Assembly (NCBI GenBank): GCA_963753985.1
Contig: CAVWED010000008.1
Coordinates: 82,545-146,544, forward strand
Origin: an uncultured Chloroflexia bacterium
GTDB lineage: Bacteria; Chloroflexota; Anaerolineae; Anaerolineales; Villigracilaceae
Reading direction: 5' to 3'
Length of the DNA: 64,000 bases
This document shows positions 1 through 64,000 of the stretch, one piece after another; position 1 is the first letter of the stretch, and each line of letters starts with the position of its first letter. The translations under genes and the position numbers were made by a program. The notes below the pieces were generated by a model that did no database searches, was not told where the DNA came from, and was given only the letters and a program-made list of their open reading frames with translations.

Positions 1-338
1 ATGTCATCCGCTGAAAGTTGCGCTATCGCTCCGGCTTGCCCGCTTCGGTATAACGTGTCAAACGTGAATAAGCCGATACTGCCCAGCATGTCCACGATTG
101 CGGTCAGGACGCTAATTGCTTTTTGCTGTAATCCGCTTGCATGTTTCAAGAAGACAGCCAACCAAACGACAGAGCCGCCCTCAGTCGCAAGCAGTCCCAA
201 GAAGCCGATAAGCTTTTGATTGTCCGGCAATGTGGATTGAATAAAATCTAACGACCGTGACGCGGCATAAATAAACAAGCCGACCGTCAAAACATAGAAT
301 GCAATCTTGCCGATACTTTTTGTAAGTCCTTTAGTCAT
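1..338 (-). CDS. partial membrane protein of the integrative element (start in window, runs off left edge)
   Basis: ATG at 338-336, then an unbroken reverse frame to position 1 (MTKGLTKSIGKIAFYVLTVGLFIYA...GFLGLLATEGGSVVWLAVFL...). Several hydrophobic helices. Absent from the ORF track because no stop lies in the window. Confidence 0.4.
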   Translation of the reverse strand, partial: MTKGLTKSIGKIAFYVLTVGLFIYAASRSLDFIQSTLPDNQKLIGFLGLLATEGGSVVWLAVFLKHASGLQQKAISVLTAIVDMLGSIGLFTFDTLYRSGQAGAIAQLSADD

Positions 339-342
339 GTTT

Positions 343-711
343 TTATTTTCCTTTGCAAGTGATATAACTTGCATTGACCCAGCCCGTGAGATCGTCCACC
401 GTTACGGATCGCCAACCATCACGCGCCGGAATGTTCGCGAGTAAAATAATCTCGCCTTCGCGAAGGACTCGAACAGATGCGTAATTTGTCCCTGCCCCTT
501 CACGGAGATTCAACAAGCCGCCGTCTTCTATTCCGGTTTTGACTTCGCATCGAGTTGGATTAGTTGACGGCGTGCTTTTTGCTTCAAATGTTGGCGTGCC
601 GGACGGAATTGGAGTTGGCGTCACCGTAGGAATGGCCGGCTTTTCCAACAAGCCGCACGCCAACGACATGAACATCAACAAGACAAGAATTATCTTTTTC
701 AAATAGGTCAC
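343..711 (-). CDS. lipoprotein with SH3-like C-terminal domain
   Basis: Signal peptide with lipobox (LMFMSLAC), PT-rich linker, then an SH3_3-like segment (LNLREGAGTNYASVRVLREGEIILL...GWRSV...GWVNASYI). Confidence 0.6.
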   Translation of the reverse strand: MTYLKKIILVLLMFMSLACGLLEKPAIPTVTPTPIPSGTPTFEAKSTPSTNPTRCEVKTGIEDGGLLNLREGAGTNYASVRVLREGEIILLANIPARDGWRSVTVDDLTGWVNASYITCKGK

Positions 712-814
712 CTCGCTTGATTTATATTTCTTGCCGTATTACCACCGCCGCGCTACTCTCACGCGGTTCACGTAAACGGTTATTCAGTTGTCAAAGTTCA
801 GGGAGTTATTCTTG

Positions 815-868
815 TGCTACAATAGTCTTACTACTGCCTTTACAAACTATTGTATGACTAGTTTGACA
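815..868 (+). promoter_or_regulatory. divergent promoter/operator region upstream of the XRE gene
   Basis: Extended -10-like TGCTACAAT (815-823). 7-bp inverted repeat CAAACTA(843-849)/TAGTTTG(859-865) overlaps a TTGACA hexamer (863-868). Lies between divergent genes. Confidence 0.3.
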
Positions 869-910
869 TACCGTCAAGTATGTTATTCTAGGCTTACACG
901 GAGTAAAATT

Positions 911-1168
911 ATGAACGTGACAGTTAATAATCGTTTCGCCGTTCTGCTTGCCGAAAAGCAGATAATAGAGCGCCGCAACATATCCTTACAGGAAGTTGCG
1001 GAGGCAACGGGCATCGCCCGCCAAACGCTTTATAAGTGGGAAAATAACAGCGTGAATCGTTTTGACACACCAATTATTAACGCCCTATGTCAATACTTCG
1101 GCGTCAAGCCAGGCGAATTATTCGAGTACATCGAAGACGAAAAGCCCGCGCCGAAAAAGAAAAAGTAA
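911..1168 (+). CDS. XRE/Cro-CI family helix-turn-helix transcriptional regulator
   Basis: MNVTVNNRFAVLLAEKQIIERRNISLQEVAEATGIARQTLYKWENN... is a classic HTH_3 motif. The internal ATG at 911 is preferred over the track start at 788. Confidence 0.8.
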   Translation: MNVTVNNRFAVLLAEKQIIERRNISLQEVAEATGIARQTLYKWENNSVNRFDTPIINALCQYFGVKPGELFEYIEDEKPAPKKKK

Positions 1169-1185
1169 CGCCTGCCCTACAATAC

Positions 1186-1217
1186 AAAACGCCTGTCATA
1201 AATTGACAGGCGTTTTT
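1186..1217. terminator. bidirectional intrinsic terminator
   Basis: AAAACGCCTGTCA-taaat-TGACAGGCGTTTTT. Perfect stem with an A-run before and a T-run after, between convergent genes. Confidence 0.8.
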
Positions 1218-1258
1218 GCGTTACTGCTATCCGTGCAAATTATTGTCGGAATGTTATG

Positions 1259-2032
1259 TTATTTTCCAACAAACACGATTGGACATGCTACAGTTAAGGC
1301 AAAATCGCTTTTACTTACTTGAATATAGAATTGTCCCGTTGAATTATCGTTAGTAATTATTGAGCTAAAGCCGCCGTCCACATCTCTTAACCTTGCCCAA
1401 TAACAAGAGTTTGTTCCGGCTTGGCCTTTATATGTGCCAGGCTGTATATCTATTCCTACTAAATACATTCCAGTGTCAATGTTTGTGGGCATATGTGCCG
1501 AAGGGGTAGGAAGCGAGGTAAGAAGCAATAGTTCACAATCAGTTTGAAGGGCATAATCAGTAGGTTTGACACGGATATAGTATTGACCATTGCTGTTATC
1601 GTTTGCCAATATTGAGTCAACGGTTCCTGATGTGTCTTTTAGTCTAGCCCAATAACAAGAATTGGTTCCAGCTTGGCCTTCATAAAGTCCTGACTTTATA
1701 TCCTTTCCAATAAGATAAGTTCCTGGTTCAACAAGATTTGGATTTGCCGTCGGTGGAATAGGTGTATTAGTTGGGGCATAAGTTGGCGACTCTACGGGAG
1801 TGGTCGCAGGGTGAGATAAAAGGGCGGTCTGCGTGACATTAGCCCACGCAGTAAGAACCGCAGAAGTTTGAATTGCATTGACATCAGCAGTTGGCTTGGG
1901 TGTTAGGGCGCTGATTGCATTTGAAATCATACCAACGACAATACAGACGACACATAGCCCAACAACGACTCCGCCAATGGTTAGCCAGTTGTTGTGTTTA
2001 ACGGGTGGAAGCGTTGATTGTTGTGTGCTCAT
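1259..2032 (-). CDS. membrane-anchored protein with two tandem ~65-aa repeats, unknown function
   Basis: N-terminal TM helix (WLTIGGVVVGLCVVCIVVGMI), PT-rich linker, then a duplicated module G-x-Y-x-G-x-DI-x-x-G-x-Y-x-GQAGTNSCYWARL-x-D...NDNS-x-GQ-x-YI. Confidence 0.6.
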   Translation of the reverse strand: MSTQQSTLPPVKHNNWLTIGGVVVGLCVVCIVVGMISNAISALTPKPTADVNAIQTSAVLTAWANVTQTALLSHPATTPVESPTYAPTNTPIPPTANPNLVEPGTYLIGKDIKSGLYEGQAGTNSCYWARLKDTSGTVDSILANDNSNGQYYIRVKPTDYALQTDCELLLLTSLPTPSAHMPTNIDTGMYLVGIDIQPGTYKGQAGTNSCYWARLRDVDGGFSSIITNDNSTGQFYIQVSKSDFALTVACPIVFVGK

Positions 2033-2211
2033 TGGAAGTCCCTTTTACCTTATGTAACTGCATATAATCCACTCAGTACGCCTTACTGTTTTAATATACT
2101 CCCTTCCTCCCTTTTTGTCATGTGTCCGTTATCATAAAAAAACAGGGTAAGCCCGTGCTTTGTTTGTGGGCGGATCCGTTAACTGCGCCGTTATCCTTGT
2201 GCGTGTACGCT

Positions 2212-2385
2212 TTAGTTCAACTTCTGCAATTCCTTTTCAAGTTCAGCGCGGGCAATATGCAACATGGACGCCAGGGCGTCCAGGCTTCGAGTCCTGTATT
2301 CAGCGGGAAGGATTGTAACATGCGTGTAATTCAATAACTTTTTCTTTTGCTTTTCCAGTTGTTCAATTCGTTGTTTGTTCGTCAT
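2212..2385 (-). CDS. 57-aa small protein, third member of the MTxKQRIxxLE family (below ORF-track cutoff)
   Basis: Own translation: MTNKQRIEQLEKQKKKLLNYTHVTILPAEYRTRSLDALASMLHIARAELEKELQKLN*. Its ATG overlaps the upstream stop as ATGA (2382-2385). Confidence 0.45.
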   Translation of the reverse strand: MTNKQRIEQLEKQKKKLLNYTHVTILPAEYRTRSLDALASMLHIARAELEKELQKLN

Positions 2386-2588
2386 TCTGAATCCTTTGGT
2401 AACTCGTCAATAAATCGGATACATATTTCCTTGTCGTTATCCGTTTTTATTTTGTCCCATTCGGCCAGGGACATTTCAACGCCGTCACAGGTTCCGAAGT
2501 CGTTCCCTTCAAAGTACACAAATAAGCGCGGCACACCGTGCGGCTTCTGTTCTTGCTCAAGTTTCGTTATTCGTTGTTTGGTTGTCAT
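2382..2588 (-). CDS. small protein, MTTKQRITKLE family
   Basis: Internal start MTTKQRITKLEQEQKPHGVPRLFVYFEGNDFG... preferred by analogy with its two paralogous neighbours. Confidence 0.5.
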   Translation of the reverse strand: MTTKQRITKLEQEQKPHGVPRLFVYFEGNDFGTCDGVEMSLAEWDKIKTDNDKEICIRFIDELPKDSE

Positions 2589-2598
2589 GTCGCATGTC

Positions 2599-2817
2599 CT
2601 ATATTTTATCCAGGTCAATACCGACTCGAATCGTTTTGACAGACAAACTCGCGCCTATATATTCGTCAACCTGTGCGCGTGTCATACCAATTAATTCAGG
2701 ACTGCCATATTCAACCAGTCCCGTTTTTTCGTTACATATCGTTACCCAAATTTTGCCGTTAGCGTGCTTCGCACCGTGCGCTTTTTCAAGTTGGCTAATT
2801 CGTTGTTTCGTTGTCAT
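2599..2817 (-). CDS. small protein, MTTKQRISQLE family
   Basis: MTTKQRISQLEKAHGAKHANGKIWVTICNE... The start overlaps the upstream stop as ATGA (2814-2817). Confidence 0.5.
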   Translation of the reverse strand: MTTKQRISQLEKAHGAKHANGKIWVTICNEKTGLVEYGSPELIGMTRAQVDEYIGASLSVKTIRVGIDLDKI

Positions 2818-3020
2818 CTTGAATCCTTTCCCGTGTCCGCCTTCACTTCAACAGACAGCGGTATCATCTCGCGCTTGCATTCAAGCAATGCCGCGACTTG
2901 TCGAATTGAATTTTCGTCCAGGTCAAACGTGACGCGAATCCCGCCGTCAACAAGAGTCTTAACCTGTGCCACGGTCGCAGGGAATTTAATAACGTTCACG
3001 GTTCTATTTTTTGTTGCCAT
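2814..3020 (-). CDS. small hypothetical protein
   Basis: 68-aa ORF in the same tightly packed minus-strand gene string. Overlaps the upstream gene by 17 nt. Confidence 0.4.
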   Translation of the reverse strand: MATKNRTVNVIKFPATVAQVKTLVDGGIRVTFDLDENSIRQVAALLECKREMIPLSVEVKADTGKDSR

Positions 3021-3426
3021 TGATAGCCGCCTCCAATGCGGTCAAACGTTCGTCAATGTTCAGCGTGTCAATAAACTTAAGCGACAGGTTCAACCAGTCA
3101 ACTGCCGCTTGTCTTCGTGTGCTTTCATGTTTCGCTTTGGTTATCAGTGTTTCGAGCGCGTCCAGGGCGAGAGACTGCCCCACTGAGAGTCGGCGTGTCA
3201 CCGTTTCAAGCATAGCACTTTCAGCAGATCGCAGAGCCGCACGGAATACCGGTTCAGTTAACCAGTTATAAAGCGTCCGTTCCCCTATCCCCGCCCGCTT
3301 CGCCGCCGCGCTTAGTGTCCTTTCGGACAACAGCGCCGCGATCGCTTTTTGTTGTTTGGTAGATATGCCATTATCGGAATTTTCCGGCATGTCTTCAGTT
3401 ACATATTCTTTTTGTTTTTCAGTCAT
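3004..3426 (-). CDS. helix-turn-helix DNA-binding protein (phage/plasmid type)
   Basis: ...LSERTLSAAAKRAGIGERTLYNWLTEPVFRAAL... is an HTH motif followed by a helical C-terminus. Confidence 0.55.
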   Translation of the reverse strand: MTEKQKEYVTEDMPENSDNGISTKQQKAIAALLSERTLSAAAKRAGIGERTLYNWLTEPVFRAALRSAESAMLETVTRRLSVGQSLALDALETLITKAKHESTRRQAAVDWLNLSLKFIDTLNIDERLTALEAAINGNKK

Positions 3427-3435
3427 TGGTTCACC

Positions 3436-4443
3436 TCAATTTTCTAAACATTCAACGCCCAGGATCGCCGTCAAGAAGTCAGCCAGCGCGCCGACTTGTA
3501 GAAGTTGATTCGCATCATGCTTGACGTTATTCTCTCTAACGCTTTGTATCTGTTTACCCCTGCCCTTTACGAGTCCGCTTAAGTCTTTGGCACGTTGTCC
3601 GCCTTTACTCCAAACATCATCCGCCCAAACAAAGACATGTTGATAACGGAGTGCGATTGCTTGCAGTATATCAACGCGTCCGCCGCTTTCACTTCCGAAT
3701 GATAAAGCGGTCACGCTGCAAGGATGACACTGCCAAATTGAAAGCGTATTGAATTCACCTTCAACAAGTAAGAGCGTGTCATGGGATTTGTTTGCATCTT
3801 GCAAGCCAAACAGCAAAGGCACACTGCCGGACATTGCCGAATAACGCAAGCCGTCCGGTTCATCATCCATAAACCGATACTTGACGGCTATTATCGTTTC
3901 GCCGGTCGTGTCCATGTCAAGCCACGGAATGACAAGCGCCGGACGTTGACGTTTTATCTTCGGATCGAACATCACCACATAACCCAACAGCCACGCGTAC
4001 CATGTCCCACGAGATAAGCCGCGCCGTGTGAGATATTCGTGGCCGGCTTTCCCGTCATCCGAGTCCAGTCTATCAGCCGCCGCGGTGATATGCTTCAATG
4101 CTTTTTCTTGCCATGCTGAATCCGGTAAAGTGATGGGCTTCGGCTTCGGTCGTGGTTGTGCTTTGGGCGTGATGGGTTTTGAAACATCACCGCCCAGGGT
4201 AGACAATGCGGTTTTGAAGTCGCAGTTATCCCGCTTCATCACGAAGTCAATCACGGTATGATATTTGCCGTCCCCACATTGCCGACAGTGCCAGCGGTCA
4301 CCGGTCGGCGTGTGTTTGACGGTTAGGCGGTCAGTCCCGCCGCAAAAGGGACACGCGCCGACATGATAAGCGCCCGCCGGTTTGAGTTCATATCCCAGCA
4401 AGGGGATGATTTCAACAGTCTGTTTGATATTCTGAATATCCAT
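3436..4443 (-). CDS. DNA primase (primase-helicase-type zinc ribbon + Toprim domain)
   Basis: ACPFCGGTDRLTV...WHCRQCG zinc ribbon. Toprim-like LLLVEGEFNTLSIWQ with later acidic motifs (VWADDV). Confidence 0.8.
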   Translation of the reverse strand: MDIQNIKQTVEIIPLLGYELKPAGAYHVGACPFCGGTDRLTVKHTPTGDRWHCRQCGDGKYHTVIDFVMKRDNCDFKTALSTLGGDVSKPITPKAQPRPKPKPITLPDSAWQEKALKHITAAADRLDSDDGKAGHEYLTRRGLSRGTWYAWLLGYVVMFDPKIKRQRPALVIPWLDMDTTGETIIAVKYRFMDDEPDGLRYSAMSGSVPLLFGLQDANKSHDTLLLVEGEFNTLSIWQCHPCSVTALSFGSESGGRVDILQAIALRYQHVFVWADDVWSKGGQRAKDLSGLVKGRGKQIQSVRENNVKHDANQLLQVGALADFLTAILGVECLEN

Positions 4444-4542
4444 GTTTCAAAGTCCTTTTGTTACGGTTACTTGTCCCAAATGTCCACGCTATGACATCGT
4501 AACAAGTGACGCCGGAAGACTGATTACAACAAAGGAAAAAGT

Positions 4543-4670
4543 ATCGGGACGCTTTTCTCTCACCATCCTACCGTCCCACCATCCCGATACCCCTTAAGGG
4601 GGTATATATCGGGACGGTTTTGGGCATCCCGATTTTCAAAACGGGAAGGTTCGGGAAGGTTGGGAAGGTT
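4543..4670. repeat. iteron/palindrome cluster, putative replication origin of the integrative element
   Basis: ATCGGGA(C/T) four times in alternating orientation (4543, 4581, 4608, 4626). Imperfect palindrome CCCGATACCCCTTAAGGGGGTATATATCGGG (4583-4613). GGGAAGGTT three times in tandem (4643-4670). Confidence 0.5.
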
Positions 4671-5730
4671 ACAAATTACGGCTTTCATTCTTGCCTTTTT
4701 CGGTCAATTGGTATGCGCCTTTTTGACCGTTCCCGTTTGGATTTTCGACAATTCCGGCTGTGATAAGGTTTGAAACATTATTTCGGATTGCCTTATCTTT
4801 CCCTATCGCAGGATCGCACCCGTCAATAATAGCGTTCATATCGCTAACGCCACTGTCCCGCAAAAAGCGAAGGATATAAATCTGCAAGTTGCTGTAATGC
4901 CGCTTCGCGCTTTGTTCGGATGAAGTCAGCCAAAAACTTTTTGGTTCAATCGTCATTCGATTCGCCATTGCCGCGAATTTGACGGGCGCTTCGTCTCTAA
5001 CTTTTGTTGTCTCAAAGTTAATCAGATCGTCTTCGGGTTCGCTTTCAACTTTGATGAGAGTATCTATCGCGCCTTTGATTGCAGTACTGCCGCGGTAATT
5101 ATCCTTGCCGGTTCCTTTGTTTGAATGATGAATGATGACTATCGCCGCTTGTGTATCTTCGGCAATACGCCGCAAGGTCAAGAAAACGGGCTGAACATCT
5201 TTCACCGCGTTTTCATCCTTGCCAGGCATCACATCCGCCAGGGCGTCAATGATGACAAGGCCCGCGCCCAAGCTATTGATAAGGTTTGTCAGTTCACCGA
5301 TCCAAAACGCATCCCCCAAATTGAAGCCAGCCACGGACACACACGAGACGGGCGTATTATCATCGGCGTCATGCCCGCGTAACACTTCGGCAATACGGCG
5401 CTTGATTCTTGCTTTGCCGCTTTCCTCGTCAATAATCAATGCGGGCTTCTGCATTGTTTGAAAGTCAAGCCATTGATTACCAGTCGCAACGCATACTGCC
5501 AAGTCAAGCAATGCCCACGTCTTTTTTGTTCCGCCATCACCATAAAAGATATTCACGCTTCCGGCTGAAATAAGTCTATCTACAACCCATTCGATAGCGG
5601 GTTGAGGTTGTAACGCATCGTAAGCCGTGATGATTTCATAACGCGGCTTTCCTTCCGGTATGACTATGGCTTTGTCGGCAAGTTCTTTACCGTTGATTTG
5701 CTTCAATAAGTTATCGGTCGCTATCGTCAT
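4669..5730 (-). CDS. RecA-fold AAA_25/RepA-like ATPase (putative replicative helicase/loader) with C-terminal winged-helix
   Basis: Walker A GDGGTKKT, Walker B LVIIDALAD, IVIIHHSNKG...YRGSTAIKGAIDT, typical of plasmid/phage RepA-DnaB-like ATPases. Confidence 0.75.
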   Translation of the reverse strand: MTIATDNLLKQINGKELADKAIVIPEGKPRYEIITAYDALQPQPAIEWVVDRLISAGSVNIFYGDGGTKKTWALLDLAVCVATGNQWLDFQTMQKPALIIDEESGKARIKRRIAEVLRGHDADDNTPVSCVSVAGFNLGDAFWIGELTNLINSLGAGLVIIDALADVMPGKDENAVKDVQPVFLTLRRIAEDTQAAIVIIHHSNKGTGKDNYRGSTAIKGAIDTLIKVESEPEDDLINFETTKVRDEAPVKFAAMANRMTIEPKSFWLTSSEQSAKRHYSNLQIYILRFLRDSGVSDMNAIIDGCDPAIGKDKAIRNNVSNLITAGIVENPNGNGQKGAYQLTEKGKNESRNL

Positions 5731-6136
5731 CGTTGCGCCCTCCCCATAGTGATAATTGCTTTGGCGTCTTCTTTCCGGTCGCTTTATAGGTTACGCCAAC
5801 CGCCGCCTTGCTTTGAATGTTCATCATTGAAACAAATTCCGAAAGCGGACAAGCTCTTTGTGATTCATATCCGCCGCGCTGAATAGGAAAAGATTTTTCT
5901 TGGAAGGTCTCAATGGGAATCGTGTACTTAACTTTCGTGTCGGTCACGGTCACAATGATTTCATCGCATCCGTGCGCTTTTGCTTCGTTGAGTAGATCGC
6001 AAGCTAAAGCAATCGCGGGGGGCGTGTGTAGGAGTCCGCCAGTGGTTCGGCGCACGTCCAGGATCGAGCCGCGTTTGACAGCAACGATTCGACCGTTAAC
6101 ACGTAATGGGTAAGTTGTAGTAGAATTGGAGTACAT
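5711..6136 (-). CDS. hypothetical protein
   Basis: 141-aa ORF coupled (20-nt overlap) to the ATPase gene. No recognisable motif. Confidence 0.45.
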   Translation of the reverse strand: MYSNSTTTYPLRVNGRIVAVKRGSILDVRRTTGGLLHTPPAIALACDLLNEAKAHGCDEIIVTVTDTKVKYTIPIETFQEKSFPIQRGGYESQRACPLSEFVSMMNIQSKAAVGVTYKATGKKTPKQLSLWGGRNDDDSDR

Positions 6137-6186
6137 TAGTTTACAGTCCTTTGCAAGCGTCCGCGTCCGGCGGGCGTTTGCTTTAA

Positions 6187-6390
6187 CTAGTTGGTTTTGA
6201 TTTCTTCCTTTGTGGGTATTGGTGAAACTTCAACGTGGGACGGGTCGGCTTGAGTCAATTGCTTTGCCGCTTCGGTCACGACAAAGCGAACAGCATCGCT
6301 TTGACTTCTTTGCAGTCGCATCGCGAGTTCACTTATTGCGCGTCGTTCATCATCGTTTACCCTAAAAGCAAATTGAGTTATCCTTTGCAT
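6187..6390 (-). CDS. ribbon-helix-helix (CopG/Arc-like) DNA-binding protein
   Basis: ITQFAFRVNDDERRAISELAMRLQRSQSDAVRFVV fits a beta-strand plus two-helix RHH pattern. Confidence 0.65.
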   Translation of the reverse strand: MQRITQFAFRVNDDERRAISELAMRLQRSQSDAVRFVVTEAAKQLTQADPSHVEVSPIPTKEEIKTN

Positions 6391-6402
6391 GTTTCGCTCC
6401 GT

Positions 6403-6439
6403 AGAAAAATAAAAGGCAGATGTTTGTCATCTGCCTTTT
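6403..6439 (-). terminator. intrinsic terminator
   Basis: AAAAGGCAGATG-tttgt-CATCTGCCTTTT with flanking A/T runs, downstream of the 6492-7178 gene. Confidence 0.75.
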
Positions 6440-6491
6440 AGTCTCTCATATGTACCGACATTCGCCATTTGGCAAAACGTATACGTTTTTA

Positions 6492-7178
6492 CTAACCCTT
6501 TCCCTCCCGTGCTACTTTTTCCCTTGCTATCTTTTCTCGTTTTTCAATGGATTTATGTTTCAAGCCTTCGCGCCAAGTTCGCAAAGTCTCAATTACTTTT
6601 CTTTGAGAAACTGGATAACCCACTTTAAAGGGTTCCTTCCCCGCTCGTATATTCTCTTCACCATCTTTTATCGCTATCTCTATTTCATCATCTCTAATAC
6701 GTATTGCTTTCAGCAAGCCTTTTGCATGGTCAAGGCTAAAGGGATTGTACTTTTGTTCTGAACTTGTTGACCAAAACAAATAATCGCCCTGTGTCTTGAG
6801 CCGCGGCAATACTTTTCTAAGTTCTGCGTCGAACGCTATCGCTTCTCGTAAATGGCTTTCAAATTTGGCATTTATTCTTTTTGCTAGTTCAGCATAACTT
6901 ACCCCACCTTTGTTCATGTAATGCAACATTTCTAGAAACTGATTGTCACCCCCTCCTTGCCATGCACCTTGATACTCCATTACACGGTCACGCCATTCGC
7001 AAGCCAAAGGGATAGCAGATTGGATATTCCTTGCAGTAGAGTCTTCGCCAACTTCTATCATCACATGCAAGCGTCCATCTTGCTTTAGCAAGTGAATCAG
7101 AACGCCATTCTTTGATAAAAATAAATCGTCATTTTGGGCTGCGAATCCTATGCCAGGCATCTCATCATACATTTGCAC
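6492..7178 (-). CDS. hypothetical cargo protein next to integrase
   Basis: 228-aa ORF with its own terminator and a Lys/Glu-rich C-terminus. No recognisable domain. Confidence 0.5.
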   Translation of the reverse strand: MQMYDEMPGIGFAAQNDDLFLSKNGVLIHLLKQDGRLHVMIEVGEDSTARNIQSAIPLACEWRDRVMEYQGAWQGGGDNQFLEMLHYMNKGGVSYAELAKRINAKFESHLREAIAFDAELRKVLPRLKTQGDYLFWSTSSEQKYNPFSLDHAKGLLKAIRIRDDEIEIAIKDGEENIRAGKEPFKVGYPVSQRKVIETLRTWREGLKHKSIEKREKIAREKVAREGKG

Positions 7179-7283
7179 ATCCTTTGTTTGTCCGCCCGTG
7201 ACGTGCTAGAATAAGCGTCACCAAGTCGGTCTAGTCGGTTTGGTCATGCCCTGGGCGAGTCCACGCCGCAGGGCATTTTTATT

Positions 7284-8231
7284 TTACAACAAATTATCAG
7301 CCGGCGCAGCGCGGCGGTGGGCTTCTTCCGTATCTTGATTTGTCTGCTTTAAGTAACGTTGAAGTACTGCGATTCCTTCGTGCCCCATAAGTTTAGCGAG
7401 CGTGAAAATATCCGTGCCCGCGCGAAGCATCATCAAAGCAAACGCTCGGCGGAATGAATGCGCCGATGGTTCTTTGACCTTTGCAATTTTGGCAAGCCGG
7501 ACAAGGATCGCCCGCAAGCCGTCATAACCTAATCGCTCTGTGCCATAGCGGGGATGTGTAATCCACAAAGCAGGGTTATTGTCATGCCGATGGATTAAGT
7601 AACGTCTCAAAGCCCGCTTGCTTTGTTTGCCTATATAGACGGTTCGCGGTTTGTTCCCCTTGCCATGTCTTATCAGAATATCGCCACGAGCTTGATTAAC
7701 ATCACATAGATTTATATTCAAAAATTCAGTTGCCCGCGCTCCGGTATCCAACAAACAAAGCAGGATCGCCGCGTCACGGTCACCCGCAAAGGTATCACGC
7801 TTGCAGGCTCTTACCATTTGAGAAATGTCAGCAAGCGGGATCGGTTCTAATGGTTCTGTGGGGACTTTGGGCGCTTTGACTTTGCGAATGGGATTCACCC
7901 AGCCGGTCGGTTCGGTTTCGTCTTGATACCACAACAAAAAAGCGCGAATAGTTCTATAACCCGCATGTCTTCCGCCCGCATTGTGTCCCATCGTTTCCAT
8001 GACAAGCAGATAATCCCGCAATAGACTCGGCGTAATCTGTGAAATGCTTTTTACTGCTTGGGTTTCGCAGTAGTCAACAAAATAGCGAAGTTGAAATTCA
8101 TAAAAACGAATTGTGTTTTTTGACGTGCCGCGGGCTTTGCGGTCTACTAAAAATCCGTCAATCCATGTGAGCAAATAGTCATCAAGAATTGACGGAGTCA
8201 ACTGTGTCTCGTTTATTCTTTTGTCGGTCAT
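7284..8231 (-). CDS. tyrosine-type site-specific recombinase/integrase
   Basis: N-terminal SAM-like core-binding domain. Catalytic region LLDTGARATE...HSFRRAFALMMLRAGTDIFTLAKLMGHEGIAVLQRYL (R..HxxR..Y). Confidence 0.9.
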   Translation of the reverse strand: MTDKRINETQLTPSILDDYLLTWIDGFLVDRKARGTSKNTIRFYEFQLRYFVDYCETQAVKSISQITPSLLRDYLLVMETMGHNAGGRHAGYRTIRAFLLWYQDETEPTGWVNPIRKVKAPKVPTEPLEPIPLADISQMVRACKRDTFAGDRDAAILLCLLDTGARATEFLNINLCDVNQARGDILIRHGKGNKPRTVYIGKQSKRALRRYLIHRHDNNPALWITHPRYGTERLGYDGLRAILVRLAKIAKVKEPSAHSFRRAFALMMLRAGTDIFTLAKLMGHEGIAVLQRYLKQTNQDTEEAHRRAAPADNLL

Positions 8232-8240
8232 AGTGTCTTT

Positions 8241-8283
8241 CCGGCATGAGGACTTGAACGCGAAAGGGGTTTACACCGGTTGA
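8241..8283 (-). other. tRNA-Leu 3'-half-like remnant (possible att-site relic)
   Basis: Minus strand TCAACCGGTGTAAACCCCTTTCGCGTTCAAGTCCTCATGCCGG versus tRNA-Leu 8349-8393 TCAACCGGTGGAAACACCTTGAGGGTTCAAGTCCCTCTCGCCCCA. Two identical 10-nt blocks at identical spacing. The T-stem no longer pairs. Confidence 0.45.
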
Positions 8284-8309
8284 AATGGCGCGATATAATA
8301 CAATACCAT

Positions 8310-8393
8310 GGGGCGGTGGCGGAATCGGCAGACGCAGTTGACTTAAAATCAACCGGTGGAAACACCTTGAGGGTTCAAGTCCCTCTCGCCCCA
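8310..8393 (+). tRNA. tRNA-Leu (anticodon TAA), class II with long variable arm
   Basis: Hand-folded. Acceptor GGGGCGG/TCGCCCC, anticodon arm GTTGA-CTTAAAA-TCAAC, variable arm CGGTGGAAACACCTTG, T arm GAGGG-TTCAAGT-CCCTC, discriminator A. Confidence 0.9.
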
Positions 8394-8399
8394 CTCACC

Positions 8400-8434
8400 A
8401 ATGTCATTGCAGACCTTCGGGAAGCAATGACATT
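8400..8434 (+). terminator. stem-loop downstream of tRNA-Leu (member of the ATGTCATTGC/GCAATGACAT hairpin family)
   Basis: AATGTCATTGC-agaccttcgggaa-GCAATGACATT, followed by a weak T-tract. Confidence 0.5.
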
Positions 8435-8447
8435 CTGCTTAGGATTA

Positions 8448-9841
8448 GTGTAAAAACAACTTCCGTACTTTACCAATTCATTTTAGACGCAAACAGGAAG
8501 CAAGCGTGGTCGGATGGTGTAGTTCCAATTGGGGCAAGTTGAGTGCCTTTCCAAGTTCAGGCTTTGAATCACCTCATCCTCCACTTTGATGCCACGAGCA
8601 TAGACCTGATCCACTTGGAAGGCAGCTACTTGAAGTCCGGCTTGAGTGGTAGTGCCACGGATGTAGGCCAGCATCGTCTCCAAAGTCCGTAAAGGTTTGC
8701 CGGCCCAATTGAGGCTGACGGGGCCGAACAAACGATGTTCGATTGGATTCCACTTGGAGGCGTTTTTGGGATAATGGCAGATGATCACTTCCAAGCCTAG
8801 CCGGTCCGCCAACTGTTCTTGCACCTGGAGTTTCCACAGTCGCGAACGCCAGCCATTACTACCGCCGCCATCGCAAAGGATCAATAGACCCGGTGTACTG
8901 GGAAAATCGTACTGTCCAAAGGTCTGCCACCAGCGAGCGATCATATCGACTGCGAATTGGGCGGTGTCCGCGGATTGACTGACGTAGAGGTAGCCGCGAT
9001 TGTGGTTCAAGTCATAGATGCCGTAAGGAACGGCTTTGCAAATAGCCTCCGATTCAAAATCGTGGTCGTTGACTGCTTCGGCGGTTTGGCACCAACACCG
9101 TCCGGCGTTCTTAAAGTCGCCAATGAGCTCTTTTTTCTTGGCATCTACGCTGATCACGGGCCAGCCGCGGCTCAAAAAGAGCTGCTTTTGGGCATGGATG
9201 TACTCAAACTGCGTATTCCGATCCGGATGCTGTGCTCCCGCCAGCCGTTTGGAATTGACCTTGAGTGAGTAATTGGCCTTCTTCAACAGGCGCGCCACGG
9301 TCTTAGGACAGGCCGGATGTCCGCTGGCGTTCAGCTTTTTACTCAATTGGCGCAAGCTGCTGCGCACCCATTTCTGTGCGCTCATCGGATTGCCTGCTGT
9401 TTCGGGATCAATCATTTCATGCAATGTGGTTTCTATCTGCGGATCTTTTTTTCTACCGGAGGTCGTCCACCGCCCGCCGAACGCACCTGCTGCGTGGGCC
9501 GGGTAGCCAAACCTTGTTTCACCTCTTGTTGCCCACGCTCAATCGTCTTCTCGTCTATTCCAAAGATCTGCGACAGCAAGCGCACACCCCCATAACCCAG
9601 CCGGTTCGCTTCCACCGCCACATACCAGCGCCGCTGTTGCTCGTCCAACCGGCTTGCCAACAGGTTCATTTGCCGGTGGATCTCTTTATCCGGATGTTCT
9701 CCCGGTCCTTGACAATGTCCACATTGACAGACATGAACTGCTGAGATCGGCATGCGTTACTCCATTAGATCGTTTTATCTACCCTATATTCTAAATCGTC
9801 CTTTGCTCACAGACATTAAAAAACGGAACTTGTTTTTACAC
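8448..9841 (-). mobile_element. ISAzo13-family insertion sequence
   Basis: Terminal inverted repeats GTGTAAAAACAACTTCCGT (8448-8466) and ACGGAACTTGTTTTTACAC (9823-9841), 18/19 matching, enclose the transposase. Confidence 0.75.
8483..9753 (-). pseudogene. ISAzo13-type DDE transposase split into two frames at an A7 tract
   Basis: ORF 9433-9753 (CQCGHCQ...GGGRPPVEKK) and ORF 8483-9424 (DPETAGNPMSAQKWVRSSLRQL...DAKKKE...) join by a -1 shift at A-AAA-AAG (9445-9451). Confidence 0.75.
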
Positions 9842-9861
9842 ACCTACTTAGAAAGGTTGTC

Positions 9862-11013
9862 ATGTATTTTGATCGTCAAAAGTTGGAAGAACTAGAAGAC
9901 AAAGCTCTTGCGCCATACGGTGTGCGCAGCAAGGACACCAAGGGCCGCGCCTATCTGGACGATGAGCCAGATTATCGCACTGCGTTCCAACGCGACCGCG
10001 ACCGAATCATTCACACGACGGCCTTCCGCCGCCTCGAATACAAGACCCAAGTCTTCATCAACAACGAAGGCGATTACTTCCGCACGCGGCTGACCCACAC
10101 GCTCGAAGTTGGCCAAGTTGGACGCACTATCGCGCGCACGCTGGGAGCGAACGAAGATTTAGTCGAAGCCATTTGCCTCGCGCATGATCTCGGTCATTCC
10201 CCGTTTGGACATTCCGGCGAAGTGGCGCTTGCGCGCTTGATGAAGGATTACGGCGGCTTCGATCACAACAAACAATCTCTGCGCATCGTCACGGAACTCG
10301 AAGAGCGGTATCCCGAATTTCCTGGCCTAAATCTTACCTGGGAAGTCCGCGAAGGCATGGTGAAGCACGAATCGGAATATGACGTATCGGACGCGCGCGA
10401 TTACGATCCCAGCCTGCGCGGCAATCTCGAAACTCAAATCACCAATGTTGCCGATGAGCTGGCGTACTCCACGCATGATCTCGATGACGGCCTGCGCTCC
10501 GGATTGATTTCTCCATCCATGTTATCTGGAATTGCGTTGTGGGAAATCCTGTCCGAGACTTTCAACTGGCACGGCCCAGATCTCGACGAGTTGGAACGCC
10601 ACCGCATGATCCGCCAGTTGATTGGATTGGTGGTCACGGACATGATCGAAGCGACAGACCAGCGTCTAAAAGAGAGCGCCGTCAAATCGCCGCTTGATAT
10701 TCAAAAGCTCAAAACGAATCTCGTTGGTTTCAGCGAAGATATGGAGCGCCGCAACCGCGAGCTTAAAGACTTCCTTTATAAAAACATGTACAACCACTAT
10801 CGTGTGGTGAGGATGGCAGTCAAAGCCGAACGCGTGATTACCGATTTATTCAACGCGTATAAATCGGAACCTGCAATGTTACCCGAAACCGCACATAAGT
10901 CCATTGACAAACGCGAGCTTGAGCGTACAATATGCGACTACATCGCCGGAATGACCGACCGCTTTGCAATCGAAGAACATCAAAAATTATTCAATCCATT
11001 GGAAAAGCCATAG
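9862..11013 (+). CDS. dgt: dGTPase-like deoxynucleoside triphosphate triphosphohydrolase (HD domain)
   Basis: FQRDRDRIIHTTAFRRLEYKTQVF...RLTHTLEVGQV...HDLGHSPFGH...DRFAIEEH. Confidence 0.85.
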   Translation: MYFDRQKLEELEDKALAPYGVRSKDTKGRAYLDDEPDYRTAFQRDRDRIIHTTAFRRLEYKTQVFINNEGDYFRTRLTHTLEVGQVGRTIARTLGANEDLVEAICLAHDLGHSPFGHSGEVALARLMKDYGGFDHNKQSLRIVTELEERYPEFPGLNLTWEVREGMVKHESEYDVSDARDYDPSLRGNLETQITNVADELAYSTHDLDDGLRSGLISPSMLSGIALWEILSETFNWHGPDLDELERHRMIRQLIGLVVTDMIEATDQRLKESAVKSPLDIQKLKTNLVGFSEDMERRNRELKDFLYKNMYNHYRVVRMAVKAERVITDLFNAYKSEPAMLPETAHKSIDKRELERTICDYIAGMTDRFAIEEHQKLFNPLEKP

Positions 11014-11022
11014 AATACTCCC

Positions 11023-11487
11023 ATGCCTGAACCCACCTACCTAACCCCCGAAGGCGAGGCCAAACTTAAAGCAGAACTGGAAGAGCTTAAAGGGCCCCGC
11101 CGCCAAGAATTATCCGTTCGACTGCGCTCGGCAATTCAAATGGGCGATCTATCCGAGAACGCGGACTATCACCAAGCCAAAGAAGATCAGGGTTTCCTCG
11201 AAGGCCGCATTCAGGAACTTGAACACGTTTTGCGGAATGCGGTGATCATTCAGAAAAGCACTTCAAAGGGTGTCGTGACTGTCGGCTCGCAAGTGACAAT
11301 TCAAGAAGGAAGCTTCCCAGCAGAAACTTATTATGTTGTCGGAGCCAAGGAGGCCGATCCGCGCAACGGAAAGATATCAAACAAATCGCCGATTGGCCGC
11401 GCTCTAATGGATCACAAAGTCGGCGAGGTGGTCGAAGCGGAAACTCCGGCAGGAAAGATCAAACTCAAGATTTTGAAAATCGAATAA
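11023..11487 (+). CDS. greA: transcription elongation factor GreA
   Basis: LTPEGEAKLKAELEELKG..RR.EL..RL..A...GDLSENADYHQAKEDQGFLEGRIQELE plus a C-terminal FKBP-like domain. Confidence 0.9.
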   Translation: MPEPTYLTPEGEAKLKAELEELKGPRRQELSVRLRSAIQMGDLSENADYHQAKEDQGFLEGRIQELEHVLRNAVIIQKSTSKGVVTVGSQVTIQEGSFPAETYYVVGAKEADPRNGKISNKSPIGRALMDHKVGEVVEAETPAGKIKLKILKIE

Positions 11488-11569
11488 ATATAGCGTGATC
11501 GAGTAGGGAGCGGCGGCTAGCCACTCCCTCTCACACCACCGTACATGCGGGGCCGCATACGGCGGTTCA

Positions 11570-12160
11570 TCAAGCAGAACGCAGTTCGTGATACCGTTCT
11601 TTGATGCTCTTCAGCCCTGAGTTATGCCAATAGGTATTGCTCAGGGCTTGATTTATCACAGGTGCGGCAGACATTCGCCAAGGACTTGTGCCTTTGGCTC
11701 CTTCTTGTGCCCATTGTTTTGGGACGCCCAGCTTCACTAATTCTCGATAGCGGGTTGTACTTCGTTTCCAGCGTTTCCAAATCAGTTGCCTCAATCGTCG
11801 TCGTATCCAACTGTCCAGCTCCTCAAATAGGCTCGGTGTGTCAGCCAGCCGGTAATATCCGATCCAACCGATGATATAACGGTTGATCTCTTCCAGGATC
11901 TGTTCCAGTGTGCCGCTCCGAGTGCGCTTGGTCAGGTTGCGTAGCTTTTCTATAAAGCGTTCCTTCGTTCGGTTCGCAATTCGGATTAGCACCATCCCTT
12001 TGCGCCTGAAGAAACTGAACCCAAGTATTTTCACCTTCCCCACTTTCTCAACCTTACTTTTCTTGGGATTGACTTTCAACTTCAGCTTCTTTTCCAGAAA
12101 CCCTTTCACGCTTTCCATTACTCGTTCACCCGCTCGCTGCGTTTTGACATAAATGTTGCG
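11570..12160 (-). CDS. group II intron A reverse transcriptase/maturase, C-terminal part (downstream of nested intron)
   Basis: (C)NIYVKTQRAGERVMESVKGFLEKKLKLKVN...YIIGWIGYYRLADT is the post-YADD finger/thumb (maturase X) region. Confidence 0.75.
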   Translation of the reverse strand, partial: RNIYVKTQRAGERVMESVKGFLEKKLKLKVNPKKSKVEKVGKVKILGFSFFRRKGMVLIRIANRTKERFIEKLRNLTKRTRSGTLEQILEEINRYIIGWIGYYRLADTPSLFEELDSWIRRRLRQLIWKRWKRSTTRYRELVKLGVPKQWAQEGAKGTSPWRMSAAPVINQALSNTYWHNSGLKSIKERYHELRSA

Positions 12161-14026
12161 GTGAGTGGCCCGAGGGAGTTTCACCCTCGGGCTCTCTCAG
12201 AACCGGACGTGAACCTCTCAGCTCATCCGGCTCCCGTTATCCAGCCGCAGGCAGTATGCCCATCTGCCAATGAACAAACAATTCGGGTAAATTCTTGGCC
12301 AGTCTCCCTATCCAATGAATTGCTCTGATTTTGTGCCGTGCTAACTTCTTGTATTTCCGCCGTGCCCAGAGAATCAGCGCATCGTTGATATGGCGTAACA
12401 CTGGATAGAGTTGCGATTTGTAGAAGCGGCCGTAATAATTGACCCAGCCTCTGATGATTGTATTAAACATCCTCGAAAGTTCATCGATCTCTTTGTCTGA
12501 TTTCAGTTGCAGGCGCCAACTTCGGATGGTTTGTCTCATGGCTTTGCACGCTTGATTGCTTACCGCTGGTGTAAAATTGATGAAATACTTTCCCCAGCGA
12601 TTCTTTGACCTCCTGGGCCGAAAGGTATAGCCCAGAAAGTCAAATGCCGTTACCGGGTAGTCCCCTTTTCGATCATCATCCTTGCAGTACACAATCCAGG
12701 TTTTCTCCGGGTGCATTTCTAATCCACACTGCTTCAACCGTTCTTCCAGCTTGATCCGTAAGGCTTCAGCTTCCGCTTTCGTTCGACAATGGATCACTGC
12801 ATCATCCGCATACCTTGCCCACGGATTGCGTACATTCTCTCTGCTCATCCATTGGTCAAACGCATAATGCATGAATAGATTCGCCAAGATCGGACTGATT
12901 ACCCCGCCTTGGGGTGTCCCAGCCGTTCGTTCAATCCTGGTTCCATCCTGCATCTGAAACGGCGCTTTCAGCCACCTTTCAATATAGAGTATCTCCCATG
13001 GACTGTTTGTATGTTTCCGCACCGCTTTCATTAACAGTTCATGGTCGATCCGGTCAAACAGTTTCTTGATATCAAATACCAGCACCCAGTCATAACGCCA
13101 GCATCTCTCACGCGTTTTTCCCACCGCTTCAATAGCTGACTTCCCTGGTCTGTATCCATAGGAGTCTGCCTGAAAGTAGGGTTCCACCTTCGGCTCAAAG
13201 TGCAGCTTGACCGTCATTTGCGCTACACGATCGGCTACGGTCGGTATCCCCAGGATTCTCGTCCCTCCGCTTTTCTTGGGTATTTCCACTGCCTTAACCG
13301 GCGGGGGAAAGTAACTCCCGGAAGACATCCGATTCCAAATCTTATACAGGTTGCCTTTGAGATCCTCTTCAAACTTTTCGATCGTTTCTTCATCAACCCC
13401 GGCTGCCCCTTTATTCGCTTTGACTCGCTTGTATGCCTCCCAGACCGTTTGCTTGGGAATATCATACGGCTTCGTTTTGTCCATGGCTCCTCCTACTTTT
13501 CAGTAGTTGACACATCTTCAAAACCAGATCACTCAACCTCTTCGCTCCTCCACCTTTTTCGTGGTTTCCTCGCTACTATAGGTTGATCCGCCCCTATACT
13601 CCGCATTTGTACTTTCATCCTGACGGGGTTTCCGCTTGGATTTTTCCATTCGCATCGGAGTCGTAGGTTCCCACGTTCCGTACTAAAGCCTGTGTGATGT
13701 TCACGCCGCCTTCATGCCGGTCACCGTCTGGTCAGTAATCAGGTTCCTTCCAGACTTATCCCAAGTCAACAACTCTACCTGGTTTTGATGGCTTCCCTAC
13801 GCTTTCGACACTTTATCAGCGATTCACTTGTGTTCGTCTCCATCACACTTACCTGACAGAGTCTTCGCTCTGCCTTTTCCGTAACGCTCACGACCGTGGC
13901 TTTTGTCCACTGCCGCTTACGGCGGTTTGAAGCCTCCACCTGCATGGCGGCTCCGAGGGGCCCGCCCTCATCTCTCGTACAGTTCGGCTCTGCCTCCTCC
14001 TTTCTCTATGAGTCTTCGTGGCGCAC
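12161..14026 (-). mobile_element. group II intron B nested inside the RT gene of intron A
   Basis: Starts GTGCGCCACGAAG at 14026 immediately after the YADD codons. Domain V GAGCCGGATGAGCTGAGAGGTTCACGTCCGGTTC (12200-12233). Domain VI-like stem, ends ...GGGCCACTCAC(C) at 12161/12160. Confidence 0.75.
12237..13484 (-). CDS. group II intron B reverse transcriptase/maturase (intact, no endonuclease domain)
   Basis: 415 aa. GAAGVDEETIEKF...RILGIPTVADRVAQ...YGYRPGKSA...PQGGVISPILANLFM...YADDAVIHC...RGWVNYYGRFY. Confidence 0.9.
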   Translation of the reverse strand: MDKTKPYDIPKQTVWEAYKRVKANKGAAGVDEETIEKFEEDLKGNLYKIWNRMSSGSYFPPPVKAVEIPKKSGGTRILGIPTVADRVAQMTVKLHFEPKVEPYFQADSYGYRPGKSAIEAVGKTRERCWRYDWVLVFDIKKLFDRIDHELLMKAVRKHTNSPWEILYIERWLKAPFQMQDGTRIERTAGTPQGGVISPILANLFMHYAFDQWMSRENVRNPWARYADDAVIHCRTKAEAEALRIKLEERLKQCGLEMHPEKTWIVYCKDDDRKGDYPVTAFDFLGYTFRPRRSKNRWGKYFINFTPAVSNQACKAMRQTIRSWRLQLKSDKEIDELSRMFNTIIRGWVNYYGRFYKSQLYPVLRHINDALILWARRKYKKLARHKIRAIHWIGRLAKNLPELFVHWQMGILPAAG

Positions 14027-14723
14027 AGTCATCGGCATAGCGCACAAACTTGTGCCCGCGCTTTTCCAGTTCTTTATCTAGATCGTCCAGCATGATATTG
14101 GAAAGTAACGGCGAGAGTGGGCCACCTTGCGGCACGCCTTCTTCTGCATCCATTACTACTCCATTTATCATCACTCCCGATTCCAGATAGGCTCGGATCA
14201 GCTTGAGCACTCGTTTGTCTTTCACCACCCGTGCCACGCGGGCCATCAGCATATCGTGGTTCACTCGATCAAAGTATTTCTCCAGATCGATATCCACACA
14301 CCATTCGTATCCTTCTTGCACATACGTTTGGGCTTGCCTCACAGCTCCATGCGCACTGCGGCCGGGTCGGAACCCGTAACTGTGTTCCGAAAAGAGCGGT
14401 TCGAATAACGAAACCAACACCTGCGATATCGCTTGTTGGAGAAAGCGATCTAGTACATTCGGTATCCCTAACTGCCTGACCCCGCCATCGGGTTTGGCAA
14501 TCTCAACCCGTCTGACTGGGTTCGGCCGATAGACCCCGCTTTCGAGAGCTGCCCTGGTCTCCAACCAATGTTCCTTCAGGTATGGACGAAGTTCTTTCGC
14601 CATCATCCCATCGATGCCTGGCGCCCCGCCGTTGCTCTCTACTCGCTTCATCGCTATGAGCAAGTTCTGTCTTTCCCAAATCTTTTCCCATAGCCCTGCG
14701 TCGGATGTTCGCTCGTCTCGCAT
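14027..14723 (-). CDS. group II intron A reverse transcriptase, N-terminal part (ends at YADD)
   Basis: MRDERTSDAGLWEKIWERQNLLIAMKRVESNGGAPGIDGM...RQLGIPNVLDRFLQQA...YGFRPGRSAH...PQGGPLSPLLSNIML...FVRYADD, then runs into intron B. Confidence 0.8.
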
Positions 14724-15278
14724 TGTGGACGGCTCGGCCCTCGGTTCCAATCCCGTCGGCTTCACCGACTTCGCTGGCTCCGCAGTATCCCTATCCGGGA
14801 GAGGCTGCCTTCTGTGTTCATCCTGCGAAGTGACTGCTCCTTTCAGTCGCAAGCTGCTCAAGTTACTACTCCGCTTTGATGTTCGGCCCTTCCCACCCGA
14901 TGGCGGTGGTACTTCGGCCTCGGCTGATTGGTATCCTGTGTTCTCTCAGGACCCCTGCCAATTCAGCCTGATTTCTCAATCAGGGTTCCCAGTTTTCCGG
15001 TCTAATGGCAGGTCTCCCCAGATAAGAACGTTGACTTTCTCTGCATCCCTGTCCCATTTACTGCTTCGGCCTTTGACTGCATCGGGCTTCGTTGTCGTTT
15101 GCCAACTCGCCCGGCCTCACAGCCTCTTATAGGTTTCTTGTTCATCAGGTCGCAGATTTGCCTCCGGCTTCCTCCAGACCCCACCTCACAGTGACGCCCT
15201 TGCCTTCAGCTAACAGTTGGCGCAATCAGCCTCTGTCAGAGTCTTTCACTCCTTAGTCAACACCCATGCTGGGCGTAC

Positions 15279-15316
15279 AAACAAAAGTCCGTCATTGCGA
15301 TGACGGACTTTTTTCT
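15279..15316 (-). terminator. intrinsic terminator of the 15318-16325 gene
   Basis: Minus strand AAAAGTCCGTCAT-cgca-ATGACGGACTTTT followed by GTTT. Intron A begins at the next base. Confidence 0.8.
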
Positions 15317-15317
15317 T

Positions 15318-16325
15318 TTAAGCGGGTTGAGGGCTCTTTTGCCAGATCGCCAATTCGAGCGTAATCCGCTCAAAGAAACTATTGGTAGGCAAGGCTCCGT
15401 TTCCATATTGCAAATCAACCACCTTCACCAGCAGTTGCAGAGTCGCAGTCTCGAGCATGACCTGCTTTTGCGGGTCAACAAGCACAAGCTCGCCTTTTGG
15501 CTCGAGCCGTGCGCGGATCGTCCCATCAGAAAATGCATGGGCGCTCATCAAAACTTTGGTCGCAGTCTTGATATCGTTCTTATCAAAGAGCCAAATCTCC
15601 AGGGCGGTGACTTTCTTCGGGTCGCCAACACCGATCACTTCCGAAACACCAACGCCGTACTCGCCCAAAAAGTCGCCGCTTTGTGTGTCAATGCTGAAGG
15701 ACTCATCATATAAGTCATCGCCCAAAACATACGTCGTCATGTTTTGAGTAACAGGCTGTGCAACTCCCATCGATTGAAAATCCGTCTTGCTCTTTTCAGC
15801 TTCACGGTTGATCTCGGTCATCTGCATGGTCGGCGTAACCTCACCGCTGGAGCGCTTGCTCAGCAGACGCCGCAAAAAGATAATTGCCGCAGCTGCCGCA
15901 ACTAGCAGAAGTACTGCCAAAGCTCCCAGCAAAACCTTCGAGCCCAGCGACAAGCCGCTGGAGGATGTCGGTGCGTTGCCGGAATTGGACGCTAAGACCG
16001 TTTGAATGACTTGTCCATATTCTTGGATCAAAGCCGGATTCGTTTTACCTGGGTTCTTCTGGATGTCTGAAAAAGCGGGTGCGGCCGCCGGGCCGAGACT
16101 TTCCCAGCGTTGGACGGCCAGATTCGGGTCGGGATTGACGGCGAAGGAATCAATCGCCATCCGCAGATAATCTTCCTGCAAGTCGGAACGCATAACCGCT
16201 GGAGTGGTGTTCGCGACCACTACCGTGTTCCAGCCTACGAAAACACCAATGATGATCCCCAAAACGAGAGCAACCGCCCCCACAAATAACGGCTTTTTAA
16301 CAAGAAGTTCGAGCAATGAAGACAT
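15318..16325 (-). CDS. two-TM membrane protein, unknown function
   Basis: 335-aa ORF with two hydrophobic helices (FVGAVALVLGIIIGVFVGW; LLGALAVLLLVAAAAAIIFL) and a soluble C-terminal domain. Confidence 0.6.
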   Translation of the reverse strand: MSSLLELLVKKPLFVGAVALVLGIIIGVFVGWNTVVVANTTPAVMRSDLQEDYLRMAIDSFAVNPDPNLAVQRWESLGPAAAPAFSDIQKNPGKTNPALIQEYGQVIQTVLASNSGNAPTSSSGLSLGSKVLLGALAVLLLVAAAAAIIFLRRLLSKRSSGEVTPTMQMTEINREAEKSKTDFQSMGVAQPVTQNMTTYVLGDDLYDESFSIDTQSGDFLGEYGVGVSEVIGVGDPKKVTALEIWLFDKNDIKTATKVLMSAHAFSDGTIRARLEPKGELVLVDPQKQVMLETATLQLLVKVVDLQYGNGALPTNSFFERITLELAIWQKSPQPA

Positions 16326-16390
16326 GGGAGCTCCTTCAAGCGGATCTTTCCCAATTATACAGAATATTGTTCAATCTGCAACCATCCATT

Positions 16391-18703
16391 TTACTCCGAA
16401 ACCGACTCAGAAATGAAATCTTCCAATAAGAAACTTTCCTGGCACTTCGTGCACTGGGCTTCATGCTTATTGGCGATCACCAGCAATCCGCCGCATTTCG
16501 GGCATGGATTTGCAAGCGGCCTCTTCCACGAAGTGAAGTCGCAGGTTGGATAATTGGCACAACCATAAAACGCCCGGCCTTTACGCGTCTTGCGTGCAAC
16601 GATCTCACCGCCATCCTTCGGACATTTTACGCCGATCTTCTCAAGCCACGGTTCAGTATATCGGCAGGTTGGAAAATTGGCGCACGAGATGAATTTTCCG
16701 TATCGCCCATAACGGATGACTAGCTCGCCGCCATCTTCGGGACATTTGCGTCCAATCGGCTCCGGCTCAGACTTCGTAACGGGCATTTCCGCCTGGGCCT
16801 TTTTCACATCCTCGGCAAATGGACGATAGAACTCGTGCATCACTTCCGTCCACTCGGCCTGGCCCGAAGCGATCATGTCAAGATCCTCTTCCATGCGCGC
16901 CGTGAATTGCAAGTCAACAATATCGGGAAAATATTGCACCATCAAGTCATTGACTTGAATCCCAACTTCCGTCGGAATGAGACGTTTCTCAACACGCTCA
17001 ACATAGCCGCGTTGCTGGATGGTGGAAATCGTCGGCGCGTACGTGGACGGACGCCCAATGCCATCTTCTTCCAAGGCCTGGACCAGTGATGCTTCCGAAT
17101 AGCGCGGGGGCGGTTGCGTAAAGTGCTGTTCCGGAATGAGACGAATCAATTCCTGCTTCTGCCCTTCGGCGATCCCGGCTGGAATTTTTACGTTTTCTTC
17201 GTCCTCCTCCGTTTTCACATCTTCATTTTTGGCTTCTTCGTAAACTACCAAAAATCCGGGAAACTTAACGGTTGAACCGGAAGCCCGCAATAGATATTCA
17301 TGCGTACTGCTTTTACCGGTAACTTCTACCTGCAAATTGTCATAAACCGCGGCTTCCATTTGCGAAGCGACAAAACGCTGCCAGATCAAGTTGTACAACT
17401 TGAACATCGGCACATCAAGAAATGGCTTGACCTGTTCCGGCTCACGCATCACGGAAGTTGGACGAATAGCTTCATGTGCTTCCTGGGCGCCGATGGTTTT
17501 CGTCTTATATTGGGGTGGCTCGGGCGGAAGGAAATCAGCACCGTATTTCGCCACGACAAAGTCGCGAGTTTCTTTTTGTGCGATCTCAGAAACATTCATT
17601 GAGTCGGTGCGCATATAAGTGATCAGGCCAGTTGCCCCGCCATTGCCCACATCCTGTCCTTCATAAAGTCCCTGTGCCAAAGCCATCGTGCGCTTCGCTG
17701 TAAATCCAAGCTTGCGCGAGGCCTCCTGTTGCAACGTGGAAGTCGTGAAAGGCGCCGAGGGTTTGCGCCTGCGTTCGCCGCGCTTGACTTTCGTCACGGA
17801 ATACGCAGCAGGTTCCATATCCATCAATATCGATTTGACAGATTCTTCATTGGGCAGTTCCGGTTCTTTGTCATCTACTTTGAATAGCTTCGCGACAAAG
17901 GCCGATTTCAATCCATCAGCCTTAAACTCCGCGTGGATGCTCCAATATTCAACCTGAACAAAATTCTCGATCTCGTTTTCTCGATCAACGATGAGGCGGA
18001 GCGCCACCGATTGAACGCGTCCCGCTGATAATCGGCCTCGCACCTTCTCCCAAAGAATCGGGCTGATGCTATAACCAACCAGCCGATCCAGGATACGACG
18101 CGCTTGTTGTGCATTAACTAGATCCATATCAATCGGGCGCGGATGCGTAAAAGCTTCATGGATGGCCGGTTCCGTAATTTCATGAAAGGTGACCCGTTTC
18201 GCCAGCTTCGGTTCAATTTCGGCAGCTTCCATCAAATGCCATGAAATAGATTCGCCTTCGCGGTCAGGGTCAGTGGCGAGATATACTTCTTCCGATTTTT
18301 TCGCCAACTGTTTGAGTTCCTTTACCACTTCTTTCTTCTCATTGGGCACACGATACTTCGGTGTAAAATTATTTTCGACATCCACTGATAATTGCGACTT
18401 CAAAAGATCGCGCACATGTCCCACCGAGGCCTTGACGGTGTAGCCCTTGCCGAGAAAACGGCCAACCGTTTTCGCCTTCGCGGGCAATTCGACGATCACC
18501 AGCTTGCCGTTGCGCTTTTCTATTTTTTCCGGCTTGGCAGGCGGCGTGAGTCCTTCATGGGCCGGCGTTCTTCCCATTCGATAAAGTTTCGTTCCACAAA
18601 CTGGGCAAGTTCCAAGAGTTACGGGCGATCCCTTTGCGTTAAAAGCCGCAACCGGATCTTTTATTTCTCTCTTGGTTTTGCACTTCATGCAATACGCTTC
18701 CAT
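16391..18703 (-). CDS. topA: DNA topoisomerase I with N-terminal zinc ribbon and C-terminal zinc fingers
   Basis: Toprim (LVIVELPAKAKTV...ATDPDREGE), catalytic region (GLITYMRTDS), repeated C-terminal CPxxGG...C motifs. Confidence 0.9.
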   Translation of the reverse strand: MEAYCMKCKTKREIKDPVAAFNAKGSPVTLGTCPVCGTKLYRMGRTPAHEGLTPPAKPEKIEKRNGKLVIVELPAKAKTVGRFLGKGYTVKASVGHVRDLLKSQLSVDVENNFTPKYRVPNEKKEVVKELKQLAKKSEEVYLATDPDREGESISWHLMEAAEIEPKLAKRVTFHEITEPAIHEAFTHPRPIDMDLVNAQQARRILDRLVGYSISPILWEKVRGRLSAGRVQSVALRLIVDRENEIENFVQVEYWSIHAEFKADGLKSAFVAKLFKVDDKEPELPNEESVKSILMDMEPAAYSVTKVKRGERRRKPSAPFTTSTLQQEASRKLGFTAKRTMALAQGLYEGQDVGNGGATGLITYMRTDSMNVSEIAQKETRDFVVAKYGADFLPPEPPQYKTKTIGAQEAHEAIRPTSVMREPEQVKPFLDVPMFKLYNLIWQRFVASQMEAAVYDNLQVEVTGKSSTHEYLLRASGSTVKFPGFLVVYEEAKNEDVKTEEDEENVKIPAGIAEGQKQELIRLIPEQHFTQPPPRYSEASLVQALEEDGIGRPSTYAPTISTIQQRGYVERVEKRLIPTEVGIQVNDLMVQYFPDIVDLQFTARMEEDLDMIASGQAEWTEVMHEFYRPFAEDVKKAQAEMPVTKSEPEPIGRKCPEDGGELVIRYGRYGKFISCANFPTCRYTEPWLEKIGVKCPKDGGEIVARKTRKGRAFYGCANYPTCDFTSWKRPLANPCPKCGGLLVIANKHEAQCTKCQESFLLEDFISESVSE

Positions 18704-18721
18704 TCAAAACTCCAAATCGAT

Positions 18722-19813
18722 CTAAAGATAATTTTCTTGGCGATGTTTTTTGAGATGCTCAACCACCTCACGAACCTTTTGCGCCTGATCGGCTTTACAG
18801 ATCAAAAGCACATCACCTGAATCTACCACAACGGTATCATCCAGGCCAATCGTGACGATCAATCGCTCATTACCAGCGCCATAGACCAATGTATTATTAG
18901 TCTCCAAAGCAAGGTGCTGAGCATTCACCGAAACATTCCCAGCCATATCAGGGAAGAGAACATCAAAGAGTGTGTCCCAGGAACCGACATCGTTCCAGCC
19001 AAGTCCACTCGCCGGCACAATCGCGACGTTTTCAGCGTGTTCCATCACGCCATAATCAATCGTCTCGGATTTCAATCCGCGCCAGTGTGCGCGAAAAACC
19101 TCGATTTGTTTCGGCGTATCCCAAACCGACGAAATCTCCGACAATGCAGTAGACAGCGCAGGCATTTGCTTTTCGATCTCAGATAGAATTACGCCTGCCC
19201 GCCAGACAAAGATTCCGCTGTTCCAGGAATAACCACCAGTGCGCATGAACCCCTGGGCCATTTTTTCATCCGGCTTTTCCTTGAAGCCTTTCACTTTGTA
19301 CACCGGGTATTTGAACTCACCTTTTAAAGGTTCGCCCTGCTGGATATATCCATAGGCAATCGAGGGAGAGAGAGGCGCGATGCCCAATGTTACCAAATAA
19401 TTTTGAGCGGCAACATCGAAAGCAGCGCGCAGTAAATAATGAAAAAGGTCCTGGTTCCGAATGAAATGATCAGACGGCAAAACTGCCATGACGGCTTCGG
19501 GATCACGTTTTTTTAACACAGCTGCCGCAAGTCCGACCACCGAAGCAGTTCCGCGCGGAGAAGGTTCGATCAAATAATTCTCTTCAGGAATCGATGGAAC
19601 CTGATTGCGCATCTCATGCATCTGTTCCTCAACCGTCACGACGAGAATGCGCGTCGAAGGAAACATATCTGCCAGCCGGTTGAAAGTGCTTTGAAACAAA
19701 GTCTCTTCGCCCAGCAAAGGCAAAAGCTGCTTCGGTTGATTTCTTCTCGAGACCGGCCATAGACGCGTCCCGCCGCCGCCAGCCATGATTACTGCGTAAC
19801 TATGTTCATCCAT
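18722..19813 (-). CDS. mannose-1-phosphate guanylyltransferase-like nucleotidyltransferase
   Basis: AVIMAGGGGTRLWPVSRRNQPKQLLPL with an NTP_transferase fold throughout. Confidence 0.8.
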   Translation of the reverse strand: MDEHSYAVIMAGGGGTRLWPVSRRNQPKQLLPLLGEETLFQSTFNRLADMFPSTRILVVTVEEQMHEMRNQVPSIPEENYLIEPSPRGTASVVGLAAAVLKKRDPEAVMAVLPSDHFIRNQDLFHYLLRAAFDVAAQNYLVTLGIAPLSPSIAYGYIQQGEPLKGEFKYPVYKVKGFKEKPDEKMAQGFMRTGGYSWNSGIFVWRAGVILSEIEKQMPALSTALSEISSVWDTPKQIEVFRAHWRGLKSETIDYGVMEHAENVAIVPASGLGWNDVGSWDTLFDVLFPDMAGNVSVNAQHLALETNNTLVYGAGNERLIVTIGLDDTVVVDSGDVLLICKADQAQKVREVVEHLKKHRQENYL

Positions 19814-19825
19814 ATCGAATAGATC

Positions 19826-20938
19826 CTATACAAAGTAGTCTGATTGTATTTCATGCACAGCAACATAATTCATCCCGCCGACCTGTCTCACCATTCCTTT
19901 TAATTCCATCGTCACCAATGCGGCAGAAACTTTTTCAACCGTCAATCCAGTCTGATTACGAATTTCGTCCACATGCATCGGCTCATCGCCCAGCGTGTTC
20001 ATCAGTTGCGCTACGAGTTCATCAGCCGGCAAAATCTTTCGTGCCGACTTTTGTGCGCCGACTCGCGTCAAATTCAAAGCCTGCATCAAATCCTGAGGCG
20101 TGAGCAGCGGCAGCGCACCATTTTAGATCAACTTGTTCGTGCCTTTCGACTGCGGCGCAAGTATACTACCAGGCACCGCAAAAATTTCGCGACCTTGCTC
20201 CGCTGCAAACTCCGCCGCGATTAAGGCTCCGCTGGTTTCACCAGCTTGCACCACAACGACCGCCAATGATAACCCAGAAATGATTCGATTGCGCGGCGGA
20301 AAATTTGATGCGTCCGGCGCGGTGCCAACCGGATAATCGCTGATCAGTGCACCGCGTGTCATCATTTGCTCTGCCAATGCGCGATTCTCTGGCGGATAAA
20401 TTCGATCCACACCCGACCCCAAAACGGCCATGGTTCGACCCCCAGCTTTAATCGCCGCTGAATGCGCCACCACATCCACGCCGCGCGCCAACCCGCTGAT
20501 CACGGTCACACCATTCGCCGCGAGAAACGCCGATAGCTCTTCCGTCACTTGTCGACCGTTTGGCGTGACTTTGCGCGTACCGATGATTGCAACTGCAAAA
20601 TGATCTTCAGGTAACAACTTGCCTCGTACATACAGCACAGGCGGCGGCTCGATCTCCTTCAAACGCGGCGGATAAAGTTCATCATTCCAAGTTAGGATTT
20701 TGATTCCCTGCGCAGTGATCTTATCCTACAACTGATCAGGGTCAACGCTTTTTCTGGCCTCCAGCAATCGCTCGATGACTTTGGAGCCCATGCCGGAGGT
20801 GCGCAACTCATCGGGAGAGCCTTGCCATGCAGAAGCCGCATCACCAAAATGATTAATCAGCGCACGCAAGCGCACCGCGCCGATGCCGCGCACCAGAGTC
20901 AGACCCACCCAGAAACGTTTATCGTCCATAAATTTCAA
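19826..20938 (-). pseudogene. dprA: DNA-processing protein DprA/Smf interrupted by two in-frame stop codons
   Basis: Three collinear same-frame ORFs: HhH/SAM N-domain, Rossmann domain (GTRKVTPNG...ISGLARGVD...PPRNRIISGLS...GTNKLI) and C-terminal winged helix. TAG at 20726-20728, TAA at 20123-20125. Confidence 0.8.
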
Positions 20939-20993
20939 ATGTCAATGCGAGGCCCGCTGAGCGGGTCATGGCAATCTCCCCAATATGATGAAC

Positions 20994-21563
20994 TCAATCG
21001 TCCGATTCGTCAAGTAGGCCGGGGATGAGTCGAACGCGGATTTGACGGCGATCCGCATCGATATTCAGAACGACCGAAGGGATGACCGGCAATAATATTT
21101 CGCTCGCGTCTGGCCGCGTTACCACATAGACATCGTTGGCGCCGGTCTGCAAGATTTCAGTCAACTTGCCAATCAAGCTTTCTTCTTCATCCATCACATC
21201 AAAGCCGATCAACTCATGAACATAGAATTGACCTTTCGGCAGCGGCGGACGATCCGCAGTGGTGACATAAACTAGCTGATTGCGATAACGCGTCGCATCT
21301 TCAGGTGTATCGACTCCATCTAATTTGATCAGCAATCCTTCGTTATGCTTACGAGCCATCTCGATCATCACGGGTTGATAATCCTTGCCAACAAAAACCT
21401 TGGTCTTCGGTTTCAGCCGTTCCGGAAAATCGGTATGGATTTCCATGACCATTTCCCCGCGCACGCCATGTGCACGCCGGAGATAGCCGACAATCAAATA
21501 ATCAGGCTCGCCCTTGGTCGGCGAGCCTGAACCTTTATTTCTTAAATTCTTTTTCGGGGCCAT
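20994..21563 (-). CDS. rimM: 16S rRNA processing protein RimM
   Basis: VGYLRRAHGVRGEMVMEIHTDFPERL plus a PRC-barrel C-terminus, in the rpsP-KH-rimM arrangement. Confidence 0.85.
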   Translation of the reverse strand: MAPKKNLRNKGSGSPTKGEPDYLIVGYLRRAHGVRGEMVMEIHTDFPERLKPKTKVFVGKDYQPVMIEMARKHNEGLLIKLDGVDTPEDATRYRNQLVYVTTADRPPLPKGQFYVHELIGFDVMDEEESLIGKLTEILQTGANDVYVVTRPDASEILLPVIPSVVLNIDADRRQIRVRLIPGLLDESDD

Positions 21564-21799
21564 TACTGCGGTTCGACCACGTCGAGAGTTGCTTGCTTGC
21601 CTTCCCGCTCAGCGGCCACCCTTAACAGGATGCGGATCGAGTTGGCGACTTTTCCACTCTTGCCAATCACGCGGCCCATATCGTCGCGGGCCACACTCAA
21701 CTCAAGGCGGACATGGTCGCCATTTCCATATTCACGGACTTCAACTTGATCCGGATGTTCTACCAAAGACTTGGCAATGAATTCGATGAGGTCCTTCAT
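21563..21799 (-). CDS. KH-domain RNA-binding protein (YlqC/UPF0109 family)
   Basis: LIEFIAKSLVEHPDQVEV...DMGRVIGKSGKVANSIRILL. Confidence 0.85.
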   Translation of the reverse strand: MKDLIEFIAKSLVEHPDQVEVREYGNGDHVRLELSVARDDMGRVIGKSGKVANSIRILLRVAAEREGKQATLDVVEPQ

Positions 21800-21808
21800 A
21801 ATGCCTTT

Positions 21809-21847
21809 GTGTCATTGCAAGCCCCTGATGGGGACTCGCAATGACAT
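21809..21847 (-). repeat. intergenic hairpin of the GTCATTGC/GCAATGAC family between rpsP and the KH gene
   Basis: TGTGTCATTGC-aagCCCCtgatGGGGactc-GCAATGACAT. Same arm sequence as the hairpin at 8400-8434. Confidence 0.5.
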
Positions 21848-21853
21848 TTATAA

Positions 21854-22198
21854 TTAATCCTTGCGCGTCTTGACCGACGTGCCGCGCTTTGCAGATGCCT
21901 CGGCGGCATCCTTCAAAAGAGTCTCAACCGGCTCACCCTTCTTGAAACGCTCGAAGCGTTCCATCACGCCCACGCTCTTGAAGACCTGCTCCACGGATTC
22001 AGTCGGCAGAGCGCCGTTCTTCATCCAATGATAGACACGGTCTTCTTTAAGATTCACAGTAGACGGCTGGGTGCGAGGATTATAAAATCCCAGGATTTCC
22101 AAAAAGCGACCGTCACGCGGCGCTTCCTTGTCAGCCGCCACAATGCGATAAGACGGCTGCCCTTTCAAACCGATGCGGCGAAAACGAATACGAACCAT
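21854..22198 (-). CDS. rpsP: 30S ribosomal protein S16 with C-terminal extension
   Basis: MVRIRFRRIGLKGQPSYRIVAADKEAPRDGRFLEILGFYNP. Confidence 0.9.
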   Translation of the reverse strand: MVRIRFRRIGLKGQPSYRIVAADKEAPRDGRFLEILGFYNPRTQPSTVNLKEDRVYHWMKNGALPTESVEQVFKSVGVMERFERFKKGEPVETLLKDAAEASAKRGTSVKTRKD

Positions 22199-22318
22199 TG
22201 AAAACGTTCTCCTTCAAATATATTATCGATTGAGTCGGATCGAGCAAACGAGAGAGGGGTTGCGTGAAAGGACACGCGCTCGCAAGCCAAACCCACAGGC
22301 GCTTATTTTACCAGAGAT

Positions 22319-23515
22319 TTAAGCAGGAAGGGAAAACCAAATCTTCGTCCCCCGGCCTTCCGCACTTTCCGCTTTGATCTCGCCGCCGTGCGCCTCAATA
22401 ATATATCTGGCGATGGATAAACCCAAGCCCATACCGCGCGAATCGCGCGATTTGTAGAAACGATCGAACACATGCGGCAAATCTTCAGATGCAATTCCCG
22501 GGCCGCTGTCTTCGACAGAAACCAGGACGCGTCTTTCCGGACTTACAGTGGATTCCGTTACATCAATTTTGATCGAACTCCCGCGCGGCGAATAGCGCAA
22601 TGCGTTCGATATCAGATTTGTCAACACCTGGCGAATTCGTTCCGGATCAATTTCCAGCGAAAGCGGTTTATCGCTCAAAGATAATTCCATTTTTACATCC
22701 GCCGCGTCCGCTTGCGCTTGGAAGGCGGACGCCGTTTCGCGGACCAACGCGGCAACGTCAGTGGATTCAAGCTTCAATTGGAGTGCTCCGCTTTCGGCAA
22801 GCGCGAGCGTCCGCAAATCTTCAACAAGCCGTGAAAGGATTTGTGTCTCTTCGAGAATGGATTTCAGCCGCGCTTCATCCGCAGGATAAACACCATCCAA
22901 GATTGCCTCAACGTTGCCTTGGATGATGGTCAACGGTGTGCGAAGCTCATGCGATACATCTGCCAACATGGCACGGCGTTGCTGGTCATTGACTTGCAAC
23001 CGTGAGGCCATAGAATTGAATCCCCTTGCCAGCGAACGAACTACTTGCGGACCTCTTTCATCCACTCGTGCAGAGTAATCACCTTCCGCCACTTTATTCG
23101 ATGCATCCAGCAAATCATCCAACGGCACGGACATGCGTCGCAGATTCAACGCAGATAGAATCAACATTGCAATTACAATGGCGAAGAATACACCGCCGAA
23201 GGGTAAAAGCCATTGAAATTGATCAAATGAAAAATGGACAATACCAAAAGAGTTCAGAACCAAGCCCACAATCACTGCGATGAACATCAAGCCGAATATA
23301 TTAAACATCGCAAACACACAACCTAATCGGCGCAAGAATGGATTGCCTCTGCGCAACTGCCGCCATTGATGGCGGCTGCGCGGTGGCCAGTCTTCATTTT
23401 CGGGCCACCACGCAGGCCGATGCTCGCTCATGTAATGCTCGCGCCGGGAACGACGAGAATCATGCCCAGGCCAGGAGGACGGATTAGATTGCGAGGAATC
23501 AGGTTGGTGGTTCAT
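22319..23515 (-). CDS. sensor histidine kinase (TM-HAMP-HisKA-HATPase_c)
   Basis: H-box ADVSHELRTPLT. N/G boxes LTNLISNALRY...DSGPGI...GMGLGLSIAR. Confidence 0.9.
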   Translation of the reverse strand: MNHQPDSSQSNPSSWPGHDSRRSRREHYMSEHRPAWWPENEDWPPRSRHQWRQLRRGNPFLRRLGCVFAMFNIFGLMFIAVIVGLVLNSFGIVHFSFDQFQWLLPFGGVFFAIVIAMLILSALNLRRMSVPLDDLLDASNKVAEGDYSARVDERGPQVVRSLARGFNSMASRLQVNDQQRRAMLADVSHELRTPLTIIQGNVEAILDGVYPADEARLKSILEETQILSRLVEDLRTLALAESGALQLKLESTDVAALVRETASAFQAQADAADVKMELSLSDKPLSLEIDPERIRQVLTNLISNALRYSPRGSSIKIDVTESTVSPERRVLVSVEDSGPGIASEDLPHVFDRFYKSRDSRGMGLGLSIARYIIEAHGGEIKAESAEGRGTKIWFSLPA

Positions 23516-23544
23516 ATTTCAATTGGCGGTCGAATGGCGCATAT

Positions 23545-24210
23545 TTATTTCTCACCGACATGAATGCCTTGACGCCAGTTCGTTACTGCCGAAGAATACT
23601 TCAATCCTGCCTGCTTAAATAACTGTTGAAATTCCTTCGTGCTGTAAACCTTTACATGCTCAGGCTCAGTCAACTTTTTTATAACATCAATATATTTCAC
23701 AAACCATAAGTCAGCAAGTGGATCAAGGAGGTAAAGCTTCCCGCCGCTTTTCAGCAAGCGATACATTTCTTTCAAAGCTTTATCAGGATGAAGATAGTGA
23801 TGAAAGGAGTTGGTGCAAATGATGATGTCGAAAAAGTTATCTTCAAGTGGAATGGATTCGGAATTGGCTTGAAGAAAGCGGAAATTATCCTTGCCGCTGA
23901 AATTACTTTTCGCCTTTTCAATCATCTTGGGAGATAGGTCAACTCCATAGAACAAACCTTTACCATCCACCAAATTCGCGGCTTGACCGACCGCCCAACC
24001 CGTCCCGCAACCAATGTCGAGAAGATGAACATTCGGCTGAATATTCAAAAGAGAAATTACCTTGTTTTGATCCCCACGCAAAAATCTGGATTGCGGCCCG
24101 TTGTTGTCGAGTGTGTCTGCCTCTGCCCATTTGTCCCACATGGCTTCATTCATTTGAACGTGCTTGGTTTCATCTTTCATTTTGTCCTCATTCCTTTTTG
24201 GGTACATCAT
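23545..24210 (-). CDS. class I SAM-dependent methyltransferase
   Basis: Motif I LLDIGCGTGW. Post-I/II motifs FDIIICTNSFHH...LKSGGKLYLLD. Confidence 0.85.
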   Translation of the reverse strand: MMYPKRNEDKMKDETKHVQMNEAMWDKWAEADTLDNNGPQSRFLRGDQNKVISLLNIQPNVHLLDIGCGTGWAVGQAANLVDGKGLFYGVDLSPKMIEKAKSNFSGKDNFRFLQANSESIPLEDNFFDIIICTNSFHHYLHPDKALKEMYRLLKSGGKLYLLDPLADLWFVKYIDVIKKLTEPEHVKVYSTKEFQQLFKQAGLKYSSAVTNWRQGIHVGEK

Positions 24211-24896
24211 TAATTATCTGTAAATTTATATCCAACGCCGTAGACGGTGATGATGTATTTCGGTTCGCTGGGTTGGATCTCAATTTTATGGCGAATGTTC
24301 TTGATATGCGCATCAATGGCGCGCTCATATGACTCAAACGCCACGCCATGAATTGCATCGAGAAGTTGGGCGCGCGTGAAAACGCGTCCGGGTTGACGCG
24401 CCAGCGTGGCAAGCAATTCAAATTCGGTGGGAGTCAATTCTTCGAGGTGGCGCCCGCTGGCAGTCACGCGCAGACGCGGCACATCGAGAGTCAAATCCAT
24501 CACGCGGATCATCTCGGTATTTCCGCTGACTACGTTTTCAATCCGACGAAAAACCACACGAACGCGCGCCACCAATTCCTTCGGGCTAAACGGCTTGGTA
24601 ATGTAATCATCCGCGCCGAGTTCGAGGCCAATGAGTTTATCCGATTCTTCGGAGCGCGCGGTAAGCATGATGATCGGTGCATTGGAGACTTTGCGATATT
24701 CACGGGTGAAATCGAGACCATCCATTTGCGGCAAACCTAAATCGAGAACAATCAAATCAGGCTTCTCAGTCTTTGCAACTGAAAGCGCCGTCTTACCATC
24801 ATGCGCCACGCGAACAACATATCCCGCGCCTTCGAGATAATCGCGCACGAGTTGGGTGATCTTGGGTTCGTCGTCAACAACCAAAATAGTTTTCAT
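24210..24896 (-). CDS. OmpR/PhoB-family response regulator
   Basis: Receiver domain (ILVVDDE...DLIVLDLGLP) plus winged-helix output (LTPTEFELLATLARQPGRVFTR). Confidence 0.9.
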   Translation of the reverse strand: MKTILVVDDEPKITQLVRDYLEGAGYVVRVAHDGKTALSVAKTEKPDLIVLDLGLPQMDGLDFTREYRKVSNAPIIMLTARSEESDKLIGLELGADDYITKPFSPKELVARVRVVFRRIENVVSGNTEMIRVMDLTLDVPRLRVTASGRHLEELTPTEFELLATLARQPGRVFTRAQLLDAIHGVAFESYERAIDAHIKNIRHKIEIQPSEPKYIITVYGVGYKFTDN

Positions 24897-24906
24897 CGAG
24901 GATGAA

Positions 24907-25167
24907 TTATAGCTTTCTTACAGCCAACGTTGTGGCTGAATAAACATATTCAACGGCATTATGAGGGCAGGCCAGTACGGATTTCTTGCAACCTTTGCAA
25001 TTTTCCTGCTGGTCAATGCGAACATGTTTGTGTGGGCCTATTTCAATTTTTCCCAACACGTGATTCGGACGGGCATCCAAACAACTCCAACACGCTTCAC
25101 AAAAACGGGTGCTGACCCGTATATATTTTGTTGCAGCATGGCGCCGAAAAGGATTATAGAGTTTCAT
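24907..25167 (-). CDS. small Cys-rich 4Fe-4S ferredoxin-like protein
   Basis: Internal start MKLYNPF preceded by GAGGAG. CEACWSC and CKGCKKSVLACP motifs. Confidence 0.5.
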   Translation of the reverse strand: MKLYNPFRRHAATKYIRVSTRFCEACWSCLDARPNHVLGKIEIGPHKHVRIDQQENCKGCKKSVLACPHNAVEYVYSATTLAVRKL

Positions 25168-25192
25168 CTTTCTTTTCTCCTCACCATGGTTG

Positions 25193-25229
25193 CGAAGAAA
25201 TGCAGAGGCGAAGAAAAACCGCCTCTGCA
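25193..25229 (-). terminator. intrinsic terminator
   Basis: TGCAGAGGCG-aagaaaaac-CGCCTCTGCA with T-rich flanks after the 25241-25642 gene. Confidence 0.7.
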
Positions 25230-25240
25230 TTTCTATGAGC

Positions 25241-25642
25241 TTATTCTTCCTTCTTTTCGGATACAGGGTTCCCGTGAGCACGATCATGCATTTCCTTGAA
25301 CATCGGCGGAACACCATTTTCGTCCCAGCCGTGACGCCAAGCATGACGGCTCATGTGTCCGTCCCAGCCCCAGCGGGGGCCAAAGACGATGACGCTGACC
25401 AGACGAAAAACAAAGAACAGCACGAACAATCCGATCAGGAAACCGAAGATGCCAAAGAATGGATGCCAGAAGAAAGGCGCACCATAGTGAAAATATGGCA
25501 TGTTCCCGGGCTGTGCAGACTGCGGCAACTTCGTCGCGACGCCTTGTGCTACACCAGCGTTGAAGGCAAACAACGTGATGCCTGCGACTACGGCAATCAA
25601 CACCAACCCCGCCAAAATACGAGCAAAGATTTTTCCGTTCAT
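25241..25642 (-). CDS. small membrane protein with His/Trp-rich tail
   Basis: Two TM helices, then PRWGWDGHMSRHAWRHGWDENG. Confidence 0.6.
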   Translation of the reverse strand: MNGKIFARILAGLVLIAVVAGITLFAFNAGVAQGVATKLPQSAQPGNMPYFHYGAPFFWHPFFGIFGFLIGLFVLFFVFRLVSVIVFGPRWGWDGHMSRHAWRHGWDENGVPPMFKEMHDRAHGNPVSEKKEE

Positions 25643-25955
25643 GTTTCACTCCTTTTGTGAATTCTGAACGGAGTATAGGATTCAGTTGTGAATTGAGTAT
25701 GAAGCCAGTGAGAAAGTCTTGTATAAACTATTTGTACTGGCACCGCCGTTTGCATTAAAGAAAGGATATTTACAATGAAGTTCAAATAAATCTAAAGCGG
25801 TTTTTAGATAATATACATAACTGAAGTCATTTCAAAGTCATATCGGTAAGGCAAATAGAATCCGAGAGAATCTTTTCCATGCCAGGGCATGGGAGGATAT
25901 TTTGAACAGCGAACTTTAACCTCTAAGCCAATTTTCTCGCGAAAGAGAATAATTC

Positions 25956-27002
25956 ATGCAAACCGATTATGAAAATGAAGAAGACAGGCAACGGGCGGGC
26001 ATGCTATCATCACTCATTTGGGCGTCATGGGGCGCGTACTTGTACGTTATCATCATCGGTATATATTATGACAATCGGGTTTTAATTGCAGTAATGCTGG
26101 CTTGCAGTATTTTGCAAGGCATTCCATTTTGGTTGCTCCGACGCGGGTATTGGATCACCAGCAGTCTTGTCACCATCGTGAGTGTGCTTGGCACCGTAAC
26201 CCTTTTGGCAACAATGGGAGAAGGTATTCGTGATATCTCTGTTTTCATATTTCCCATTATCCTTATTTTTGCAGGTTTGACTTTGAACCGAATAATCTTT
26301 GGAATATGTGTTGCGCTGACGCTGACGGCGACCGGTTGGCTGATCTTTGGCGCAGCTAACGGCTGGTTCGTACCGGTTCTTTATGGAACGCCATGGATGG
26401 ATTTTCTAAGTGTGGCGGTCGTCTGGCTTGTTTCAGCATTCGCAATTGATTTGATGGCGATGAGCATGCGGAAGAATTTGAAATTGGCACGCCAGGAAAT
26501 AATGCAGCGCAAACAGGCGGAAGAACAACTTCGCTACCAAAGCATGCATGATACTCTCACCGGTATTTATAATCGCGGCTTTTTTGAAGAAGAACTGGCG
26601 CGGCTTGAGCATAGCCGCGAGTTTCCTGTCAGCATCATTATGGCTGATGTAGATCAATTAAAAGTTGTGAACGATACACGGGGACACGCCAAGGGCGACG
26701 AGCTCTTGCAGTATGCCGCGAATATTCTGCGCGCGGTATTTCGAGAAAGCGATGTGCTAGCGCGGATCGGCGGCGACGAATTTGCCATATTATTGCCAAA
26801 CACCAACGCGACCACAGGGGAACAAATATTGGTGCGAGTCAAAGAGCAGCAAACGAAACATAATATCGAACATCCCGATTTTGTTGTTCAATTATCGCTG
26901 GGCACTGCAACGGCAGAGAAAAACAATCTGACCGAGGCGTGCACACTTGCCGATCAGCGAATGTACGCGGATAAAACCGCTCACAAATCAAATGGAAATT
27001 AG
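25956..27002 (+). CDS. membrane-bound diguanylate cyclase (GGDEF)
   Basis: About five N-terminal TM helices, coiled linker, GGDEF domain (DTLTGIYNRGFF...RIGGDEFAILL). Confidence 0.9.
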   Translation: MQTDYENEEDRQRAGMLSSLIWASWGAYLYVIIIGIYYDNRVLIAVMLACSILQGIPFWLLRRGYWITSSLVTIVSVLGTVTLLATMGEGIRDISVFIFPIILIFAGLTLNRIIFGICVALTLTATGWLIFGAANGWFVPVLYGTPWMDFLSVAVVWLVSAFAIDLMAMSMRKNLKLARQEIMQRKQAEEQLRYQSMHDTLTGIYNRGFFEEELARLEHSREFPVSIIMADVDQLKVVNDTRGHAKGDELLQYAANILRAVFRESDVLARIGGDEFAILLPNTNATTGEQILVRVKEQQTKHNIEHPDFVVQLSLGTATAEKNNLTEACTLADQRMYADKTAHKSNGN

Positions 27003-27162
27003 TCCTTTTGTGAATTGGATGCAAAGCTGAGGAAGAAAGTCCTGCAAGACTGCGTCATCCAAGTCATTGTGGGACGGGACAAAAAGACAGCAACCCATCG
27101 ATGAGCTACTGTCCATGTTGAAAAGTATCAGGCGTGGAAGGTTGCGAGCCTTCGTCAAAATC

Positions 27163-28026
27163 CTATTTTTTGAATAAACTCCTGACCTGATTCAAAGCGC
27201 CCACAATACAACCGGGAGACGGGTTCGGCGTTGGAGCAGGAGCCGGAGGCTGGGGAGTTGGCGTCGTTTGTAAAACCTTGCCCGTAAGCGCCTGATAATC
27301 CGCGGCCAACTGAGCTAAGTTAACCCCCTGTTCAAATTCGGTGGTGCCCAACTGTTCGGGCCAGATAACCGCCCAGGCCTCTTCCACCTGTTTGCTCCAG
27401 AAATTATCAGTAAAGCCTGTCTCTTGAGCCCAAGTAACGAAACGCACATCATCTGCAGGATTCGTCGAATAACCGCCGCTGATGACGCTATGGCCGCCGT
27501 TGACTGGGGATCCGCTGACATAAGCCCATGGCTGGCCGCTGGCGAACTGATCCACATTGGCTTGCTGCACATTGATACCGAGCCACACACAACCAAAGAT
27601 GGCCAACGCCGCCTTGACTTCATCCAGGTTGGTAAAATCCACCTTTGCAAAGGCAACAACTTTGGTGCCATCCGGGCCGCCGGTGTTATGCAGGTATTCA
27701 AGGCACGTTTGAATGTCCATCCCCTGATCCTGCGTGGGAAAATTTGGATTCTGAGTCTTGTATAACGCGATGACTTGATTCATCGTTGGATAATATTCGG
27801 TTGTCAGTGTGGCAGTCACCAACCGCCGCATGTTCGCCCACGTCACCGCGACACAATCCCCATATTGATCGTTGCCCAGCATCTGCCAATTTTTCAACCG
27901 GCTAAGATAATCTTCCGAGGCCGGGTGCGCCGGAACAACTCCAGTTAAGAAACTGGCAAGTTCAAGGGCTGGAGCGCTCTTGGGCGGATTGCGACCAAAC
28001 TTTCCTTGCAACTGTCTATTTAACAT
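27163..28026 (-). CDS. putative papain-like cysteine peptidase carrying a PT linker and the shared GC...FKK C-terminal tail
   Basis: LGNDQYGDCVAVTWANM (candidate Cys) and NGGHSVISGGY (candidate His). Ends TPTPQPPAPAPTPNPSPGCIVGALNQVRSLFKK*. Confidence 0.6.
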   Translation of the reverse strand: MLNRQLQGKFGRNPPKSAPALELASFLTGVVPAHPASEDYLSRLKNWQMLGNDQYGDCVAVTWANMRRLVTATLTTEYYPTMNQVIALYKTQNPNFPTQDQGMDIQTCLEYLHNTGGPDGTKVVAFAKVDFTNLDEVKAALAIFGCVWLGINVQQANVDQFASGQPWAYVSGSPVNGGHSVISGGYSTNPADDVRFVTWAQETGFTDNFWSKQVEEAWAVIWPEQLGTTEFEQGVNLAQLAADYQALTGKVLQTTPTPQPPAPAPTPNPSPGCIVGALNQVRSLFKK

Positions 28027-28407
28027 GGGTCCTTCTCCAGTGCACAATTCGTAAATGTGAAATGCTTTTCTGATACAAGTTAATTATTGAACTTCATTAT
28101 GCCACTGATTATAAAAAAATACCATTGGTCATATAAACTTGAACATGGTTTTCTCAAGAACCGATTTTCAGGCCAAAGAATCCATCCGAAGTTCCTAGAT
28201 TTTGCGGCTTCAAGAGTAATTTATGCTATGGCAACATAAAGATGGTAATCCGTCAAGCTTTCTTGAGAAAACCATCTAAACTTGAAGGGGTGACTTAAGT
28301 TTTCATATGGATGAAACAGGACTTATCGAGAGCGGCTCATCAATGAGTTGTTGTCTATTTTGGAAAAGATCAAAAAGGGCAAGCTGTTTGCGAGCCTTTG
28401 TTAAATC

Positions 28408-29122
28408 CTATTTCTTAAATATACCCATGATTTGATTTATCGTACCTGAAAGACAGCCGGGTGAAGGGTTCGGCGTCGGAGTTGGTGTAGGCTGTGGAGT
28501 GGGAGTTGGCAGTGGTGTGGCTTGCCCGATCTTATTGCCGAGATACTTCGTGTTAATCCATAGACTACCGTCAAAACCTTTTGAAGTGTTAAATCCACCG
28601 CTAAAGTAAGGAACAAAGAATAATTGGCCGTTAGCTGATAAACGATTCCCCACCCGCCAGAGTGTAAGCTGCGCCTCCATAGCCGTTCTGATATAGAAAG
28701 TCCACTGTCAAAGCACTGTAATCATCCATCATCGGGATTCCGGCCAACTTGGCATATTCCCCTAAATAATCATCAACCGCAAAATGGTTACGCGGGTACA
28801 TGGCTGGACTGCCACTTGCCATCACTGCAATCGGCCATTTGACATGATAAGCCGAGTTGGGGCTTGATTGAACAATACCATACAGCGTGACACCTATCGT
28901 ATTACGTATCGAGGCCCATGACCACAACGCGCTATTGTCCACAGGCTGGCCGCCAATTTCACCATTTAGAGACAACAAGAATTTGACTGTCGGCTCATCT
29001 GGCGTTCCCAAATCCACCCAGGTTGTAGTCCCACCATTGAGCAAAGGAAACGAATTCGAATGTTCCTGGGACAGAAACGCCGGCTTCGGTCCAGGATAAG
29101 GCTTCGTAAAGATCAGGGATCA
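28408..29122 (-). pseudogene. tail-bearing paralogue copy 1 (two frameshifts)
   Basis: Collinear with copy 2. A 1-nt insertion near 29050 and an extra G near 28655 break the frame. Ends PTPNPSPGCLSGTINQIMGIFKK*. Confidence 0.7.
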
Positions 29123-29357
29123 TGGTTTCACCTCTTGATTATCATATTTTGCGGAACGGTAAGAGGAACTGAAATTGGAGCTACGTACGCACCGTTTGTT
29201 CTAGCCGATAAGCTGCTGTCTTTTTTAGAAAAGCATTAGGCAGGCCAAGTTACTTATGAACCTTCAATTAAATTCTATTTCCTAAATAGACTCATGATCT
29301 GGTTCATTGCACCTGAAATACAACCGGATGAAGAGTTCGGAGTTGGTGTGGGTTGTT

Positions 29358-29429
29358 GGGGTTGGGGTTGGGGTTGGGGTTGGGGTTGGGGTTGGGGTTG
29401 GGGTTGGGGTTGGGGTTGGGGTTGGGGTT
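29358..29429. repeat. (GGGGTT)x12 hexanucleotide microsatellite inside the linker-coding region
   Basis: Counted directly: 12 perfect units. Encodes (PT)n, (PQ)n or (PN)n depending on frame. Confidence 0.95.
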
Positions 29430-29483
29430 GGCACCGGCATTGGAGTTGGCACCGGCGTTGGAGTTGGCACCGGCGTTGGAGTT
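29430..29483. repeat. 18-nt tandem repeat x3 (GGCACCGGCRTTGGAGTT)
   Basis: Three consecutive units at 29430, 29448 and 29466. Absent from copy 1. Confidence 0.9.
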
Positions 29484-30381
29484 GGTGTAGGCTGTGGAGT
29501 GGGAGTTGGCAGTGGTGTGGCTTGCCCGATCTTATTGCCGAGATACTTCTTGCTAATCCATAGACTACCGTCAAAACCTTTTGAAGTGTTAAATCCACCG
29601 CTAAAGTAAGGAACAAAGAATAATTGGCCGTTAGCTGATAAACGATTCCCATCCGCCAGAGTGTAAACCGCGCCTCCATAGCCGTTCTGATATAGAAAGT
29701 CCACTGTCAAAGCACTGTAATCATCCATCATCGGGATTCCGGCCAACTTGGCATAATCCTCTGAATAATCATCTACCGCAATATAGTTACGCGGGTACAT
29801 GGCTGGACTGCCACTTGCTATCGCTGCAATCGGCCATTTGACATGATAAGCCGAGTTGGGGCTTGATTGAACAATACCATACAGCGTGACACCTATCGTA
29901 TTACGTATCGAGGCCCATGACCACAACGCGCTATTGTCCACAGGTTGACCGCCAATTTCACCATTTAGAGACAACAAGAATTTGACTGTCGGCTCATCTG
30001 GCGTTCCCAAATCCACCCAGGTTGTAGTCCCACCATTGAGAAACGGAAACACATCAAATGTTCCAGAGACAGAAACGCCGGCTTCGGTCCAGGATAAGGC
30101 TTCGTAAAGATCAGGGATCATGGTTTCACCTCTTGATTATCATATTTTGCGGAACGGTAAGAGGAACTGAAATTGGAGCTATGTACGCACGCTTGTTCCA
30201 TTTGGCACACTCGAATTATACGATATATTTCTGAATGCAGGCGACATCCGTTGCGTTTACTTGAACACTGCCCAAATATGAAGCCAGTAGGCTCCACGAA
30301 TTGGCCAAATTTCCGAGCATAGAAATCTTCCTCAAATCTTGACGTCACAGAATGCGTGTTCTATAATGGCGCAGTACTTAT

Positions 30382-32013
30382 TTACCGTCGTACTACGGGC
30401 ACAACAGGTGCTTGAGGTTGATGAGCAAAGGCTAATGCAAGCGGTGGCGGTGCAGTGCCCACTCGCTGCGAAGTGACTGCTCCTTTCAGTCGAAGCTGGA
30501 CAAGATAATCCAAGATCGGAATGGAATGTTGATGGCAGGTTACCAACACACTCGACAAGATCGCATGGGTCTCCGCTCCCGGCTTAGTGCGGTTACATCC
30601 ATTGGTTTTCCGAGTAATCACCGCCGGTCGGATCATGGTTCTGCGGTACGAAACCACCTTGCGTTCCACTTGGTTGTTGGTGGCATCCGAGCCGTCCATG
30701 TACAGGAAGCGCAACAGGTGAGGACGGTGCTTCCTCAAACGCTTGGCAAAGCGGGCATTGTCAGGATCGGTAAAGTGACGTCGATCGGCAATCAAAGCAT
30801 CAAGGCGAGTTTCCAAACTTCGGGCTCGATTGGCAAAGGTGAAAGGATCCAAGTGTGGTTTCTCGGCCTTCAAGTGCAAGGCGTCTTGCAACAAGGCGGT
30901 CATCTGCCGCGCAAACTCCAGCGCTCGACCTGTTTTGCTCTCACGCATGTCTTTCAAGTCTGTCAGCAAATGACCGATACATTTCTGTTTCAGCCAGTCT
31001 TTCAAACGCCGATCGTCATAAGCCAGGAAACCATCACTAGCCAAGATCCCTTTGAACTTCTCACCCAGAATATCGATCACGACGTCGCTCGAGCGGTTGG
31101 CGCGAATATCGTAAACCGTAATCTCGTGATCGGTAAAGACCCAACGCCCTGCGCCCTTCCAGGGGAGCCAGGCCGACAGCGTTCCAATTCTCTAACCCGT
31201 TTCATCTGCGTGCACCACACTGCATTGGCGAATCAACTCAATCAATCGTTCATATATCGGTCGGGCTGTGCGGGCCAGTTTTTGATCTGCGCGACACCAA
31301 CCACTACGACAAACCTGCAAGCCGAAACTATCGTTCAAGACTTCACTCACTGCCTGCACTGTGCTCTTCAGTGTGCCGTACGAGACACCCAAGCGATGCT
31401 TCAGATCAGTGGCCAAAGCCTTGGCGCGCGGGCCGACCACCACCGCTCCTGCAGTTCCGGTCGCCTCCGAGATCTGATCCGGATGCCACGATCGCACTCG
31501 TTTCTGGCAATGGCTGCAGTAGCCGCTGTAGGTCAGAAAACGCGTGACCACCGGCTGCACTTTTGGAAGATCGATCTCAAATTGCTCATGGCGATGCCTC
31601 TGGCGCAATTTGCCGCCGCAGTCCGGGCAACATGGCAATTCGGCTACCTTCGTCTCGCTCACTTCCTTCAGTCTCGGTTTGGCTCGCTATACAAAACGGC
31701 CTTTCCCAGCTTTGCGCCCCGGCCGCTTGGGAAAGTGGTTGGTACTTTGACCATGCTCTACCCAGTGCCCTCGAGCAAACGGTGCCGCTTGCCGCTTCCC
31801 GGCCCGCTTCAATTCTTCCACCTCAGATTGCAAAAGTTCCACCTGCTTTTGCAGTCTCTCGTTCTGTTTTCGCAACTGCTCATTCTCCCCTTGCAGCCTC
31901 TCATTGCTCGCCAACACCTGCCCCAGTTGTTGTTCCAGTTTTGTGATCCGTTGTTCGTTGGCATCCGACAACGTTTGTTTATTACTTCTTTGAACCATGC
32001 GACCAGTGTACAA
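30382..32013 (-). pseudogene. IS66-family transposase interrupted by two in-frame TAG codons
   Basis: Leucine-zipper N-terminus, zinc-finger CPDCGG...CSHCQ, HADETG*R, DDE region ...NNQVERK...RKTNGCNRTKPGAE. TAG at 31687-31689 and 31192-31194, all pieces in one frame. Confidence 0.8.
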
Positions 32014-32117
32014 TTCTCAGCCTATGTTTGACAAGGGTCGTTTCACCTCTTGTTTCGAGAATTTCGACCCTTTACAAAATCGTCTTCCACGACGGTAAAC
32101 ATGTACATGGCGCAACT

Positions 32118-32618
32118 ATGAATACAGAGCCCAAAATCGAACGACGCAAGAAGCAACATTACGTTGCCATCCGAACAACCGTGCCGATCCCATTTGGAAA
32201 ATATCTGCAGCCCGCGTGGAATGAAGTATACGAGTGGATGGTGCACAACGAAATCATGTCTTCTGGTCCTGCCATCATTCGTTATTTCACCACGGATATG
32301 TCCAAGAAGTTGGATATTGATATAGGCTTTACGGTAGATAAAGCCGTTAAAGGCAACGATCGCGTCATCGCCGACTTTCTTCCTGCCGGCCGTTACGTCA
32401 CTCTTCTCTACACTGGACCATACAAAGGGAAAGGCATCTTCAAATCAACTGTTGCCCTAGTAGATTGGGCGAAGGAAAACAAAATCAAATGGAACACATC
32501 CAAGAAAAAAGGCGTTGAATGGTGGAACGGACGTGCTGAGTTCTATTTCTCAGACCCTGCAACTGAAAAGGATCCGACAAAATTCAAGACTGAGCTTGCA
32601 TTTCTAGTTGCAAATTAA
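32118..32618 (+). CDS. GyrI-like small-molecule-binding domain protein
   Basis: MNTEPKIERRKKQHYVAIRTTVP...GPAIIRYF...GRYVTLLYTGPYKG... Confidence 0.6.
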   Translation: MNTEPKIERRKKQHYVAIRTTVPIPFGKYLQPAWNEVYEWMVHNEIMSSGPAIIRYFTTDMSKKLDIDIGFTVDKAVKGNDRVIADFLPAGRYVTLLYTGPYKGKGIFKSTVALVDWAKENKIKWNTSKKKGVEWWNGRAEFYFSDPATEKDPTKFKTELAFLVAN

Positions 32619-32682
32619 AAGTAAATGTCGAAATGGATGCGCTTCGCCAAAACACAAAAACTTTAGAGCGAAAAGGAGCAAA

Positions 32683-33243
32683 ATGAGAAAAATAATTTTC
32701 TTTATGTTGACATCACTCGATGGCTATTTCGAAGGGCCAGGCAAGGATATTTATTGGCACAATGTGGATGATGAGTTCAATGAATTTGCCGTTGAGCAAC
32801 TCAACTCTATGAACACTTTATTGTTTGGCAAGGTCACTTACGAAATGATGGCAAGTTATTGGCCCATGCCTGCTACCAAAACAAATGATCCGGTTGTGGC
32901 TGAAAAGATGAATACAACTTCCAAGCTTGTATTTTCAAGAACGCTTGAAAAGGTAGAATGGCAAAATACAAGGTTGATCAAAGATAATTTTGTGGAAGAA
33001 ATCCAAAAGCTAAAAAAGCAATCCGGCAAGGATATGATCATTCTAGGAAGTTCCGATTTAGCTGTCACCTTCATTAAACATGGTTTGATTGACGAGTTCC
33101 GAGTTATGGTCAATCCGCTTGTGCTAGGGGATGGAAAATCCTTATTCAGGGGCATGAAAGGGAAACTTGATTTGAAACTTATTAAAACGCGAACATTCAA
33201 AAATGGAAATGTTTTGCTTTATTATGAACCAAAGGTGCAATGA
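32683..33243 (+). CDS. dihydrofolate reductase-like (RibD C-terminal domain) protein, paralogue 1
   Basis: MRKIIFFMLTSLDGYFEGP...LLFGKVTYEMMASYWP...MIILGSSDL...FRVMVNPLVLGDGKSLF. RBS AAAGGAG. Confidence 0.8.
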   Translation: MRKIIFFMLTSLDGYFEGPGKDIYWHNVDDEFNEFAVEQLNSMNTLLFGKVTYEMMASYWPMPATKTNDPVVAEKMNTTSKLVFSRTLEKVEWQNTRLIKDNFVEEIQKLKKQSGKDMIILGSSDLAVTFIKHGLIDEFRVMVNPLVLGDGKSLFRGMKGKLDLKLIKTRTFKNGNVLLYYEPKVQ

Positions 33244-33263
33244 AGTAAGTAAAGCAGAGAATC

Positions 33264-34003
33264 ATGGCAAAGAGAAAAGTTAGCGCAAAAGCAACCAGCA
33301 AGATAGTGAAGGGCAACTATGCTTCGGTAATGGAATCAATCTTTATTACGAGATCCATGGCAAAGGTGAACTGCTCATCCTGCTTCATGGCGGCGCGGGG
33401 CGAGCGAAATGTTTGAGGCGGATTTGCCCACCTTTGCAAAAAGCCGAGAAGTGATCGCCGTTCATTTACAAGCCCACGGGCGGACAGCCGACATCGAGCG
33501 GCCACTCAGCTTCGAGTTAATGGCGGACGATATCGCGGCGCTGATGCGGCATCTCGGTCTGGAACGAACCGACCTCTTGGGCTATTCGCTTGGTGGCGAA
33601 GTGGCGCTGCAAACCACTATCCGGCATCCAGAGTTGATCCACAAACTTGTGCTCGTTTCCGCTGCGTTCAAGCACGATGGGTTTTATCCCGAGGTGTTGG
33701 AAAGCTTTGCGCATATGGGACCTGATGCGGCAAGACTTTGATTGGTCGAAAGATATGGCTGAAATCAAATCGCCAGTGATGCTCATCTTCGCAGATGCGG
33801 ATACTTATCGTACATCGCACATCATGGAATTCTTTGCGTTGCTGGGCGGTGGCCAGCGCGACGCCGGTTTGGATGGCTCGGGAAGACCAAAAACACGGCT
33901 CGCAATTCTGCCGAACGCGACACACTATGATATTATTTCATCGCCAACATTAGCAGCCATCGTTACTGAATTTCTTGATGCTCCTATGCAACACGAGAAT
34001 TGA
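33264..34003 (+). pseudogene. alpha/beta hydrolase, multiply frameshifted
   Basis: NGINLYYEIHGKGELLILLHGGAG / EMFEADLP...GYSLGGEVALQ...LVLVSA / KSPVMLIFADAD...ATHYDI lie in three or four different frames. Confidence 0.75.
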
Positions 34004-34112
34004 TGTAGAAAATACGCTATTCGTTTTTATTGGTGTCGAGTAACTTCTACCAGCCCAATGGAATATAATATAAATCGTTGATGGAGTTCTTAACTTTAGA
34101 AAGGAAGAGAAT

Positions 34113-35225
34113 ATGAACGGAGTACGAGTATTGGTCGGCACTCATAAGGGTGCATTTATTTTGACATCGGATTCGAAGCGCGAGAAGTGGGACATCAGCG
34201 GGCCGCATTTTGCAGGCTGGGAGATCTATCACATGAACGGATCGCCCGCTGACCCAAATCGACTATATGCATCGCAATCCACCGGCTGGTTTGGGCAGAT
34301 AATTCAACGCTCGGATGATGGAGGAAAAACATGGCAACCGGTCGGTAATAAGTTTGTGTACGATGGCGTGCCCGGCACACATCTTTGGTACGATGGCACA
34401 CAACATCCCTGGGAATTCAAGCGCGTTTGGCAACTTCAACCATCGCTCACCGACCCTGACACAGTCTATGCCGGAGTCGAAGACGCCGCGATGTTCCGCT
34501 CCACTGATGGCGGACAGACTTGGAATGAACTTCCCAGACTGCGGGAGGCGAAGGGAAATCTCTGGCAACCTGGAGCTGGTGGGATGTGCCTGCATACGAT
34601 TATTCTCGACCCAAGCAACCCTCAACGGATTTTCATAGCCATCTCGGCCGCAGGTGCGTTCCGCACTGATGACGGTGGCAAAACATGGCGACCCATCAAC
34701 CAAGGACTCAACTCGGGCGAACTTCCAGACGGGAGCGCCGAGGTAGGTCATTGCGTTCATAATATTGCGATGCATCCGTCGCGTCCCAATGTTTTGTTTA
34801 TGCAAAAACATTGGGATGTGATGCGAAGTGATGACACCGGCAATTCATGGCATGAGGTCAGCGGAAACCTGCCAAGTGATTTCGGATTTCCTATTGCCGT
34901 ACACACACACGAACCAAACACCATCTATGTTGTGCCGATCAAGAGTGATTCGGAACACTATCCGCCGGACGGAAAGCTGCGCGTGTATCGCAGTCGCACA
35001 GGTGGCGACGAGTGGGATGCACTTACGAAGGGATTACCGCAAAGCGATTGCTATGTCAATATCCTGCGCAGTGCACTGGCCGTTGACACATACGATTCGT
35101 GCGGGATTTACTTCGGCACCACGGGTGGACAGGTGTATGCCTCAGCCGATTCAGGCGATAGCTGGAAGACCATCGTTCGCGATCTTCCCGCAGTGTTATC
35201 CGTTGAAGTTCAGACATTGTTATGA
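34113..35225 (+). CDS. BNR/Asp-box repeat beta-propeller protein (sialidase-like fold)
   Basis: Repeated S-x-D-x-G-x-T-W motifs ([40 protein letters not shown]). Confidence 0.8.
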
Positions 35226-35518
35226 TACGCGTCGTGTTGCCGCAACATCTGCGGACGCTGGCGCAGGTTGGCAAAGAAGTTGAACTTCAAATTGAGGGGC
35301 CGATGACGCTTGGCTCGGTTTTAGACGCGCTGGAGATTCAGTATCCGATATTGCGCGGAACGATCCGCGACCACATCACGAAACAGCGCCGGCCCTTCAT
35401 TCGATTCTTTGCCTGCGGAGAAGATTGGTCTCTCGAATCCCCAGATTTTCCACTACCCGACGCGGTTCTTATAGGAAGAGAACCGTTTCGGATCGTGGGA
35501 GCGATGGCTGGTGGATAA
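35222..35518 (+). CDS. MoaD/ThiS-family ubiquitin-like beta-grasp protein ending in Gly-Gly
   Basis: 98 aa, C-terminus ...[14 protein letters not shown] overlap with the BNR gene. Confidence 0.7.
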
Positions 35519-35608
35519 ATAACATCTTATTGTTGAGCATGACCGCTTCAGATAGAATTGCATTTACGATGGTGCATAAGATTCGCAATCAGCGAAAAGA
35601 GAAATGAC

Positions 35609-36223
35609 ATGAGAAAAATTATTGCATCCGAATATGTGACGCTAGACGGCGTGATGGAAGACCCGGGTGGCGGCGACAAATCTAAATATGGTGGATGGAG
35701 CCTTCAGTTCTGGAATGAACAAGCGATGAAGTTCAAGTACGATGAACTTTTTGGGTGTGATGCTCTTTTATTGGGCAGAGTAACGTATGCTGGTTTTGCA
35801 AAAGCATGGCCTACCATGAAAGACACCGGTGACTTTGGCGAGCGGATGAACACCATTCCCAAGCTCGTTGTTTCGACCACGCTCAAAAGCGCCGAGTGGA
35901 ATAATTCAACGATTATCAATGACAAAGTTGTGGCAAAAATAAAGGCGCTCAAAGAACAATCAGGAAAAGATATTTTGGTCGCGGGCAGTGCCGAGTTAGT
36001 TCACACATTGATGCAATATGATCTGGTAGATGAGTTTCGGCTGATGATCCACCCAATTCTAGTTGGCGGCGGAAAGCGCCTTTTTGGAGAAGGAATCGAT
36101 CCCAAGATTCTGAGGCCTGTAGATACCAAGCCTTTTAGTTCAGGAATCGTTGTTCTTACCTATCAACTCGATAACAAAGAAATTAAAGTAGATGAAAATT
36201 CATCTCATCGATGGCACCTATGA
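35609..36223 (+). CDS. dihydrofolate reductase-like (RibD C-terminal domain) protein, paralogue 2
   Basis: MRKIIASEYVTLDGVMEDPGG...LLLGRVTYAGFAKAWP...ILVAGSAELV...FRLMIHPILVGGGKRLF. Confidence 0.8.
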   Translation: MRKIIASEYVTLDGVMEDPGGGDKSKYGGWSLQFWNEQAMKFKYDELFGCDALLLGRVTYAGFAKAWPTMKDTGDFGERMNTIPKLVVSTTLKSAEWNNSTIINDKVVAKIKALKEQSGKDILVAGSAELVHTLMQYDLVDEFRLMIHPILVGGGKRLFGEGIDPKILRPVDTKPFSSGIVVLTYQLDNKEIKVDENSSHRWHL

Positions 36224-37073
36224 GTTGTTCCGAAACTATTTCGGCGCGCCTCCAAAGAAAGCTCCCGATGGACGCGAAGTCGGCGCAACGCTTGGATTGT
36301 TGAGAAGCCTGCTGCTCTTGCTGACGAGCCCGGAGGTCACGCATGTTGCGTGTGCTTTCGATCACGTCATCAAATCCTTTCGCAATGATCTCTTTATTGG
36401 ATACAAAACGGGCGAAGGCGTTGACCAAAATCTCTTGGCGCAGTTCCCGTTGGCAGAGGAGGTTGTTGCGGCACTTGGAGTCGTTGTCTGGCCAATGGTG
36501 GAGTTCGAGGCAGACGATGCGCTGGCAACTGCCACGGCGCACTTCAAGAAGAATAAGTCGGTGGATCAGATTGTGATTTGCTCGCCGGATAAAGATTTGG
36601 CGCAGTTGGTCTCTGGAAAACGAATCGTGTGTTGGGATCGGCGGCGCGAGATCGTGCTCGATGAGAAAGGTGTGACGAAAAAATTCGGTGTGCGACCGCC
36701 ATCCATCCCGGATTGGCTGGCGCTGGTCGGCGATTCTGCGGACGGATATCCGGGCGTTCCGGGTTGGGGAGCAAAGTCGAGTTCGGCAGTGCTGGCGCAC
36801 TTTGAGCATTTGGAATCGATCCCGAACGATGCAAGCAAATGGAAATTGAAGACGATAACTCCGGGACGCGCCGCAAGTCTGGCAGAAAGCCTGAGGGAAC
36901 ATCGCGAGGATGTCCTGCTCTATCGCAAGTTAGCTACATTGCGCGACGATGTTCCGATTAAAGAGAAGCTCAGCGACTTGAAGTGGCAAGGCGCATATGA
37001 CGAATCGAAAAAGATTTGTTACAAGCTAGGTGATGAAAGAATTCCCGAGCGTATTCCGCGCTGGCGTGGATGA
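36192..37073 (+). CDS. 5'-3' exonuclease / flap endonuclease (Pol I N-terminal domain-like)
   Basis: IHLIDGTYELFRNYF...EFEADDALATA...SPDKDLAQLV...VGDSADGYPGVPGWGAKSS. Confidence 0.85.
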   Translation: MKIHLIDGTYELFRNYFGAPPKKAPDGREVGATLGLLRSLLLLLTSPEVTHVACAFDHVIKSFRNDLFIGYKTGEGVDQNLLAQFPLAEEVVAALGVVVWPMVEFEADDALATATAHFKKNKSVDQIVICSPDKDLAQLVSGKRIVCWDRRREIVLDEKGVTKKFGVRPPSIPDWLALVGDSADGYPGVPGWGAKSSSAVLAHFEHLESIPNDASKWKLKTITPGRAASLAESLREHREDVLLYRKLATLRDDVPIKEKLSDLKWQGAYDESKKICYKLGDERIPERIPRWRG

Positions 37074-37116
37074 AAGTTTTGCTTCAAGGATAACCAATTA
37101 CTAGAAGGAGATTTCT

Positions 37117-37548
37117 ATGAACCCAAAGAAGGAAACGCAAAAGTCCAAAGGATTCACGGACGAGGAAAAAGCCGCGATGAAGGCCCGTGCCCAAGAGCTG
37201 AAGGCGGAGGCCAACAAAGCGGAAGGTGAGAGCGCCGCGCTCGAGGCAATTGCCAAGATGCAGGAGCCGGACCGCACCATAGCCAAGCGGCTTCACACTA
37301 TCATCAAGGCCGTCGGCCTCTCTGCCAAAACATGGTACGGGATGCCCGCATATGCCAACAGGGACGGCAAGATCATCTGCTACTTCCGCGACCGGCTGAA
37401 GTTCAAAGAGAGATACGCGATGTTCGGCTTCAACAACTCAGCTAAATTGGACGAAGGCTCCATGTGGCCGATTGCCTACGCTCTGCCGGAGTTGACCTCC
37501 GAGGATGAGGCAAGGATCGCCGCTCGCGTAAAGAAAGCGGTAAGCTGA
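37117..37548 (+). CDS. DUF1801 (YdhG-like) domain protein
   Basis: ...TWYGMPAYANRDGKIICYFRDRLKFKERYAMFGF... Confidence 0.65.
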   Translation: MNPKKETQKSKGFTDEEKAAMKARAQELKAEANKAEGESAALEAIAKMQEPDRTIAKRLHTIIKAVGLSAKTWYGMPAYANRDGKIICYFRDRLKFKERYAMFGFNNSAKLDEGSMWPIAYALPELTSEDEARIAARVKKAVS

Positions 37549-37559
37549 AGAGCACAGAA

Positions 37560-38101
37560 ATGTCAACCATCCGTTTTGAAACCGCACCGCTTAAAATCCG
37601 CGACTGGACCTTTCTTATGCTTCCCAAGAGCGCGAGTGCAAAGCTTCCATCGCGTGGTATGACATTGGTCGAGGGCACTATCAATGGTTTCCGTTCTAAA
37701 ATCGTGCTCGAACCGGACGGCAAGGGAAGCCACTGGTTTCGGGTCGACGCTGGCCTGCGTGAACTCGCCGGTATAGAAGCAGGCGATACGGTAAAGATGG
37801 CGGTTGAGCCTTCTAAAGAGTGGCCCGAGCCCGAAGTGCCTGTGGATTTGCATAAGGCTCTAGCGTCCGACCCGCAGGCAAACGCCCTCTGGGTGAAAAT
37901 CACCCCATGGCACGTTGGGACTGGCTCCGCTGGATACGCGCCACTAATAACCATGAAACGCGCAGCCGGCGCATCGAGGGAGCATTATCGAAGCTCAAGG
38001 ACGGAGAACGAAGGCCATGTTGCTTCAATCGTAATCTTTGCACCGAACCCGAGGTCTCGAAAAATGGAGTGCTCATCGAGCCAAAGCAAACAACGAAGTA
38101 A
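37560..38101 (+). pseudogene. DUF1905 + YdeI-like protein with a frameshift in a C-run
   Basis: DUF1905 part (GMTLVEGTINGFRSKIVLEPDGKGSHWFRV) in one frame. YdeI-like part (MARWDWLRWIRATNNHETRSRRIEGALSKLKDGERRPCCF) in the next frame from about 37905. Confidence 0.65.
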
Positions 38102-38149
38102 AGACTTACAGTAAATATTTAATGGACAGAAGAAAGCGATGAGCTGAGT

Positions 38150-38563
38150 ATGAAAGCAACTACGAACACTTCGTCAAAAGAGAAGTCGGCATCTCAACAA
38201 ATAGATGCCATCATCAAAGAACCGGGCGACTGGCGGGGTAAGAAATTATCACAGCTACGCGCTGTGATCAATAGAGCCGACCCGGCAGTGGTCGAAGAAG
38301 TGAAGTGGAAAAAACCTTCCAAACCATCTGGGGTTCCCGTGTGGTCTCATGCTGGAATCATATGTGTAGCGGATACCCTCAAGAATGCTGTGCGGCTGAC
38401 ATTTCCCAAAGGCGCTCAGGTGAAGGATCCGAAGAAGCTCTTCAATACGCGCCTGGACAGCAACACGGTTCGTGCCATCGACTTCTTCGAAGGTGAGAAA
38501 GTAGATGAGACGGCGCTGAAGGCACTCATTCTCGAAGCCGTGAGGTTGAACATTTCAAAATAG
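38150..38563 (+). CDS. DUF1801 (YdhG-like) domain protein
   Basis: DWRGKKLSQLRAVI...VVEEVKWKKP...VPVWSHAGIICVADTLKNAVRLTFPKGA. Confidence 0.65.
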   Translation: MKATTNTSSKEKSASQQIDAIIKEPGDWRGKKLSQLRAVINRADPAVVEEVKWKKPSKPSGVPVWSHAGIICVADTLKNAVRLTFPKGAQVKDPKKLFNTRLDSNTVRAIDFFEGEKVDETALKALILEAVRLNISK

Positions 38564-38613
38564 CGCAAGCCATAAAATGAATTTATAACTAAGACAATAA
38601 AGGAGAACACAGT

Positions 38614-38992
38614 ATGCAAACCATCAACAAACTTATGATGCTCGCCATTGGCGTCAGCGACATGCCGAAAGCAAAAGCCTTTTACGCGGATAAACTTGGC
38701 TTGAAAGTCACCTCGGATTACCGCCAGGACGATGACCACTGGTGGGTTTCGCTTACCCTCCCTGAAGGTGGAATCACTCTTACCCTAACAACCTTTAACG
38801 AAAATGCGAAGCCCGGCACGATGACGCTGTGGTTCGCGACTTCAGATCTTACTGCAGCCTACAAAGCATTGGGCGACAAGGGAGTCAAAGTCAGTGAAAT
38901 CGGAGACGATCTGCACGGCCCGGGGTCAGGCACAAAATGGTTTAAACTTTAAGGACCCTGACGGCAATTTGATCCACCTGGAACAGGAGTAA
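38614..38992 (+). pseudogene. VOC/glyoxalase-family protein with a terminal frameshift
   Basis: MLAIGVSDMPKAKAFYADKLGL... The expected end KDPDGNLIHLEQE* is in the +1 frame after an extra A at about 38944. Confidence 0.7.
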
Positions 38993-39448
38993 GTTTAGGC
39001 GCTCCTTTTCATAGAGAGGCCGAAAGTCCTCTTTATGGGGAAGAGGTTCATAGGCGGCAAAGAGCCGTGCAAAGAGTCGTGGATGATGTGGAGCCACCGT
39101 GGACGTACTGTGGGGCTACCGTGGAGCTTGGGCAGGCAAACAAGCCAAAACTAAACCAAAATAGAGATAGTTCCACCGCCATGATATAGGATGGATATAG
39201 GATCGTTATGGGACGGTTATAGGATCAGCGAAGGGTGAGCGGGATGGCTACCCGCACTATCTACCGAATCATTATTTTTTGTGGCGCTTCTATCGACTCC
39301 TGTGAATCGCGGCGGGCTTCGCCGCGCTCCAGGATCAAGTCTGGCGCATCGGCCTGATGAGATATTCAAGCCGCAAAGAAAACATCATGTTATTTCTCGC
39401 AGCGCTAAGAGAGTTGTTGAAAAGAAACGATTCGCGATAGCTGCAAGC

Positions 39449-40978
39449 CGACAACGGATCGGGTAGGATACAAATGTCGGTAAGAAGCGCCAACGGATCG
39501 TGCACAGGAATGGCGGCGGCAACCGCCAGAATTGGCGCGATTAATTGACGGTTACTTGATCAAGAATTTGTAGGGCCAGCGTTTGAAAATGCGACCTTTG
39601 AGGTAGATGGTCAGATAGGCGTGGGCCGTATCCAAGACTGCTTTAACGTATTGTCCTTTGAGCCGTTTGCCGATCCAGAAGGTTTGGCTGAGGAAGTAAA
39701 CGTTGCCGTGTCGGGTGACCATGCGAATAAAGGTGACTCGGCCCGCGGCGATGGGCAGCAACTCGGTTGGAACGATAAACGGTGCGGGGAGTAGCTGCAA
39801 TTTGAGTCGTCTGCGAAATTGATTGGGGGTCAGGCCGCCGAGGCGCCGATGAACATGTTGAGTGGTGACCACCTCTTGCAATCGTTGCAATTCGCGCTTC
39901 AACTGAGCAGGCCGAGAATATCGTCGTTGGAGCAAATGCACCTGAAACCAGCCGTTGAAATTCTCAACCGCCCCATTGTACTGAGGCCGGTGGGGCGGAA
40001 TGAAGATGGGTTCGATGCCAAAGCGCAAACAAAGGCGAATGACCCGCGAGAGATAGCGGGCGGCGGGTCCCCAGCCCACGAGTTCGCGTCCATTGTCGAA
40101 TTGAACTTGGGTGGGCCGACCCAGGTTCTTCCAACATTCGCCCAGGAACTGCAGAATGTGGTCCATTTTGCGGGAACGGCTCAATCGCAGGCAAACGGCA
40201 CCGTCGAAGACATCTTTGCGAAAAGACTACTCCTTTCAGTCGCAAACCAGGATGTAATAGCGTTGATGCTTGCCTTTGAGGTAGAGGGGGCCCACGGAAT
40301 CGACGTGATGGAGCTCATTCGAGGTGTGGGCAGTGGGTGCCGAGTAAGTGGTGGCAGATACCCAACGAGCTAGCCGAACGCGCGGTAAGGTGATCCCCTG
40401 CCGTTGCAGGACGCGTTCAATCGTCCGCTCGCTGGGTAAAGGCTGGATGTGCAAGGCTTGCAGTTCGGCTAGAATAGCAGAAGCCCCGATGAGGTTGTAT
40501 CGTGCCCCGGGATGCAGACGCGCCTCTAGTCGCCGACGGACGGTTAAGATAGTGCGTTCCAACTCGGGAGGCATCCGGCGAGCCACTTGGTGTGCCGCAT
40601 GGGTCATGTCGAACAACCCATCGGGGCCAAATTCCAGATAACGATTCCACCATTTGTGGAACCAGCGGCGCGAACGGTGCAAAGTACTACATAGTTGCGG
40701 AATAGATTCTCCCGCCAGCCGCAGTTCGATGGCGCGGTGGCGGTCGGAAAATTCGTCGTTCAAGGTGGTTCTGTTCTTTTGAACCATAGAAATCTCCAGT
40801 AGAATGAATCTGACGGTTGCCGTTGGAGGTCACTTTATTGCAAAACTAAGCTGAAAATATGCGAAACCCCCGTTCAATGTCAGTTCTCACCGCCATCTCC
40901 GTGCACGATCCGTTGGCGGTTTGTACGGCGTCAATGTGCATGATCAGTTGTCGCTAAACTGTGCACGATCCGTTGTCG
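39449..40978 (-). mobile_element. IS with rve-type (IS481/IS3-superfamily-like) transposase and reiterated 18-nt subterminal repeats
   Basis: GTGCACGATCCGTTG(G/T)CG-like repeat three times at the right end (40901, 40936, 40961) and twice inverted at the left end (39449, 39489). Confidence 0.65.
39552..40787 (-). pseudogene. rve-domain DDE transposase interrupted by a 24-nt stop-containing insertion
   Basis: HTH N-terminus, HHVDSVGPLYLKGKHQRYYILVC-[D*KE*SFR]-KDVFDGAVCLRLS...VQFDNGRELVG...HRPQYNGAVENFN. A single frame throughout. Confidence 0.75.
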
Positions 40979-41197
40979 GTCCGCAGATAGCATAGTAGGT
41001 AAATAATCAAATTATGAGATTGCAACCTCATTGGGGCTGATAAATTGCATAGCGATAAACGTAAGGCCTCCCATTATTCCAGTCTATTCGACCCACTGGA
41101 ATATTCAAATTCCTACATAAATCTTTCAAAGACAATTCGTTTTCCCTAGGAAAATCAGCTCCAACGATCACTGCTTTTATCGCATTATGTATTGGTA

Positions 41198-41823
41198 TCA
41201 AGAGTCGCCGCGATCCGCACTATGAACCAGCCACCTATATTCATGTTCGGATTTCCATTCCGGTGCTTTGTAGTGAAAATTCCACTCATAATGTTTTTGA
41301 AAAGTTTTTCTTATACGTTCAACAAGTTGATCATTTTGAAATTCTAAATCGAGATAAGTTGGAGTTGTTCTCACCGACGCCTCATAATTGTATCTTACAA
41401 AGCCATGAAATATTGGGTGGAGAAGCTTAGCCGCGTCAAAATATTGACGAATGTTTTCGTCCAAGTTTCTTCCATCAAACGATAAACAAACACCTGAATG
41501 ATTATTAGCATATTGTGCCCATATTCTTGAATGGCTAAATCCATATTCGTGATGGTCGCGCGTTCCTGTTCGTTGTTTTCATATGAATAAGAGTATGGAA
41601 AATTATGACATGCTGTACATAAAACCATCCATTCTTCCTTCATTATCCGATTTACCTCGTCTTCTATCATGAAAGTTTCTTCGGAAAATTGCTTTTCCCA
41701 GTCTTTAGAATATTTTACTGCCCAAGCAAGATTAAGTACTGTCCATCACTTGCTTTCCCTAGGATCATTTGTATTGCCTAACCTTCCCATAAGAATCTTT
41801 TTATCCGCCAATATATACTTCAT
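41198..41823 (-). pseudogene. DUF2971-like protein, degraded (in-frame TGA plus frameshift), in an AT-rich patch
   Basis: MKYILADKKILMGRLGNTNDPRESK*W... and ...WAQYANNHSGVCLSFDGRNL...EHEYRWLV in different frames. Confidence 0.5.
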
Positions 41824-41955
41824 CGCAGTTTCTCCGCTTGTGAAGTGACATACTTCGGATGGCGGCAAATCATCGAGTATGTCAAAAAATTCTAGATTGC
41901 ATATTTCCTCCTTTCAAACTTCAATCCGCCAAACAACCATTATTTAACTATCAAA

Positions 41956-43281
41956 CTACCCTCCAAACAAATTTCCCAAACCTCTTCCACCCGTCTTCTG
42001 CAACGTCTTCATCAACTTCTGTGCTTCGCGGAATTGCTTGACGAGTTTATTCACGTCCTGCACATCCGTGCCGGAGCCAGCCGCGATGCGCCGTCGGCGT
42101 GAGGCATTCAATACATCCGGGTTGCGCCGTTCCTTGATCGTCATCGAGCTGATGATGGCTTCCGATTGCTTCATATTTTTCTCAAGGTTTTTCGGGTCCG
42201 CCTTACGCGCGGCTTGCCCAAACTGTCCGGGTAGCATGTCCATCATCTGCGAAAACGGTCCCATCTTTTTCATCTGCCTCATCTGCTCCAAAAAATCTTC
42301 GAGCGTGAACTGTCCCTTCATCATGCGGTCGGCAGTCTTCTGCGCGGTCTGCTGATCGAAGGCGGCTTCGGCTTTTTCGATCAAGCCGATCATGTCGCCC
42401 ATTCCCAAAATGCGCGACGACAGCCGCGTCGGATCATATGTTTCGAGCGCGTCGAGTTTTTCACCCGTGCCGATAAATTTAATTGGCACACCGGTCACTG
42501 ACCGAATGGAAATCGCCGCGCCTCCGCGCGAATCACCATCCATCTTTGTAAGAATCAAACCAGTGATGGATACGTTATCTCGAAAACCTTGTGCGATGTT
42601 CAACGCTTCCTGACCGATCATCGAGTCGACCACGAGCAACGTTTCAACCAGCGCAACCTTGGAGGCAATGGACTTTAACTCGCTCATCAACTCCGCGTCC
42701 AACTGCGACCGACCAGCAGTGTCTACGATCACGACGCCGAATCCACCCTTCTCAGCCTTGTCAAATGCGCGCTTGGCAAGTTCAGGGGGTTTGAGATTCA
42801 AATCTGATTCGACCGGCACATCAATCCGCTCGCCGAGTTGTTGCAATTGCTGCACTGCTGCCGGACGATATGGATCGCCGGCGACCAACATCACACGCTC
42901 GCCTTTTGAGCGAAGCAGACGCGCCAACTTGCCCGCGGCAGTTGTCTTGCCTGAGCCTTGCAATCCAACCAGCATAATCATGCGCGGCTTCGGCCCTGAA
43001 AGATTCATCGGCGCAGGTTCGCCGAGAGTCGCAATCAATTCTTCGTTGACTATCTTGATGATTTGTTGGCCGGGATTCAGTGCCTTCGATACTTCTGCAC
43101 CGACCGCGCGTTCGCGCACGCGCGCAATGAATGTTTTGACAACGCTGAAATGAACGTCTGCTTCCAACAAAGCAAGACGCACTTCGCGCATTGCGGCGTC
43201 TACATCCGCCTCGGATAATTTTCCGCGGCGTCGAAGCTGGTCAAAGACTTGATTGAGTCGATTGGTAAGTGATTCAAACAT
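41956..43281 (-). CDS. ffh: signal recognition particle protein Ffh (SRP54)
   Basis: MFESLTNRLNQVFDQLRRRGKLSEADV...GLQGSGKTT...DTAGR... plus a Met-rich M domain. Confidence 0.95.
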   Translation of the reverse strand: MFESLTNRLNQVFDQLRRRGKLSEADVDAAMREVRLALLEADVHFSVVKTFIARVRERAVGAEVSKALNPGQQIIKIVNEELIATLGEPAPMNLSGPKPRMIMLVGLQGSGKTTAAGKLARLLRSKGERVMLVAGDPYRPAAVQQLQQLGERIDVPVESDLNLKPPELAKRAFDKAEKGGFGVVIVDTAGRSQLDAELMSELKSIASKVALVETLLVVDSMIGQEALNIAQGFRDNVSITGLILTKMDGDSRGGAAISIRSVTGVPIKFIGTGEKLDALETYDPTRLSSRILGMGDMIGLIEKAEAAFDQQTAQKTADRMMKGQFTLEDFLEQMRQMKKMGPFSQMMDMLPGQFGQAARKADPKNLEKNMKQSEAIISSMTIKERRNPDVLNASRRRRIAAGSGTDVQDVNKLVKQFREAQKLMKTLQKTGGRGLGNLFGG

Positions 43282-43388
43282 ATTAGTAGATCGGCATTGT
43301 AGTGCGGAAGCAGGCTAAGGTCAAGAGAAGAAGCGGCGCTTCGAATTCGGCTCAGCGCGATGTGAAACCGGGAGCGCTCAAAGTTCGT

Positions 43389-44258
43389 TAGAGCGTGTTA
43401 TGAACTTTCATAGGAGATGAGCCATAAGATGAACGAAGTTCTTGGCCATCATAATGGCGAAAGCCAGGTAGCTGAGGCCGGCGAGTGTTTCGGGCAAGCG
43501 TTCGTAATCGCGCGCCAAGCGGCGGAAACGAGCCATCCAACCGAAACTCCGTTCGACGACCCAGCGCCGCGGCAGGAGCACGAAACCTTTTTTGGCTTCG
43601 GGCAGCTTGACCACGAGCAACTGCAAGCCCTGATCTTGAGCCGCTTGGGCCGGCTCATCGCCGGTAGAACCTTGATCGACAAAGGCGACCTCCACCGAAT
43701 TTCCGGTAACCTCTTGCACCTGTCGTGCCAATTCTCCGACCTGCGCTCGGTCCTGCTCGTTGGCCGGGGTGATGTGCAAAGCCAGCAAATGACCCAAGGT
43801 GTCCACCGCCACATGGGTTTTGCTCCCTTTTTTGCGCTTGGCACCATCGGATCCAGCGCGCGAACCGCTTTCCACGGTCGATTGCAATGTTCGGCTGTCA
43901 AAAATCGCCGCACTCGGGGTTTCCTTTCTTCCTTTGGCCAATCGCAGCAGGGCTCGCAGATCATTCACCATGGCTTCAAACACGCCAGCCCGGATCCAGC
44001 GCTGCGATTGTTGATAGACCGTATACCAAGGTGGCAGGTCGGTGGGCAAAAAACGCCATGGCGCTCCCGCACGCACCATCCAACGCAAGCCGTTGAAGGC
44101 CTCCCGCAGACTGTACTATCGTTGTGGCGCTTCTTCTTTCATCAAGGTCAGGTAAGGGCTATGAAGGCCCATTCGTCATCCGTCACATCACTTGGATATC
44201 TTTGCTTTTCCATGCCCGGAGTCTATCATCCCCTAGCCAAAGTGCATAACACGCTCTA
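43389..44258 (-). mobile_element. IS5-family IS inserted near the end of the ISKra4 element
   Basis: Inverted repeats TAGAGCGTGTTATGAACTT (43389-43407) and AAGTGCATAACACGCTCTA (44240-44258), 18/19 matching. Confidence 0.75.
43408..44213 (-). pseudogene. IS5-family DDE transposase (frameshift in a C-run plus in-frame TAG)
   Basis: MEKQRYPSDVTDDEWAFIA(P)YLTLMKEEAPQR*YSLREAFNGLRWMVRAGAPWRFLP...DQGSTG...VVERSFGW. TAG at 44116-44118. Confidence 0.75.
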
Positions 44259-45679
44259 GTCAGCCAAGGGTAGAGCGGCATAGAATGGCTTCAAAGAATC
44301 CCAAGAGTGGCTTAGCCAAGCGGCTCTGGCTTTAGCGGTTGCGATGACACCGGGCAGGGTCCAACGTGCGCCGGAACGTTTGAGACGCACTGCGGCAATT
44401 TGTTTGCAAGCGCTTTCGATGGTACCACTGTCAATCAGGTAACCGCATTATCGAAAGCGTGCATAGTCCATACGTTTCTCATTATGATCATAATAGGTGA
44501 CTGCTTTTTCGATGAAGGGCCGCGCAGAAACATGGGATAGCAAACTACGACAGGATTGGATGACATCCTGAATGCGTCCTTTCCAAAGTTCGGTGCGAGC
44601 TTGGTTTAGCCATTCGTGAGCTTGCGGAGTGTTGGCTCCGAAGGCGGCTTCCGCAATGGCGGTGAGATATTCGCTGGCGTGAAACCAATGGTAGGAAGCG
44701 CACCTACCACTTTCCACGATCTGAACCGCATTCGGAAAATACTTTTGCGCCAGATTCCAAATCCACGCGGCACCGTCCCCCAGAAAGACGATTTCTTCGT
44801 AGGCGTCCACTTGATGGTGGATGCCAGTGGCCCACAGCAGTTTTCCAAATTGTTCGGCTTCCTGGATGTCGCAATAGTATTTCATATTTCTGGCTTGCAG
44901 GTGGCGTTGCTCTCCGATGCGCGCCCCGTGGTGGTTCGGTATCGCAGAACCATGATGATTTTGGGCTCGAGAAGGGTGAATCGCCTCCACTTCATACCAA
45001 CAGAGGGTCTTCGACTGAAAGTCGCAGTCATTTCGCAGCTCCTGCCATTCCCCGTGCAAAGGAACATGTACGCCATCCAGCGAAGCGTAAACCCGCCCCG
45101 CACGCTTTCCCAAACTCTGCTCCCGTACCTCCAAGCGTTTCACATCGTCCGCAGTTTGCTTCCATTCTTGTTCTATTTGAGCTTGCGCCTGTCCATAGCC
45201 TTCCGTATGTTTGCGCACGGTATTGTCGCTCACCTAGAATAAGAGCAACCGCTCCGCCAACTGACTGGCCTCTTCAAACGATGTCTCCACGCCCAAGATC
45301 CCCAGCAAACTCGTCAGTCCCGGCGTGCTCTGCCTAGGCACCAATCTCAATCGCTCGTCCAGAGGCGACTGCCCCGATGACAATGCGGACACCAATAATA
45401 TCTCCGCCGGTAAGTCACTTTTCCAAACACACTCCACACCATCCCTTCTCGCTTTCCCCACGGCTCTGCCTCCTGCCCACACGAACAGGCAATCGGAACA
45501 GGGTATTTTTCTTTCCTCCCTTCAATCACTTTCTGCAGACCGATCCCTGAAGCTTCTTTCGCCAATGCTCTCATCGTTTGTTCAATCTCACCGATCTGCA
45601 CTCTCTCCTCCATTTTCTCTCGCACCTCTTGCGCCATTAATTCTGCTATCTTTGTCTTCATTCCTATGCTAAACTCCAT
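44256..45679 (-). pseudogene. ISKra4-family transposase (one frameshift, in-frame TAG and TAA, possible 24-nt insertion)
   Basis: CSCG...CPHCHRG / SPLDERLRL...ERLLLF*VSDNTVRKHTE...GDGAAWIWNL...QIV[ESGRCASYH]WFHASEYL...YARFR*CGYLIDSGTIESACK... Confidence 0.7.
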
Positions 45680-45846
45680 CCTGAGCCTCCGCTGTATCTT
45701 TGGTCTACGACAAGCCCAAAGCCTACCGCAGAGGCTCTTTTTTGAAAACCCACTAACATACTTTTAGCGCACCCGTGAAACATCCTTGCTTGACAATACC
45801 TCTCTCGTCTAGTAAAATCACGGACGCCTTAACAACAGAATATCTG

Positions 45847-45919
45847 GCCGAGATAGCTCAGTTGGTAGAGCACGCGACTGAAAATCGCGGTGTCCACAGT
45901 TCGATTCTGTGTCTCGGCA
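45847..45919 (+). tRNA. tRNA-Phe (GAA)
   Basis: Hand-folded. GCCGAGA/TCTCGGC acceptor, GCTC-AGTTGGTA-GAGC, CGCGA-CTGAAAA-TCGCG, CACAG-TTCGATT-CTGTG. Confidence 0.9.
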
Positions 45920-45945
45920 CACTCGGTCAGGAAGAAAGACCGAAT

Positions 45946-46017
45946 GCGGGCGTAGTACAGCGGTAGTACGTCTCCTTGCCAAGGAGAAGGTCGTGGGTTC
46001 GAATCCCATCGCCCGCT
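45946..46017 (+). tRNA. tRNA-Gly (GCC)
   Basis: GCGGGCG/CGCCCGC acceptor, anticodon arm TCTCC-TTGCCAA-GGAGA, T loop TTCGAAT. Confidence 0.9.
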
Positions 46018-46021
46018 CTGG

Positions 46022-46053
46022 ATGAGGATTGCCAACCAGCAATCCTCATTTTA
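46022..46053 (+). terminator. intrinsic terminator after tRNA-Gly
   Basis: ATGAGGATTGC-caacca-GCAATCCTCAT followed by TTTT. Confidence 0.75.
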
Positions 46054-46069
46054 TAATATAGACGAACAT

Positions 46070-46140
46070 GGCGTCGTGGCCAAGTGGTAAGGCAAGGGTC
46101 TGCAAAACCCTCATCAGGGGTCCGAATCCCCTCGACGCCT
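46070..46140 (+). tRNA. tRNA-Cys (GCA)
   Basis: GGCGTCG/CGACGCC acceptor, anticodon arm AGGGT-CTGCAAA-ACCCT, T arm AGGGG-TCCGAAT-CCCCT. Confidence 0.9.
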
Positions 46141-46324
46141 CTCTATGATTGATGATTGTGGATTTTTCGATTGCAGATTGCGCCTCGCGGCGCATTTTGT
46201 TTTTATAAACAAACACGAAGGACTCAAAGTACACAAGGAAATTATTTTTTCTTCGTGGCCTCACCTGCACTTGTATGCAGGTGCAAGTGCAATGTCCTTT
46301 GTGTAAAAAAGATTCACCTGTTTC

Positions 46325-47536
46325 TCACTTAACGCGCACAAACTTGCGCTTGCCCGCTTGCAAAACTCCTGCATGTGGAAACGGAACATCGCCATGCTCC
46401 AATGTTTCACCGTCGAGACGAACGCCTTTTTGTTCGATCAATCTTCTCGCTTCGCTCTTGCTGGATGCCAACTTGGCACCCAATAAAACGTCCACTATTG
46501 TTGCATCACTTGGTAGGTTAAACTCTGGCATTTCCTCAGGTGCTTCCCGTTCCTGAAACACGCGTTTGAATTGTCCTTCCGCTTCTTCCGCCGCGGACTT
46601 TCCATAAAAGATCTCGACGATCTCACGCGCCAATTCCATCTTCACATCGCGCGGATGACGTGAATTGTTTTTCAAGGCGGCCTCAACTTCCCGAATCTGA
46701 GCCGGTGTGTAACGAGTCGCAAGCTTGAAGTAAATCGGCATTACATTATCAGGGAGGCTCATCACTTTGCCATACATATCTTCGGGCGTGGCGTGAATCG
46801 GAATGTGATTACCCAACGACTTGGACATGCGTACCACACCGTCCGTGCCAGGCAAGATGCTCACCAGGATTCCGATCTGAGGCCGTTGACCGTATAGCTC
46901 CTGCAATTTTCGTCCGGCGGTGATGATATTGAATAACTGATCACTGCCACCCACTTGCACATCGGTGTTCATGGCGACGGCATCATAACCTTGCATCAAA
47001 GCATAGAAAGTTTCGTGCAAATACACCGGATCGCCTTTTTCCCAACGCAGTTTAAAGTTTTCGCGCGAGATAAATTGTTGAATGGTAAAGGCTGAACCGA
47101 GCTTAATCATATCGGCAAGTTTCAAATCCAACAACCATTCATGATTGAAGCGTATCTTCGTTTTCTCACGATCCAGAATTGCGAAGGCCTGCTCGGCATA
47201 GGTGCGAGCATTATGTTCGGTCTCTTCTTTCGATAACACCGCACGCAGCTTATCTTTATCCGACGGATCACCAACCATACTGGTTCCTGTCCCGATCAAG
47301 AAAGTCACGTCATGTCCCAAATCCTGGAACTGACGTAGTTTGCGCATCGTGATCGTATGCCCTAAATGCAAATCGGATGTGCGCGGATCGTAACCGCAAT
47401 AGACACGGAGAGACCGTCCTTCTTTTTGTGCTTCGATCAAACGAGCCCGCAACTCAGCGGTCATGGCTTTCTTTAAATCTTCATCGCCATAATCTGTGCC
47501 TTGCATCAAAAGTTCCACCTGCTCATCTATATTCAT
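46325..47536 (-). CDS. tyrS: tyrosine--tRNA ligase
   Basis: HIGH-type DLHLGH, KMSKS-type RMSKSLGN, C-terminal S4 domain. Start MNIDEQ preceded by GAGGAGG. Confidence 0.9.
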   Translation of the reverse strand: MNIDEQVELLMQGTDYGDEDLKKAMTAELRARLIEAQKEGRSLRVYCGYDPRTSDLHLGHTITMRKLRQFQDLGHDVTFLIGTGTSMVGDPSDKDKLRAVLSKEETEHNARTYAEQAFAILDREKTKIRFNHEWLLDLKLADMIKLGSAFTIQQFISRENFKLRWEKGDPVYLHETFYALMQGYDAVAMNTDVQVGGSDQLFNIITAGRKLQELYGQRPQIGILVSILPGTDGVVRMSKSLGNHIPIHATPEDMYGKVMSLPDNVMPIYFKLATRYTPAQIREVEAALKNNSRHPRDVKMELAREIVEIFYGKSAAEEAEGQFKRVFQEREAPEEMPEFNLPSDATIVDVLLGAKLASSKSEARRLIEQKGVRLDGETLEHGDVPFPHAGVLQAGKRKFVRVK

Positions 47537-47552
47537 TGAAGCCTCCTCAAGA

Positions 47553-47582
47553 TAAAACAAAAACGCGCCCGCAAGGGCGCGC
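47553..47582 (-). terminator. intrinsic terminator of the lipoprotein gene
   Basis: Minus strand GCGCGCCC-ttgc-GGGCGCG followed by TTTTTGTTTT. Confidence 0.75.
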
Positions 47583-47666
47583 AAATATTCCCTCGCACTG
47601 CTCTATGCGCGGGAATAATAATATCTAAAGATCAAAATCGAATTCATCGCCGTCATTATACCAAAC

Positions 47667-48329
47667 TTATTGACCGAGATTAACCGCAAACGACCACGGG
47701 CCTTTGACTGTATAGAATTCGTCGCTGTAGACGATTTTCTCCGCGTCCGCCTCCGACATCGAAGCGGGTTTGCTGACAATCTGCATGGTCGTCTCCCCAT
47801 TTGCATTCGGCTTGCAATCCAGCGTGATGCCAATCCCGCGTTGGTTGAGTGTTTGCTGGATCTTCGGCATATACAAAGAACAATATTCATCCTGAGTCGG
47901 GTAGGCACCGATGGATTCAATCACAAGCGAGGCGGAAGTCAAATCCGCATCTGGGGGAACGTAAAAGCTGATCCGGTCGCAGCGTTGCCCCGGCTGTCCA
48001 TTCGATGGGTTCTGCGTGCTCGACAACGATGCGCTGAAGTCCGTGATGGATTGGCCGCTGTAATCGAAGTGAGCGCTCCAAATCGTCCAATTGGCTTGAT
48101 CCGGTAATCCAAAACAAACGTCCGCGTAGACCGTTTTGCCATCGCGCCAGGTACGTTGAAGACTGACATTAAATCCGCCCATGCTTTGAGTGGAAGCAGG
48201 CTGCGAGGCTTGAACCGTTGGATACGAAACGGCATCAACGGTTGGAAGGACCGCTGTGGGCGATTGATTCGCTCCGCAAGCAGAAATCATCATTGCGAGA
48301 AAAATCAGAATTGGAATTAACTTTTTCAT
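47667..48329 (-). CDS. lipoprotein, unknown function
   Basis: MKKLIPILIFLAMMISAC lipobox. Internal start preferred. Confidence 0.65.
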   Translation of the reverse strand: MKKLIPILIFLAMMISACGANQSPTAVLPTVDAVSYPTVQASQPASTQSMGGFNVSLQRTWRDGKTVYADVCFGLPDQANWTIWSAHFDYSGQSITDFSASLSSTQNPSNGQPGQRCDRISFYVPPDADLTSASLVIESIGAYPTQDEYCSLYMPKIQQTLNQRGIGITLDCKPNANGETTMQIVSKPASMSEADAEKIVYSDEFYTVKGPWSFAVNLGQ

Positions 48330-48489
48330 TTGAAATCTCCTATAAAACAAATTGGAACCCATAACAAAGAATCAACCAGCGCCGCCTGGGTCATGTCTTC
48401 ATCAAATCGCCTTCAGCCGCATGACTATTTCATGCCAGTTTACCAATTCACTTAAGAAGCAGTATAATCATGAACATTGCTGATGTCTT

Positions 48490-48993
48490 ATGCAAGAGCC
48501 TGTCTTAGTGCTCAACGCAAACTTTGAACCGATCAATGTTTGCACAACGCGACGAGCCATCGGATTGATGCTGGGGGGCAAAGCTGCGATGGTGGCAAAC
48601 GGCCGCGGGTATATCCGAACAGTCAAAGAATTGATTCCACGGCCTTCAGTCATTCGCTTGGATGTGCAAATTCATCGGCCGCGCCCGCGTATCAAGCTCA
48701 CGCGCCGCGAAGTCTTTCGCCGTGACAATTATACCTGTCAGTACTGCGGTCGGCGCGATCGAGGCTTGACTGTCGATCATGTAATCCCCAGACATCTAGG
48801 CGGTCCGCATACCTGGACGAATGTTGTGGCGGCCTGCCCTTCTTGCAACCACCACAAAGGCGGACGTCGACTCGAAGAAGCACATATGAGTCTTTTCCAC
48901 GCTCCAAAAGAACCCCCGGCCAATGCCGCCTACATCTTCGGACGGCATCTGGCCGAAAACGAAGAGTGGGCACAGTATATCAAAGGGTGGTAA
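48490..48993 (+). CDS. HNH endonuclease
   Basis: CQYCGRRDRGLTVDHVIPRHLGGPHTWTNVVAACPSCNHHKGGR. Confidence 0.85.
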   Translation: MQEPVLVLNANFEPINVCTTRRAIGLMLGGKAAMVANGRGYIRTVKELIPRPSVIRLDVQIHRPRPRIKLTRREVFRRDNYTCQYCGRRDRGLTVDHVIPRHLGGPHTWTNVVAACPSCNHHKGGRRLEEAHMSLFHAPKEPPANAAYIFGRHLAENEEWAQYIKGW

Positions 48994-49062
48994 CCCAAGC
49001 ACTACCAACGAAACGGCGCGCACATCCGCGCCGTTTGTCGTTTGGTATGCAAAATACAAAAA

Positions 49063-49821
49063 TCAACTGAAATCCAATACCATAAAATCTTTAGCCAGCG
49101 CGACTTCGCCTTGATAACGTTGATGCGCTTCGGCAATCAGATCGCCACTCGCATATTTGCCTGTCGGATAATGGATCAAATACAATTTCCCCACCTCGGC
49201 CTGACTGGCCACCTCTCCGGCCTGCGCCGCGGATGAATGTCCACGCGAAGCACCCGCTGATTCGTGAATCAAAATGTCCGCGCCTGCGGCGAGGCGAATG
49301 ACTTGCGCACAGGGCTCGGTGTCACAGGAATAGGCCATGGTTTTATTGGTGTGATTGAATTCAAAACGGAGTCCGATCGTTGGCATAAAATGATGAACGG
49401 GAGAAGAAAAGATTCGGAAATCAGATGAATCGATGATCGGGGTCATCTCCTGCATTGGCAGACGATAAAACGCAACGGGGAAAAAATCGGGCCATTCTGC
49501 CCAACCATAAAATCCCATCAAATTTTCCACACGGTCGAGCGTATGGTGCAAGCCATAGATATTGATCGGCTTGCGACGGCCCATCAGCCACATGTCCATG
49601 AGCAGAAGCGGCAAACCGGAAACGTGGTCGGGGTGAAAATGCGTCACGATCAAATCTGTTAAATCGTTGAAGTCCAAGCCGGCTTTTTCCAACCGCAGAA
49701 TGGGATTGCTGACGCAATCCACCATCACCATGCGTTCCTCACCAACGACAACCATATGGGTATTTTCATGGTCGGTGGTTGGGATGGCATTGGATGAACC
49801 GAGGATGATGACTTTGGGCAT
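49063..49821 (-). CDS. MBL-fold metallo-hydrolase (RNase Z-like)
   Basis: LIVTHFHPDHVSGLP...HES... Confidence 0.8.
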   Translation of the reverse strand: MPKVIILGSSNAIPTTDHENTHMVVVGEERMVMVDCVSNPILRLEKAGLDFNDLTDLIVTHFHPDHVSGLPLLLMDMWLMGRRKPINIYGLHHTLDRVENLMGFYGWAEWPDFFPVAFYRLPMQEMTPIIDSSDFRIFSSPVHHFMPTIGLRFEFNHTNKTMAYSCDTEPCAQVIRLAAGADILIHESAGASRGHSSAAQAGEVASQAEVGKLYLIHYPTGKYASGDLIAEAHQRYQGEVALAKDFMVLDFS

Positions 49822-49834
49822 AAGGCACCTATTA

Positions 49835-51265
49835 TTATTTAAGCACAGAAGCTAGAATCATCGGTGTGACATAAGCCTCAATCACCGCCGCGACCGCCAG
49901 CAACGGAATCACCAAACCTATAAAGACTTTGGCCCAATCAGCCAATAACTCAAGCGCCATCTGCCCCATAGATTTTCCCAATTGCGGTGTAACCAGCACC
50001 GCACCGATCCGCAAAACAATCGCGCTGGAAATCATCAGCGCCGGGATTTCAAAGATGCCGTGGGGAAGCAAACCAGCCACAAATATCAAAGTGGGAGAAT
50101 ATCCGATCAACTTAACAATCCCTAGCACGCCACCCACCAGACCGACATTCAACAGAAAAGCCAGCACGCCCAGCACGCTAAAAGAAATGATCCCGCCTAT
50201 AAAGACCAGGAGAGTGGCGCGTACATTGTTTGCAAAAATAAACAGCGCCGATAAATGCTTGCCCGCTTGTGCAATGCCAGCCGATTGACCGGCATTTTTC
50301 ACGATCTCGGATATATCTTTGGTAGTTGCATACGGCAACATTCTCGGAACATTGACGGCTGCCCATTGATAACTCGCCAGATAGCCCACCAATGCCATGA
50401 CGGCAATGAGTACCAAGGGAACGACCAACCGCCGCATCGCTCGGCCAATCTCCAAGCGGTACCAGCTTCCCAATGTCTTTGCTTCACCCCTGAATGCGTT
50501 CCAAAAAGTTTTCACTATCCAACGGAGATTCAGGGTGTCGAATTCGCGTCCCAATAAATATTCACGCTGAAAATGCGCGAGGCCCACGCGGATGAGCAGC
50601 GACGCCATCACGATCACAGCGACAACGGCCAGCCATAAAACCTGATCATTGCCCCAAAACAATAATGCACTCTCGCCCTGCATTAAAATCGCAACAGGCA
50701 CCACGATGAACGAAGCCAGCAGATTCGCTGCCCGCACCGTTGTGGATTGCACTGAAATCACCATGGCCGCACTGACCATCAGAATTGCATGGGCGGTTGT
50801 CAACATGAATAACTGTACGAAGACATACGCATCAGGCATGTGAAGATGCTGGCGGGAAACAATGATCACATAAAAAATAATGGAGGTATAGCCTGCGGCG
50901 AGGGGCGTAAAGATCCCGACCAAAAGTTTTCCAAAATAGAGATGCCTGTTTTCCAAAGGTGAACTTAGTAAAGGTTCGATGGTGCCGCGCTCTTTTTCGC
51001 CCACAAAAGATTCCAGCGCGACTACCAGAGAGATCGTGATCGGGAAGAATCCAATGATCAATATGGAAAACGGGACCAGCCGATCCACAATCAAATTCGC
51101 ACCGTATTGATTGACATACGCGACTGCCTCTTTCGCCACTAAATTCATCAACAAAGGAAATGCCAGCGTTAATATAATCAGCGGAGTCAGAATACGCCAA
51201 TCGCGAAATTGATCGCGCAGCTCGCGGCGCGCCACCAGCCAAATCATATGCAGATCGTCACGCAT
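49835..51265 (-). CDS. ABC-2-type permease fused to a second multi-TM (SpoIIM-like) domain
   Basis: About 10 TM helices. 8-nt overlap with the upstream ATPase gene. Confidence 0.65.
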   Translation of the reverse strand: MRDDLHMIWLVARRELRDQFRDWRILTPLIILTLAFPLLMNLVAKEAVAYVNQYGANLIVDRLVPFSILIIGFFPITISLVVALESFVGEKERGTIEPLLSSPLENRHLYFGKLLVGIFTPLAAGYTSIIFYVIIVSRQHLHMPDAYVFVQLFMLTTAHAILMVSAAMVISVQSTTVRAANLLASFIVVPVAILMQGESALLFWGNDQVLWLAVVAVIVMASLLIRVGLAHFQREYLLGREFDTLNLRWIVKTFWNAFRGEAKTLGSWYRLEIGRAMRRLVVPLVLIAVMALVGYLASYQWAAVNVPRMLPYATTKDISEIVKNAGQSAGIAQAGKHLSALFIFANNVRATLLVFIGGIISFSVLGVLAFLLNVGLVGGVLGIVKLIGYSPTLIFVAGLLPHGIFEIPALMISSAIVLRIGAVLVTPQLGKSMGQMALELLADWAKVFIGLVIPLLAVAAVIEAYVTPMILASVLK

Positions 51266-52202
51266 CGACGGCCTCCCCGTGCTCGGCCTGCGCGTCAGTC
51301 ATCACTCTGAGATAAACCTGCTCCAGACTGCGCGGCACTTCCTGAAAAGCCATCAAAGGCGCATGCTTTGACACCAGTTCATTCAGGAGGGGCGGATTCG
51401 TTTCAAGAGGGCGCTCCACCTGAAATCGCAGTGAAGATGCGCTTTGTGCGACCAGCGTCACACCGGACGGCAGATTCAATTTTTCTTCCTTCCAATTCGA
51501 TGAAAGCCGCGCTTCATATTCGGGAGTGCCCAGCACGTTTTGTTTTAATTCATCCAACGTGCCGATCATCAAAATCCGTCCCTTGTAAATGATGCCAATC
51601 ATATCCGCCAATGTCTCGGCTTCGTACAAGTTATGCGTGCAAATTACAATGGTACGTTGCGAAGATTTCAAACGCGCAATCTCGTCACGCACCAGCCGCG
51701 CGGATTCAGGATCCATGGCAGAGGTCGGTTCATCAAGCAAAAGGACCGGCGGTTCATGCATCAAGGCGCGCGCCAATGCCAGCTTTTGCCGCATGCCTTT
51801 GGAATATTCGCCGATGCGGCGCGAAGATGCGATTGCCAAACCGAAATAATCAAGCAGGTAATCGCGCCGCGATTTTCGCATTTGGGAATCGAGACGATAC
51901 ACTTGACCGAAAAATTCGAGATATTCATCGCCGGTCATGCGCATGTACAAGCCATGTTGCTCGGTCAGTACGCCGACTGAGGCGCTTACCTTGGCGCCAT
52001 CTTTTACAACATCATAGCCTGCGACGCGTGCCCAGCCACGCGTTGGCATCAGCAGGGAATTTAACATGCGAACTGTGGTGGTCTTACCTGCGCCGTTTTG
52101 CCCAAGCAGGGCCAAGATTTGTCCCGGTTTGACAGAAAGCGTCACACCATCCACCGCCCAAAAATCATTGAATTGCTTGCTTAAATCATTTGTTTCAATC
52201 AT
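51258..52202 (-). CDS. ABC transporter ATP-binding protein
   Basis: Walker A GQNGAGKTT, signature YSKGMRQK, Walker B LLLDEPTSAMD. Confidence 0.9.
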   Translation of the reverse strand: MIETNDLSKQFNDFWAVDGVTLSVKPGQILALLGQNGAGKTTTVRMLNSLLMPTRGWARVAGYDVVKDGAKVSASVGVLTEQHGLYMRMTGDEYLEFFGQVYRLDSQMRKSRRDYLLDYFGLAIASSRRIGEYSKGMRQKLALARALMHEPPVLLLDEPTSAMDPESARLVRDEIARLKSSQRTIVICTHNLYEAETLADMIGIIYKGRILMIGTLDELKQNVLGTPEYEARLSSNWKEEKLNLPSGVTLVAQSASSLRFQVERPLETNPPLLNELVSKHAPLMAFQEVPRSLEQVYLRVMTDAQAEHGEAVDA

Positions 52203-52287
52203 TATTCACCCAGCATAAAAGAAATGGAGGACAGTGTCAATAAGACAACAGTCCTCCAAAGAATTCTACAGCAAAGATCCAGCGTCC

Positions 52288-53358
52288 CTATTTCTTAGCC
52301 TTGGATGAAGCAGCAGGAGATTTTCTACGAGGCGTGGAAGCGGAACGCGAGGTTGATTTTTTTGCAGCTGGCTTGGACTTTTTAACAGCCGACGACGAAG
52401 AGGATTTTCTAGCAGGCTTTTTCACTTCAACCGGTTCTTCTGCTTCAACAGCCACAAACGACAACTGCGCAGCGCTTCGAACTTCGACCGGCTCAGAAGC
52501 GGTTGGGCGATGCCGCCAGATCAGCGTGACCGCAGCAAGAACGGCCACCACGCCGACCAGAATTTGATTCGGATCAATCCCACCGATGAGCGGATAATCG
52601 ACTCGCAAAAACTCAAGGAAGAAGCGAACAGTTGGATAGAAGATCAGATACACGAGGAAAATATCCCCTTGTTTGAGTTTGTTGGAATAACGGCGCGTGA
52701 GCCAGATCAACAAAAACACATTCACCAAGTTCAATAACAACTCATAAAGGAACAGTGGATGAAAGCGCGTCACGTCCAATGGATACTTCGTCAAATCGGT
52801 ATAAGGCGCAACTCGTGCCGCTGCATCAGTGATTTTGATACCCCATGGCAAAGTGGTCGGTGAGCCATATAATTCCTGATTGAAGTAATTTCCCCAGCGT
52901 CCAATCGCCTGACCCAAAGCAAGACCGGGCGCGACAATATCTGTCCATTCCAGGAAGCTGACAACTTTATATTTGCGAACGTACAAATACAACGCAATCA
53001 GGCCGCCGATAATCGTGCCGGGAATTCCCAAGCCACCCTTCCAAATCTCAATCACATCCAGCGGATGGGTCAGATAATAATACGTGGTCAGTCCCGATGC
53101 GGCTGTGGGCGTAAGCACATGCCATAGCCGCGCACCGATCACACCGCCAATGATGAGATAGATCAGCAAGTCCCAAACCATCTCCGGGTCATGACCGCGG
53201 CGCTTTAGCTCAAGCGAAGCAAGCCAGCCACCCGCGACTGCACCGAGCATCAGGATAACACCGTAATAATGTAAAATGAATTCGCCACCAAATAAACAAA
53301 AATGGAGTCCGTCGAATTGGAAAAAATTGAAAGCAAGAGTACCGCAATGAACTAACAT
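52288..53358 (-). CDS. lgt: prolipoprotein diacylglyceryl transferase with Lys/Ser/Ala-rich C-terminal extension
   Basis: HYYGVILMLGAVAGGW...GARLWHV...AIGRWGNYFNQELYG... Confidence 0.85.
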   Translation of the reverse strand: MLVHCGTLAFNFFQFDGLHFCLFGGEFILHYYGVILMLGAVAGGWLASLELKRRGHDPEMVWDLLIYLIIGGVIGARLWHVLTPTAASGLTTYYYLTHPLDVIEIWKGGLGIPGTIIGGLIALYLYVRKYKVVSFLEWTDIVAPGLALGQAIGRWGNYFNQELYGSPTTLPWGIKITDAAARVAPYTDLTKYPLDVTRFHPLFLYELLLNLVNVFLLIWLTRRYSNKLKQGDIFLVYLIFYPTVRFFLEFLRVDYPLIGGIDPNQILVGVVAVLAAVTLIWRHRPTASEPVEVRSAAQLSFVAVEAEEPVEVKKPARKSSSSSAVKKSKPAAKKSTSRSASTPRRKSPAASSKAKK

Positions 53359-53360
53359 CT

Positions 53361-53978
53361 CTATTCTCCTTTATGAAGTTGAGTCCGCATTCTATCATGA
53401 GCCTGAGCGCGCACCACCCAAATCCGTTGAAGCGCCGTGAAGTTGGCAAGGATAGCAATGATCCATACACCGATGACAGGAATATTGAACAATAGCGTTG
53501 GACCCAAAACGAAATAGCGTTCGGCGCGCGTCAGCAAACCTTCCTTTGCGCTGAAGCTCTGCGCCTCGGCGCGTGCCTTGACATATGAAACCAAAACCGA
53601 ACCTGCCGCCGCCGCAAAGGTGACGACCTCGGCAATATCTTGGTGGGTCATTGCAAAATGATAAAGCACCGCGCCGAGAATGATCAATTCTGAGTAGCGA
53701 TCGCTGACCGAATCCACAAACGCACCCCAATCACCGGCTTCACCGCGCAGGCGCGCCATCGTGCCGTCCAACGCGTCAATCGGCCAGACGATCAAAACAA
53801 TCACACCGCCAATGGTGATTTGCCCGCGTGCGATGAAAAATGCCGCCAGCACATTTCCGGCTACGCCGATCAACGTAGCGGAAATGGGCGTCAATCCGAT
53901 TCGGTTCAAGAATCCGGCAACCGGATCTAAAAACCACTTGAAACCTAAACGCAAAAAATCTGTGAAAGTCTTCTTCAA
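53361..53978 (-). CDS. CDP-alcohol phosphatidyltransferase family protein
   Basis: DALDGTMARLRGEAGDWGAFVDSVSDR is the D-x2-DG-x2-AR...D-x3-D motif. Confidence 0.85.
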   Translation of the reverse strand: MKKTFTDFLRLGFKWFLDPVAGFLNRIGLTPISATLIGVAGNVLAAFFIARGQITIGGVIVLIVWPIDALDGTMARLRGEAGDWGAFVDSVSDRYSELIILGAVLYHFAMTHQDIAEVVTFAAAAGSVLVSYVKARAEAQSFSAKEGLLTRAERYFVLGPTLLFNIPVIGVWIIAILANFTALQRIWVVRAQAHDRMRTQLHKGE

Positions 53979-54045
53979 TTAAACCTCGCAGGAAAGCTTT
54001 TCCAATGATACTCGAAATTTATACTGAATTCTCAGACAAAAATAA

Positions 54046-56229
54046 TTATTCCTCTTCCTCTTCAAACGGCATCACATCCCGTTCCCTCCCGCCGCCTTGT
54101 CCGGGGCCGACTATTCCCATCTCTTCCAGTTGATCGAGCAAGCGCGCCGCCCGTGGATACCCGATCCGCAAACGGCGCTGTAAGAGTGATGCAGATGCGC
54201 GTTGTGTGCCGCGCACAATTGATATGGCTTGCTCGATCAAACCTTCATCTTCGTCCTCGTCAGGTTCGGTCAGCAATTTTTCCCACGGCGGCGTGCTTTC
54301 AGTTTCCATCTCACTGTTCTTTTGCCAATAATCAATGATGCGCTCGATTTCCATATCGGTGACCATCACACCCTGTGCACGGATGGGATTCCCCATTTCA
54401 GGATTCAGGAACAGCAAATCGCCGTGGCCAAGCAAAGTCTCAGCGCCCGTGGAATCGAGAATGACGCGCGAATCTATGCTGGATGCAACGGAAAACGCGA
54501 GGCGCGCAGGGAAATTGGCTTTAATGAGACCTGTCACCACGTCCGTGGAAGGACGCTGTGTGGCAACGATCAAATGGATTCCGGTCGCGCGCGCCATCTG
54601 CGCCAGACGAACCAGATTATGCTCGGTCTGGTCTGGCGCGGACATCATCAAATCCGCCAATTCATCAATCAATACGACAATGCGCGGCAGAGTTATGCCA
54701 TCATCCTTGCGGGCTTGTTTGCGGTTATAACCTTCTAAGTCACGCACATGAGCGGTTTCGAGCAGACGATAACGATGTTCCATCTCGAGTACCACCCAGC
54801 GCAAAACGCCCATGATTCGATCAATATTCGTTTCAACCTTTCCATAAAGGTGTGGGAGACCATTGAAACGCAACAACTCTACCATCTTCGAGTCGATCAT
54901 CACCATCCGCAAATCTTCGGGCGCATTATTCATTGCGAAGCATGCCGCCAGCGATGTAATGCACACCGATTTTCCGGAACCCGTCGCACCGGCGATCAAT
55001 AAATGCGGCATGCGTGAGAGATCCGCAACAAGTGGACTGCCCGACACATCGCGCCCGAGCGCCATGGCCAGCGGCGCGCTATCCTTATGAAATGCGTTGC
55101 TTTCCAAAATTGGCCGCAAACGCACAACGGTCGAAATGGAATTCGGCACTTCAATACCCACATAAGGTTTGCCCGGCACGGGCGCTTCAATGCGTAATCG
55201 TTCTGCAGATAATGCCAATGTCAAATCTTTTTCCAGCGCGGCGATCTGCGCCACGCGCACTTTCATTTGCTGAACTTCATCATCCTCGCTAGTGCCCGGC
55301 CTTTTTATATAACCGGGTTGCACCGCGAACTGCGTGACCGACGGGCCAATACGATAACCAATCACGGTTGCAGGAATTCCAAATTCCGAAAGCGTTTTCA
55401 TGATCATGCCCGCGGTCTGATTGATTGTCCGCTCGTCATCGCGCGCGGCTTGTTCGGTCATCAACATGTTAAGCGGAGGCAAGCCCTCTTCGCGTGGGAT
55501 AGGCCTGAGCGGTTTCTCGCTTTTCTTCTCAACGGCTTTCAATGACGGCTGAAACTCCGGCGGAAGCGGAGCGGGCTTTTTCTTTTTGGGTGCAGACTTT
55601 GCAGGCTGTTCTTTTTCCGAAGATTCAGCAACCGCTTCCTTCTGAACCGGAAGCGGCGGAGGCGTTATCGGCTCACCTGCCAACCTTAAGAGCCAAGCTT
55701 CGAACACAGCCCATAAGCCGAATCCGGTGATGACCGTTAACAGCCATAATACAAATAAGAACAGCGCAGTCCATATTGGTCCGACATACTTACCAAGCAA
55801 ATAAGCAATCCCCCAACCCAAACGCCCGCCGTCCTGTCCAGCTTCCGCGCGGACCAGAGAATCGCTTCCGACAACGGCCAGCAAGCCCAAAGTCAGAAAC
55901 GCGGCGAGTTCCAGAGAAAGGATTCGAATCAAGCCCAGCGGTTTGCCGTTACGGCGAAGGAGCACCAATCCGCCATATCCTATCGCGAGGGCGATGATAT
56001 AACTTCCCCAGCCAAACCATTTCGATAGAAATTCCGACCAGGGATTCAGCAGAATACCACTGGTTACGCCCCATAGCGCGAGCAAAGACATCAGCGCAAT
56101 GGCAAGCAGTAAAAGGCCTGCCACGTCGCGCAGATAGCGTCCAAAGTGTAAATTAAGATGTTCGAAGCGATCCAGCCAATCACTGGATTCGGGGCGCTGC
56201 TGGTTATCCTGCTCGGAGTTGGTTGGCAT
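54046..56229 (-). CDS. ftsK: DNA translocase FtsK
   Basis: N-terminal TM helices, linker, motor domain (HLLIAGATGSGKS...VVLIDELADL...ATQRPS), gamma winged helix. Confidence 0.95.
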   Translation of the reverse strand: MPTNSEQDNQQRPESSDWLDRFEHLNLHFGRYLRDVAGLLLLAIALMSLLALWGVTSGILLNPWSEFLSKWFGWGSYIIALAIGYGGLVLLRRNGKPLGLIRILSLELAAFLTLGLLAVVGSDSLVRAEAGQDGGRLGWGIAYLLGKYVGPIWTALFLFVLWLLTVITGFGLWAVFEAWLLRLAGEPITPPPLPVQKEAVAESSEKEQPAKSAPKKKKPAPLPPEFQPSLKAVEKKSEKPLRPIPREEGLPPLNMLMTEQAARDDERTINQTAGMIMKTLSEFGIPATVIGYRIGPSVTQFAVQPGYIKRPGTSEDDEVQQMKVRVAQIAALEKDLTLALSAERLRIEAPVPGKPYVGIEVPNSISTVVRLRPILESNAFHKDSAPLAMALGRDVSGSPLVADLSRMPHLLIAGATGSGKSVCITSLAACFAMNNAPEDLRMVMIDSKMVELLRFNGLPHLYGKVETNIDRIMGVLRWVVLEMEHRYRLLETAHVRDLEGYNRKQARKDDGITLPRIVVLIDELADLMMSAPDQTEHNLVRLAQMARATGIHLIVATQRPSTDVVTGLIKANFPARLAFSVASSIDSRVILDSTGAETLLGHGDLLFLNPEMGNPIRAQGVMVTDMEIERIIDYWQKNSEMETESTPPWEKLLTEPDEDEDEGLIEQAISIVRGTQRASASLLQRRLRIGYPRAARLLDQLEEMGIVGPGQGGGRERDVMPFEEEEE

Positions 56230-56241
56230 CGAGCGAAGAGA

Positions 56242-57204
56242 CTACGCGCTCAAGCGCAGACTTAATCCCATGCGTTGATGAGCAGCATCCACATGCAAAA
56301 TACGGACATCCACCTGCTGGCCCATAGACAAAACATCCTTAACACTTTGTCCTTCGCCCAGCAGCATTTCAGAGGCATGGATGAGTCCCTCAACGCCAAG
56401 GTCAAGCCGCGCAAACGCACCATAGGAGAGAACGCTCGTGATCACCGCCGGCATAATTTGTCCCACCGAAAAATCGGTGGCCACTTTTTCCCATGGGTTG
56501 GGCAGCAAGCGCTTGAGGCTGAGAGCCACGCGGCACCGCTCTGATGAAAGATCGAGTACCTGCACATCCAGCGTTTCTCCCATTTGCACAATTTGATGGG
56601 GATGCGTGACGCGCCCCCACGAAAGCTCTGAGATATGGATCAGTCCTTCAACTCCGCCGAGGTCCACAAACACGCCAAAATCCGTGATGTTGGTGACCGT
56701 CCCTCGAACGCTCTCTCCCGCATGCAAAGAGAGAAACAATTCCGAACGCTTGCCGGGCTCTGCTAATGCAGCACGCTCGGAAAGTACAATGCGACCATCC
56801 TCGGGAACGCACTCAATCACTTTGAGTTTAAGCGTGCGACCCACGTACGCATTCAGGAATTTCTCACGATCCGGCGTATCATTACGACCCGCCATTTCAA
56901 CCAGATGCGAGAACGGCACAAAACCATACAAGCCTTCGCCTTCAACCAACAGTCCGCCGCGGTTGCTTCCAGTTACTTTCATCTCCACGATTTGATCGCG
57001 ACGATACAACTCCTGGACCTGTGTCCAATCAGGTTGTATCTTGGCCGGTTCCTCAGGTTTCGCTTCAACGCGGACCTGAGGATGGATCGGTGATCGAGAC
57101 GGCGAAGACGGCGCATGGCGCTCATCTTCCGCCAACACTGATTCCCACCAGCCATCATCGGTGACCGGCATTGAACTTTCATAAGTGTTCTTGTGATTGA
57201 TCAT
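56242..57204 (-). CDS. S1 RNA-binding domain protein (three S1 repeats)
   Basis: Repeated G-x-V-x-x-I-x-x-F-G-x-F-V-x-L motifs (GTVTNITDFGVFVDLGG, AVITSVLSYGAFARLD). Confidence 0.8.
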   Translation of the reverse strand: MINHKNTYESSMPVTDDGWWESVLAEDERHAPSSPSRSPIHPQVRVEAKPEEPAKIQPDWTQVQELYRRDQIVEMKVTGSNRGGLLVEGEGLYGFVPFSHLVEMAGRNDTPDREKFLNAYVGRTLKLKVIECVPEDGRIVLSERAALAEPGKRSELFLSLHAGESVRGTVTNITDFGVFVDLGGVEGLIHISELSWGRVTHPHQIVQMGETLDVQVLDLSSERCRVALSLKRLLPNPWEKVATDFSVGQIMPAVITSVLSYGAFARLDLGVEGLIHASEMLLGEGQSVKDVLSMGQQVDVRILHVDAAHQRMGLSLRLSA

Positions 57205-57220
57205 ACCTGCCTGCCCTTCC

Positions 57221-59137
57221 TTATTTTGTCTGAGATTCCATGTTCAAAATGGCTTTGGCAACCGCTTCAACTGCAATGCGTTGTTTGCGATACAAATCCG
57301 CCTCCGACATTGCGAGTCGCTCTGCCACCTCACGAACTTTTCGTCCTTCAATGAATTTCATCTCAAGAATATTATAGAGAATCCATTCCGTAGTGAATCG
57401 CCGTTCCCCTTCTGGGCGGACTTGATCCACGGCTTTGCGAAGAAGCGCGCGCAGGGCGTTCGATGGATTATCATCATGTTCACGCGCCAATTCCTGAACA
57501 ACCTGTAACCGCATGAGTGGGCTGTTGGTCAGCTTGGGGCCTCCCCAATAATGTGTCAGCGCATCTTTGACCCAATTGGCCAAGTCCGCTTCAGGCGGCA
57601 AGGACTCGTCAAGCATATTGGCACGGCTGTCATAACGTCCAAATGCGCGCAAACGCTGGAGCATATCCACGCGCGGCTGCAAGTCCTGAAGGGAACGAAA
57701 AACGCGCTGTTGCAGCAAACGATCTTCCAACGCCATCGCGGCGCGGTCCGCCAAAAGCCAGAGCGCATCGCGCTGATCTTTTTCCATGGATGAATGATCG
57801 TCGCGACGAGCAACTCCGAGTAACCCAAGCAAAGGCGGAACCTCATCCAGATCCATATTATCGCGTTTGCGCTGATGCAAAGGCAGCATCCAAAACTTCC
57901 CCGATTCAAATTCCCGACGTTCACTTCCGTTTCCGTTGCTTATCCTTTCCAGCGCGTCGGAAAGACCGTCATGCTCGATGAGACTGCGATTGCCTGCCAT
58001 AACAATAAGAGAAAGCGCACTTTCATCCAATGCGGCCACGAAAGCCGAGGGAGATTGCATATGATCGCGCACCGCGGCCAAAACCGCTTCAAGGAATTGC
58101 TGCAAGTCGCTTTGCGTGAGCAGACGCTCTTCCATGTTTTGTAAAATCTGCAATTCAGACCGATCATGGCCAAAGAAGAGGTACCGTTCCCATAAGGGAT
58201 AAAACAATGTAATGGCATGCTCAAAAAGTAAAACTGTTGCGACCATAGTCAAAGGTACAAAAACGGAATATGGCGTTCCCACCAAAACGCCGGCTCGGCG
58301 AACAATGGTCATCAGGCCCAAGGCCAAAGAAGCAGTGATCGGCCCGCGAATGATCCATTTGAACAAGCGACTCTTGATCACACGATCCGGCCACGAGACG
58401 CCAAAGAAGGCTACTGCATAAGCCATCACAACAACCAACCCGCCAACTAAAATATTAATGGAAGCGGATCCAAGCCAAAACAATAGCGGGAATCGCGCCG
58501 CAAACAAAGAACCATATAACAAATATGGATACGAACCCAGCGCGGGTGCAGTCGCACCGGCCATAAGATACAACATGCGTCGGCGGCCGGAACGCGTCAG
58601 CATGCGGCGATATGCACGGATAAAGTTCCAGCCCGCCCAAATCATCGCGGCGATATAGTAAACGGTAAAAACCTCGGACCAAAAAGTCGGCAGAAGATGA
58701 GGCGCCGGTTGAGCGTCCGATACGAGCGGACCTACCAAATATCCCGCTGCAAGCAGGAGCAGGAAAATTGTTGAGACTGCATAGGTCAATCAAATCGCAA
58801 ATCTCCGGCGTCCACGCGAAGGGCGGCCCGCGGTTACGAGCACCGCATCTGAAAGATGCAAATAAGCGGCAGGCAGGTAAACGATTCCGAACCAGTGAAG
58901 GCGAAGGAGTAGGTCAATTCCCCATAGAGGCACATCCTTGCTTTGCAAGGCGTTGGTAGTAAAGATCACCACCACACATAAAAGAATGATTGCGAATGAA
59001 CGTGCAACGCGGTCGCGTAAATTAAATGATAAGGAATAGAGAAACAACGAAAAGGCCGTGATGGCAATTCCGGCCGTTAAAATTTGGTTGATGATCTGGG
59101 TGCCCGCCAGTAAATTTTCCGTCCAACCGTTAAACAT
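57221..59137 (-). pseudogene. multi-TM sensor-like protein with a GAF-like region and C-terminal sigma-70 region-4-type HTH, split by one in-frame TGA
   Basis: ORFs 58790-59137 and 57221-58789 abut in the same frame (RRRFAI*LTYAVSTIF), TGA at 58790-58792. C-terminus FIEGRKVREVAERLAMSEADLYRKQRIA. Confidence 0.65.
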
Positions 59138-59156
59138 AAAGCCTTCCCAAGGCGCC

Positions 59157-59693
59157 CTATTTCAATGCCCTCGCAAAGAAAAGAGCAACATCTTGCGTCA
59201 GATAATAATGGTCATTATACCCGCAGAATTCATAACCATGTTTTTGTGCCAATCGAATCGCGGGTTGGTTTTTGGACTGCGCTTCGAGGAATAATCTGTG
59301 GTGACCGCTGGTCAATCCCCAATCCTGAGCAGCGTTCAACAGTGCACTGGCTACCCCACGACGCCTCCATTCAGGTGAGACAACGAGGTCTGATACCCAC
59401 GCCACGGAGCTGGGGCGATCTGTCAACGAAAGATAACCAATCGGGTCATTATCCACCAGCGCCGTCAACACCAAGGATTTACGAGTCCATTCATCTGCAA
59501 GCGCGAACGGGTTATTCGGGTAAGTCAGCGGAATGGAGCGTGGCAAGCGAACTTCGCGGAACGTCGCGAGGATTTGACTACCGTCGCGGCGCAACTCCAA
59601 CTGCCAGACATATTCAGATGTCACAGAATGATCCATTCCCATGATGCGGGGAAGATCGCTGGCTACCGTTGGTCGGATCTGAATCTCGGACAT
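59157..59693 (-). CDS. GNAT-family N-acetyltransferase
   Basis: VVSPEWRRRGVASALLNAAQDW... acetyl-CoA binding motif. Confidence 0.8.
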   Translation of the reverse strand: MSEIQIRPTVASDLPRIMGMDHSVTSEYVWQLELRRDGSQILATFREVRLPRSIPLTYPNNPFALADEWTRKSLVLTALVDNDPIGYLSLTDRPSSVAWVSDLVVSPEWRRRGVASALLNAAQDWGLTSGHHRLFLEAQSKNQPAIRLAQKHGYEFCGYNDHYYLTQDVALFFARALK

Positions 59694-59738
59694 AATCTCC
59701 TTTTGTTTTCAGAAAGATAATTCAATCATTAAAACAAT

Positions 59739-60419
59739 CTATGGGGCTGTAATCCGCAGTGGAATTATACAAGGTGGCAAAGACTGTCCTTGTGTATCCG
59801 TAACCACCAAACGCAGTTGATAATCTCCAGGTGTGAGAGTGGTTGTATCCCAATGTCCGAGCAAACCGTTGTCAATAGGCGTACGATTTGCGGCGATGGT
59901 AGCCCATGTATCCGCGTTAAGCGGCGCGACCTCATACTTGTAGAATCCAAAATCAGGGATGTCAACGGTGCCTGTCAAATCGACCAAGCCACTGACTTCG
60001 CTTCCGGCTTTGGGAGAAGTGATGATTAACTTGTTTGCAACGCAACCGCTGGTATTTCCTAGGGTTGGAACAGGAAGAGGTGTCAAAGCAATCTGGGTCG
60101 CAAGTTCGGCGGAGATCGTTCCCGTCGGCGTTGCAAGCACATTAATGGTCGGCGTGGAAATAAAAAAAGAGGCGGGAAGACTAGGCACAATGAAAGAGAC
60201 GGTGGCCAGCTCTCCAAAGAAAAGAAGTAGGATCAGAATCACTGAAGCTGCCGCCTGACTCATCCGATGCAAAGCAAACTCGCGTTCCAAATTGTAAACC
60301 GCTGCCCGCCATTCATTCCATGTTTTCAACAGCCAGCGGAACGCAAACAGTCCTCCTATGGCCAGCACTATATAAATCAGCATTTCGTATTGGCTGAGGA
60401 ATTGATAAATCGCGGCCAT
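59739..60419 (-). CDS. membrane-anchored protein with Ig-like C-terminal domain, unknown function
   Basis: Two TM helices, then a beta-rich domain (GDYQLRLVVTDTQGQS). Confidence 0.55.
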   Translation of the reverse strand: MAAIYQFLSQYEMLIYIVLAIGGLFAFRWLLKTWNEWRAAVYNLEREFALHRMSQAAASVILILLLFFGELATVSFIVPSLPASFFISTPTINVLATPTGTISAELATQIALTPLPVPTLGNTSGCVANKLIITSPKAGSEVSGLVDLTGTVDIPDFGFYKYEVAPLNADTWATIAANRTPIDNGLLGHWDTTTLTPGDYQLRLVVTDTQGQSLPPCIIPLRITAP

Positions 60420-60430
60420 ATCAGTACTTC

Positions 60431-61267
60431 TTACAACTGGCGTAGAACGCCGCGAATCAGTTTCTCCATCTTCGGCGTGATGAGCTTGCCAGCCTCCATC
60501 ACTTCCTCATGGCTGGTGACCGTCGAGCCATCCAGATTCGCTTTGTTGCTGATGCCGGAAAGACCAAGAACACGCATCCCGCCGTGGCGGGCAACGATCA
60601 CTTCGGGGACAGTTGACATACCCACCGAGTCTGCTCCCACAAGACGCAGGAACCGCAAGTCCGCAGGCAATTCAAAAGACGGGCCGCTCAATCCAGCATA
60701 GACCCCTTCGTGCAATTTGATATTTTCTTTTGTCGCTACGTTTCGCGTCAGATCACAAAGCGCGCGATCATAAGCTTAACTCATATCGGGAAACCGCGGT
60801 CCAAGTTCATCAAGGTTTGGACCAATTAGCGGATTTTGTCCGGTCATGCCGACCAAGTTCAAGTTGTCGGTAATTAACATTACATCGCCTGGTACAAAGG
60901 CAGGATTAACTCCGCCTGCCGCGTTGGTCACAATAAGAATTTCAATTCCCAATCGCTGCATGACACGCACTGGCAAACTCACTTGTGCCATGCTATATCC
61001 TTCATAAAAATAAATCCGCCCTTGCATGACAAACATGGTTTGCCGTTCCAGTGTACCGATGACCAAACGGCCGGCGTGTCCCAACACCGTTGAAATCGGA
61101 AAATGCGGGAGGTCGCCGAACGGGATCAGATCGGGCTTTTCAACGGACTCCGCTAAACGGTTCAGGCCGGAACCGAGGATGATCGAAACACGCGGCCGAT
61201 ACGAGGTCCGTGCCTGAATCGCTTTAACAACCTCATCAATTTGTTCAAGGGAAAAATATGGAATCAT
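60431..61267 (-). pseudogene. punA: purine nucleoside phosphorylase (PNP/MTAP family) with one in-frame TAA
   Basis: IILGSGLN...VMQGRIYFYEGY...VTNAAGGVNP...GPRFPDMS*AYDRAL...GPSFELPAD...GADSVGMSTVPE. TAA at 60776-60778, same frame on both sides. Confidence 0.8.
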
Positions 61268-61413
61268 TAATTGAGCCTGTTCTAAAGTTTGGATCTCCCG
61301 AGCAGAACCAGCTCCCCTCCAAAAGTCCTGCACGCGCTGATTATATCAGAAATCACAAGCAGATAAACATTTTTCTAGGTTCAAAAAGGTAGAAAAAAAC
61401 GGCCTATTATGCT

Positions 61414-63609
61414 ATGCTATGGCAAAACATGGCAGGCCGTCCTTCTCTTTTTGCACGTTGGCTTGGGGGCCTTACCAGACGCGAGAAAAATCCGCGAACT
61501 GAAATCCTTTATCCTTCACCCGTTGAAGTCCAATCGGATCAGATTGCGGCTCTGGGCCGCCAAGTGGAAGCCGAAAAATATCGAAACGCCCAACTCATTC
61601 TGCTTAACGAACTTAGCCAGCAGCTGGAAACGCGCCTGGATCAACCGGTGGCGGCCCAATTGGCCGCGAATACTCTCGAACGCGCAATGGATTGTTCCTA
61701 TGTATGTCTGCTCATCCACGAACCGGAACGACGGGAGTTTGTTGCAATCGCGTCAGCGGGGAAAATGGCTAAATTAATTCCGCCCGGATACCGACAACAT
61801 GTAACGCGCGGGATGATAGGACGGGTCACTCGCCTGCGAAAAACGCAAATTTCCAACGACACGCGACTGGATCCAGATTTTTTCGACTTGGTCAACGAAA
61901 AAAATTTGTCGTCGGTGGTTGTTCCGATTATTCACAATGGCTATATTGAAGGAATGATCATCGTAAATTCGGAAATTGGAGATGCCTTCCACAGTACTGA
62001 TGTAGCATTGATAGAAGCAGTCGCCGCTGAATTAGAACGCGCTTGGGAACGGTCCAGTTATCACCAACATTTAACCGAACTCATCCAGGCTGGGGTTTCT
62101 CTTTCCACAATGATCGAACAACGATCAGTCGTGCAGGAAATCGCCACCGTGACGCGGCAGACCTTGCGAGCACGGTTCGTTTATGTTACATTGCTCGATC
62201 AAGCCGGAAACTTTACCCAACGCGCGGCGTCTGGTTTCGCACCAAAATTGCAAAGGTGCCTTGAAAAGATGCCGCTGCAGAACAGTTTGATTCAAACCAC
62301 TCTAAACGCTTCTCAGACCATTCGCATTCGCGATGTTCGCAAATATCCCTTCGGCTCGTCGGAGATAGAAATTGATCAAAGCAATTTGCGAAGCCTATTG
62401 GCCATTCCAATCCGTTTGCATCGCTTGAGTATCGGATCCATTCTGGCATTCGGCAAACAAGATGAAATATTCTTCACGGAAAACGATGAATCGCTCGCAT
62501 CCCTTTTATCATCGCAATCTGCGGCAGCAGTGGAAAGTACCTGGCTTTACCAGGAATTGCGAAGCACATTGACAACAACCACTCAATTGCATCAAGTCAG
62601 TTTTGAGATTCTCCGAGCCGAAGACTTAACCCAGGCTGTGAAGATCATTCTCGAAACAGCACACAAAGTTGCAGACGCCGATTCAGGCGGCCTGGTATTA
62701 TTCGGCCCGGATAATAAGATCGAAATCGAACTGGGGATCAATGCAAAAGGTGTATATAACGGCGCTTCCCATCCGTTCAACTTAATTCAACAGGCCATGA
62801 GCAGCGGGTCAAGTATCTTTTCATCAGATCAATCGATTACGGAAGTTTGTTTCCCCATCCAGACTCGCCTTCGCAAATATGGCGGGCTTTGGCTAAGATT
62901 ATCGGAGAGTCCCAATTATGATTCGCGCCATACGGCGGCGCTGCAAACGCTCGCCAATCAAATGGAACGCGCCATCTTGTTGATCGAGTCGCGGCGCCAG
63001 GCAAAGGAAATAGAATCTGCTTATGAAGAATTGGAAACAACTTATGATCATACATTAGCGGCGCTGATGTCTGCCCTGGACGCGCGCGACAGCGAAACAG
63101 AGGGTCACAGTGCCCGTGTCAGTCATCTGGCTGCAAGTCTCGGGAAAGAAATGGCCCTAGATATCCACCAACTCAAGGCGCTGGAACGAGGTGCGCTTCT
63201 GCACGATATTGGCAAGATAGGAATCAGCGATAGTGTCCTGCACAAACCCGGCCAACTTAACGACGCTGAATGGGAAACTATGCGCCTGCATCCTGATATC
63301 GGCGCACACATTGTGGAGGCCATTCCGTTTCTGCAAGACACTCTGCCTGTCATTCGTTATCATCAGGAACGCTGGAATGGGAGCGGCTATCCCATTGGCC
63401 TGCGCGGCAAAGATATACCGCTGGTGGCGCGCATCTTTGCTGTGGCCGATGCATTTGACGCGTTGACCACAGACCGCCCATATCGCGAAAAGATATCATC
63501 TGAAGAAGCACTAGCTTTTCTGCGCGAGCAGGCCGGTGCCCTGTTCGACCCGGAAGTGGTATCTGCGTTTGAAAAACTTTTGCAGAGGGCCGCGCTGACA
63601 TTCTTGTAA
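61414..63609 (+). CDS. multi-GAF HD-GYP domain protein (putative c-di-GMP phosphodiesterase)
   Basis: Three GAF-like regions, then HSARVSHLA...HDIGKIGISDSVLHKPGQL...HQERWNGSGYPIGL. Confidence 0.85.
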   Translation: MLWQNMAGRPSLFARWLGGLTRREKNPRTEILYPSPVEVQSDQIAALGRQVEAEKYRNAQLILLNELSQQLETRLDQPVAAQLAANTLERAMDCSYVCLLIHEPERREFVAIASAGKMAKLIPPGYRQHVTRGMIGRVTRLRKTQISNDTRLDPDFFDLVNEKNLSSVVVPIIHNGYIEGMIIVNSEIGDAFHSTDVALIEAVAAELERAWERSSYHQHLTELIQAGVSLSTMIEQRSVVQEIATVTRQTLRARFVYVTLLDQAGNFTQRAASGFAPKLQRCLEKMPLQNSLIQTTLNASQTIRIRDVRKYPFGSSEIEIDQSNLRSLLAIPIRLHRLSIGSILAFGKQDEIFFTENDESLASLLSSQSAAAVESTWLYQELRSTLTTTTQLHQVSFEILRAEDLTQAVKIILETAHKVADADSGGLVLFGPDNKIEIELGINAKGVYNGASHPFNLIQQAMSSGSSIFSSDQSITEVCFPIQTRLRKYGGLWLRLSESPNYDSRHTAALQTLANQMERAILLIESRRQAKEIESAYEELETTYDHTLAALMSALDARDSETEGHSARVSHLAASLGKEMALDIHQLKALERGALLHDIGKIGISDSVLHKPGQLNDAEWETMRLHPDIGAHIVEAIPFLQDTLPVIRYHQERWNGSGYPIGLRGKDIPLVARIFAVADAFDALTTDRPYREKISSEEALAFLREQAGALFDPEVVSAFEKLLQRAALTFL

Positions 63610-63733
63610 AATATTGGAACGCAAAAAATTATGCAGTATTCAAATCCTTCTCTCCGCAATAAAGCAGTTCCACTGGATTCTGATAGCGATCAATGGAATT
63701 GGAAGATAGCGCCAAAAAAAGTCGATCTGGTTT

Positions 63734-64000
63734 TTATTGCAGAACTTTACTGAAGGCTTCGATGGTTTTGTTAACCGCCGCATCATCAATCCAATAATGC
63801 GTTACAAGACGGAAGCGTCGCATACCGGATGCGCTCACTAAAATTCCGCGCCCTTTTAATTTATCAGTTATTTCATCAGTGGACATTTTAATTTGCGGCG
63901 CAAGATCGAAGAAGACCATATTCGTCTGCGGCACGCCATTCAGAACTATGCCTCGGTTCTCACTGAGACCTTCAGCCAGATTCCGCGCCCGCGCGTGATC
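63734..64000 (-). CDS. low-specificity threonine aldolase-like PLP enzyme, C-terminal part (runs off right edge)
   Basis: ...NLAEGLSENRGIVLNGVPQTNMVFFDL...GILVSASGMRRFRLVTHYWIDD... The frame stays open to position 64000. Confidence 0.55.
   Translation of the reverse strand, partial: DHARARNLAEGLSENRGIVLNGVPQTNMVFFDLAPQIKMSTDEITDKLKGRGILVSASGMRRFRLVTHYWIDDAAVNKTIEAFSKVLQ

Follow-up and report, generated by a model that had tools for sequence, protein, structure and literature searches.

A 24-nt dispersed repeat interrupting a transposase gene of an uncultured Anaerolineales bacterium

The rve transposase gene examined here, carried by a 64,000-nucleotide stretch of DNA from an Anaerolineales MAG (hereafter the window), is interrupted by a 24-mer at 40219-40242 that we confirmed to be an exact in-frame insertion and the source of both stop codons of the gene. 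The 24-mer belongs to F1, a family of ultra-small dispersed repeats found in Anaerolineales and other Chloroflexota. We consider it probable (roughly 0.7) that the copy is a mobile mini-insert, similar in behavior to the small dispersed repeats (SDRs) of Nostoc, which disrupted its host gene.

The host gene and its interruption

A sequence-only reading of this DNA had proposed that a 24-nt in-frame cassette supplies both stops of the transposase frame, and this proved correct. From the ATG at 40787, the only stops ahead of the natural TAA at 39552 are a TGA (40238-40236) and a TAG (40229-40227), both on the minus strand and inside the 24-mer, across which the sense frame reads C GAC TGA AAG GAG TAG. 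Removal of the 24 nt in silico restores an ORF of 403 codons, open throughout, that reads ...YYILVCKDVFDGA... As that reading had suggested, intact homologues were compared: none of 120 (66–87% identity, nearly all 394–396 aa) contains the eight codons, the corresponding alignment columns being empty in every one of them. The Pfam domains PF00665, PF13683 and PF13384 are found on these homologues. At the nucleotide level, the nearest homologues read TTGGTCT↓GCAAGGATG (the arrow marks the insertion point), where the window has CTGGTTTG, the 24 nt and CAAAGATG; the insert is flanked by GTTTGC on the left and AAAGATGTC on the right. The features of the window are collected in Table 1.

Table 1. 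Host elements and mini-inserts in the window
Feature	Position	Strand	Context and remarks
F1 copy, consensus sequence	14826..14849	-	Lies ahead of the reverse-transcriptase ORF, in non-coding domain IV of a twintron's outer group II intron
F7 mini-insert, 24 nt, TCCTGAGAGAACACAGGATACCAA	14928..14951	-	Group II intron shared with the F1 copy at 14826-14849
F1 copy	30469..30492	-	C-terminal part of IS66 transposase; open frame RLKGAVTS
F2 mini-insert, 24 nt, CAAGGTGGTTTCGTACCGCAGAAC	30638..30661	-	IS66
F3 mini-insert, 21 nt, CCCTGGAAGGGCGCAGGGCGT	31144..31164	-	IS66; boundaries unambiguous, no target duplication
F4 mini-insert, 21 nt, CACTGAAGAGCACAGTGCAGG	31353..31373	-	IS66
F5 mini-insert, 21 nt, TGGTCAAAGTACCAACCACTT	31733..31753	-	IS66
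Host insertion sequence, approximate extent	39438..40989	-	Imperfect terminal inverted repeats 39438-39528 and 40878-40989; ends alignable with L061-L063
Host gene, rve (DDE) transposase with N-terminal HTH domains	39552..40787	-	403 codons after removal of the 24 nt
F1 mini-insert (main finding), CGACTGAAAGGAGTAGTCTTTTCG	40219..40242	-	Departs from the family consensus at three positions
Second 24-nt mini-insert in the rve IS, F2-like, GTTCAAAAGAACAGAACCACCTTG	40761..40784	-	Directly 3' of the ATG; missing in L061-L063
F6 mini-insert, 24 nt, AAAGTGGTAGGTGCGCTTCCTACC	44690..44713	-	ISKra4
F2 mini-insert, 24 nt	44927..44960	-	ISKra4; register ambiguous (44927-44950 or 44937-44960)
F1b copy (loop GTC), CGACTGAAAGTCGCAGTCATTTCG	45012..45035	+	Antisense in ISKra4-like transposase; encodes RNDCDFQS

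The 7-bp inverted repeat TTTGCGA/TCGCAAA noticed earlier at the insert is indeed present, and is made up of a palindromic target, TTTG↓CAAA, and of the element's own CGA...TCG ends. In its sequence context the hairpin of this copy reaches -7.3 kcal/mol (z = -3.6); folded alone, the copy has a minimum free energy of -2.2 kcal/mol and pairs differently from the 5-bp/7-nt hairpin of the family. The remaining 1,212 nt of the host ORF carry no disabling mutation. The transposase was presumably knocked out or at best strongly attenuated, which would make this IS copy a pseudogene. The three differences from the 24-nt consensus, together with the intact rest of the ORF, are compatible both with a variant donor and with residual selection acting on the ORF. 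The rve ORF also has eight extra N-terminal codons with respect to homologues of 394–395 aa, because of the F2-like insert that follows its ATG.

The F1 family and its target site

The F1 consensus, CGACTGAAAGGAGCAGTCACTTCG, has a stem of 5 bp (GACTG/CAGTC) closed by a loop of 7 nt, and a tail of 6 nt (ACTTCG); it begins with CGAC and finishes with TTCG, giving 3-nt inverted ends, CGA...TCG. The consensus 5-bp/7-nt hairpin alone is weak (-2.9 kcal/mol, z = -1.1). That mini-insert hairpins are thermodynamically weak on their own is a counterpoint to the mobile-insert reading. An origin of this hairpin from a tRNA anticodon arm or T-arm was rejected by eye, there being no U33 or purine-37 pattern.

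Within the window, three matches to the 24-mer were found at up to three mismatches, against 0.00 expected by chance, and with the loop variant F1b the family numbers four copies. The sequence-only reading had placed two near-identical 24-mers elsewhere, each inside a mobile-element ORF and on the strand of its host gene. One of them does lie at 14826-14849, albeit in a non-coding intron domain; the other is located inside an IS66 ORF, at 30469-30492 and not at 30479-30502. The same-strand rule fails because the F1b copy is antisense to its host gene, and the family as a whole occurs in both orientations (about 8 sense to 6 antisense). This fourth copy and many other mini-inserts of the window had been missed.

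In peat metagenomes and MAGs of Chloroflexota, 50 pattern matches fall on 27 independent sites whose flanks are unrelated, and the recurrence that the earlier reading had proposed to check is borne out. As 18 of the 24 positions were prescribed by the pattern used, conservation within the element is in part a product of the search; the apparently better preservation of F1 relative to its flanks (1.3% vs 13% mismatches) was discounted for this reason. A pattern-free search added just two copies, with one mismatch each. In a genome scan, bona fide copies were confined to Chloroflexota MAGs; 13 of its 20 matches were set aside as chance, being devoid of the 3' part of the element and coming from unrelated phyla. 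None was found in the viral contigs searched. The hosts are transposases of the IS3, IS481-like, ISAs1-like, IS110, IS630, IS66 and ISKra4 types, and a group II intron.

Uninterrupted relatives, which had been suggested as a further check, were found for the rve IS, the IS66 and the group II intron. In all three filled/empty pairs the difference is an exact addition of 24 nt, with target duplication in none (0/3); only registers 0 and +1 are compatible with all three pairs, and neither implies a duplication. In the IS66 pair, the filled L033 and the empty L069 show, besides the 24 nt, no internal difference over ~1,620 nt, and 0–2 such differences separate L033 from L064-L069, whose empty site reads CCAGCTT↓CAGCGAG. 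The empty site of the intron, which is non-coding, reads GAGCAGCTT↓GCAGGATG (L070/L071). A target-site duplication of CG or CTTCG was ruled out: CG is absent from the empty rve site, and the periods disagree as well.

The target is a quasi-palindrome, YTN↓CAR. Over the 27 sites, position -3 is Y in 24, -2 is T in 23, +1 is C in 21, +2 is A in 24 and +3 is R in all 27. The same F1 site in diverged host genes has been struck repeatedly: L010 and L029 carry an identical F1 (24/24) at the same codon despite saturated synonymous divergence (pS 0.75–0.86), and among 120 IS66 protein clusters the three that are F1-filled each have empty clusters as nearest relatives (117/120 are empty). As regards recurrent insertion and precise excision, the data fit either. 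In an exploratory comparison, C at position -1 was more frequent for F1b (7/9 sites) than for F1 (4/18; Fisher p = 0.011), which suggests that target choice may be partly encoded by the element itself.

Further families and their closest precedent

Twelve inserts, all of 21 or 24 nt, were identified in mobile elements of the window. They fall into seven families, of which F1, F2, F6 and F7 measure 24 nt and F3, F4 and F5 measure 21 nt. The genome thus holds seven or more such families of hairpin inserts, sometimes nested and residing for the most part in other mobile elements. Comparison of the window IS66 with four homologues revealed four clean inserts in addition to F1. In the ISKra4, three 8-aa inserts are missing in 20 of 20 protein-database homologues, and a metagenome copy (L038) has the F1b insert in common with the window and not the other two. 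Nesting of F1 within F2 was observed at four loci (L019, L024, L039, L057). F1, F3, F4 and F7 share the layout NNCTG-loop-CAGNN, with covarying outer pairs, and the tail CACTT is common to F1, F2, F5 and F6. An unbiased scan of the window for the NNCTG-loop-CAGNN hairpin returned eight, six of which are mini-inserts (~3.6 by chance). A blind short-BLAST search for more multi-copy mini-families, on loci preselected on F1, recovered only F1 and F3, and Rfam at its gathering threshold reported group II intron parts and tRNAs, nothing else.

To our knowledge, hardly any mobile DNA shorter than about 50 nt has been documented, the Nostoc SDRs being the only case described. These repeats, SDR1-8, of which SDR4-6 are the closest, were reportedly described by Elhai et al. 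(in Genome Res, 2008) in Nostoc punctiforme and other Nostocaceae. They are 21–27 nt long, nested and endowed with hairpin potential, and the mechanism of their spread is unsolved. Several likenesses to the present families can be listed: the size class (21 or 24 nt here), the existence of several dispersed families in both, nesting, hairpin potential, and presence or absence between otherwise near-identical sequences (here L033 vs L064-L069). Both also insert precisely in a short palindromic target; SDR5 is reported to enter the HIP1 palindrome, GCGATCGC, between its nucleotides 3 and 4 (PMC4390886; PMC5861425), and the target here is YTN↓CAR at 27 sites. The differences are the phylum, the host here being an Anaerolineales MAG and not a member of the Nostocaceae, outside of which SDR-like repeats are reported to be absent (PMC5861425); the residence of the present inserts mostly in transposase genes and an intron; and the length of every family, a multiple of three. 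HIP1 (GCGATCGC) is not enriched in the window (2 sites vs 2.7 expected), and a cyanobacterial origin or a link with HIP1 was rejected on that ground.

The comparison being one of behavior and not with the SDR1-8 sequences, we would call the repeats SDR-like and not members of the SDRs, and the Nostoc SDRs appear to be the closest precedent for F1-F7. The sequence-only reading could assign the 24-mer to no known element class, a statement that this precedent overturns; among the four options that it offered, a mini palindromic insertion element is the supported one. Similar behavior is now seen in a second phylum, with filled and empty alleles, a sharp target logo, repeated insertion at one codon, covarying hairpins and nesting, and this clean evidence makes the mechanism testable. 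In practice, in-frame additions of 7–8 residues, or stops, can be misread as errors of sequencing, as pseudogenes or as protein loops peculiar to a lineage, and mini-inserts may be a hidden source of transposase variation and inactivation.

In-frame residence in coding genes has a parallel in the Rickettsia palindromic elements, selfish palindromic repeats that lie in frame in protein genes, adding a peptide and keeping the host ORF (PMC10969869). Those elements share with F1 insertion into coding genes without destruction of the ORF, but they measure about 100–150 bp and occupy housekeeping genes of an obligate intracellular alphaproteobacterium, whereas F1 has 24 nt and resides mostly in mobile-element genes.

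Possible mechanism and alternative explanations

F1 enters DNA as an exact unit of 24 nt, without target-site duplication, at YTN↓CAR. Since the lengths are multiples of three and most frames are stop-free, most copies just add 7–8 residues and ride an IS that still works; the 40219 copy entered in the single sense frame that reads GAC TGA. We propose that the inserts would be non-autonomous and moved in trans by an enzyme that recognizes the hairpin and cuts and rejoins single strands. Insertion at the RNA level, into host transcripts, was ruled out because both orientations occur. The concentration of the inserts in mobile elements might reflect selection alone, through neutral DNA and hitch-hiking, and not the mechanism.

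The best candidate for the enzyme would be an HUH-type (Y1/Y2) nuclease of the IS200/IS605, RAYT or IS91 type, an assignment that we regard as doubtful. A scan of 383 kb of related DNA with a crude HUH motif, uninformative for the whole genome, gave no candidate, RAYT and TnpA included. In IS608 and ISDra2, of the IS200/IS605 family, target choice depends on the element sequence; for the present inserts the -1 preference of F1b is the only hint of such element-dependent targeting. Further likenesses to IS200/IS605 and IS91/Helitron elements are seamless insertion and excision without duplication, a subterminal hairpin, a short specific neighbor sequence and repeated site use. Those elements, however, measure several hundred nt or more, possess two different hairpin ends and code for TnpA, whereas here a single 21–24-nt hairpin would serve as both ends. 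One 24-nt hairpin is smaller than any characterized IS200/IS605 end pair, a further counterpoint to the mobile-insert reading.

REPs are described as short (20–40 bp) hairpin repeats with a conserved GTAG or CGTC tag at one end (PMC3733652), and a Y1 HUH enzyme, RAYT/TnpA-REP, is believed to mobilize them in trans (PMC3116915; PMC6006769). RAYT genes typically have the repeats on their flanks. REPs and REPINs resemble F1 as short hairpin repeats with no coding capacity and no target duplication; they differ in being extragenic, with longer stems, whereas the stems of F1 and its relatives have 4–6 bp and most F1-type copies lie inside ORFs, and in their tag, to be compared with the CGAC.../...TTCG ends and CACTT tail of F1.

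In its widest form, our proposal is that Anaerolineales and related Chloroflexota harbor an active system of the smallest known mobile DNAs, comprising at least seven 21- or 24-nt single-hairpin families with seamless, repeated homing and partly element-written targeting, which would act as hyperparasites of ISs and introns, riding with them between genomes, and would be served by a putative hairpin-specific strand-transfer enzyme. We advance this tentatively, with the odds somewhat against it. If true, it would provide a second, independent and experimentally tractable example for the long-unexplained cyanobacterial SDRs. Should the element encode its own target choice, the system might also be attractive as a minimal programmable inserter.

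A different explanation dispenses with any dedicated enzyme: the 21- and 24-nt units would derive from copies already present, through template switching by the polymerase or gene conversion over very short tracts, primed by micro-homology between YTN↓CAR and the donor junctions (typically CTT↓CGAC...TTCG↓CAG), with selection retaining in-frame lengths. Donor flanks are mostly CTT and CAG, which provides 3-nt micro-homologies on both sides; the left flank often resembles the 3' end of the element (CACTT↓CG...CACTTCG in L036, CACTTC↓CG in L008); the flanks of F2 copies prolong the similarity on one or the other side; and all seven families are multiples of three, as ORF selection would give. 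Yet the same boundaries recur at 27 sites, including the non-consensus flanks TTA↓TAG, ACA↓CAA and CTG↓GCG, the length is exactly 24 nt in non-coding contexts too, and the flanks adjacent to the inserts show no co-conversion. Moreover, homologies of 3 nt are very short for repeated precise events at one codon across saturated synonymous divergence. We thus judge copying of this kind unlikely.

The sequence-only reading had also offered a regulatory or bypass hairpin, for which we found no positive evidence in the 40219 copy. On the pattern of the cassettes of phage T4 gene 60 and of yeast-mitochondrial byps, the copy would be a recoding signal, with take-off at GAC (Asp) before UGA, a skip of 24 nt and landing on an in-frame GAU (Asp), or with read-through of the UGA, and some transposase would be made. 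Bypass cassettes, including the Magnusiomyces mitochondrial byps, are likewise short hairpin-forming inserts in coding sequence, and the 40219 copy reads GAC, UGAAAGGAGUAGUCUUUUCGCAAA, GAU, i.e. a matched take-off and landing pair, the latter just past the insert, with UGA after the take-off codon, which itself belongs to the 5' arm of the hairpin. Such features, UGA stops and Asp GAC/GAU pairs included, are listed for gene-60-type cassettes (bioRxiv 10.1101/2022.08.31.505936). All three copy-specific changes are to T, the one in the stem retaining a G·U pair, and the intactness of the rest of the 1.2-kb ORF and the existence of further TGA-frame F1 copies bordered on either side by long open frames (L010/L029, L041, L036/46/56) could be read in the same sense. 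However, an addition of 24 nt always leaves the reading frame unchanged, and open frames are therefore automatic soon after insertion. The SD-like GGAG stands 15 nt ahead of the landing GAU and not 5–7 nt, as for a mini-SD, and a bypass product would lose the Lys that is conserved in the KD motif. A matched landing codon is missing in the other TGA-frame copies, which makes these features specific to the 40219 copy and not a family property, and one of them has TGG in place of TGA (DWKEQSLR). L010 and L029 resemble independent recent insertions rather than a conserved recoding site, and dN/dS for the TGA-frame copies, with saturated synonymous sites and inserts that look independent, is a weak basis for function. 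Recoding is therefore, in our view, very improbable.

Still less probable, and already largely refuted, is that the 24-mer is the footprint of an excised larger transposon, another option of the earlier reading, or the fused ends of an internally deleted MITE. The 3-nt inverted ends and the internal inverted repeat would suit such a remnant, as would the location of all window copies within transposon-rich DNA, and MITEs are likewise non-autonomous, repeated and structured. They are, however, typically up to about 500 bp long, with 4–30-bp terminal inverted repeats and flanking target duplications (PMC10969869), whereas F1 is much shorter, has only its 3-nt CGA/TCG ends and shows no duplication at the three pairs. 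Many host genes contain these very 24 nt, which recur at 27 unrelated sites with no flanks in common; a single size class spans seven unrelated sequence families; and in 383 kb of related DNA we found neither a solo left end nor a longer element starting with CGACTGAAAG and ending with GCAGTCACTTCG. Finally, an assembly or sequencing artefact, to which nothing but the oddity of the sequence points, is the least credible of all, the sequence being identical (1600/1600 nt) in the source contig, GCA_049580765.1 and GCA_049279135.1, and the family recurring in dozens of independent and unrelated metagenome and MAG assemblies from JGI, ENA and NCBI.

The 24-nt insert in the rve transposase gene

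The F1 copy in the rve transposase gene reads CGACTGAAAGGAGTAGTCTTTTCG and carries the only two stop codons between the ATG and the natural TAA, both in the same frame. Deletion of exactly these 24 nt leaves a 403-codon ORF (...YYILVCKDVFDGAVCLRLS...), and the repaired protein, used as query against 5.8 billion proteins, retrieved rve/HTH transposases by the thousand. When the 120 best of these (66-87% identity, nearly all 394-396 aa) were aligned, 0/120 had residues in the eight insert columns and all read VC/KD, the slash marking the insertion point. The DNA of the closest homologue is TTGGTCT/GCAAGGATG, where the window has CTGGTTTG, the 24 nt and CAAAGATG. The exact in-frame insertion of both stops, proposed in the sequence-only reading, is thereby borne out, and the uninterrupted relatives that it suggested looking for do exist. 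The consequence would be a truncated 183-residue product and an IS copy that is probably dead or strongly attenuated. An F2-like 24-mer lies immediately 3' of the ATG and thus explains the eight extra N-terminal codons of the rve IS. The start region bearing it (GGAGATTTCTATGGTTCAAAAGAA) is 83% identical to GGAGATTTCTATGAACCCAAAGAA, which spans the RBS and start of the gene at 37117.

A family of precisely bounded inserts

Three matches to the 24-mer were counted in the window at up to three mismatches, against 0.00 expected by chance. The near-identical copies noticed at first sight are thus confirmed, although the third had been placed 10 nt away from its true position and a fourth, with loop variant GTC, had been overlooked. 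The F1 consensus is CGACTGAAAGGAGCAGTCACTTCG, with AAAGTCG as the loop of the variant F1b. An 18-nt core was matched 20 times in a set of one genome per species. Seven of these hits had the full 24-mer, all in Chloroflexota MAGs; the other 13 were rejected as chance matches not extending to the full 24-mer. A degenerate 24-nt pattern identified 38 loci in JGI metagenomes, mainly from peat and soil, and the viral contigs scanned had none. The 50 copies, window included, represent 27 sites with unrelated flanks; conservation ends precisely at the 24-nt borders, within which identity is partly forced by the search pattern. Relaxing the search at these loci added only two copies, with one mismatch each, and one 5-mismatch match that is probably due to chance; no clearly decayed copy came to light.

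Independent pairs of alleles with and without F1 were obtained for the rve IS, the outer group II intron and IS66. The empty intron site (GAGCAGCTT/GCAGGATG in metagenome loci L070/L071, ~90% identical) corresponds to domain IV, which is non-coding; the 24-nt length therefore does not merely reflect reading-frame selection. In IS66, the protein of the filled locus L033 minus RLKGAVTS exactly matches a database protein, P0137, whose six contigs (L064-L069) have the empty site CCAGCTT/CAGCGAG and show 0-2 internal differences from L033 over ~1,620 nt. The gain or loss of F1 was thus very recent. Only registers 0 (CGACTG...TTCG) and +1 (GACTG...TTCGC) fit all three pairs, and neither leaves a target duplication in any of them.

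The flanks of the 27 sites define a quasi-palindromic target, YTN/CAR (Y at -3 in 24/27, T at -2 in 23/27, C at +1 in 21/27, A at +2 in 24/27 and R at +3 in 27/27). Several sites centre longer palindromes, such as TTTG/CAAA at the rve locus, GTAGTTA/CAACTAC, and CACGTTT/CAAACGTG inside a terminator-like hairpin. Within the IS66 family, the insert occurs in 3/120 protein clusters, and the nearest relatives of each filled cluster are empty. The rve-like transposase genes of two metagenome loci, L010 and L029, carry an identical F1 (24/24) in the same codon, with synonymous sites saturated (pS 0.75-0.86, pN 0.21-0.33); since a neutral passenger that old could not remain identical, they represent independent recent hits or continual homogenisation. 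Recurrent insertion and precise excision are indistinguishable here, and either implies a seamless, sequence-directed reaction. C occupies position -1 at 7/9 F1b sites vs 4/18 F1 sites (p = 0.011, post hoc and exploratory), hinting that the element may help to choose its own target, as in IS608.

Hosts and related families

According to Pfam, F1 resides in IS3 orfA and orfB, IS481-like, rve_3, ISAs1-like, IS110 and IS630 transposases, to which IS66 and ISKra4 transposases and the group II intron are added. Non-mobile sites comprise an intergenic position in an ABC-transporter operon, a terminator-like hairpin, a tRNA-Leu flank and a gene for a SAM-dependent methyltransferase (Pfam Methyltrans_SAM, loci L039/L057). 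In the latter, F2 with a nested F1 would add ~16 residues in frame, making it apparently the least ambiguous example among non-mobile genes. Relative to their hosts, about eight F1 copies are sense and six antisense; the initial impression that copies follow the host strand does not hold, and the occurrence of both orientations argues against insertion via host transcripts.

A stop is absent from four of the six F1 frames, so most copies just add eight residues (RLKGAVTS, RSDCSFQS, EVTAPFS); a C at position 19 makes a fifth frame open, and G at position 7 converts TGA to TGG, the reading of the second copy in locus L003 (DWKEQSLR). The sense frame of the rve copy (C GAC TGA) recurs, reading D-stop-KEQSLR, in transposase genes of L010 (7599-7622), L029, L041 and L036/L046/L056, flanked on either side by 60-290 open codons. 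As 24 nt never shifts the frame, this is expected soon after insertion and is no proof of expression. The enrichment in mobile elements may need no mechanism, because such DNA is dispensable and frame-preserving inserts can be explained as hitch-hiking on IS within and between genomes.

Alignment of the window IS66 with four metagenome homologues revealed four more clean inserts, F3, F4 and F5 (21 nt each) and F2 (24 nt), the borders of F3 being unambiguous and without duplication. The window ISKra4 copy contains F1b, F2 and F6 (24 nt each), whose 8-residue inserts are all missing in 20/20 protein-database homologues; a metagenome ISKra4 copy (L038) has only F1b in common with it. The group II intron bears F7 (24 nt) besides F1. 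Altogether, ~10 kb of mobile-element DNA in the window hold 12 mini-inserts, all of 21 or 24 nt. F1, F3, F4 and F7 share the form NNCTG, a 7-8-nt purine-rich loop, CAGNN and a 3-7-nt tail, with covarying outer two base pairs (GA/TC, CC/GG, CA/TG, TC/GA), while a 3' tail CACTT or CACCTT is common, by inspection, to F1, F2, F5 and F6. An unbiased window scan for the NNCTG-loop-CAGNN hairpin found eight (~3.6 expected by chance), 6/8 being mini-inserts; isolated hairpins are weak (-1 to -4 kcal/mol each). F1 is nested in the F2 loop at four loci, and an F3-F2(F1) cluster lies 3 nt beyond a tRNA-Leu gene, on its 3' side (L024, 7750-7850 (-), and L019), so inserts also build up in intergenic DNA and side by side. 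F1 is one of several families, and the finding reveals that Anaerolineales harbour a whole population of mobile 21/24-nt hairpin repeats.

Probable mode of movement and relation to known elements

The data establish an exact unit length, the lack of target duplication, a short quasi-palindromic target, reuse of one site, several covarying hairpin families and nesting. Among the options first listed, a mini palindromic insertion element is the one upheld, as a seamless, site-directed 24-nt unit in many sites. We propose that the units are non-autonomous and would be moved in trans by an enzyme recognising the hairpin foot and transferring single strands. HUH nucleases (IS200/IS605 TnpA, RAYT, IS91/Helitron-type) are known to combine these properties and would be the candidate class; a crude HUH motif search of 383 kb of related DNA gave no candidate. 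Template switching primed by 3-nt micro-homology, which the recurrent CTT and CAG flanks would fit, seems unlikely to us, given that borders are fixed even at non-consensus sites, deeply diverged genes are hit repeatedly and flanks are not co-converted. We regard as highly improbable that the rve copy is a recoding signal. Its GAC-UGA within the 5' arm of the stem, a gap free of GAC or GAU, the in-frame GAU after it and a U-rich 3' part mimic gene-60-type cassettes, in which Asp GAC/GAU pairs and, in some cases, UGA are employed (bioRxiv 10.1101/2022.08.31.505936); moreover, its three specific changes are all to T, and the ORF is intact over its remaining 1,212 nt, unexpected if 3/24 changes were neutral decay. 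However, the SD-like GGAG lies 15 nt from the landing codon vs 5-7 nt, other TGA-frame copies miss that codon, and the bypass product would be without a conserved Lys. An excision footprint is refuted, as no longer element bounded by F1 ends was found in 383 kb of related DNA, and so, still more firmly, is an assembly artefact, since this IS, its 24-nt insert included, is also present in GCA_049580765.1 and GCA_049279135.1, at 1600/1600 identical nt.

By analogy, the closest known system would be the small dispersed repeats (SDRs) of Nostocaceae. In 2008 Elhai reportedly described eight SDR families with unit lengths of 21-27 nt, which show nesting and could form hairpins and of which some were considered mobile. 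SDR5 enters the palindrome HIP1 precisely between nt 3 and 4, according to PMC4390886 and PMC5861425, and the latter states that SDR-like repeats were not encountered beyond Nostocaceae. The present elements show the same behaviour but occur in another phylum, prefer mobile-element hosts, keep strict 3n lengths and, as checked in the window, lack the HIP1 context. We call them SDR-like and not SDR members because the likeness is one of behaviour, not of compared sequence. The mini-inserts differ from REPs, which are extragenic and carry a GTAG/CGTC tag (PMC3733652), on both counts, and from MITEs in terminal repeats, target duplications and size (PMC10969869). Rickettsia palindromic elements follow the same logic of selfish DNA in frame inside genes and are 5-6x larger (PMC10969869). 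The finding is real. The kind of element is known but obscure, its presence in a second phylum would be new, and there is nothing unusual in one disrupted transposase. However, clean evidence that 24-nt units move seamlessly and to defined sites, now outside Nostocaceae as well, opens a long-unsolved mechanism to testing.

Positions of features in the window
Feature	Position	Strand
rve transposase gene (ATG 40787, TAA 39552)	39552-40787	-
F1 in rve gene	40219-40242	-
TGA in F1	40238-40236	-
TAG in F1	40229-40227	-
rve IS start region	40774-40797	-
Start/RBS region, gene at 37117	37107-37130	+
Third F1 copy	30469-30492	
Fourth copy (loop GTC)	45012-45035	+
Twintron	11498-15195	-
Inner intron, 5' part	13851-13969	-
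Inner intron, RT	12237-13484	-
Inner intron, D5/D6	12160-12235	-
Outer intron, 5' part	14886-15195	-
Outer intron, RT fragments	13968-14720, 11570-12184	-
Outer intron, D5/D6	11498-11567	-
Integrative-element-like block	~3400-8393	
CHC2 zinc-finger primase-like protein	3436-4443	
AAA_25 protein	4669-5730	
Tyrosine integrase	7284-8231	
tRNA gene	8310-8393	
ISAzo13-family IS	8448-9841	
~1 kb tandem duplication	28471-30190	
IS5-family element; three-tRNA-gene cluster	43389-44258; 45847-46140	
HNH endonuclease gene (167 aa)	48490-48993	+
Purine nucleoside phosphorylase gene	60431-61333	-
In-frame TAA in phosphorylase gene	60776-60778	-

The phosphorylase frame is continuous except for a lone TAA (...RFPDMS-stop-AYDRAL...) at a position that we take, from the family motif RFPDMSDAYD, to be Asp; it could reflect a pseudogene, a sequencing error or recoding, and no mini-insert is linked to it. 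Likewise, no link to mini-inserts was found for the stand-alone HNH endonuclease gene. In the twintron, the second group II intron lies inside the RT ORF of the outer one. The integrative-element-like block adjoins a tRNA gene and is directly followed by the ISAzo13-family IS. The copies of the tandem duplication are 93-98% identical, and the duplicated gene ends in long Pro-Thr / Pro-Gln low-complexity runs. The IS5-family element, with 20-nt terminal inverted repeats, directly adjoins the ISKra4 copy, and the tRNA genes follow a short way on; with the rve IS, they form a mobile-element hotspot around ffh, whose product in the window is MFZ1039836.1 / MGA7608024.1.
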